38,256 nucleotides of DNA, taken from NCBI GenBank assembly GCA_002269645.1, contig NIVC01004682.1, forward strand, positions 1 to 38,256. The letters are read 5' to 3'. How positions within the stretch are numbered: the first letter of the stretch is position 1; each line of letters starts with the position of its first letter. This document shows, piece by piece, positions 1-38,256 of this stretch. This DNA comes from Macrostomum lignano (lineage: Eukaryota). The notes beneath the pieces were generated by a model that saw only the letters and a list, made by a program, of their open reading frames with translations, ran no database searches and was not told where the DNA came from. The translations under genes and the position numbers were made by a program.

Positions 1-30
1 ATATAAGTGGTACAACATCACTGATAACTT

Positions 31-100
31 CGATGAGAGCTAGCCTAGAGCTGAACAGACCAGACTGCTAATGCAGCGACCTAGGTTCGAATCTAAGTAG
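31..100 (+). mobile_element. Possible degenerate tRNA-derived SINE head
   Basis: A-box-like TAGCCTAGAG (41-50), anticodon-loop-like CTGCTAA, B-box GGTTCGAATC (84-93). Stems are imperfect, so not a functional tRNA. Confidence 0.3.
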
Positions 101-165
101 TTTAAAAGTAGTAGTGTAAAATTTTTTATTAAAAGGTTTTATTAAAGGACTAAATAAAAACACTT

Positions 166-2540
166 AGATTACTGCACTCGATAAGCCAAGGATTATTGCT
201 ATTAATAAACCAAGGACTACTGCACTCGATAAACCAAGGACTATTGCTCTTGGCAAACCAAAGATTACTGCACTTGATTAATCAAGGATTATTGCTATTA
301 ATAAACCAAGGATTACGGCACTTGGAAAACCAAGGATTACTGCACTCGATAAACCAAGGACTATTGCTCTTGGCAAACCAAGGATTACTGCACTCAAGAA
401 GCCAAGAATTATTGCACTTGAAAACCAAGGATTAATGCACTCGATAAACCAAGGACTATTGCTCTTGGCAAACCAAGGATTACTGCACTCAAGAAGCCAA
501 GGATTATTGCTATTAATAAACCAAGGATTACTGCACTTGGAAAACCAAGGATTACTGCACTCGATAAACCAAGGACTATTGCTCTTGGCAAACCAAGGAT
601 TACTGCACTCAAGAAGCCAAGGATTATTGCACTTGGAAAACCAAGGATTACTGCACTCGATAAACCAAGGACTATTGCACTTGATAGGCCAAAGATTACT
701 GCGCTTGATAAACCAAGGATTATTGCACTTGATAAACAAGGATTATTGCACTTGATAAGCCAAGGATTACTGCGCTTGATAAACCAAGGATTATTGCACT
801 TGATAAACAAAGGATTATTGCACTTGATAAACAAAGGATTATTGCACTTGATAAACAAAGGATTATTGCACTTGATAAACCAAGGATTATTGCACTTGAT
901 AAGCCAAGGATTATTGCACTTGATAAGCCATGGATTATTGCACTTGATAGTAAAGAATGTTGCACTTGATAAGCCAAGGATTAATGCACTGGATTATTCA
1001 AGGATTATTGATATTAATAAACCAAGGACTACTGCACTCGATAAACCAAGGATTATTGCTCTTAATAAACCAAGGATTACTGCACTTGGAAAACTAAGGA
1101 TTACTGCACTCGATAAACCAAAGACTATTGCACTTGATAAACCAAGGATTATTGCACTTGATAGGCCAAGGATTACTGCACTTGATAAACCAAGGATTAT
1201 TGCACTTGATAAACCAAGGATTATTGCAGTTGATAAGCCAAGGATTATTGCATCTGATAAACCAAAGATTATTGCACTTGATAAACCAAGGATTATTGCA
1301 CTTGATAAACCAAGGATTATTGCACTTGATAGGCCAAAGATTACTGCGCTTGATAAACCAAGGATTATTGCACTTGATAAACCAAGGATTATTGCAGTTG
1401 ATAAGCCAAGGATTATTGCATCTGATAAACCAAGGATTATTGCAGTTGATAAGCCAAGGATTATTGCATCTGATAAACCAAGGATTATTGCACTTGATAA
1501 ACCAAGGATTATTGCACTTGATAAACCAAGGATTATTGCTCTTGGCAAACCAAGGATTACTGCACTCGATAAGCCAAGGATTATTGCTCTTAATAAACCA
1601 AGGATTACTGCACTTGGAAAACTAAGGATTACTGCACTCGATAAACTAAGGATTATTGCTCTTGGCAAACCAAGGATTATTGCACTTGATAGGCCAAGGA
1701 TTACTGCACTTGATAAACCAAGGATTATTGCACTTGATAAACCAAGGATTATTGCACTTGATAAGCCAAGGATTATTGCACTTGATAGGCCAAGGATTAC
1801 TGCGCTTGATAAACCAAGGACTATTGCACTTGATAAACCAAGGATTATTGCAGTTGATAAGCCAAGGATTATTGCACTTGATAAACCAAGGATTATTGCA
1901 CTTGATAAACCAAGGATTATTGCACTTGATAGGCCAAGGATTACTGCACTTGATAAACCAAGGATTATTGCACTTGATAGGCCAAAGATTACTGCGCTTG
2001 ATAAACCAAGGATTATTGCAGTTGATAAGCCAAGGATTATTGCACTTGATAAACCAAGGATTATTTCACTTGATAAACCAAGGATTATTGCACTTGATAA
2101 ACAAATATTGCACTTGATAAACCAAGGATTATTGCACTGATAAGCCAAGGATTACTGCGCTAGATAAACCAAGGATTATTGCACTTGATAAACCAAGGAT
2201 TATTGCACTTAATAAACCAAGGATTATTGCACTTGATAAACCAAGGATTATTGCACTTGATAAACAAAGGATTATTGCACTTGATAAACCAAGGATTATT
2301 GCACTTGATAAGCCAAAGATTACTGCACTTGATAAACCAAGGGTTATTGTACTTGATAAACCAAGGATTATTGCACTTGATTAATCAAGGATTATTGCTA
2401 TTAATAAACCAAGGATTATTGCACTAGCTGAGAAGCTGATTACTGCGCTGTCTAAAAAAGAGATTATTGCGCTCGCTGAGACGTGGATTGTTGCACAACC
2501 TGAGAAAGCGATTATTGCATTAGCGGAAGTAACATTTGCA
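166..2540. repeat. 24-bp minisatellite array, about 90 units (GATAAACCAAGGATTATTGCACTT), degenerating after about 2425
   Basis: Directly visible; produces the DKPRIIAL / INQGLLHL / SSAIILGL repeat ORFs; variant units recur in higher-order order at 190-660; occasional 23-bp units. Confidence 0.97.
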
Positions 2541-2569
2541 CTAGCTACTTGCTGTCTCGTGGATGCTTG

Positions 2570-3170
2570 CTCTCGAGGGGGGATACTTGCTATTTGGGAG
2601 AGGGGGTACTGGCTACATGCATGGGATTCTTTCTATCCAGGGATGCTTGCTATTCAGGGATTCTTGCTATCTGCAGGATGCTTGCTATTTAGGGATTCTT
2701 GCTATCTGCAGGATGCTTGCTATCTGGGTGGATGCTTCTATAATATCTGGGGGGTGCTTGCTATCTGCAGGATGCTTCTATAATATCTGGGGGTGCTTGC
2801 TATCTGGGTGGATGCTTCTATAATATCTGGGGGGTGCTTGCTATCTGCAGGATGCTTCTATAATATCTGGGGGTGCTTGATATCTGCAGGATGCTTGCTA
2901 TCTGCAGAATGCTTCTATAATATCTGGGGGTGCTTGCTATCTGCAGAATGCTTCTATAATATCTGGGGGTGCTTGATATCTGCAGAATGCTTGCTATCTG
3001 AGTGGATGCTTGCTATCTGGGTGGATGCTTCTATAATATCTGGGGGGTGCTTGCTAATCTGCAGATGCTTGCTATCTGTGGTGATTCTTGCTATGAGCAT
3101 TAGAGGATGCTTGCTATCTGCGATTGTTCACTTTTGGAGGGGGTTGCTTGCTGTCTTGGGAATATTTTCT
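2570..3170. repeat. Compound minisatellite of GGATGCTTGCTATCTG(CA) and TGCTTCTATAATATCTGGGGG modules
   Basis: Directly visible 17-24 bp modules in variable order. Confidence 0.9.
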
Positions 3171-3400
3171 ATTTAGTGAAACGATATTTTGTTGACTGTT
3201 TGTTAATTTTAGAGAAAAAGTGATTTTTTAATTTTGCAAACATCTTAGTCCGTGACAATTTTACACGAATAAGGTGATTTTTAAAATGTGAAGAAGGAAT
3301 TAGTGTTTAAGAAAATGTGTTTTTTTATTGTTTTCCATGAACTATTTTTGCTCCTTTCTTATTGGGCGCCCCGAAGGGGGCCGCACTAGATTGCTAGTTT

Positions 3401-3530
3401 GGCTAGACTAGCAATCCATTTTCCTATCTAATGATCGGCTAGACTAGCAATCCATTTTCCTATCCAATAATCGGTCAGACTAGCAATCCACTTTCCTATT
3501 TAATGATTGGCTAGACTAGCAATCCGTTTT
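3401..3530. repeat. 36-bp tandem repeat, about 3.6 copies
   Basis: GGCTAGACTAGCAATCCATTTTCCTATCTAATGATC units; an inverted GATTGCTAGT lies immediately upstream. Confidence 0.9.
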
Positions 3531-3613
3531 TCACTTTCCTCCCCCGCATCTAATAAAACCAAAGCCGCATCTAATAAAACCAAAGCCTCATCAATAGTCA
3601 CGAGCAGCCTCAC

Positions 3614-3869
3614 CAGCCGCAGCGGAGTCTCAGTAGACAAGTCCGGCTGGTCCAGCAGATCTCCAATCAAGGCAAGCATGGTGGCGGGCGGTGGCTGGTC
3701 ATCCTGAGCTGACGCTGGCGATGCTGGCAGGGGCACTGGCACGCCGGTGACCTCCTGCAGGCGGTCGAGCTGCTCAACGCAGATTGGCAGAGGCCGGTCC
3801 AGCCGCAGACAGTAGGCGGCCCGCACGGGACAGCTGCTGTTCTGAGACAGCTGGGAGAAAGTCGGGCTG
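3614..3869 (-). CDS. MED1: MED1 exon ([44 protein letters not shown]...)
   Basis: Lies within ORF 3500..3919; acceptor cccgcAG, donor ctg|GTGAGG. Confidence 0.85.
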
Positions 3870-6800
3870 CTGCGGGAGGGAATAAAGTTACGATTATAAA
3901 TTAGTGAAGCGGTACTCATATTTTATAACTAAAGATGTGAGCAGTGAGTAGCTTACCTGCGATCACCGGGTCCTGTTCGAGTCACAGTCACGATGGGAAT
4001 CACTGGCAGGGTGTAGGCCGCACTGGTGTGAGTCACGCCTACGGTTGCGGTAAGCTCGGAGGGGGGCGAGGCGGGCAGAGACAGCCACTGGAGCCGCTGC
4101 GATGGCTGCTGCTGCTGGCCTGCCAGACGGTACAGCAGAAGGCGCTGCGGCCGGCCTACCAGGAGACCTGATGAGAGGGCCGGAGGGGGAGGGTGGACTG
4201 CGTGCTACTGTAGGAGTCGGCCAGCTTGGGCGTCCCGTATCTGCGTCAAATCTGCGGCAATTTTCAAGGGCTGTCTGGGGCGATTCTCAAGGGCTGCCTG
4301 AGCGATTCCCAAAGGTTGTCTTAGGCGATTCTCAAGGGCTGCCTGGTGCGATTCTCAAGGGCTGCCTGGTGCGATTCTCAAGGGCTGCCTGGTGCGATTC
4401 TCAAGGGCTGCCAGGTGCGATTCTCAAGGGCTGCCTGGGCGATTCCTAAAGGTTGTCTTAGGCGATTCTCAAGGGCTGTCTGAGGGCGATTCTTAAGGGC
4501 TGCCTGAGGGCGATTCTCAAGGGCTGCCTTGGCGATTCTCAAGGGCTGCCTGAGGGCGATTCTCAAGGGCTGCCTGGGAGATTCTCAAGGGCTGCCTGAG
4601 GGCGATTCTCAAGGGCTGTCTGGGGCGATTCTCAAGGCTATGTCTAAAACGATTATCTAGGGGTGTATGGGGCGATTATCTTGGGTGTCCGGGGCGATCT
4701 GCGATTCTTTATGGGAGTAATTTGGGCTGTTTTTCTCGGATTAATTTTCACACGACTCTTGGATAACTCTAATGAGAAAGCCTTATAAAGATGATTAATA
4801 TGAGTGCATAGAAGCTAAACACTTACTGCAACCCTTGTGCAACAGCCTGCCAATTGGGCAAGAATTGATAGAAGCAGAAGACTCAGAATCAGTCACGACT
4901 GTGCACAGACTCTCAATGTCGGTCTCCAGGGACTGCAGCAGCACTGGCAGCTGGCGGCGAAGATTGCTATGAGGATATCGGGGGGGGTTTATTTAAGAGT
5001 TGCTTTAGAAACGCTAACAATAATATTGCTGGCATATCATTACTCTACTGGCAGGCTCAGCTAATCACTCAGCTACTGGCCAGTTGAGCTACTCACTCAG
5101 CTACTCACCCAGCTACTAATTCAGCTACTGGCCAGTTGAGCAACTCACTCAGCTACTCACCCAGCTACTCACTCAGCTACTGGCCAGTTGAGCTACTCAC
5201 TCAGCTACTGACCAGTTGAGCTACTCACTCAGCTACTCACCCAGCTACTCACTCAGCTACTGGCCAGTTGAGCTACTCACTCAGCTACTCACCCAGCTAC
5301 TAATTCAGCTACTGGCCAGTTGAGCAACTCACTCAGCTACTCACCCAGCTACTCACTCAGCTACTGGCCAGTTGAGCTACTCACTCAGCTACTGACCAGT
5401 TGAGCTACTCACTCAGCTACTCACCCAGCTACTCACTCAGCTACTGGCCAGTTGAGCTACTCACTCAGCTACTCACCCAGCTACTAATTCAGCTACTGGC
5501 CAGTTGAGCAACTCACTCAGCTACTCACCCAGCTACTCACTCAGCTACTGGCCAGTTGAGCTACTCACTCAGCTACTGACCAGTTGAGCTACTCACTCAG
5601 CTACTCACCCAGCTACTCACTCAGCTACTGGCCAGTTGAGCAACTCACTCAGCTACTCACCCAGCTACTAATTCAGCTACTGGCCAGTTGAGCAACTCAC
5701 TCAGCTACTCACCCAGCTACTCACTCAGCTACTGGCCAGTTGAGCTACTCACTCAGCTACTGACCAGTTGAGCTACTCACTCAGCTACTCACCCAGCTAC
5801 TCACTCAGCTACTGGCCAGTTGAGCTACTCACTCAGCTACTGACCAGTTGAGCTACTCACTCAGCTACTCACCCAGCTACTCACTCAGCTACTGGCCAGT
5901 TGAGCTACTCACTCAGCTACTGACCAGTTGAGCTACTCACTCAGCTACTCACCCAGCTACTCACTCAGCTACTGGCCAGTTCAGCTACTCACTCAGCTAC
6001 TGGCCAGTTCAGCTACTCACTTAGCTACTGGCCAGTTCAGCTTCTCACTCAGCTACTGGCCAGTTCAGCAACTCACTCAGCTACTCACTCAGCTACTGGC
6101 CAGTTGAGCTACTCACCCAGCTACTCACTCAGCTACTGGCCAGTTGAGCTACTCACTCAGCTACTGACCAGTTGAGCTACTCACTCAGCTACTCACCCAG
6201 CTACTCACTCAGCTACTGGCCAGTTGAGCTACTCACTCAGCTACTCACCCAGCTACTAATTCAGCTACTGGCCAGTTGAGCAACTCACTCAGCTACTCAC
6301 CCAGCTACTCACTCAGCTACTGGCCAGTCCCGTCAGCAGCCCCAGCGGAAGTTCAGATGCTCATATTTTTATGGAGCACTCATTTCAATCCCTTCTACCC
6401 TCACCCTCCCCGCCCTCATCCTCAGCTAGTTTCTCAAGTTAACTATTCCTACTTGATCCGCCAATGGGACAGAAATCCTCTACTAGCGGCAGGGAAGAGT
6501 CCCAGCTTTCCCTGCTAGAATTCCTCACCCTCGACCGCCTGCCTCAGCTCACTGCTATTCTGAACCAAATTTTCCATCCCCTCTGTCGCATCTTCACCGA
6601 TAGAGCAGAGCCGGGGGTGGACACAGACAGGCTCAAACTAGTAATTCATGCACTCCAGCAATTAACCAGGCAATTTGTACTTTTGAGAGAAATAATACTC
6701 ATTTCTATTGCGCTACTCACCCTTCAAACGGTTGATCGCAGAATTCGTTAAGGGAATTCACTTGTCGGGTAAATTCGTCAAAATCGCACGAGTTCAACTT

Positions 6801-7062
6801 GTTGACCAGGTGCGGGCAGGGCTGCAAGGGCAAGTGGGTGGCGCGAGGGTTGTCAGCAAGATTTGCGCTAGCCGATAACAGATGGACGTTGAGACAGTCA
6901 CTCAGGGAGACTGACTCAGACAGACAACCAGTCGGACAGATATTGAGACCCTAGAAAAAAACCTTAGTAGACATTCAGACAGACCAACAGAGGCAGCTAT
7001 TATGGCAGTTATACAGGCAGGCAGACAGACAGAAAGACGGACAGACAGACAGACAGACAGCA

Positions 7063-7103
<41 letters not shown>

Positions 7104-7106
7104 CCA

Positions 7107-7147
<41 letters not shown>

Positions 7148-7222
7148 CCAATACAGACAGACAGACAGACAGACAGACACCAAGACAGACAGACAGACAC
7201 CAATACAGACAGACAGACACCA

Positions 7223-7263
<41 letters not shown>

Positions 7264-7266
7264 CCA

Positions 7267-7299
<33 letters not shown>

Positions 7300-7961
7300 C
7301 AGCGAATACGGGGAGTTTCACAAGGCCTGAATTTCTCATAGCCTAAGTTTCAAGCATCCAGTTTCACAAGACCTGAATTTCTCATAGCCTAAGTTTCAAG
7401 CATCCAGTTTCACAAGGCCTGAATTTCTCATAGCCTAAGTTTTAAGCATCCAGTTTCACAAGGCCTAAAAATCACAGTGTACCCCAGCGAACACCAGAGC
7501 TGTCAGAGATGGGCAGCACAGGCCGCACTCACAATGCATTTATCTCCGGGGCAGACGTCAACCTGGCAGACGGCGCCCTTCAAGCTGTCCAGCACAATCC
7601 GGAAAGCGAAGGCGCCATCAGGCCTGGTGAGGGTGAACTGGGCGCCGATGCCCGGGCTCTCCAATCGAAGCCGCAGCCTCCTGGCCAGCAGGTTCAGCTG
7701 GTGGCTGAGGTACTTGGCGAACAGCCCCGGCTCCAAAGGGGCGTCAGTCAGGCGTTGAACAATGGCGGACAGGTCAATCTCTTTCTTGTCCTCGTGCTTG
7801 AATGGCGGAGGTCAGATAAGGTCAAATAAACGATGCCTGGAATCAATGAAAGTTGAACAATGTACACCCCGTCGCCGACTCACCTGCTGCAGAGGCAATA
7901 AGCAGCTCTCAAGTGTAAAATTTACATCCCTTCGAAATGAAATTCTGTGATGCTTCTCCAT
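3614..7961 (-). CDS. MED1: Mediator of RNA polymerase II transcription subunit 1 (divergent), partial multi-exon gene covering the N-terminal Med1 domain; continues past the left window edge
   Basis: Exons 7961-7884, 7796-7533, 6950-6721, 4966-4827, 4197-3957 and 3869-3614 join through GT-AG introns with matching phases (0,0,2,1,2). Colinear matches to recalled human MED1 motifs: [10 protein letters not shown]~LVSCLETLQK; [22 protein letters not shown]~LESIARQ..VQLDPAGQLCDVKV; [17 protein letters not shown]~SCPELVQQLREKNFDEF; LLQSLETDI~ALQSLEQDL; [20 protein letters not shown]~NASVTIEGTSAVYKLPIAPL; [36 protein letters not shown]~PSFSSITSANSVDLPACFFLKFPQPIPV..LQNCTGIP. Confidence 0.85.
3957..4197 (-). 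CDS. MED1: MED1 exon (...[11 protein letters not shown]...[23 protein letters not shown]...)
   Basis: Acceptor cgcAG (phase 1 in), donor ag|GTAAGC (phase 2 out). Confidence 0.75.
4263..4710. repeat. 22-24 bp minisatellite (GGCGATTCTCAAGGGCTGCCTG) in a MED1 intron
   Basis: About 18-20 visible copies, degenerate at the right end. Confidence 0.95.
4827..4966 (-). CDS. MED1: MED1 exon ([20 protein letters not shown]...[11 protein letters not shown])
   Basis: Acceptor ctcatAG, donor a|GTAAGT; phases fit both neighbours; LQSLE motif. Confidence 0.85.
5043..6326. repeat. Modular minisatellite of CACTCAGCTACT / CACCCAGCTACT / GGCCAGTTGAGCTACT units
   Basis: About 1.3 kb of 12- and 16-bp modules sharing AGCTACT and forming recurring 28- and 52-bp superunits. 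Confidence 0.96.
6721..6950 (-). CDS. MED1: MED1 exon (...[34 protein letters not shown])
   Basis: Acceptor TTTTTTTCTAG, open frame, donor gg|GTGAGT in phase 2. Confidence 0.75.
7015..7300. repeat. (ACAG)n microsatellite interrupted by ACACCAAG/ACACCAAT
   Basis: Directly visible. Confidence 0.97.
7314..7466. repeat. 46-bp tandem repeat, about 3.3 copies
   Basis: AGTTTCACAAGGCCTGAATTTCTCATAGCCTAAGTTTCAAGCATCC starting at 7314, 7360 and 7406. Confidence 0.93.
7533..7796 (-). CDS. MED1: MED1 exon (HEDKKEIDL...[13 protein letters not shown])
   Basis: 264 nt, phase 0/0, acceptor caAG, donor att|GTGAGT; overlaps ORF 7503..7736. Confidence 0.8.
7884..7961 (-). CDS. MED1: MED1 exon ([26 protein letters not shown]); 5' boundary uncertain
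   Basis: Donor cag|GTGAGT at 7883. An ATG at 7961 is preceded by AAG (possible acceptor); a stronger TTTCAG acceptor at 8048 gives an upstream in-frame TGA. Confidence 0.6.
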
Positions 7962-10608
7962 CTTTCAGTGTAGGATGAAAGTTGTTTGCTCCAGATAGCC
8001 AGCAGCAAAAGCTTGGCCAAAGCTCACATCACATGGTTTGAAAATACCTGAAACAGGTTGAAAGCATTAAAAAACATCATATTTCATATTTGATTGACTT
8101 CCAATCTGAATTTTTCATTGTTTTTTCATTATTTTGAGTCTGAATTAATTGGGCTCATTATTGCCCCCATCTGCAACTGTGCTGCCTTCTGTGTTGCAAA
8201 ATAATACAAACAATACTAGAGCAGTTTAAGGGGATGAAAAAGGCTTGTTTTGTCTGTGCATTGCATTTCAGGCCAGTTTTAGAACCCCCTGTCTTTATTG
8301 TCTATCTGACTGGTAAACAATAAAACTCAATCAATACCACAAACTACAAGCCTAAGCAAAAGGTAAAAAAACTTATTAGCTTTTGTTAATAAATATACAT
8401 TCTACAGTATACATTAGTCAAGGAGAGATGTAAATGGCTGAACTAAACAAAGCCAGGTGCTTTGTACAACACAGTGTGCACAATAAGGAACAAAATTCAA
8501 ATGGAGCACCCACTGAAAGGTATTAAAAACATTTTTCAAATATTTGTCATACTTTCAATTTGAAAGTTTCATAAAAAATCTTATGCATGACCACTGAAGA
8601 ATTACATTTATAAAGCTAGTTTTAAAAAATTGGTACAAAAGTTCTTAAAACATTATAGACATACAAACAGACTAACATTGTAAAATTTATATATAGATTT
8701 TGTATCATTTCAATGGTTTTGCTGTACAATAAAAACAAAAATTGTAAATACTTCTAGCAAAAAATTATTATACATAATCAATACATACTTTGTATTAGAT
8801 TAGTAATAAACATATTTGTTATACTAGGCAGCTTTTCCAGATCTATGATAGCAAACTAACAAAAAATATTTAAATATAGCAAATAATTTTAAAAAGTTAA
8901 ATATACAAAACAAAAGTCATATTTTAGTTTTGAAACTTTTTTGAATATTATTCATAATCTTTAATAAATAAAAACATGTTTCAAATAAATTAAGTGCAAC
9001 AAATTTCATTGATTTTTTATTGTATTTTAGCATTTTTTGTATTGGTACAAGTATTTGTACTTGTACTTTTGTAGAGTCAAGCACTTGATCAAGCTTTTAG
9101 TATATTGACAAAACAAGTTTACTTAAAATATTGAAATAGTCAAACAGTGAAAGTATCAAAATTAAGCATTTAAAATGTTTTTTTAACTTGAATCCCTATG
9201 TCTAAATTATTATTATACATATTCTAACATATTCTATATTGGATAGGCTTATTTATACATTTTAACACATTTAACAAATATATTTAAATAGGCCTTAGTC
9301 TAGGCCTAATTTAAATTATTCACTCATTTTCAACAAATACATTTTAACATCTAGGACTTCTCATATTGTAAGACCAAGATGGCCACATATCAAGATAGCC
9401 ACAATATTGAATCTCTATTACATCTACTCTCTTTTTACCATTAATTAGAAACTTAATAGCTATTATTATATTAATTATTATGTAAAATGTTTAATCAGTC
9501 ATATTCATAAATAGTGAAACAAATAATAGATTTGAAACTAATTACCTATAATACAAAAACTTTAATCTTTTCTATGTTTGTGCCAATTTATTCTCTATCA
9601 TTAGAGCCTACATCTATCTGATCTGTCACTATTAGTTTATCAAGAAACCATTGCTAGTGGTAATGGTATATAAAAATGGGATAAATATCTGGCAGCAATG
9701 TTTTTATTTTGTATTAGGCTATATACTTGCTTTATTTAGTGGATAAATATCTATTAGTCAGGTTACAATAAAATGGAAGCCAAAAGGAATGATTAGGCCT
9801 ATTATATAATATAGTTCTATTATATAGGGTGGCCCATATAATGCGCCTGATTTAAAGTAAAACATTAATAACTTTTTATTATTCACAACCAATGTTGACA
9901 AAATTTTAACACAACATTGCAACAAGTATAGCATTAGGCTATATTTGCAAAATTTATGCACACTAAAGTACACTCACATATAGAAAGCATAGTGAATGCA
10001 GCGCATGCTTGCAGCTTGCTTTTTTGAAATTCAACTTAGGACCTCCTTTTATATGTGTATGAGTGCTTGCTTGCATGTGTAAATTTTGCAAATATAATGC
10101 TATACTAAACATGTGGCAACGTTGTAAAATTTTGTCAGCATTGGTTGCAAATGACAAAAGTTATTAATGTTATTAATCAGGCATGTTATATGGGCTACCC
10201 TACAGTATCTATCTTTTTAAGACTTGAAGATCTATACTTAATATAAAATACTATCACTAAGAAATAAGTGAAATATAAAGACCTAGGCTTATAATTATTG
10301 ATTTAAATATTTAAAGCTATGGTAATCTTGGTGTGGCCATCTTGGTCATGACTCATGTGCCATGACCAAGATATATATATAGCCACCTAACTATATATAG
10401 AAGTCTAATATGTAACATGAACTTGTAATTATAATAAACATATTATTGTTCATTAGGCCTATATTATTGTGACTGTCACTTTTTAGACTGTTGCATTGCC
10501 CTTTTGACTAGGCCTATTGTCTTTTTGATTTGTCATCATTTTGTGATTTTGACCTATAGCCACAGAAATAGCCAAGTAAATATCTGGAAGTGTAGCTTGT
10601 CTAACAAA

Positions 10609-10936
10609 TAGTAGGAAAAAAAGTCAACAAAAAACATAAAAAGTAAACTTTGTTTAATTCTAGCCAAAGTGTTTCGTCATACACAAGACATCGTCAAGGC
10701 AAATTCAATCAACCTAAGATCACACCACCAATATATTTAAGCAAAAATCACTGTATAGTCCAGAGGTAGGTCAAAACAGTCCAGTAGAATTAAGAAAGTG
10801 CCAAGTACACAACAAAGTGAAAAAGAGAAAAAATAATAAATAGGCATGGCTCTGCTCTTGTGTTTGATGAAACACGTTGGCTAGAATTAAACAAAGTTTA
10901 CTCTTTATGTTTTTGTTGACGTTTATTTTCCTACTA
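10609..10936. repeat. Inverted repeat with about 80-bp arms and about 165-bp spacer; MITE-like or paired Penelope-like ends
   Basis: 10609-10688 is the imperfect reverse complement of 10855-10936; termini TAGTAGGAAAA...TTTTCCTACTA. Confidence 0.8.
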
Positions 10937-13900
10937 CAAGTAAATACCTAGTTTGCACTTAAGCATAATATTTTGATTGTGATTTATCTAGGGCCTCAAT
11001 GAGCATTAGGCGATGAGCATTTAGCCATGCATAATTGAAAATAAGTTTAAATCACAACATTTTATATAGACATAAGACAACTATTATAGGCCTAGCTAGG
11101 CCTTGGCTTAATATTAGACCTAGGTCCTAGGCCAGGGCTAGGCAAGGGCTAGGCCTAATAATGGGCAATATTAATAATGGGCAATATTAATAAATATTAA
11201 TTAGATATTAAGCTGCAACTTAAATATAAGTATTTATTGTTTATTAATAATTATTAAATAATTTGTGTATTTTCTAAGTTAAAAGGGTAAATAAGTCCAT
11301 AGTCTCACTCTTAATACACTAGACACCTAGAAATGGAATGGCAACTTGCAAGGCGCCAGCTATTTCTGTCATTCTGATTCCACATTATTTAAGATGCTGC
11401 TTAAGCGGCTCAATATAAAATTTTATTTATGCTAAATTCATATTATTACATTATCAATTAAGAATTTAATTAGGCCCTATATAAATAGACTAAGGGCAGG
11501 CCGACTAAGGTACTTAGTACTAAGGACACAAAGGGCCTTTTCATATTGCTTCTGGTTCCTAAACCAGAACCAATTTGTGAAGTATAACTGTTTGTCTCCA
11601 TAACTTAACTAGAGGGAGATAAATGCTATAAAGTTTTTATTATTGAATGACAATCGCCAGGAAGAAAAAGAAAAATTGTGCTAAGTGAGGTTGTTAAGGC
11701 AGTCAAACATTCAACAGAATTAAATACTTCTACTGCTGTTTTTTTGGAAGATCCGAACCGATTCTGGTTCTGGAATTGGTTATATGAAAAGCCTTAAAGT
11801 GCCGACGATGATTTTTATAGGCCCTAATCGGGACGGACGACTAAAAAGTAGTAGTAGAATTAATTGTCTGAAAAATACACGAAGAGTCAAAATCACGTGC
11901 AAACAACTTAATATAATTTTTATAAATTTTAAATTACTTTACTGCATAAAGCAAGTAGTCAAGTTATACTCTAGGCTATGCTAAAAATGCATAGTATTTT
12001 GTTATAAACAATTTTACTTTTATTGCACAGTTTTAAATAAAAAAATCTGAATAGAATTTGAAATTAAAAAGTTTTCCATGTTGGTCCATACGTCGGTCCA
12101 TGGATATTAATATTGTTGAATATATGTAGTTGGCTTTAATTTGCGTAGACAAAGGAAAACTAGAAAACTTCAATGATCAAATTTGTTTTTTTACTAAACT
12201 CGCAGTTCCTTTAAACTGAGTTTGACCAAACTTGAAGACGATGATGACTGATGGTTACGAGTACAGCATCAAAAAGGGGCCACGGAGAACATGGCGGATG
12301 TTCAGACTCGGTCCTGGAAAATGCAGCTGATTGAATGTCTGAATGAGATGCTGTAGATTTCCATCAAACGGGTTCGAATAGATAAGATAATAAATATTCG
12401 CAGGATGGTTCTACATGTTGGACAAAAATTTGCTGATTAATTGCCATTCTGGCGATTCTGAGGCAAGCACGCGGATACATGCACTCATGCACACGCTCAC
12501 ACATGGCGTACATTGGCCCTGACTTTCTACTCACACTCTTTCTCCTACACACTATATCTGTGACATGGTAACTTGATCTGATGGGTGTGAATCGAACAAG
12601 CCTCTAAAAATGTACTTTGGCTGAACTCCAGACCCCAAAACCCTTTACACCGTGCGACCTTTCAGACGGACGCTTGACGACGGAACTTTATTTATAAATT
12701 TGGAACAAGCTTGCAAAAAATGCCTCTTTTAGATATCAAGCACCGAAAGCGGCGCTAAATCATAACTAACTAAATGCAAATAGTTTAAGTGAGAAGCAAA
12801 ACCGTCAAATCTGATGTTTTCATAAAAAAATATGTTATTGATCCCAAAAGAATTAGTGTAGGCTAAGAAGAAAGCTTGCACACACTACTTGCATACGCAT
12901 GCATCAGAAAATTTTATTTATCAAAAAACCGCGTTGAGTCTAGCCACTAGGTACTAGGTACAGGATCTATAGCCTTTGAAAATTACTCGTATGGGGAGAA
13001 GTGGCTTTAGATTAAAGCCTGGGTGTCCAATTTGAAGCGCATGCTTGTCTATTAGTTTCAAAATGAGGTAGAGATGTCCATCGTGATGTCCATATGGTCT
13101 TATAATCTACTTTTATGTATAGGATTTCAACCTTGATTGTTTGTGGTCTAGCTTAGTGTGAAGAAAAACAATTTGTATTCAACGCAACAGCAGAAAGCTC
13201 TGTCTATGGAGTCTGCGGTCTTTAAAAGCTAGCCCGCAATACGCTCATATACTCAGATTTGGTAGGCAGCATCGCAAAACCAGCCCGGTCTACAATATAG
13301 ACGAAACTAGGGGTACCATTCGATTAATGTCCCCCTAGTGTCTGTGATGATAGATACAGCTTTCTGAGCTTACAGCTGCGCAGTGGTCTGGGTCTGTTCA
13401 TGACTCGAAGATTTTCCGCAACAGTGTTTTGTAAGCTTCTATTCAAATGCACCAGACGTAACACGTACATGTATATGCATACCGATTTTAAGACCATAGA
13501 CAGCAAATACCCAGTCTCGATTACAGATTCTACATGTATATTATCTGAGATGTGCCATTCCAGCCGCCTGGCGCGAAAACCCCGGGGTTAAGACCATAAA
13601 CTAAAGCTTCTGCTTCTCTCAAGCATTAGCAGTACCCCTAGTGTCTGTGGCCCAATCACCGGCGGGGTTTTCGGGGCCTCAGTGGCAGCCTATAAATACA
13701 TTAGCGAAAGATGGAGGGACACATCTAGATTATATAGAATCTGCCGTCTGGACTACCTACGACCCTTTACGCATTTTTTAAGTGAGCCTGCTACTAGATT
13801 TAAGAGTAGTGCCATAGCCCATAGGCATTTATTCATTCAATGCTGAGTGGCCCGTCTTGTTGCTATGCATACTCATTGTTCAAACCAGCTGGAGCGCTAG

Positions 13901-14295
13901 CTACAGTTCACCCCAGTCGGACCTTGGGCAGAGCTTTGAAAAAGCTAAAAGCAGCATATCGATTTTAGAGATGTCACTTTTACAACAGTAAAAATCGCGT
14001 AATCGCGTAAATATCTCCCATCAGGCCGTTGACGATGGGGTTTTACCTTTATTCTGCGTATCTTCGCAATGTCAGTAAAATCTTTGCATTGTTGCATAGA
14101 AACTGAAGCTTTGATAAAAACAGGCATTTAAAAACGTCCATTAGTTGCAGTTCGATCGATAACGTTCGCTTTATACTTAAACAACTATTTATGACATTTT
14201 TTGCATAAAAAAGCACCCTGGAGACTAACCTACCCCAAGACTAAGCAGGCCGAAATCACGAGGTCTCACTTCTTCAACTCTAAGAGTTACTGCCG

Positions 14296-15328
14296 ATGGA
14301 TTCTATCGAAATCAAGCATATCATCTGTGTTCTGATTCTTTCAATCCAGTACTTTGAAATCCACGCCGGGTCGTCCGAAAGAAAGTGGAGCTCAAGCCGC
14401 GACAGCTTCTTTGACTATGAGGCCTTGAGGTCGCTGAAAGTTTCTTCTGAAATCCAGTGCACTGCCGCTGCCAGAAGTGACTCCGCTGTGCAGCTGGTGG
14501 CGTTCAACGCCAGCTCCGGCCTGTGCGCTCACTTCAGGTGTCGCCTGGACCTGAGACACTGCAGGAAGTGCCGCAATGCGAACAAGGGAGCTCAGCGAGT
14601 GTGGGTGAGTCCTGTGTCAGCAGAATTTGCATTAACATAGTCTGAATTGGCACTTTTCCAAAAAATCTTTTTACATTGCAGACAGCCGGCAGTGACTGCT
14701 GCATCACCGTGCAGCACAGGGTGTCCGGCTCAGTGGACTTTTACCGCGGCTGGACTCAGTACCAGAGCGAGTTCGGCGAGGGACCCGACGGAAACTACTG
14801 GATCGGTAGCTTTGAACTTAAAAAAAATATAAATTTACATGCTACATTACATGCCTTTGTTTAGCTAGTATTCCGCTTCGTGTTAATCTTCACATTTCCA
14901 TCTCAGGCCTGAACTCTCTCCACGATCTCACTGCTTCTGGTCCTCGGAAGCTGAGGATTCTGATGAAGGCGTGGAACGACTCTGAGCACTGGGCTGAGTA
15001 CTCCAGCTTCTCCGTGGGTCCCGAGTCTGACAACTACCGGCTGAGCGTGTCCGGCTTCTCCGGCAGCGCCGGCATCGGCGACTCGCTGGCCAGAAGCAAC
15101 GACTTCCAGTTCACCACCAAGGACGCCGACCACGACGTTCACTCCGACAACTGCGGCTCGCGCTACTTCGGAGCCTGGTGGTTCGCTGACTGCCACAACA
15201 CGCACCCGAATGGACAGTACCGCGATTTCTCGTCAGCCATTGATGGCCCGAGGGCCCAGGGTATAATCTGGAAGTCGCCGTTCGGTCCGTACTACTCGCT
15301 AAAAGAGATCGAAATGCTTGTTCTCTAA
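14296..15328 (+). CDS. Secreted PAN/Apple-like + fibrinogen C-terminal domain protein, copy A (284 aa)
   Basis: Exons 14296-14604, 14682-14805, 14907-15328 (855 nt, in frame, GT-AG). Hydrophobic leader; FReD motifs [51 protein letters not shown]. Confidence 0.9.
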
Positions 15329-17132
15329 AGAAACAGATCTGCTGTTGCTTGTTCTATGAGACTATGATAAACAATGAATCGGTAATGGTTAAATAAGGCT
15401 ATTACTATTTGAATGGAACTTGACTAAATTTGGTAGTAAGTGTTTTATTGTTAGTTGGCTTCAAAATTATAGAGTAAGAAGATTATTTTCCTTCCCTCTA
15501 ACACACTCGTATAGCCTAAATTCTGAAGGCTTCAACTTGATGAGAGGCTTGCCGGGCCTGAAAGCATACAGATCAATCACATAATACTCTGGCCTCCCAC
15601 TCCTGTCAGATGATCAGTGTTTCGGAGGTAGACTATTAATGTATTGATTTTCCTTGCATTGCGTGATTTAATGTACGTGCTTTATTCAGTTCGCTATGTA
15701 CGCTGATTTAGCGCAGGCCAATCTCACCCGACCCCCTCCACGCTGGCTGATTCTGACTGACTGCAATAAATATATATGTATCATCGAGAGGGCTTATTAG
15801 CCCTGTGTACGGTTTACGTTTTAATATCGTCTCGCTTGAGCCTCAGCTCCAAATAGTTTTGGCGGACCATCGGCCTTTTCATTTCTACAGTACAATCCAT
15901 CTCAAGGTAGCATAGATGCGGCGAGCATCTGGGTTTTATAGCTCAGAGAGGACAGCGAGAGACAAACAGGGAGAATCTGTAAAGGTATAAATAAGCTAAT
16001 TTGGAGATTAGGCTAATCCACAAGCCTGTGCGAACTGGCTCACCAAACCAGCTGTCTCGAAATCGCGTTTCCGACTAGAAAGAGGCTCAGCACTTACCTG
16101 CCAACTAGTCCTTAATCGATCAAAGTATTGACCCCGACAGCATAAATGGAGCGCGCTTAAAACCAACAGCAATCACAGGTCTTCTGTACACCTCTATATC
16201 CTCGTCCGTTCATTAAACTCGAACCAATGCAGCCTGCACATTGCCGAATCGAACCCATGGAACATCAGCGCGACATAACGCTACTCTGCCTCTTAGCTGC
16301 AGGGCTGTCCCGGAAGGGACACAACGGGAAGGCGCGGGGGGTACTCAGCACAGGCCGTGGAACAAATGCGAGCCTTCATCCAAGAATTCCAGCGGCTGTT
16401 AAAGACTCTACACTACCCCTGCGTTCATGTCACTAATGAGCTTTGGGATCTCTTTGGGAAAATTGTAGTTTTTTCTTGACATTGCCGCACTAAGTTCATC
16501 ATGCATCCCAATGTTTCAACTACGAAGTATGATGGATGCTGAGAAAGAGCACATGGAAGCTCTTGAAAGTACCTCGTTGTATTTTTGAGGTAATTCAACA
16601 GCATCGCGTGCAGCCACTCTGCTTGTGCCGTTAAAAATTTATGCGCAATTGCCAATTAGCCACTGCCGCAGAATTTCGGTGCTTCTGTGGCAGTAAAAAA
16701 CTGAGTGAGTTTCAAATGACAGTTTCTTTAGCTTTTCTATACCCAAAGTCTACCTTAATGGGCTCTAGCTAAAGCCTCCTAACCCTGCATCTTCCAGCAG
16801 CATCACCTCCGTCAAAAAAGACCACGCATCTGTCTGCTTGGGGCGGGAAAGTTATAAAACTAATGAGGCCCTGCGAGGAAGCCACCCTGACACATGGGAA
16901 GCTTAATCGGAACCTGCTATAAGCCTACTACGTAAGCAAAGAGTTTTCATAAAACGTAAGTTGTGCCAAGACAAAGGCTTTTCATTCATTTGGTGAAGTA
17001 GCTGAGGCATCATAATCCCAGCCCCGATACTGAGTAACGTTAGTGCACTGTTACTTAATACTTACGGCTTTCTGATTCTTATTCTGCATGCCACTGTCTC
17101 GCCAAAATTCAGACAAAGATACAATATCTCCA

Positions 17133-18153
17133 ATGAACTACTTGACTTGCTTACTGCTGCTGGCTGCAGAAACTTCGCTGACATTCAGCGATGCTTTGTT
17201 GACAAGCTGGTGGTCAAGCCGTGACCGCCTCTCTAACTATGAGTCACTAAGGTCGGTCACGGCTCAGTCCAAGATCCAATGTACTGGTACTGCAAGCCAC
17301 GACTCTGCAGTGCAGCTGGTGGCATTCAACTCCAGCTCTCGCCAGTGCACTCACTACCGATGCCTGAGCAGCTTCAGGAAGTGCCGCGATGTAAACAGTG
17401 GGGCTGAAATAGTGTGGCTGAATCGAAATGTAAGTCTTCTCACTGTGCCCTCGTATGGAGTCAAATTTTAATTTTGACTTTTATAGTTTTTCCCCTTTCA
17501 GACCATCAGCAGTGACTGCTGGACCACCGTGCAGCACAGGGTGTCCGGCTCAGTGGACTTTTACCGCGGCTGGACTCAGTACCAGAGCGAGTTCGGCGAG
17601 GGACCCGACGGAAACTACTGGATAGGTAACCATTTGTATGGTTCTATAAGATTTTTATTGGCATTGCTTCTTTGTCTGCAATTTTTAGCTAAGTGACATC
17701 ATAATGATTTTATTTATCTTTCTCAATGTAGGTCTAAACACTCTTCACGATCTCACTGCTTCTGGTCCTCGGAAGCTGAGGATTCTGATGAAGGCCTGGA
17801 ACGACTCTGAGCACTGGGCTGAGTACTCCAGCTTCTCCGTGGGTCCCGAATCTGACAACTACCGGCTGAGCGTGTCCGGCTTCTCCGGCAGCGCCGGCAT
17901 CGGCGACTCGCTGGCCAGAAGCAACGACTTCCAGTTCACCACCAAGGACGCCGACCACGACGTTCACTCCGACAACTGCGGCTCGCGCTACTTCGGAGCC
18001 TGGTGGTTCGCTGACTGCCACAACACGCACCCGAACGGACAGTACCGCGATTTCTCGTCAGCCATTGGTGGCCCGCGCGCTCAAGGTGTGATCTGGAAGT
18101 CGCCGTTCGGTCCGTACTACTCGCTAAAAGAGATCGAAATGCTCATCCTTTGA
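17133..18153 (+). CDS. Secreted PAN/Apple-like + fibrinogen C-terminal domain protein, copy B (280 aa)
   Basis: Exons 17133-17429, 17502-17625, 17732-18153 (843 nt, in frame); leader [19 protein letters not shown]; an alternative ATG lies at 17088. Confidence 0.88.
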
Positions 18154-18853
18154 GGCAACAAAGTTTGCAAAAGTTAATTCTGTCGATGTTAATCTTTATC
18201 CAAGAGAGACTTTATGGACTTATAAATATTCGTGTCAAGTTTTTTTCACTTACAGTTTACTTATTGGATTATATTTTGTAGACGTCATCGTCAAACTCAG
18301 AGCAGAGCACGTAATCAGGTTTTACACAGGTCTGTCGATGAGGTTTATCCAGTACTACGCACAATGAGTGCCTGATTTTCAGTTTCTCCTTTCTGACTGG
18401 GTTTTGTCATTTGCTTGCTCGACTGTTTCTTGGAAATCCTCCAGTGGGATTACGCACGTAGCTACGCGATCTTCAACCAAAACTAGAATCTATCCTTTTG
18501 TTTATTGCATATTGCCGGTAAATAAACTGGCTTTTTCCTCTCCATCGTTACACGCAATTACAAACTCGACAAGTTTAGCTGTCCAACACCTGTTAAGACG
18601 ATAAAGTCAAGTCTCAGACTCTTGAATGTTCATTCATTTGCATTCAGACATGCTGCTCAAGTAGAAAATTCTCGCAAATTCGTTACCGATTTGACGTGAC
18701 ACACTTGAACGTGGGGTTTTATATTATTTGAGTTGCATTTCGAAGGTTCAGTTGTGTTGGTAGTTCAATGCACAGTAGTCTCAGTCAAATACTCAGTCAA
18801 GCAGATCTTGTGTGTCTGGATAACAATGTATAAAAATATAGACTAGGGGAGTA

Positions 18854-19543
18854 GAATGCATGAGGGGGCTTCTGGGACAAAATTTTTCACGTCCTCCATA
18901 ATCCCATTAAATCCATCCATATTATCCCCGACAGAATCAGAAAAAAGGGGGGTCGCACTTGCTCCCCCTTTCGAGGATTATGTTCGAAGTTCGAAGTTCG
19001 AAAACTTCGAACATAATCCTAAATCCATCCATATTATCCCTGACAGAATCAGAAAAAAACGGGGGGGGGGTCGCACTCGCTCACAAAACGTCCTCCATAA
19101 TCCCATTAAATCCATCCATATTGTTCCCGACAGAATCAGAGCACAACAGGTGTCCTACTTGCTCCGAAAACTTCGAACATAATCCCATTAAATCCATCCA
19201 TATTATCCCTGAATCAGAGCATAACAGGTGTCCTACTCGCTCACAAAACGTCATCTATAATCCTCCTAACTAATCCTCCTTCCTCCATGACAGAATCAGA
19301 GCATAACAGGTGTCCTACATAATCCACTGACATCCACCCATAGCATCTTCGAAACAATCAGAAAATAATCTGCATTCTTCTCCCCACATTCAATCCGCAA
19401 CGTGCTACCACATCCCTAAAACTTTAAATCCCCTAACCCAGGGTCCTTACCCTTTGAAAAAAAATTTCATAATAATATGGATGGATTTAATGGGATTATG
19501 GAGGACGTGAAAAATTTTGTCCCAGAAGCCCCCTCATGCATTC
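18854..19543. mobile_element. Non-autonomous DNA transposon (MITE/foldback-like) with perfect long TIRs and internal ~80-bp subrepeats
   Basis: 18850-18925 is the exact reverse complement of 19472-19547. Simplest reading is a TA TSD (18852-53, 19544-45) in an AGTACT site. No transposase ORF. Confidence 0.85.
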
Positions 19544-21141
19544 TACTTAGAGGCTAGGGCTTGGCATTATTGAGCAGTTGCAGGGTTCATTGAAAGCTCG
19601 CTGAGCTGGACGTCCTCTGTTGCACGGTGTTACAACAGTCTGCCATCCATTTTCTCGAGGCTGCTTGAGCAACAAGCCAACAACAAGCAAACCAAAATAC
19701 ATCAGACAGCTGTTTTGAGATCTTAAAAGGGAACATAATTAACGAAAGACAGTGTTACAAGGCGCGACTTTGAGCCGAGGCGTGAACATATGTAGCGTGG
19801 ACAACAGATTCTGGGGCGCCAGGGTCTCAGAGAAACGCCGAGTACACGTGTAGTTCTAAGAGTTTTAAAGGAATTTTCATACTGATCGTTGCATTTAATA
19901 CGAGGCCGGGGCTGTCGTGCGGTTCACTCACTCATGTGGGCCAAGCCCTAAAAGCACAGAGAGTGTGCATGCTTGATGATTAGTAAGTCAAGGTTGCTGT
20001 ACAGCCTGTGTGAGCGCATATGAGTGCCGTGCCTGCGTGCAGTATTGGCGCGCTTGTGCGAGCTCAGGTGAGCGGAATGGCCAGAACTGCCTATGGGTAA
20101 AATTGTCGCTGAAAGCGCTGTGCCAGCGTGTTCACATTATTATTGTTTCATTATGCTATTACTAATGCTGAAGTCACTTCATTCTTAACCGTGAAATAAT
20201 TTAAATTTAATCTTCTGTCATATAGAAACAGAGACTGATCGGTGAGCAAAAATCTGTGAGCAGCTTGCTTCCATTTTCCGCATGTCAATACTGCATGAAA
20301 TATTGCATGCATAATGAGAAAGCCGAGGAGAGAGAGAAGAGGGACCGGGGTGGGGTGTACCACAGAGGCCTCGCTAGTGGCCACGTTACCATGGTTTTGT
20401 CAAACAGCCATGAGACTCCGCTCTGAGCGGCCGTTAGCAGCTGGGCTACATGACTCACTCCTCCGGATATGAGACAGTGCAGTGTTTAAGCAGGAGAGAC
20501 GGCTTCCAACAGCTCCGATCGATCCCACTCCGTAGCGCCGAACCTCCGTTTCTCTATCTCGCCCCCCCCCCCCTGTTGCCCTAGTGCATCGTTACAAGAG
20601 CTGTAAACTTCCTGGTTGCAAGACTGCACCAACCCATCAACTTCTACAGCAAAAAGCCTTGGAAAAACCGAATCCGCCATTCCACGTTAACATTAGCCTT
20701 AACTCAAAGCTATTACCAACGCATCGCATGGTTCTGTTGTGGACTGTCTTGTAGATCCGGTCTAATGGTGTTGTATTGACACAGAATTCAAACCTAAAAT
20801 AGACACATGTCATGTTTCCTATAGCATAAAATCCCTCCTCATATAGTATGGGTGAAATTGTATTTTTGTTGACTAAAAATCAAACTGAATCCTGTCGCTA
20901 GTGAAACTGAGCTGAAAGAATTGATGCAGACAGTTGGACTTGGAGGCTGAACAAATAAAGAAATCGCTAGTTAAGGGATAAATTAAGACAGGAAAAACGC
21001 CAGATCACCTCGACCCTACCTGACTTCGAAATCATCAGAACCTTTCCGTTGCGGAGCCACTGGGCTGAGACACAGCTGCAGACCGACTATTTTACATAAA
21101 TCGATACAGCTCGAAAAATCGAAGACCAATAAATTATCTCT

Positions 21142-22151
21142 ATGTGCTCGACAAACGGATTTAAATGGATGATCATGCTGTTCGCAGCTCTAAATCCCCG
21201 CGTGGCCCGAGTTGTCTCAGCTGAGAGAACTTGGCGGCTGAGTCGAGACGGCCTTGCCGAATATGAGGCTGCTTCTTCGTTTTGGGCACGGAGCGACATC
21301 AGCTGCATGGCGACTGCGGACTCGGACCCCGCTGTGCAGCTGGTGGCGTTCAACGCCAGCTCCGGCCTGTGCGCTCACTTCAGGTGTCGCCTGGGCCTGA
21401 GACACTGCAGGAAGGGCCGCAATGTGAACAAAGGAGATCATCAAGTGTGGGTGAGTCCTGTGTTTAGCAGCTTTTGCATCCCCATAGTCTGAATTGGTAC
21501 TTTTGCAAAAACTTTTTAGATTGCAGACAGCCGGCAGTGACTGCTGGACCACCGTGCAGCACAGGGTGTCCGGCTCAGTGGACTTTTACCGCAACTGGAC
21601 TCAGTACCAGAGCGAGTTCGGCGAGGGACCCGACGGAAACTACTGGATCGGTGGGGTTGAATGCTGTTTAATATTCTGTAATTAAATTTGGATAATTGGA
21701 ACTATGTTCAACTTTTCAACTTCCCAGGCCTGAACACTCTTCACAAGCTCACTTTATCTGGTCCTCGAAACTGGTCATTTTAATGACCGCCTGGAACGAC
21801 TCTGAGCACTGGGCTGAGTACTCCAGCTTCTCCGTGGGTCCCGAGTCCGACAACTACCGGCTGAGCGTGTCCGGCTTCTCCGGCAGCGCCGGCATCGGCG
21901 ACTCGCTGGCCAGAAGCAACGACTTCCAGTTCACCACCAAGGACGCTGATAATGACGTTCAGGCTACCTACAATTGCGCCGAGAGGTTCGTCAGTGCCTG
22001 GTGGTTCTCCAACTGTTTTGACACCAACCCGAACGGAGAGTACAAGGACTCCGCTTCAGCCATTGGTGGTGCACCTAATCTGGGAATTCTTTGGAAATAT
22101 CCCTTCGACAGAGAATACTCATTGAAAAAGTTTGAAATGCTGATCTTTTAG
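21142..22151 (+). pseudogene. PAN-like + fibrinogen C-terminal domain gene, copy C, with a 1-nt deletion early in exon 3 (pseudogene or consensus error)
   Basis: Exons 21142-21450, 21527-21650, 21728-22151. CGAAACTG at 21766-73 lacks one A relative to the R-K-L of the paralogs, giving TAA at 21781-83; the downstream frame is otherwise intact. Confidence 0.75.
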
Positions 22152-22737
22152 ATACTGTGGGTGATTTTGGAAAATGTATCAATGAGGACCAGTGATTATC
22201 ATCTATTTAATTACTTATTTACTTTTTTGAGCGAAATGATGGCTCTTGAGCGAAGAAATAACATCAGAAATATGCTTACATTCTTAAATGTAATCTTTAA
22301 ATTGGATGTAAACCTGTTTTCTGTCTGCACTCTCAATCTATCTATTATAAATAAAATCTGAAGTTGTAAAACGTGAGTTTAAAAAAATCTTTTAAACTTG
22401 TAACTGTTTCTTTGATAAGAATGAAATTTTTGTTAAGATTTTTTGTTCTCTCAAGACGTTTGAAAGTGCACACTTAAATAAAGTGGTAAGATCACATAAA
22501 AGGTTGACTTTTGCTGATCTACTATAAGAATCTAAAGTGGATAATATCTTATCTTATCTATCTATCTTCTTGAAGTTTTTTTAAGGTTTCAGAGATAATG
22601 CGCGTTCATCCTGCAGTCCCTTGAAACAAAAGTTGAAGTTCATATCCATCTTTCCCCCAAAATAATGACCAGCAACTATTTAACATATTTAACTTAAGCT
22701 TCGGAAGTGCTCTGTGAGGAAGCCCAAAAGTATGTTG

Positions 22738-23046
22738 ATGTGGATTGCTGTGGATTTCTGTGGATTGCTGTGGATTTCTGTGAATTGCTGTGGATTTCTG
22801 TGAATTGCTGTGGATTTCTGTAGATTGCTGTGGATTTCTGTGGATTACTTTGGATTGCTGTGGATTGCTGCGATAGCTGTGGATTTTTGTGGATTTCTGT
22901 GGATTGCTGTGGATTGCTGTGGATTTCTTTGGATTTCTTTGGATTGCTGTGGATTGCTGTGGATTGCTGTAGATTGCTGTAGATTGCTGTAGATTGCTGT
23001 GGATTGCTGTGGATTGCTGTGGATTGCTGTGGATTGCTGTAGATTG
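22738..23046. repeat. 10-bp satellite (TGTGGATTGC / TGTGGATTTC), about 30 copies
   Basis: Directly visible; source of the QSTAIHSNPQ repeat ORFs. Confidence 0.96.
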
Positions 23047-24314
23047 AATAATAGAGCAGAAATTTGCTAGCAACTGAGGCGAAAAAGTGTTTGCTTCGAG
23101 CACTGAACGAGCCAGGTTGAGAAGCTGCAAACGTTACTAAAAATAGCGATTGCTGGCGGATGCCTTGCCGGAACCGGGAACCAATGGACAGCAGATACAA
23201 AGCGAAACAAAAGCCGAAGTTGCTGGCTTCGCTTCCTTGCAGCTTTTGTTCTGATCCATGAAAGAAATTTGAATCACCCTGGGAAGCGAAAGAAAGCAGT
23301 CGTTGACGCTCGCTGAATTGTGCTAAGATACTCCTTCAATAGTCAAAACTGCCTGCTTAGCAGTAAGTCGAAGCAAGAAGTAATAGATGTAGGGAATATC
23401 TCCAAAGCTCCTTTCTGCTTTGTAACTCACATTGACGTGTTAGACAAACTGAGTTTGGTGTGCAGCAGTCTTGTGCGAGGTACACCTGTGCACGTAAATG
23501 CTCCTGAAGCATTACGGAGCCTCTCCAGTGCAAAAATCGCCACCTTTTTTAACCCGCTGCCTCTAATGCATTTCCTTCTTTCCAACTCTTTAACAACGGC
23601 GCAAAATAAATCCTGTTATCAAATTCTGCAGGGAAGTGTTCCCTTTTTAACAATTTTTTAACACGGAGGAAAATTTGTTATTTTCTTAGACAACTCAAAC
23701 GCATCTGGAGTGAGACGTCAATCAATCATTTCGTTATAACAATTGTGAACTTCTTCCCCTTAGGCTCTTTGCTGTTATAGAACGGGGGCCAGTCACCCTA
23801 CAGGGCTCAACACGCCTAGGAGTGGGTCACAATGGCATGGGTTTTTCAAGTCTCATGCCTTGCAGGGGGCCCTTATTTGTTGCCAGGTGGTCCATTTTTC
23901 AGTAATAGCTTCTAGATTTCATGTTTTTACTTAGTTGTCTTAGATGTCAATCAAATTTTTGATACATACACATGCAGACTCTGAGTTTTCAACGCTACAA
24001 AGACAAACTGGTTTTAATATCTTCAAATTCAAGTTATGAGTCGGCGAATAATCAGAATGTAGCTAAAAATGCGTAAATAAGAAACCGAATTACTTATACT
24101 AATTGATACACGTATCCAGTCTTAGGTTAAGACAAATCGAAGGATTCTAGTGATGCGTTTGACCGTAAACAAGTTGTTTGCAAAGTGTTTCAGTCGTATA
24201 TTGATCGAATATCACAAATTAAGTTATATCTTTCTTTCTGATAGAATTTCCTGGTCACTAGGGCAGTGTTTACTTAACAGAGTCAATTGATCTCGATGCT
24301 CAAAAGGCCCAGTT

Positions 24315-25335
24315 TTAAAGAATTAGCATTTCAAATTCTTTCAGTGAGTAGTAGGAGCCGAACGGATACCGCCAGATGACGCCTTCAACAAATGGGCCTC
24401 CAATGGCCGCACTGAAATCTCGGTATTGTCCATTGGGGAATGAATCAGAGCAATCTGAGAACCACCAGGCTCCGAAAAACTTGTCCGCACAGTTTTCGTG
24501 ATAGGTGTCGTGATCAGCGGCTCTCGTCGAGAATTGGCGGCCATTGTTGCGAGACATCGAGTTGCCGACGCCGGCGCTGCCGGAGAAGCCGGACACGCTC
24601 AGCCGGTAGTTGTCCGACTCGGGACCCACGGAGAAGCTGGAGTACTCAGCCCAGTGCTCAGAGTCGTTCCACGCCTTCATCAGGATCCTCAGCTTCCGAG
24701 GACCAGAAGCAGTGAGAGCGTGGAGAGAGTTCAGGCCTGGGAAGATGCGGACGTCATGGCGGTGTTTGTCATTGAAGTCCGAGTTGGAAAAGAAAGCGAA
24801 TGGAGCAGATCTGGGATGCACTCACCGATCCAGTAGTTTCCGTCGGGTCCCTCGCCGAACTCGCTCTGGTACTGAGTCCAGTTGCGGTAAAAGTCCACTG
24901 AGCCGGACACCCTGTGCTGCACGGTGGTCCAGCAGTCACTGCCGGCTGTCTGCAAAAGAAAACAAGTGGGTTGGTTTAGCAAACATAATACTCGAATTTT
25001 AGGAGTGGATTTTTGTCACTCACCCACACTCGCTGAGCTCCCTTGTTCGCATCACGGCACTTCCTGCAGTGGCTCAGGCCCAGGCGACACCTGAAGTGAG
25101 CGCACAGGCCGGAGCTGGCGTTGAACGCCACCAGCTGCACAGCGGGGTCACCGGTGGCAGCGACAGTGCACTCGATTTTGGACTGAGCTGAGAGCGACTT
25201 CGCGGGCTCGTAGTCGAAGAGTCTCCCCGGACTGAATCTCCATTTTGTTATTCCAGCACTGGCCTGGCACCCGATAAGCTGGACTGCAGCGAGTGTCAGG
25301 AACCACACGGCTGCCAGAGCGCTTACCGGGCGCAT
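24315..25335 (-). CDS. Secreted PAN/Apple-like + fibrinogen C-terminal domain protein, copy D (285 aa)
   Basis: Exons 25335-25024, 24949-24826, 24736-24315 (858 nt, in frame); leader [27 protein letters not shown]; same intron positions and phases as A-C. Confidence 0.9.
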
Positions 25336-26192
25336 GCTCTACTGGATAGAAATGGCTGTCGCCTTGCTGCTTTAGGTTTAGGTTTTGTCTCGGTAGTTTT
25401 CAAGTCTAGCTTCAGAAATGGCACTGCTTCTATAGACAATAAGAAGTTTTAAACCCCTTTTGCTTCGTTTGTAGCAGGAGTTTTTATGGTTGGGAAGAAA
25501 CAATAGAAACGCTCGGTGGGAGCCACCCCATAGCGGCGACATTGTGGCATCGGGGAGGAGTCTTGGCGAGCGGCCTGTTGGCAATTTCCGTTGTTGCAGT
25601 TTTTCGGAAGCCGATTTTTCTCGGCGACGTCTGCGCGAAAAATCCGGAAACTGCTTTCTTCTTTGTTTGCTTGTAAAAGATTTTTCAGAGCATTAGTTGC
25701 TTCTTGTATTAACTAAAAATATGAAAATGCAATAGTCAACTTAGAGTATCTTGTATCAGAAGCAGTAAAATGTAAATCGTGCTTTTTTGTTTTCAAAAAT
25801 GAGTAGCCGGCAGTAAACTTCATAGAATTTTATTTTAGATTTTAACCAGGTGATCTATCGCGATCATAAAAATCCATGGTATATTATAAAATTGTTATCG
25901 AATAACAGTGATGAGCAGTTACGTAACACATGTCTGTTTTTGAGTATGTTTAAATTAGTCATCAATTTTTAACCAACACCCAATCATAACTTTTTTCTTA
26001 CGTATTTGGGAAAAGTTTGTGAAAGTAGGCTGACCTAAGTAGTAATATAAGCTTTCTCACTGACAAAAGCGATGAAAAATAGATAAATTTTCAAAACTGA
26101 AAATCAGAGCACGCAGGAATTCAAATTCAGTTGATGCTGTTTCGGGTCAAGATTCAAAGCAAAATAGCCATGCTGAGGTCCGAGCTGCCTCA

Positions 26193-26684
26193 TCAGTAGA
26201 GCTCTCGAATTCTCTGCACCGACTTCTGCCAGTTGTCAAACCACCTGGTCTCGAGGGTGTCAGCCTCCGCAGCAGCTCGTCGGATCTCCTCCATTACTTC
26301 GTGGAAGAATTCCTTAAACGCGGCGTAGAACTCCCTGCGAGCCTTGTCCGTCTCGTTGTGCGCCATGGTGGTCTTGGCCGTCACGGTCAGGGTGGCGCAG
26401 CGCAGAGTCTTGGGCGGCTGCTGCTCAGGCGGCTGGAACTCGTTGAGCGGCAGGCCGGACCAGTTGGCTTTGCCCCGCGGGATCAGCTGATCCTTGTTGG
26501 GGTCGTGCAGTGGCTCGCCGGCCATCTGCTTGCGCAGCAGGTCGGCAGTGGGCAGCAGGTCGGGTGGGACGCGGCCGCGTTCAACTTCGTCGGCTGTGAG
26601 GAGGCTGTCTAGCTTGATGAAGAGCAGCTCGGACAGCTGGCTGACCTGGCTGGCAAAGAAGTCGGCCTCGCGGACTACCAGCTC
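26193..26684 (-). CDS. CCDC180: CCDC180 terminal coding exon
   Basis: Acceptor ccgcAG at 26685; 164 codons ending RIRELY-TGA. Confidence 0.85.
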   Translation of the reverse strand, partial: ELVVREADFFASQVSQLSELLFIKLDSLLTADEVERGRVPPDLLPTADLLRKQMAGEPLHDPNKDQLIPRGKANWSGLPLNEFQPPEQQPPKTLRCATLTVTAKTTMAHNETDKARREFYAAFKEFFHEVMEEIRRAAAEADTLETRWFDNWQKSVQRIRELY

Positions 26685-29600
26685 CTGCGGTGGCGTGGTG
26701 GAGTGCGGAAATGCGGCGGCAGTTGCTCTTATGAGCGCTATCATTGCATTGAGGGACAGGCATTCTCAGGCTGGGTTCTCAGCAAGTGACAAGCCTTAAA
26801 TTAGCACGAAATCTGAGTAATCTATTGGGTTGACACTTCCTGTCTTTCTGTCTGATTCCGCATTGTTAACAAATTCTTTTAGATTGGCTGGAAAGAGTCC
26901 TGTGTTTGTCAAGATACTCGTCACTAGTATGTTTTGCCTACTAAAAGTATTGTTGTGCCCTGAAGAATCGCCCTCACCGTTACTTGTTATGAATCGCTCC
27001 CCACCGTTACTTATTCCTTCAATGTTAGCCTTGATTCTTTACAGTTATATCTATGGCCTCAATTCCTGCTATGCTTACATCTTATTTCCTAAGTTAAAAT
27101 ACAACTGTTATCTGCCAAGCTCGATACACAACACTGACGTCGCCATCCTCGTTGGGCGAACTACCGCTATGCAAGCCCGACCGTGCCCAGGTCTGGCTAA
27201 CTGCCTTTGAAGCGCTTGCTAGAGCCAAAGGCTGGTCCGATACTACTGAGAGGAAAACCATCGCTGACAACTTTCTTGCTTGCTGTGGACTGACTACATT
27301 GGAAAAACTGCAAAGCCTAATATCACCGCGCGCTGTAACAGAGTTGTCGTTTACTGACATCAAAGCAGCACTCACCTCCTATCTGCGTCCGAAGGAGAAG
27401 CTTACTATCGCAGAACGCGCACGTTTTTTTACGATGCAGAAACTACCTGTTGAGCCAGTCACTGACTTTGTCATCAGATTGCGGCATGCGGCAGCCGATT
27501 GCAAATTTGACTCACTCAAGACGCATCAAAGTTCTTTGGAAGAATTGATACGAATGGCACTGATCGCCGGACTTCGTGACGGCCGGAAGCAACAACGTGT
27601 GCTTGAGACATTGCAACTCACTGAGCTCTCCGTTTCTGAGATTGTAGACTGCATTCGAAACATGACCCAAGTTGACAAGTTCGTCTTAAAACAGATGGAA
27701 ACGACAGGAGGCCCCTCGGTGCCACCCGCGCAGACTGCTGCCACAGTTCAATCCGATGACTCGACCCTTCATTATACTCAGTCACAGCGACCTGACAGAG
27801 GCGGCACTTGCCGGAAAATCACGGCTTGTCGATATTGTGACAAGCCGCATCCTGAAGGAAAATGCCCAGCTTTTGGCAAGATCTGTTCTAAGTGCGGAAA
27901 AAAAGAACCACTTTAGTGCTGTCTGCAAATCAGCGGCCTCTCGACCCGTACATCACACCACAGCTGATGAAGAAGACACAAGACTTGATCCGCAACCTAC
28001 AACAACAACAACAACAACAGAGTACGCTGTCAGTTCGCAAAAGCAGCGTCAGATGGCGCGCTTCGAAGCTTGGGCGCGAACAAAGGCCGCACCGCCGGCA
28101 GAGTCCGGGGCGCCGGCGTCAGCCAGCAGACAGTCGACGTAGCGCCGAGTCCTCGCCTGTCTCCGCCGGTAGGGTGCCTGCAACGTAAGTAGCAGCACCT
28201 CCTGCACCGGCTTCGGACAGTAGGCCTCGGCGCGGATGATGTGGCCTGCCAGCTGGAGTCGCCGACGGCGCAGCAGATCGCTAGGACGGGCCAGGCCGGC
28301 GCGATGATAGAGCGCCGTGTTGGTGACTCGCTCGTTGCCGATCTTGAAGGCGGCGCGCAGCAGGCCAGCGTGCGCCGCGTCGACTTGAGCCTCGAGCGAG
28401 TCTGTCAGCGTCCAGGTCTCGGCGTTGTATAACAGGACGGTCTCGATCACCGACTGGAACAGCGCCGCCCTCTGGCGGTCCGGTAGGGCCTCGGACTGCA
28501 GGACTGACCTTATAGAACGAAAGGCAGCCCAGGCAAGTCCTCGGCGACGCCGCAGATCCTCGCGGACGTCGGGAACCAGACCGCCGAGGTAGAAGAACTG
28601 CTGACATCTTGGAAGCTCACTCGCCTGTCCGTCAGCGCCTCGGCAGAAGATTGCAGCCTCGGTGTCGTCCGGCACGCATAGCACGACGGTCTTCTGCGTG
28701 TTGACCACCAGGCCGACTCTCGCCGCAACGGCAACCAACCTATCCAGCTGTCGTTGGGCGCCCTCGACGGTCGAGGACAGCAGGGCGAGGTCATCGGCGT
28801 AGCCAAGCACGCTGAGCCGTCTCTCCGGTTGGCGTCGACCCACGCGTCGCCGCAGCAGGAAGCCGCAGCAGGAAGCATGGAGCAACCTACGACCGTGCTC
28901 CATCTAACCGACCCCCTACACTCAATCGAAGCCACGACCGAAGCAGTGCGCATCAATGACAAAAGGCTAGAGATGCAAGTTGATACGGGTGCATCCGTCT
29001 CCGTGTTATAGAGCGCGCAGTGGACCAAGTTGGGCCAGCCACCACTTCTACGCTGCAACCGACGCCTAGAGGCTTTTGACGGGCATGTGATGCGGTCACT
29101 CGGCAAGATGGCTACGACTGTAGAGCTACGAGGGCGTCTACACTCGGCAGAATTCATTGTGGTGACTTCCGCTAAACCGTATGGCTTGCTGGGTCGGGAC
29201 CTCCTCGATTCTGATGGTCTCTTCCACACAGAGTCACCAGCCAGCAACACAGCTGCGGAGCACCTGCCCACCATCAGAGGTGTCAAGGCCTGAATGGAGT
29301 TGAAAGATGGTGCTCGACCACAATTCTGCCGTGCGCGCCCAGTTCCCTTGGCCCTGGAAGACCAGATCAACGCTGAACTATACCGTCTTCACCGACTAGG
29401 TGTCATCGAACCAATAGAAGGCCCAGTCAGTAATTCTTCCCACGTGGTATGGGTGAAAAAAAGGATGGATCACTGCGGATGTGCGCAGACTATAGTGTGC
29501 ATGTCAACTCAAAGATCAAATCAGATTCGCATCCGATCCCACACGTGGAAACCATGTTCTCGAAACTAAAGAATGCCAAGACATTTGCCACCGTCGACCT

Positions 29601-32600
29601 GCGTTCCGCATACTGGCAGATTGAGCTAGACGAAGCGGCGAGAGATCTGTCAGTTATCAATACGTCCGCGGGCTCTATCGAGTAAATCGATAATGGGCAT
29701 GAAAAACGCCTCTTTTATCTTTCAAAGAACAATAGAGTCCATTCTAGGGGACATAAAGGATTTACTGATCTACCAGGACGACATTCTTGTCCACGCACCA
29801 GACAAAACAACCCTAGAAAAGCGTCTTACTGCCGTCCGGACGCGGCTCACTGAAAAGCGCGTGACCATCAACGAGTCAAATTGCATTAGCTATTGCGATT
29901 CCGCCTCATTCTTAGGCTTTCGGATCTCTGCTGCAGGCATAGAGCCCAATGATCGCGTGGTCGAGAAAATTCGTCATGTGTGTGCACCTGCAAACAAATC
30001 GGAGCTCGCCCACTTCCTCGGGATAGTCATTTTTTGGGCGGCTGATCCCGAACTTTGCGGGCGAGACTGCACCTCTTAACAGACTGAGAAAGGCCGGCAT
30101 ACCTTTTGTGTGGTCGGATGAATGCTCCAGGGCATTCGAGAGTCTCAAGATAGAGATTGCGTCAGCGCCTGTCTTCCAACCATACAGTCTGACGAAAGAG
30201 CTCACGCTCACCACCGATGCGTCCAAGGGAGCGCTCGCCGCCGTGGCAACGCAGGATGGCCATCCCGTCATATACGTGTCACGCAGCATGTCTTCCGCTG
30301 AGGCCAACTATTAAAACATAGAGAGCGAAGCTCTGGCTATAGTTTGGGCGACTGCACGTCTAAAACATTACTTCCACGGCCGACCCTTCACCATCCGTAC
30401 CGACCATCAACCACTTCTGCGTTTGTTTGGGTCTGGCACCGGCATTCCGCTAAATGCATCCGCACGGATCGGCCGTTGGGCGATGTACCTGATGCAGTTC
30501 GACTACCAAATACAGAATGTACGTGGCAGCAGCAATCCGCACGTTGACGCTCTCTCAAGACTGCGTTTTAAGGGCAGCACGGTTGATGACAAGACAACTT
30601 TTGAAGCAATTAACTCAGTGGCTTTTGAATCGCCCGTTATTGACGCCAGAAGGATTGCCGCTGAAATAGACGTCGACGGCTTTGCACAGAAGATATTCAA
30701 TCGGGTGCGACAAGGAAACTGGATGAATTGCAGCCAGGCAGAAGCACAATTTAAGAAGGTTGCCGAAAAATTGACGCTGGAGAATGGCCTGCTCTACATG
30801 CAGAGGCGCGTATACATACCTCCTCGTTTACGACAGACCGCCTTCAACACGATTCAAAGCACACATTCCGGAGTGCAGGCTTCCTACAATTTGCTATCTG
30901 CGACCTGTTGGTGGCCTGAGATGCAGCATGATGTCGCTCAATATGTGCAGCGCTGCCCCGGGTGCAACCAACTGCGCCCACACGCTGGGCGTGACAGAGA
31001 CCACTGGCCCCCGTCAACATACCCATTCCAACGGATTCATATGGATTGGGCATTCGTAAAGGACGCTGGAAACACTATAATAGTTGTGGACGCGTTCTTA
31101 GGCTGGATAGAGGCCTTCCCTAGTCGCGACCGGACAACTGACTCCGTCATTCGGTGCCTCACAACAGTATTCACGCGCTTTGGGGTTCCAGAGGTTGTTG
31201 TATCAGACAACGCGCCCGAGTTTACCCGAGCAAACTGGAATCACCGGCATACTACCCGCAAGCGAACGGGGCAGCTGAAAGAGCTGTGCAAACGGTCAAG
31301 TCGGCACTGCGGGCCTGGTCGGAAAGATTAACGCATATGAAATTCAGCCACTTCCTGCAAAAGGTGCTCCTGCATCATCGGAATTCTGCTTCGTCCCGAG
31401 GAGGCTGCCCCGCCGAAATAATTTTTGGATGACGACTCCGTGTCCCGGTTGTGTCGCACTTTGAACAGGGTGACAGCGTCATCTACACGCCCAATAGTTC
31501 TGCCGTTGGCAACCCAGTGACTTTCGTCATGACGGCTGGCCGCAATACGGCTTGGATCCTGACCGAGGACAACCTTCGCTTCACCAGCACAAACCAGATC
31601 GCCCCACTAGCCTCTCAATCGCCAGGAGTTGAGTCAGAAGATGAGGAGGACCAACACGCTCCGGTCACCAGGGAGGAGCCTGGCACTGCTGAGGACAAAA
31701 GCCCCGAGCCTGGAGAGGATACGCTCCCGCGAAGAGGAAGCAGGAACCGGACCGCGCCTGATCGCTTTGTGTCATGAACTATTTTCCGATTTTCGAAAAA
31801 CTTTAATACTGCAACAACATAAGCTCCACCAAGAGGGGACATGTTGTGCCCTGAAGAATCGCCCTCACCGTTACTTGTTATGAATCGCTCCCCCATCGTT
31901 ACTTATTCCTTCAATGTTAGCCTTGATTCTTTACAGTTATACGAGCATCTATGACCTCAATTCCCCACCAAAGCAGCTAAAAGCCCCAGCTTTCCTTTTC
32001 TTTCTTTAAGACCTGCTATGCTTACATCTTATTTCCTAAGTTAAAATACAACTGTTATCTGCAAAGCTCGATACACAACAAGTATGATAGTAGGAGTCGT
32101 TTTTAAATAACTGGTAAATAATTTGCCGGAATAAGGGTCTGAAATTCAATACTTTTATAGCTCGTAGCTCATAGACAGAGTATGTAAGCCCCTACATTAC
32201 GAGTGCATTTCCAGTGCGAACAAACTATCGTTACCATGAGAGACCCAGGTAAAAGGACTTGCGCCAAATACATGCTTGTTCGGCACCAGGTAGCTTTAAC
32301 TATCTAGCTCTCAGTTAGTGACCTTTCCTTTAGTTAGGCCACGGAACAGACTCTCACAGGACTAAACAGATCATAGACGCACCTGCTTGTCGGTCTTCAG
32401 TGCGGCTAGGGCGGCCAGAAGCTCCTCGTGGCGCTGCTGCTCGGCGCGGCAGACAGCCTCCAGACGGTGCAGACGCTCCGGATGGCCAAGTGCCGGCGAC
32501 AGCGTCTCCTCGTGTTTGCGCCGTCGTTGCTCCAGCTCCGTCAGTGCTGACGCCGCCTCGGCGGACAGCCTGTCGAGGCCGGCGCGCACCGATTGGACGC

Positions 32601-35600
32601 AGCGTTTGTAGAGATCCTCGAAGGCCAGTCGCGGGATTTGCTCGGCAAGGCGTTCGAGTCGTTCGAGCTGGTTGCGCAGCTCGATCACGCAGGAGTTGTG
32701 ATAGGCGTCCGCCTGGCCGAAATAAGCCTGCGGATGCGCGGAGTTACGACTTGGAGTCACTGTAGGTGACAAACAATCCGAAACATTTTAGGTGATTGAC
32801 TCATTGATTAAGCGGAGTCCAAACGCAACGACATGACGGATCGAAGACAAAAACTTCACATTAAGCAAGAAGGCGTGTCACATTACAGAGTTTAGACAAT
32901 TGTTTCTACGAAGACAGAAGGTTCTCGCTCACCTGCAGCTTCGAGATAATCACCTCCGAGCACTGGTCGAAGGTCTCGTGCAGCGCCTGAGGCCGGGTGA
33001 CTGGCCGGCTGCCCTTCTGCCGGTAGTACAGCTCGGCAGCCAGCAGCATGCCGTCCAGAGCCTCTCGGCAAATCCGCCTGACTCGGCCAAGGAAATGCTG
33101 CGCCTCAGCCGGGTCCTCGCCCTCGCCGAACACCATGTACTTTTTGTCGAGGCGCTGGTTTTTGGCAACAAACTTGCGCGAACTGGCAGTTTGAAGAAAA
33201 GGGTTGAAAACCGATCAGGACAAACTTAACCAGTACTCTTAGAACTTTTTTTCCAAAAAAGCCAGATGAAAGTACTTAAATTTACGCGTAAATAATTATT
33301 CGACCAAACCATAATAAAAATGAAAGGCTTCACAAGCAATCAGAAGTGCATCTGTAGGAAAGTCGGTCTTACTACTACTCTTGTGAAAGAGCCAACAGAC
33401 AGACATGTGCAAAAATGAAATAAATTTGAACAGGAAAAATTTAGTTTACTTTCAGCTAGGGTGCAAAAATATCGAATAAAATTGATTTGATTATAAATGA
33501 AGAATAGCAAAAGCAAGCAACTGGCTTTGTGTGCTCAAACTGTTTGAAAATAAAAAAACAGATTCGACTGTTGATTACGCCATGGCATCCTGCAGCTCCT
33601 TCTCTACGAGAGCCTTCAGGTCCTGCAGCATGTGGCCACCACCTGCTGAGGCCTCCTGGATGGTGCTGATGCGGCTGCTCTGCCGACCAGTCGAGTTTCG
33701 AATGCCGGCCCTTTAAAGTGGAGAGATTCGAACCAATGCTGGAAGACTTCCGGCGCTGCATCGAGCTGGTTGAGCTAACGAAGATGCTGGATAAACCAGA
33801 GCTCATCGTCCCAAGTTGGGTCAGCTTCCAAAGCAAAACAAATTTGAAAGCATTTTACCTGCCCTAATAAGTTAGTATGGTGCTGTAAAAATAAACAGTG
33901 TAAAATTTTCCTACTCAAAGTGTTGTTAATCCAAGTCAGCTAAGTTTGGTTTAGCTACTGAAAATGCAAATATCACGGTACAGTCACATTCTAGAGGCAA
34001 TACGGGTTTTATAGTTCAGTCGGAAACTTGCATGGAGACAGTTCTCCAGGTAAAGTACACGACGGGCCGGCCTCGGCTGGAAGACGAGTCGATGGCAAAT
34101 TTTAGAAAATAAAAACCACTAAAACAAGGGAACAGAGAAAGCTCATAAACAAAGACAGGGAATTGTGTTATGAACTTAGGAGAAAATAAACAAACTACTT
34201 TGCCAAATATGATTCAGTTCCTATTGCTTTAATTCTTGTCGCCCAAGACAGCCCTGGTAACGAAGAACTCACGCTGATGTCCTGCGGTTCACTGGCGGAT
34301 GAGCGCCGCCTCCACCGCCTCCCGTCGGCTGCTGCTGCTGCTGCGGCTCCCCAGACTCGCGTCTCGACGCCATCTTGGTGACCGAGGCGTGGCCCGGACC
34401 TTGCAGCGACGGAGTGTGCGTGTTGTCACCTGTGCCAGCTGCCTGCGATGCCTGCAAAATTGACAAACCAAGTTTGCTTATAAAACTTCGATCTGAGTAT
34501 CGAATCTGAGTATCTGTCTAGAGGCAAGTCATCCACTGAAATCCACTGAATGTCTCAAAATCACCTGCTGCTCCTGTTGGGGCTCTGCATCTCCAGGTTT
34601 CTTCTTTCTGGCTGCCAGCTTTCTGTCTTTGGCACCGGCCAGGCCGCCGGCACCGCCGCCAGCGCCTCCGGCTTCGTCTCGGTCAGCCTCGATCACCACC
34701 TCGCCGCCGCCGTGCGCTCGCGCTCGCTGGGTGCGCATGATGCGCTTGATGACCCCGGCTGACGGTTCCTCGGGCGGCTGCTTGCCGGGCCGGCTCACTG
34801 GAGTCGGCTGGGTGCTGGGCAGTCGCACTAGCTGCTGTTGCCTGCAGGAGTGGCAAATAAGTTGTGGTTTTAAAGGCTCTCCGACACGACATCCAATAGG
34901 ACGTAAGAAATTTCTCACCGTAGTTGTGTCTCACCATAAAGATCAAGAAAGCACAAAGTATATGGTGTTATTTCTGAGCATTCATCTTGCCCTAATGCTA
35001 TAACACTTTTAGAAATGAAAAGTTAAACACTTTGCCTGTGACATTTACCTGCTTGTCGCGGTCCCGCCAGTTCCGGCAGCGTCCGGAGAGCTCGAACTCC
35101 CGGCGGCTGGTGCCGCGGCTGCAGCTTCGTCAACAGTGACAACCACAGGCGGCGGCTTCTGCGTGCCGATGCAGTTCAAGTAGACGCTCCGATCGTTGAA
35201 CATGTCGAAGATATCGTGCAGCCCGCCGTAGAGGTCCTCGGGTCGGACGGTCTCCTTGTCCAGGTTCGGCCGGGCGCAGGCGTCCACGCGTTTGGCAAGG
35301 CTGTCCAGAGTCTCCACGAGCTTCAACGATTGCGAGTTGCTGTCAGACACCTCCGCTTTGATTTTGACCTGAGAATTGAAATTGATGCGAAAGTTTGGCT
35401 TAGCTTTGGACTTCCTGCCTTTATGAACAAATTAGTACATAGAAAAGTTGATCATCTAATGAGACAGCGCACGCGCGTTCAAATTTCAATTTATGTCAGC
35501 GCAGAATGTCATTCCTCGATCATCTCAAAATTTGTACTCATTTTTGCGTACCTGAGTGTTGGTGAGCCACCGCGCCACCTTCTCCATGAACACCAGGTCC

Positions 35601-37824
35601 ACCATGTGGTTTCGGAACTGCTCTTCGAATTCGCGAACTTTTGCATTAGCCGCGTCCAACCTTTTCTTCTCCATTCCCTCCAACTCGGACAGGATGCTGG
35701 ACTCCGCCGCGTCCACTCGGCTCGTCATCTTGTCCAGCCGCTTGCGGTAGTCGTCAACCTCCTCCGGGCAGAAGTTTCCGCCCTCGGAGAATAGCTTGAA
35801 CGACTTGACAAACCTGGCGTTAGCCTCGCGAAGCATCTGGAGCTTGTTGTCAAGGCCCTGGCGGAATTTGCGCAGGCTGGTGCGGATGCCCTCCATGAGA
35901 GTCTCCACCTCGGTGGTGCACTGTGAGCTGAGCGTGACGAGTCTGCGTAAGTTGAAACCAAATTTCCACAAGCGGTTCAGGTGTTGTCGCTTCAACAGTT
36001 ACTTTGGGGGAGGCAGCACTATGCTATGTATGCTACTAGTCATGATACTACTAGAATACTCAGAAGCTGTACGCTACCTGGACATCCAGAAAAGGCTTGC
36101 TTTATTTGATAATAAAATTACTAATAATAGGTGTGCAACCGACAGCTCAGCCGCAGCTATTTCGAGGCGCATCTTGAAGGCTTCGTACGGCTGTTCAGTC
36201 CAATGACTTGGGGGGGGGGGTCGCTACACACAACCTCAATTAACCCAGCTAATGCTGGCACCCATTTTACAGCTGGTGAGCTGAAGCAATGCACAGTTAA
36301 GTGTCTTGCTCAAGTTCGCGCTCTTGCTTCCAGTGGGATCGGGAATCGAACCCCAGGCCTTCAAGTCGTGAGTTTTGACCACTAACCTCTAATCACTAGG
36401 CTACAACTCGTACTTGATGAACGAACAAATACAAGGCATCAAATATAGACAGTTTGTTACGCACTTACGATGCTTCACGATTATTAAGTTTTAAGGTGGT
36501 TTTGAGCTGTATTTTGCAAACTTTTGGCTCTCTTAACTTTACCTAGAGCACTTTATATAATACATCTCGTAGTAAATCTACACCAAGCCTTTGACTTCTT
36601 AACATGTATTTTTCTTCTATGTAGATGGGTTTTCAATTTTTAAGTTTTATATCAATAGAAGTGCGCCGCAGTACCAAAAGCAAGCGCTTACTTGGCAGAC
36701 TTTGTCGCGCTGGTGTAGGCCTCTGTCATTCCGTCAATCTTGGTGGCGAATTCGCGCATGAGCCGCTCGTGCTCTTCGTTCATGGCGGCAAATTCCGCTT
36801 TCATGGCGTCCAGAGTCTGCTGGACGCCTTGGTGTGGCGCGTCACCGCTCCGAGTGCATCACGAGCTCGGCTCGCGCACGTGTGAACGTCCAGCTCGCTC
36901 GGCGGTCCGAGGCTCGTGCAGGTGCAGGCGGAGGCGCAGCTCGGCCTCCAGCTCCTCGTTTTGGCGCGGACGATGCGGCGCCGCGCTGAGCGCTTCGGTC
37001 GCCAGGAGTCGAGAAAGTCCAGAAAGTTCTGCCGGATCTGCGAGGTTGATGCAGAAGAGATTGGAATTTTTAGACCGATTTTGCCTCGGGGTTGATATTT
37101 TTCATCATCTGGATCATGGATTACTATAAGTAGCGGGATGAGACCTTTTGTTTGTTGTTGTTAAACGGGGTGGGAAGCCGGGGCTACCCGCGGATCAGCC
37201 AAGGAAGGGCTCTGCCGCTGGTCTTGTAGGGGCCATACTACCTGGGGCCGAAGCCGAGTGGCCCAGATTGGGACCAGAACTCAAGGCCGGTGAAGCCTTA
37301 TTTGGATGCTACTAACCCAAGCCTATGGACTAAGACACCGCCAACCCATAGTGGAATCAGGAGGACGGTGCAAAGACTGATCCACCCAAGCCACCCCCGA
37401 TGACAAGCCCGAGTGTGCGAAATGTTTTTTAAAAATAAACGAAACCGTCGGGATTCAGCATGGCTTACGCCATTGCAAAATGACTCAGCCATCCATTGGA
37501 CACTTACGCAATCTTCGCCTCCAAGATGGTTCGCCGGGGCACCGCCGCGCTGCGGACATTCTCGTCCTCCTCGGCGGCCTTGTCCGTAGCGTCGCGGGCA
37601 GCAAGGTGATGTAGCCGTGCTTCGCCTGCGACTCCTGCTGGTTCGACGATTGCTGGTTTGTCGCGCCGGCGGCTGCTGAAGGCTTTCGCGTCTGGCGGAT
37701 GGAATTCCATGCACGCGGCCTCTGTCGGCCCGGAACTCAGGCCGGCTGTCTGTGAACAAAATTTCGCGAAAGCCGTGCGAATCCATTCATCCTCCTGCAG
37801 CGTTTCAGAGAGTTCAGCATCTGT
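26193..37824 (-). CDS. CCDC180: Coiled-coil domain-containing protein 180 (DUF4456-containing C-terminal part); 5' end lies beyond the right window edge
   Basis: Exons ~37824-37508, 37037-36692, 35942-35552, 35368-35049, 34841-34565, 34451-34273, 33710-33579, 33182-32933, 32727-32383, 26684-26193. From 35942 down all phases are consistent. Recalled motifs: LRLRLHLHEPR, LVFMEKVARWLTNTQVKIKAEV, DACARPNLDKE, RLDKKYMVFGE, AELYYRQK..TRPQAL, KTTMAH, WQKSVQRIRELY-stop. Confidence 0.85.
26951..27133 (+). repeat. 5' LTR (183 bp)
   Basis: Direct repeat of 31842-32080, with 6-bp and ~49-bp deletions. Confidence 0.95.
27152..28000 (+). pseudogene. Retrotransposon gag with two zinc knuckles
   Basis: ORF 27152..27916; CRYCDKPHPEGKC and CSKCGKK/NHFSAVC, the second split by +1 A in an A-run near 27900; start codon reads TTG. 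Confidence 0.88.
28001..28881 (-). mobile_element. 5'-truncated non-LTR retrotransposon (RTE-like LINE, RT C-terminal part) nested in the LTR element
   Basis: ORF with YADD (LGYADDLALL) ending at 28049, ~30-nt 3'UTR, (GTT)n tail at 28001-19, TSD GCAACCTAC at 27992-28000 and 28882-90; removing it restores the host frame ..DPQPT|TVLHL..DTGAS. Confidence 0.93.
28891..31780 (+). pseudogene. Retrotransposon pol (protease, RT, RNase H, integrase), disrupted
   Basis: VDTGASVS; LRMCADY, DLRSAYWQI, YQDD; TTDASKG, TDHQPL; H..C..C zinc motif, RIHMDW, SDNAPEF, PQANGAAER. Stops, frameshifts and an out-of-frame deletion near 31230. Confidence 0.92.
31842..32080 (+). repeat. 3' LTR (239 bp)
   Basis: Follows the polypurine tract; followed by the AGTAT TSD. 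Confidence 0.95.
32383..33182 (-). CDS. CCDC180: CCDC180 exons 33182-32933 and 32727-32383 (DUF4456 region)
   Basis: Both open with canonical splice sites; overlap ORFs 32906..33136 and 32371..32772. Confidence 0.85.
33579..34841 (-). CDS. CCDC180: CCDC180 low-complexity linker exons 34841-34565, 34451-34273, 33710-33579
   Basis: Phase-consistent GT-AG joins to the flanking conserved exons. Confidence 0.7.
35049..35942 (-). CDS. CCDC180: CCDC180 exons 35942-35552 and 35368-35049
   Basis: FSEGGNFCPEEV, TNTQ|VKIKAEV and DACARP motifs; intact frames. Confidence 0.87.
36100..36408 (-). mobile_element. tRNA-derived SINE with a V-type central domain, in a CCDC180 intron
   Basis: Minus strand: A-box TAGCCTAGTGA, B-box GGTTCGATTCC, then CTTGAGCAAGACACTTAAC and CCAGCTGTAAAATGGGTGCCAGC; AT-rich tail near 36100; ends approximate. 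Confidence 0.75.
36692..37824 (-). CDS. CCDC180: CCDC180 exons 37037-36692 and ~37824-37508, with several apparent 1-nt deletions
   Basis: The peptide IRQNFLDFLDSW..EELEAELRLRLHLHEPR..ELDVH..AELVMHSER..GVQQTLDAMKAEF can only be recovered by switching frames several times. Confidence 0.65.
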
Positions 37825-37933
37825 CTACTGCCAGATAGCATAAAAAGCTTTTTAGCTAAACTGGACTTTCCTTCAAGCTTTTAATATTAGAAATGTAGGC
37901 TGTGTATTCCATGTCTATCTCACATTGACTCTT

Positions 37934-38256
37934 TCCCTGAATCTGTCTCTCCGCTCTGATTCAGTCCTGATCTGCCTTTCTGCTCAGCCTCAGTCCCTGA
38001 ATCCGCCTCTCTCCGCTCAGCCTCAGTCCCTGAATCCGCCTCTCCGCTCTTCGCTCAGCCTCAGTCCCTGAAACCGCCTCTCCGCTCTTCCGCTCAGCCT
38101 CAGTCCCTGAATCCGCCTCTCCGCTCAGCCTCAGTCCTGAATCCGCCTCTCGCTCAGCCTCAGTCCCTGAAACCGCCTCTCCGCTCTTCCGCTCAGCCTC
38201 AGTCCCTGAATCCGCCTTCCGCTCAGCCTCAGTCCTGAATCGCCTCTCCGCTCAGC
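37934..38256. repeat. ~30-40 bp minisatellite (GCTCAGCCTCAGTCCCTGAATCCGCCTCTCC), cut by the window end
   Basis: Directly visible, with unit-length jitter. Confidence 0.93.

Follow-up and report, generated by a model that had tools for sequence, protein, structure and literature searches.

What kind of protein family is encoded between positions 14,296 and 25,335 of a 38,256 nt stretch of Macrostomum lignano DNA (contig NIVC01004682.1; the whole stretch is referred to here as the window)? Our analysis indicates that it is probably a tandemly arranged family, specific to M. lignano, of small secreted proteins with a fibrinogen-related domain (FReD), whose members are most likely lectins and whose sequences have become mosaic by gene conversion. 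The window contains four neighboring paralogs, A, B and C on the forward strand and D on the reverse strand, each with three exons, GT-AG splice sites and introns in phases 0 and 1 (Table 1). The copies and their three-exon structure lie where the original prediction placed them. A tblastn search of the window with copy D as the query found these four copies and no others, and a repeat finder run on the window also ties them together. Neither Rfam nor tRNA scans gave any match in the window.

Table 1. Exons and other features of the four FReD genes in the window. Slashes mark putative signal peptide cleavage sites and the exon/intron junction.
Feature	Positions	Strand	Description
Gene A exon 1	14296..14604	+	Signal peptide (~24 aa; ...IHA/GSS), then N-terminal module from 14368, end ...AQRVW
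Gene A exon 1 donor		+	Phase 0; GTGTGG/gtgagt
Gene A exon 2	14682..14805	+	FReD B subdomain start, ends ...NYWIG; phase-1 donor
Gene A exon 3	14907..15328	+	Remaining B subdomain, P (ligand-binding) subdomain, stop codon
Gene B exon 1	17133..17429	+	Signal peptide, N-terminal module; other possible ATG upstream at 17088
Gene B exon 2	17502..17625	+	FReD B subdomain start
Gene B exon 3	17732..18153	+	B and P subdomains
Gene C exon 1	21142..21450	+	Signal peptide, N-terminal module
Gene C exon 2	21527..21650	+	
Gene C exon 3	21728..22151	+	424 nt; frame differs from A, B and D
Frameshift site, gene C	21768..21775	+	CGAAA-CTGG vs CGGAAGCTGAGG in A, B and D; in-frame stops after
Gene D exon 1	25024..25335	-	Signal peptide (...QASA/GIT), N-terminal module 25254 down to 25024
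Gene D exon 2	24826..24949	-	
Gene D exon 3	24315..24736	-	P subdomain most divergent among A, B, C and D

The copies had been described as identical in exon structure. Three of the four have uninterrupted reading frames (A, 284 aa; B, 280 aa; D, 285 aa), but the frame of C is broken. Likewise, exon number and intron phases are shared, but the exon 1 donor of B (...IVWLNRN/gtaagt) lies 12 nt further downstream than those of A, C and D, resulting in four extra codons. Gene B also has the most divergent N-terminal module of the four, and exon 1 of C encodes CRKG in place of CRKC, such that a cysteine is replaced. Copy D is 98% identical to an M. lignano UniRef protein, P0004. The position and phase of intron 1 are the same in a further paralog, P0061 (locus L001), whose N-terminal module is only ~34% identical to that of D.

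Exon 3 of C has a 1-nt gap and a total length of 424 nt, as compared to 422 nt, and the frame then runs into stop codons. Judging from the sequence, C is probably a pseudogene or the site of an assembly indel. We considered an alternative acceptor 20 nt downstream (cacaag/CTCAC) that restores the frame; its use is unlikely because the conserved GLNxLHxLT helix would be deleted. Adjoining the gap, the core, which is invariant elsewhere, carries unusual replacements.

The C-terminal part of the predicted proteins is an FReD, albeit an incomplete one. The Pfam Fibrinogen_C profile (PF00147) matches A, B and D with 149-153 bits (cut-off 22; E 1e-43 to 1e-44), but only over profile positions ~40-218 of 221, which correspond to the B and P subdomains. 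The canonical A subdomain was not detected, with profile positions 1 to ~39 unmatched. Furthermore, sequence alignments to FReD chains in the PDB begin at chain residue ~44, and the CDM cysteine, which forms the A-subdomain Cys...C(DM) disulfide, is absent from the alignment. The absence of a recognizable A subdomain had been missed in the original prediction. The best solved relatives by sequence are M- and L-ficolin (phmmer E 1.9e-36; ~38-40% identity). A Foldseek search of the PDB with the AlphaFold model also identified L- and M-ficolin (E ~4e-18 to 5e-18; TM(target) 0.74-0.76), and the B and P subdomains of this predicted structure superpose on ficolins with an rmsd of 2.5 Å over ~181 columns. 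The Ca2+ loop of the P subdomain (D-x-D-x-D) is KDADHD or KDADND in A, B and C, and in these copies a Cys-Cys pair flanks the loop region (NC...WWF..C). In copy D the loop is RAADHD, with the first Asp changed to Ala, whereas P0004 has RDADHD. Consistent with the proposed lack of a stalk, Pfam found no collagen, coiled-coil or Ig domains (no collagen match at E <= 1), and G-X-Y repeats are absent from the signal peptide (25-28 aa) and from the 77-aa module.

What stands in place of the A subdomain? Its canonical position is occupied by a module of ~77 aa that is encoded wholly within exon 1, between the signal peptide and the FReD B subdomain. In the module, a conserved pair of Cys and a sequon for N-glycosylation precede the CRKCR loop, which is also conserved, and a ...VW strand; the AlphaFold model has a beta-alpha-beta-beta core with three strands (core pLDDT 72-90; mean pLDDT 70). 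No Pfam family matches the module. It had been called PAN-like, a designation that finds no support at the sequence level. The modules from the window do not match the Pfam PAN families (PF00024, PF14295, PF08276 and PF08277) at E <= 1, and a Pfam search at E <= 10 with 14 modules, including those of distant paralogs, returned no PAN family and nothing meaningful. A search of PDB sequences with the module profile returned only noise, and a snail PAN_1 domain used as a query for building a PAN profile yielded 0 candidates. Alignment of the module to PAN by hhalign was marginal (P 0.024; 27 columns), with a PAN profile of only three sequences. In a Foldseek search of the PDB with the module-only model, five of the six top matches are PAN/apple domains, but these matches are weak (E 0.2-0.5; TM ~0.46). 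In the marginal hhalign alignment, C31 and C53 of the module fall in the PAN register, opposite the helix and strand cysteines. The best neighbors, apple domains of the apicomplexan lectins Sarcocystis muris SML-2 and Toxoplasma MIC4 (probability 0.6-0.96; TM ~0.46; 48-56 columns), share no sequence similarity with the module. They also differ from it in having a second core disulfide, and roughly five strands rather than the three predicted here. Given the weak structural neighbors and the absence of a Pfam PAN match, we consider a PAN/apple identity plausible, and make no stronger claim.

A PAN module does occur together with a C-terminal FReD in another lophotrochozoan. The “ficolin-1-B-like” protein of the snail Pomacea canaliculata (P0044; 498 aa) combines a bona fide PAN_1 domain (46 bits) with EB modules and an FReD that is complete (profile positions 3-220). 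By contrast, the flatworm module has no PAN match and the flatworm FReD begins at position ~40. Thus, the suggestion that the architecture is unnamed is correct in that we found neither a Pfam family nor a paper for the module, but a PAN_1 and FReD combination already exists in this snail protein.

A less likely, though appreciable, possibility is that the module is instead a strongly remodelled and extended A subdomain, in which case the proteins would simply be divergent FReDs of a single domain, extended at the N-terminus. The location of the module is exactly that expected of an A subdomain, MAFFT places the strands and Cys of the module opposite the A subdomain in canonical FReDs, and A subdomains also have a helix-strand-strand topology. 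The A-subdomain strand of P0044, KRVWCDM, resembles ...QRVW in the flatworm proteins; the snail FReD has KRVWCDMDTGDGGW and the corresponding flatworm module sequence is AQRVWTAGSDCW. A greedy, full-length hhalign alignment extends into the module, though with low posterior, and matches ...QRVW to the ...V(Y)CDM strand (posterior ~0.6-0.7), but hhalign with default settings aligned just 1 column of the module to an A-subdomain profile, which is no match. With the full model, some Foldseek alignments (~240 columns) place the module on the A subdomain; however, their rmsd is >8 Å, and the search with the module alone found PAN/apple domains, with no FReD among the top 50 matches. Moreover, the module has roughly double the length of an A subdomain, has an additional N-terminal strand, and lacks the CDM cysteine.

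The paralogs are mosaics, with different parts of the genes diverging to different extents. A core of ~100 aa is nearly identical between paralogs, and dS at its silent sites is 0.03-0.19. In the P subdomain, dS between paralogs ranges from 1.0 to saturation, except for A and B (0.15), and that of D is saturated against A, B and C. Entropy is 0.18 bits in the core, 0.87 in the N-terminal module and 0.98 in the P subdomain. Introns and flanking regions have near-random identity for most pairs, the exception being intron 1 of A and C (87%). Exon 2 of D is 100% identical to that of C and 97% identical to that of A. Exon 3 of B is 95-97% identical to exon 3 of A, yet the two genes show no relationship in the intron next to it or in the 3ʹ flank; within this exon, positions 14919-15210 of A and 17744-18035 of B are ~99% identical and likely represent a gene-conversion tract. 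Shared sites are clustered in every pair (p <= 0.007; A and B, ~2e-4). Mosaic paralogs with a near-identical core fit short-tract gene conversion, although codon bias (GC3 0.76-0.82) could account for part of the conservation of silent sites in the core. We propose that the family expands by tandem duplication and is reshaped as its paralogs exchange short tracts by gene conversion or recombination. Conversion would hold the core near-identical, silent sites included, while the N-terminal module and binding loops diverge. Values of dN/dS are <1 in the core, 0.1-0.2 in the P subdomain, 0.26-0.84 in the N-terminal module and ~1 in the signal peptide. For the core and P subdomain, these values indicate purifying selection. 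Positive selection on the P subdomain for ligand diversity was considered and is unsupported, given saturated dS and dN/dS of 0.1-0.2.

These comparisons also make it very improbable that the cluster arose as an artefact of assembly, with haplotypes collapsed or duplicated, or that it consists of dead pseudogenes. M. lignano has a highly duplicated genome with assemblies based on long reads, copy C has a frameshift, and several UniRef models in the family are chimeric or fused. Nonetheless, duplicates from haplotypes or assembly would not differ nearly as much as these copies do in their introns and flanks, or in their signal peptides and P subdomains; the reading frames of A, B and D are cleanly open and their splice sites canonical, the core and P subdomain are under purifying selection, and near-identical proteins have been annotated independently, as for D and P0004. 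Assembly duplication, which the original prediction had also discounted, is ruled out by the intron, flank and dS evidence.

What is the likely function of these proteins? Some FReD proteins, such as angiopoietins and tenascins, are not lectins, but the small, stalk-less invertebrate FReDs studied to date mostly are. The flatworm family and the ficolins FCN1 and FCN2 have in common the Ca2+ loop, the Cys-Cys pair and an aromatic GAWW[FY] motif. Because these features of ficolin-type domains are retained (as GAWWF), the proteins most likely act as soluble lectins that bind glycans or acetyl groups in a Ca2+-dependent manner, although D lacks the first Asp of the loop and the frame of C is broken. 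Given that the recognition domains of ficolins are ~40% identical, and that the Ca2+ loop and Cys pair are kept, a lectin or recognition role is a reasonable prediction, and would be in immune or surface recognition. Secretion is predicted solely from hydrophobic N-termini that carry AXA-like cleavage motifs. The flatworm paralogs vary at positions equivalent to two ficolin-pocket residues: at the position of M-ficolin Tyr271, D has F, A and B have R, and C has P; at that of the His following the second Cys, A and B have H, D has S, and C has F. Since the pocket residues differ between paralogs, their ligands probably differ too. The proteins had also been predicted to be monomeric, for which we found nothing in support: mature A, B and C have odd numbers of cysteines, and the stalk-less FReDs of tachylectin-5, FIBCD1 and MFAP4 do oligomerize.

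We give a smaller, though appreciable, chance to a non-immune extracellular role, such as organization of mucus or glycocalyx, matrix or adhesion functions, or reproduction (seminal-fluid or egg-coat proteins). Such roles also give rise to fast-evolving, lineage-specific secreted families, and the family studied here is lineage-specific, has expanded in tandem, and has fast-changing ends. In addition, FReDs of the angiopoietin-like, tenascin and MFAP4 types score nearly as high as those of ficolins. A lectin role is nevertheless favored by the recognition domains of ficolins being the top matches both by sequence and by structure, by retention of the Ca2+ loop and pocket disulfide, and by the prevalence of lectins among comparable invertebrate proteins.

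Several described systems resemble this putative lectin family in part. Ficolins differ in having a collagen-like stalk and an A subdomain. Tachylectin-5A/B, ixoderins, shrimp PmFREP, and ryncolin-like and MFAP4-like proteins are likewise small and secreted, with a short Cys-containing N-terminal segment and one FReD. The tachylectin-5-type structure 1jc9 matches the flatworm FReD by sequence with E 1.5e-22. However, the proteins of this group retain a canonical A subdomain with the C...CDM disulfide, and have no counterpart of the flatworm module with its CRKCR loop. The FREPs of Biomphalaria, for which somatic diversification has been reported, are similar in being encoded by a clustered multigene family that is mosaic through gene conversion or recombination, and in having a non-FReD, recognition-type module upstream. 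In FREPs, by contrast, this upstream part consists of one or two IgSF domains and an interceding region, and the FReD is complete; Pfam found no Ig-type domain in the flatworm proteins, and the module model is alpha/beta rather than an Ig sandwich. A more speculative proposal, which we consider unlikely, is that the family is the flatworm counterpart of snail FREPs with a different build. Exon-limited gene conversion would keep the FReD framework uniform across dozens of paralogs, and the variable surfaces would be the P-subdomain pocket and the new module that replaces the A subdomain. The module might then be a second, PAN/apple-type carbohydrate-binding site or, alternatively, a pro-domain cut at CRKCR, which is a minimal R-x-x-R convertase motif.

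How widespread is the family? A module profile built from exon-1-only rows was searched against 1.84 billion representative proteins, and identified 17 proteins, every one an FReD protein from M. lignano. All close matches are likewise M. lignano proteins, and the nearest non-flatworm matches are ryncolin-like and MFAP4-like proteins (43-45% identity). Public protein sets contain at least 34 clusters of the family at 90% identity. Thus, in the databases searched, the module has so far been found only in M. lignano FReD proteins, in line with the predicted tandem, lineage-restricted family of small FReDs; poor sampling of other macrostomid proteomes may explain this restriction. Our search of the literature, including one supplement, found no description of the family in Macrostomum.

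Expansion of FReD lectins is a recurrent route by which invertebrates acquire a diverse repertoire for innate recognition, and to our knowledge little has been reported on such expansions in flatworms. The cluster represents a lineage-specific variation on a common family of invertebrate lectins rather than a new kind of system. The proposed plan is a signal peptide, the exon 1 module, and the B and P subdomains of an FReD. The finding will be of use chiefly for annotation, and is unlikely to surprise specialists. If the module is truly a PAN/apple domain, it would extend that fold family by a minimal variant with a single disulfide. M. lignano has its own FReD family, in which a private N-terminal module stands in place of the A subdomain, and a constant core is combined with variable ends. 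This species serves as a free-living flatworm model in which transgenesis and RNAi are feasible. If these proteins are recognition lectins, they would provide a tractable system for studying repertoire diversification and what surface or mucosal immunity in flatworms recognizes.

Four fibrinogen-domain genes lie within 14296-25335 of the window, which is eukaryotic. Exactly four related genes were recovered when copy D was searched against the whole window with tblastn, and a repeat finder returned the exons of A, B and C as direct repeats of one another and as inverted repeats of those of D, in agreement with the original prediction. Gene models were built by hand from the sequence and then verified by translation (see table). 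All introns are 72-106 nt long and GT-AG, with intron 1 in phase 0 and intron 2 in phase 1. The predicted three-exon structure applies to each copy, but the copies are not identical in structure: the exon-1 donor of B lies 12 nt further downstream, giving four more codons, and exon 3 of C is frame-broken. That exon is 424 nt long rather than the expected 422, and compared with A, B and D it has a 1-nt gap near 21768-21775, after which the frame runs into stops; the residues flanking the gap are replaced within a stretch otherwise invariant across the family. C is probably a pseudogene, the alternative being a long-read indel error. Use of an acceptor 20 nt downstream would bring the frame back but remove a conserved helix, and is judged unlikely. 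In B, an upstream ATG at 17088 offers an alternative start that would add 15 polar residues.

Coordinates of features in the window
Feature	Position	Strand	Details
Gene A exons	14296-14604, 14682-14805, 14907-15328	+	284 aa
Gene B exons	17133-17429, 17502-17625, 17732-18153	+	280 aa
Gene C exons	21142-21450, 21527-21650, 21728-22151	+	
Gene D exons	25335-25024, 24949-24826, 24736-24315	-	285 aa
CRKCR motif of D	~25054-25068	-	residues 90-94
Likely A-B conversion tract	14919-15210 vs 17744-18035		~290 nt, two differences
Antisense ORF in A	14903-15205	-	
Antisense ORF in B	17734-18030	-	
Antisense ORF in D	24498-24836	+	
Inverted repeat pair	18850-18925, 19472-19547		between B and C; perfect, 76 nt, 546 nt apart
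Tandem repeat inside the pair	19001-19318		82-nt unit
Satellite TTGCTGTGGA	22735-23046		between C and D; 10 nt x 31
LTR retrotransposon	26951-32080		~5.1 kb
LTR terminal repeats	~26951-27133, 31842-32080		near-identical, TG...CA ends
LTR gag-like ORF	27152-27916		
LTR reverse-transcriptase fragment	28049-28903	opposite	
LTR RVT_1 fragment	29693-30079		
LTR integrase	30423-31331		
DUF4456-containing gene exons	26193-26744, 32371-32772	-	CCDC180-like coiled-coil; E 8.6e-26 for 32371-32772
Satellite arrays	167-2425; 2623-3111; 4252-4637; 5058-6328; 7013-7299; 7314-7466; 37947-38256		
AT-rich stretch	~8000-12000		26-32% GC

The surroundings are rich in repeats. Satellite arrays (for example a 24-nt unit in 94 copies, a 52/184-nt unit, a 23-nt unit, (ACAG)n and 39-40-nt units) dominate the left third and the right end of the window, and an AT-rich stretch follows those on the left. 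The satellite between C and D opens long but spurious reading frames in both orientations ("STAIHSNPQQ..." repeats), and the inverted pair with its tandem repeat between B and C resembles an element of the MITE or foldback type. To the right of D lies an LTR retrotransposon with fragmented reading frames, in which the opposite-strand fragment suggests a second element, nested or rearranged. The LTR element would sit in an intron of the DUF4456-containing gene, beyond whose exons further minus-strand ORFs extend up to ~37000.

The proteins of the cluster belong to the FReD superfamily. Pfam Fibrinogen_C matches A, B and D with E values of 1e-43 to 1e-44, over profile positions ~40 to 218 of 221 only, and alignments to solved structures begin at DCW of D (residue 109), opposite the GGW of the ficolin domain (~residue 44). 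The A subdomain of canonical FReDs and its C...CDM disulfide are therefore unrecognisable in these sequences; the profile match, the B and P fold, the Ca2+ loop and the Cys pair are present. Modelled with AlphaFold (mean pLDDT 74), D superposes on the recognition domains of L- and M-ficolin, angiopoietin and FIBCD1 (Foldseek E ~5e-18), with an rmsd of 2.5 A over ~181 columns that correspond to the B and P subdomains. As had been proposed, no collagen, coiled-coil or Ig domain was found in a Pfam search of the window proteins. Judged from the sequence, the hydrophobic N-termini, with their AXA-like ends (IHA/G, VSA/E, ASA/G), are putative signal peptides.

What is the module that stands between signal peptide and FReD? 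It is ~77 residues long, is encoded directly after the signal peptide in exon 1, and conserves W7, L14, Y17, C31, F46, C53, K67, C68 and R69 (numbering as in the alignments, from the 79-aa exon-1 module of D); it also keeps an N-[AS]-S sequon and closes with ...VW. In the AlphaFold model a beta-alpha-beta-beta core (pLDDT 72-90) precedes a Cys-rich CRKCR loop that is poorly predicted. It had been described as PAN-like. By sequence this had no support: Pfam PAN gave no match to the window modules at E <= 1, nor to 14 modules including distant paralogs at E <= 10, and a PDB profile search with the module gave none. By structure, PAN/apple domains make up five of the six top-ranking Foldseek matches in PDB to a model of the module alone, namely those of Sarcocystis SML-2 and Toxoplasma MIC4 (probability 0.6-0.96, TM ~0.46, E only 0.2-0.5). 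An hhalign comparison with PAN gave a P-value of 0.024 over 27 columns, the PAN side being just three PAN(-like) sequences; ECT...AVQLVAF...GLCAHF of the module falls on the PAN core C...C.sF.F...G.C.L, in register as expected.

Alternatively, the module could be a remodelled FReD A subdomain. Its position in the protein favours this, as do a MAFFT alignment and, separately, the moderate posterior support for equating ...QRVW with the ...V(Y)CDM strand (compare snail KRVWCDMDTGDGGW); however, direct profile comparison of the module with A subdomains returned nothing. We lean towards a PAN/apple-like core and regard a remodelled A subdomain as less likely. What is left of that subdomain may be the last strand of exon 1. 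The CRKCR motif is near-invariant family-wide, including in paralogs ~30% identical, and fits the minimal R-x-x-R convertase pattern. That the module might be a pro-piece removed by cleavage is pure speculation.

How widely is the family distributed? An 80-position profile of the module, scored against 1.84 billion representative proteins (E <= 1e-3), matched 17 proteins, all from M. lignano and all with a FReD after the module, which bears out the predicted lineage-specific family; the absence of other macrostomid proteomes from the databases may be an alternative cause. M. lignano matches at E <= 1e-45 form 34 clusters (90% identity), most including the front module. The nearest proteins of other animals (ryncolin-like, MFAP4-like) are covered over the FReD only, at 43-45% identity. 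Four of the 17 (P0058-P0061) are distant paralogs, ~30% identical in the module. In P0061 (PAA77764.1, on NIVC01000725.1 of GCA_002269645.1), intron 2 is missing, and the exon-1 unit is old within the family since exon 1 ends at the same place and phase (...QLW, CTGTGG/gtgagt). At 8563-8871 of that locus, 1.1 kb upstream of P0061, a partial FReD fragment (~50% identity to its residues 169-250) suggests decayed tandem copies there too. Among database proteins, P0004 is 98% identical to D; P0010 has nearly exactly the N-terminus of A and the C-terminal half of C with the frame intact, and represents either a recombinant paralog elsewhere in the genome or copies collapsed in an older assembly. 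Many UniRef models of the family in M. lignano are fusions or chimeras (P0010, P0001-P0003, P0054-P0057), with two FReD genes joined or a FReD joined to transposon ORFs.

Synonymous divergence varies >10-fold along the genes. dS is 0.03-0.19 in the core (exon 2 and the first half of exon 3), 0.22-1.05 in the N-module, 1.0 to saturated in the P subdomain for all pairs but A-B (0.15), and saturated in the signal peptide. A is nearest D in exon 1, yet nearly identical to B in exon 3. Nucleotide identity among copies is 94-100% in exon 2 and 87-97% in the first 180 nt of exon 3, with near-random identity in the intervening intron 2 and in the flanks. In a GENECONV-style permutation of polymorphic sites every pair was significant (p <= 0.007; A-B ~2e-4). 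Our interpretation is that gene conversion or recombination has repeatedly exchanged short tracts between paralogs, and only in exons that are still similar. dN/dS is 0.1-0.5, and GC3 is ~0.8 against an intron GC of ~0.3; purifying selection adds to the mosaic pattern, as perhaps does codon bias. Positive selection on binding loops cannot be claimed from these data. Antisense ORFs of 98-112 aa, A/G/V-rich, run through the conserved portion of exon 3 in A, B and D, and are probably a by-product of the high sense-frame GC3 rather than genes.

Homology best supports a putative mechanism of soluble lectin binding through the P subdomain. Ficolin-type features include the Ca2+ loop (KDADHD or KDADND), a Cys-Cys pair framing the pocket, a GAWWF motif and a C-terminal YYSLK motif. 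Residues lining the ficolin pocket differ from paralog to paralog. Opposite M-ficolin Tyr271, which is mutated in PDB 2wnp, D has F, A and B have R, C has P, and other paralogs have H, Y or F; next to the second Cys, on its C-terminal side, A and B have H, D has S and C has F. In D, Ala replaces the first Asp of the Ca2+ loop, which the 98%-identical database twin retains. Across 12 close paralogs, column entropy rises from 0.18 bits in the core to 0.87 in the module and 0.98 in the P subdomain. The suggestion that the proteins are monomeric is unsupported. Stalk-less FReDs commonly oligomerise, and mature A, B and C have 9, 7 and 7 cysteines.

Lacking a collagen stalk, these proteins are not ficolins; lacking an IgSF domain, they are not FREPs. 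In how they work they would most closely resemble tachylectin-5-type stalk-less lectins, and their family dynamics are like those of snail FREPs. A PAN and FReD architecture, which the original prediction did not recognise as a named family, is not unprecedented, since a Pomacea canaliculata protein (P0044) combines genuine PAN_1 and EB with a complete FReD. A literature search found no published description of the family, which we regard as a lineage-specific FReD subfamily with a private module replacing or remodelling the A subdomain. Invertebrates often have expanded FReD families with odd N-termini, but this family is in a genetically tractable flatworm.

Follow-up and report, generated by a model that had tools for sequence, protein, structure and literature searches.

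The window analysed here is the whole of a 38,256-nucleotide stretch of Macrostomum lignano DNA (contig NIVC01004682.1, positions 1 to 38,256 of the forward strand). By self-BLAST, it holds exactly four copies of a paralogous gene, three of them (A, B and C) in direct orientation on the forward strand and one (D) inverted on the reverse strand. Each copy consists of three exons separated by GT-AG introns. Exon 1 of gene A (14296-14604) encodes a signal peptide and a variable N-terminal part; it is followed by intron 1 (14605-14681, 77 nt), exon 2 (14682-14805, 124 nt), intron 2 (14806-14906, 101 nt) and the coding part of exon 3 (14907-15328, 422 nt). Gene B comprises exon 1 at 17088-17429, exon 2 at 17502-17625 (124 nt), intron 2 at 17626-17731 (106 nt) and an exon 3 coding part at 17732-18153. 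In gene C, exon 1 lies at 21142-21450, intron 1 at 21451-21526 (76 nt), exon 2 at 21527-21650 (124 nt), intron 2 at 21651-21727 (77 nt) and exon 3 at 21728-22151. On the reverse strand, gene D has exon 1 at 25024-25335, exon 2 at 24826-24949 (124 nt), intron 2 at 24737-24825 (89 nt, GC 0.52) and an exon 3 coding part at 24315-24736. A relic fragment of a fifth exon 2, located at 19593-19640 on the reverse strand, is identical to exon 2 of D at 37 of 48 positions (77%, z = 14) and provides a picture of a non-homogenised copy.

The sequences of all four paralogs mark them as predicted secreted fibrinogen-related-domain (ficolin-like) proteins, belonging to an M. lignano family of more than 30 members. 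The gene D protein matches Pfam PF00147 (Fibrinogen_C) with 152.5 bits (cut-off 22, E = 2e-44) over profile positions 40-218 of 221, and the same domain is present in all database relatives. PF00147 was the sole match in the Pfam search, which returned no IgSF domain. The first ~40 profile positions, corresponding to the A subdomain, are unmatched; a cysteine-containing region encoded by exon 1 is found there, itself without a Pfam hit, and it may represent either a divergent A subdomain or something else. Best matches among solved structures are ficolin-1 and ficolin-2 (E = 2e-36), with the B and P subdomains covered. This alignment takes in the acidic calcium-site motif and the NC..WW..C region; any binding of carbohydrate or acetyl groups is a prediction from the alignment over the P subdomain. 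Ficolins, tachylectin 5 and other fibrinogen-domain lectins are thus near counterparts, but the M. lignano protein has no collagen-like stalk.

Comparison of the four copies at the nucleotide level, which concerns this one window, revealed a homogenised block of 413 nt in the mRNA. It takes in 122 nt at the end of exon 1 (14483-14604 in gene A), all of exon 2 and 167 nt at the start of exon 3, and its breakpoints are sharp and lie inside exons, at -122 in exon 1 and at nt 167 in exon 3 (A-D). Within the block, pS is 0-0.05 among A, C and D, and 0.00 in exon 2 of the same three genes, against 0.57-0.84 for all pairs in the 5' part of exon 1 and 0.59-0.79 for each pair but A-B in the 3' part of exon 3. 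The last 122 nt of exon 1 are homogenised in C with A and D, with four sites differing between D and A. Exon 3 of D differs from that of A at 3 positions in nt 1-167 and at 88 in the remaining 255. Exon 1 of B is not homogenised (pS 0.33-0.42 in its block part), carries a 9-nt deletion and has 12 extra nt before the donor.

In exon 2, C and D are identical, and four nucleotides spread over 3 codons set A apart from both, the variants being either private to A (nt 21 and 23) or shared with B (nt 67-68). An earlier note on this DNA had stressed that all four are nonsynonymous. The count is right, but the 4:0 split is not significant alone, about 100 of the 126 sites being nonsynonymous. The differences private to B are all found close to one end or the other of the exon (positions 3, 4, 5, 7 and 123). 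In exon 3 of A, nt 1-167 belong to the family-wide block, and nt 168-422, which form the variable P-domain part, are homogenised with B only. The 19 differences between A and B in the 422 nt are clustered at both ends (positions 2, 5, 9 and 14; seven sites at 337-359; five at 413-421), with only positions 65, 119 and 305 falling within the central ~320 nt, in agreement with the figures of the earlier note. Exon 3 of C opens with a diverged patch of about 65 nt, in which a 1-nt deletion leads, with the canonical acceptor, to a frameshift and a stop; it is then near-identical to A and B until about nt 215 and variable beyond. This deletion, the part of the block at the end of exon 1, the break at nt 167 of exon 3 and the relic exon 2 had all been missed by the earlier note.

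Homogenisation extends to synonymous positions. Between A and D, exon 2 and the start of exon 3 contain 89 codons with the same amino acid, of which 87 are identical; for the variable parts the figure is 36 of 62 (Fisher p = 4e-10). The same test of block against variable parts gives p <= 3e-4 in five of six pairs, with values of 1e-7 to 4e-10 for A-C, A-D, B-D and C-D, and all six pairs are significant in Sawyer-type run tests (p <= 0.006). Across pairs, 87-100% of same-amino-acid degenerate codons in exon 2 and the start of exon 3 are identical, whereas only 59 of 94 would be expected if codons were drawn from the block's own usage. Purifying selection alone does not freeze wobble positions, as had been argued before, and codon bias is excluded by this comparison as well. 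GC3 reaches 0.74-0.83 in homogenised segments (0.78-0.79 in the tract confined to A and B) versus 0.52-0.66 elsewhere.

Could such a pattern arise with no conversion at all, either by selection at the nucleotide level (on codon usage, RNA structure or an overlapping element) or in young copies whose variable parts and introns were hypermutated? The GC3 richness of the block, the long antisense ORFs that cross it and the invariance of its protein sequence in the core family would fit. However, several synonymous codons per amino acid are used in the block (six for Ser, three each for Ala, Gly, Arg and Thr) and yet are identical between copies position for position, while same-amino-acid codons outside the block differ about half the time in the same genes. 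Neither uniform constraint nor targeted hypermutation predicts pair-specific shared segments such as the 3' part of exon 3 in A-B, intron 1 in A-C and exon 2 in C-D. Variability climbs toward exon ends, opposite to what a splicing-enhancer constraint would produce. Finally, the frameshifted copy C still retains the block; since its frame is broken and the block is kept nevertheless, protein-level selection on C is not what keeps the block identical. Of all the explanations considered, we regard this one as the least probable.

Introns behave differently. Intron 2 has exactly the lengths reported before (101, 106, 77 and 89 nt in A, B, C and D), and the claim that it is not alignable between any copies holds too: in none of the six pairs does alignment of intron 2 beat shuffled sequence (z from -1.3 to 1.0). 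Similarity of intron 2 and of the flanks of the four genes is at random level. For intron 1, only A and C are alignable, with 51 of 59 positions identical (86%, z = 17); by its sequence, this likeness appears to be a tract, or a shared history, taking in an intron. Moreover, 22 of 26 residues of translated intron 2 of gene D match a read-through stretch of the UniRef model P0001, which represents a different M. lignano paralog; P0001 shares the D-type intron 2, and its C-terminal part is about 46% different. The earlier description of the homogenisation as exon-confined is thus correct as regards the diverged intron 2 but fails in other respects: the outer block boundaries lie inside exons 1 and 3, intron 1 is alike in A and C, the A-B tract ends at the stop codon rather than at the exon end, and intron 2 of D recurs elsewhere.

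Within the block, variable sites crowd within 15 nt of an intron boundary (12 of 60 positions versus 16 of 353, p = 1.5e-4; in gene B alone, 9 of 45 versus 4 of 246), so the fading at exon edges noticed earlier is real. In addition, relationships shift along the gene. A is nearest to C in the exon-1 part of the block and in intron 1 and nearest to B in exon 3, and C and D are identical in exon 2. At the level of the whole family, nearest neighbours differ between N- and C-terminal parts. Sharp-edged tracts of identity in a mosaic, synonymous homogenisation beyond codon bias, nearest relatives that change from segment to segment and raised GC3 make up the standard signature of interlocus gene conversion, the process proposed in the earlier note. 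We consider it likely, on these sequence patterns, that the best explanation is recurrent, homology-limited interlocus gene conversion from genomic DNA, acting on a layout of constant scaffold and variable binding domain. Seen in this way, the locus is a clear though not unusual instance of paralogs that copy sequence patches from each other.

Genes A to D are old tandem duplicates. Their neutral sequence is saturated, be it in introns, in the flanks on either side or at synonymous positions of the coding parts that vary, and the relic exon 2, with only 77% identity, also speaks for this age. The central block would be kept near-identical by recurrent, short, non-reciprocal copying between the genomic DNA of paralogous copies. 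Tracts would form only where donor and recipient can still pair. Diverged short introns would act as heterology barriers, and because they block pairing, each exon segment would be a conversion island of its own, in which identity decays toward the intron boundaries. On its outer sides, the block ends where the constant scaffold gives way, throughout the family, to N-terminal and P-domain (ligand-binding) parts that vary, and there selection for differing binding regions probably purges homogenised variants. Weighing against conversion, introns of 72-106 nt have escaped fully, for which tracts would have to be very short or highly sensitive to heterology. Likewise, the 124 nt of homology offered by exon 2 are short for efficient recombination in animals where this was measured.

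An alternative donor is the transcript. If the spliced message of one paralog served as a repair template through RNA or cDNA, exonic sequence alone would be homogenised and recipients would keep their own introns. The block is indeed contiguous in the mRNA, with both ends within exons, and is split in the genome by two unalignable introns. A and B share variants on either side of intron 2 (nt 67-68 of exon 2; nt 19, 53 and 122 and the whole 3' part of exon 3) although intron 2 itself cannot be aligned between them. Synonymous divergence far below intron divergence, the cDNA-donor criterion applied to fungal ribosomal-protein paralogs (PMC6993855), is likewise observed. The cDNA template, offered as one option in the earlier note, is nevertheless not supported. 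Both introns are kept in four of four copies, and the window contains no intronless copy or fragment. As Derr and Strathern reportedly found in 1993, cDNA recombination classically removes introns. Among the four genes of the window, tracts continuous over exon-exon junctions together with intron loss were not found. Differences gather at the exon 1/exon 2 and exon 2/exon 3 junctions. In a cDNA these would lie well inside the molecule, and the edge effect tracks genomic intron positions. Introns are not consistently spared, as intron 1 is co-homogenised in A and C and the intron 2 of D is common to another paralog. The 3' UTR is not homogenised between A and B, though it is part of any cDNA. 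A 3' bias is expected of reverse transcripts, yet across the family homogenisation is weakest in the 3'-most coding stretch. Retroelement remnants do occur in the window. The "active RT elements" of the earlier note are, however, fragments only, none with an ORF longer than 302 aa: a partial reverse transcriptase on each strand, one of the two scoring below the Pfam cut-off, and an integrase. We therefore consider a transcript donor improbable. A genomic one is favoured by the intron 1 common to A and C, the D-type intron 2 in another paralog and the position of variable sites near intron boundaries.

It might also be argued that the identity was produced by assembly or polishing, the true differences having been erased when short reads were cross-mapped among near-identical paralogs, of which there are more than 30, or when repeats were collapsed. 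The family is large, and the genomic pieces of the block (122-167 nt) are of the size at which short reads map to multiple places; the block exceeds typical short reads only once its three exon pieces are joined. The 1-nt deletion of gene C sits in a GG run. Block identity could have been inflated by polishing a long-read assembly with short reads. Against such an artefact, private variants persist in the middle of the block (those of A in exon 2, and the pair shared by A and B), the breakpoints are sharp and block GC3 is raised. In about 20 paralogs, UniRef models, which are not identical to the window genes (P0004 is 98% identical to D, and P0010 is a mosaic), carry this invariant block joined to variable parts that differ. 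Furthermore, cross-mapping presupposes high identity; it could exaggerate the pattern, not create it. We judge an artefactual origin very unlikely, and return to conversion between genomic copies.

The homogenised block encodes the B-subdomain scaffold. In 18 core paralogs it is nearly invariant, with a majority fraction of 0.97-0.98 as against 0.64 and 0.74 in the variable parts. Distant family members vary within the block; it therefore does not reflect an absolute structural requirement.

A literature search yielded no paper on gene conversion in Macrostomum lignano or in its lectin family. Regional gene conversion is described for protocadherin clusters in teleosts and mammals (PMC1852091, which deals with the fugu clusters and cites Noonan et al. 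2004). There, too, tandem paralogs contain a stretch with over 99% identity, synonymous sites included, alongside parts of the same coding sequence that have diverged strongly; raised GC3 of the homogenised region served as a criterion as well, and repeated regional conversion with selection for diversity elsewhere was the explanation (PMC1852091). Apart from the different protein family and phylum, the protocadherin region lies within one large variable exon, whereas the M. lignano block is split by two short, unhomogenised introns. Fungal ribosomal-protein paralogs undergo concerted evolution for which a cDNA donor was proposed, and their synonymous divergence is likewise far below that of introns, homogenisation being limited to coding sequence (PMC6993855). 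Those pairs, however, are dispersed housekeeping genes with high expression, and their homogenisation extends over the entire CDS; in M. lignano only part of the CDS of a large, tandem or dispersed lectin family is affected, and one co-homogenised intron, an intron type recurring in another paralog and the edge effect at intron positions point to genomic donors.

A model combining divergence-dependent conversion with purifying selection, in which exons keep converting and introns escape, was put forward for the HMA4 triplicate of Arabidopsis halleri, also made up of tandem paralogs with mosaic divergence (bioRxiv 10.1101/2025.10.29.685298). In HMA4, long introns escape and short ones co-homogenise, while in M. 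lignano even introns of 72-106 nt have escaped. That such very short introns should escape in full, flanked by exon pieces that are near-identical, goes beyond what current divergence-dependent models predict for short introns. A further related system is that of the FREPs of Biomphalaria glabrata, likewise a large invertebrate family of secreted fibrinogen-domain lectins, whose diversity is reported to be shaped by gene conversion among members (PMC7588048). In FREPs the fibrinogen domain is preceded by one or two IgSF domains, in contrast to the M. lignano protein, and the reports concern somatic variants and diversification, not germ-line homogenisation of a constant block as in our window.

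The locus thus offers, at nucleotide resolution, a clean flatworm example of a large lectin family holding its scaffold constant while its binding domain diversifies. The family represents a natural test of minimal tract length, heterology sensitivity and the debated cDNA-donor idea, in a laboratory model where such tests are feasible. On the practical side, the shared block will mislead gene trees, orthology calls, short-read mapping, transcript assembly and the design of RNAi and probes for this family.

A more far-reaching reading would be intron-sparing, RNA- or cDNA-guided concerted evolution of the block, family-wide, in an animal germ line, with the block perhaps also providing homology for reassorting modules; we hold this to be a long shot. 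The mosaic model P0010 joins the N-terminus of A to the C-terminus of C and hints that variable N-terminal and binding-domain modules might be reassorted among paralogs.

Self-comparison of the window revealed exactly four related copies of a fibrinogen-type lectin gene, A (about 14386-15329), B (about 17208-18151) and C (about 21232-22150) on the forward strand and D (about 24314-25220) on the reverse strand; a protein-level scan added one further weak fragment only. Each gene has three exons, separated by GT-AG introns at positions common to all four (A, 14296-14604, 14682-14805 and 14907-15328; B, 17088-17429, 17502-17625 and 17732-18153; C, 21142-21450, 21527-21650 and 21728-22151; D, 25335-25024, 24949-24826 and 24736-24315). 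A, B and D are open throughout and encode 284-295 residues with a signal-peptide-like N-terminal start. The gene D protein matches Pfam Fibrinogen_C with 152 bits (profile positions 40-218 of 221); among solved structures, ficolin-1 and ficolin-2 are its best relatives. Our gene models and comparison of exons and introns reproduced every figure of the earlier note: intron 2 measures 101, 106, 77 and 89 nt in A, B, C and D; C and D have the same exon 2, from which that of A departs at 4 nt, all nonsynonymous; exon 3 of A and B differs at 19 of 422 nt, 4 of them within the first 14 nt, 12 within the last 86 and 3 between. The all-nonsynonymous pattern between A and C carries no weight alone, because about four fifths of sites are nonsynonymous.

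The near-identical block is made up of three pieces, which adjoin one another (413 nt) in the mRNA only: 122 nt at the end of exon 1, exon 2 in full (124 nt) and 167 nt at the start of exon 3. At either end the block breaks off sharply within an exon. Exon 1 of A, C and D shows 4-9 differences in its last 122 nt and roughly 30-50% just upstream, while exon 1 of B is not homogenised; exon 3 of A and D differs at 3/167 positions in the first part as against 88/255 in the remainder. Synonymous divergence (pS) between A and D is 0-0.05 within the block, and exon 2 shows none among A, C and D. In the flanking coding sequence it is at or near saturation, amounting to 0.57-0.84 in the 5' part of exon 1 for all pairs and 0.59-0.79 in the 3' part of exon 3 for all pairs but A-B. 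Where A and D encode the same amino acid, 87/89 codons are identical in exon 2 and the exon-3 part of the block versus 36/62 in the variable parts (p = 4e-10), a contrast significant in 5/6 pairs. Codon bias was rejected as the cause of this identity. Within the block, Ser is encoded by six different codons and Ala, Gly, Arg and Thr by three each; codons drawn randomly from the block's own usage are expected to match at only 59/94 positions.

Relationships among the copies change along the gene. The closest partner of A is C in the exon-1 block and intron 1 (51/59), and B across the whole of exon 3, the 3' variable part of which is common to A and B only (dS 0.16). Exon 3 of C begins with a diverged 65-nt patch, followed by ~150 nt near-identical to A and B. 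Longest-run permutation tests were significant in 6/6 pairs. GC content at third codon positions (GC3) is 0.74-0.83 in all homogenised segments, the tract restricted to A and B included, and 0.52-0.66 in other coding segments, intron GC being mostly about 0.3. Raised GC3 is the footprint expected from GC-biased conversion, and the same criterion, used for protocadherin clusters (PMC1852091), fits the homogenised segments described here. The mosaic relationships, run tests and GC3 make interlocus gene conversion among A-D, as the earlier note had proposed, a well-supported explanation.

Other explanations fit less well. Uniform purifying selection was rejected, since C is frameshifted and different pairs are closest in different segments. 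Unequal crossing-over does not suffice by itself, because the A-B tract goes no further than the stop codon, the A and B 3' UTRs being at random similarity, and because introns were not co-inherited. Over-polishing of the assembly could have removed genuine differences from the block, but private variants are still present there and the same constant block is seen in database protein models. Recent duplication followed by hypermutation was dismissed on two grounds, the segment-specific sharing and a relic fifth exon 2 of 48 nt (19593-19640, reverse strand) that is 37/48 (77%) identical to D (z = 14). This relic sits between B and C, with no exon 1 or exon 3 detectable nearby, and shows how far exon 2 drifts once exchange ceases.

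The earlier description of the homogenisation as exon-confined holds only in part. Intron 2 is indeed unalignable (0 pairs beat shuffled sequence), so that within the window it is common to no pair, and intron 1 is common to A and C only; the coalescence of exon sequence is therefore far more recent than that of introns. However, in A and C the similarity of exon 1 extends across intron 1 to exon 2, and a D-type intron 2 recurs in P0001, a database protein from a different paralog. The P0001 model reads through its intron 2, where 22/26 residues match the translated intron 2 of D; its exon-3 block after the read-through matches D and ~46% of residues in its C-terminal part are different, which means that this intron is common to distinct paralogs. 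The similarity of B intron 2 to a read-through in P0027, another family protein, is too weak for use. Variable sites in the block are concentrated within 15 nt of intron boundaries (12/60 versus 16/353 further in, p = 1.5e-4), also in B alone (9/45 versus 4/246). Under splicing-enhancer constraint, conservation should rise towards exon ends, whereas it is observed to be lower there. Three observations, the shared intron 1 of A and C, the D-type intron 2 and the clustering at exon edges, thus favour genomic DNA as the donor, with homology as the limit. A heteroduplex unable to extend into the non-homologous intron would leave differences clustered at exon edges.

A cDNA donor, also raised in the earlier note, has been proposed by the same criterion of dS versus intron divergence for fungal ribosomal-protein paralogs (PMC6993855), whose CDS-limited homogenisation is comparable to that of A-D. 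For the four genes studied here it is not supported: the intron loss it predicts is seen in 0/4 copies, and exon-junction positions are interior in cDNA, yet variable sites cluster there. Nor did we recover the active reverse transcriptase (RT) elements supposed to lie nearby; the RT and integrase matches found at 28-31 kb are fragmentary, lie on both strands and fall in ORFs no longer than 302 residues. They comprise an RT C-terminal fragment (29693-30079, forward), an integrase (30423-31331, forward) and a second RT fragment (28049-28903, reverse), all lying between degenerate LTR-like repeats (26951-27133 and 31842-32080). This ~5-kb degenerate LTR-type retroelement (26951-32080) separates the two parts of a reverse-strand host gene with DUF4456 (26193-26744 and 32371-32772, profile positions 154-193 and 41-150). 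What could still involve a contribution from spliced templates is the complete escape of introns of 72-106 nt between almost identical pieces of 122-167 nt. In the divergence-dependent conversion model for HMA4 (bioRxiv 10.1101/2025.10.29.685298) long introns escape and short ones are homogenised with exons, unlike the short introns of A-D. For the four sequences compared, such escape requires either short tracts with strong heterology sensitivity or spliced templates.

Database search yielded more than 30 M. lignano relatives (45-98% identity), all with PF00147; beyond these, identity does not exceed 45%, the nearest proteins coming from cnidarians, molluscs, annelids and vertebrates. P0004, one of the M. 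lignano proteins, shares 98% identity with D, and another, P0010, matches A without difference in the N-terminal part, which places the window in M. lignano or a very close line. When the four window proteins were aligned with 21 database members, 18 core paralogs proved near-invariant in the block (majority fraction 0.97-0.98; 67/97 columns invariant in its exon-2 and exon-3 parts), as against majority fractions of 0.64 in the N-terminal variable part and 0.74 in the C-terminal 84 residues. Substitutions inside the block are numerous in the more distant members P0017, P0021 and P0027-P0029; the fold therefore tolerates change there. Judging by alignment with ficolins, the constant part corresponds to the B subdomain and the variable C-terminal part to the P subdomain, which carries the calcium-site motif and the segment from which ficolins and tachylectin 5A build their ligand pocket. 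At exon-3 nt 167, the nucleotide breakpoint coincides exactly with the family-wide limit between constant and variable parts, which suggests that selection for different putative binding domains sets the outer limit of the block.

The N- and C-variable modules have different nearest neighbours: the N-terminus of A is that of P0010, whose C-terminus is that of C, although this chimera could be a gene-model or transcript-assembly artefact. A Mantel test of N- versus C-variable distances is dominated by three distant members and uninformative alone. Many public family models (P0001, P0002, P0003, P0007, P0022, P0023 and P0027) are fusions of neighbouring paralogs, intron read-throughs or joins to retroelement domains, P0022 being joined to an RNase H domain; automated annotation was evidently misled by the shared block.

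The phenomenon is of a known kind, akin to regional concerted evolution of tandem receptor and lectin families and to intron escape in HMA4. Here it occurs in a flatworm fibrinogen-domain family, for which we found no prior report; a literature search combining Macrostomum with fibrinogen or gene conversion returned nothing specific. An exact 47-nt block pattern was absent from the metagenome collection, and exact-protein look-ups for DNA or transcripts of the family protein P0005 and the D exon-3 ORF gave no match.

Two of the genes bear unusual changes. In gene C, exon 3 lacks one nucleotide 39 nt from its start (GG to G) and has 13 substitutions within the first 65 nt (21728-21795); with the canonical acceptor the gene is frameshifted and hits two stops. 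P0010, the database protein nearest to C, is intact and has the family consensus where C is broken. Gene C is thus a pseudogene, a user of an alternative acceptor, or a sequencing or assembly error. In exon 2 of gene A (14700-14706), Cys-Ile replaces the Trp-Thr of the whole family, the Trp being a highly conserved fibrinogen-domain position; P0010, with the N-terminus of A, has the consensus at this site. Gene A may be decaying, or Cys-Ile may be a strain difference. The relic exon 2 likewise has Cys for the conserved Trp of the WTT/WTV motif. Antisense ORFs of 98-112 codons cross the homogenised exon-3 part in A (14903-15205, reverse), B (17734-18030, reverse) and D (24498-24836, forward), probably as a by-product of GC3-rich codon usage.

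The relic exon adjoins a perfect 76-nt inverted repeat (18850-18925 and 19472-19547) that encloses a tandem array (19001-19318) of an 82-nt unit, about 4 copies long, an arrangement like that of a foldback or MITE-type element. Satellite or minisatellite arrays occupy 167-2425 (24 nt x 94), 4252-4637 (23 nt x 17) and 5058-6328 (52/184 nt x 21/6). Further arrays are (ACAG) x 72 at 7013-7299, a 10-nt unit x 31 at 22735-23046, in the interval from gene C to gene D, and 39/69-nt units at the window's end (37947-38256).
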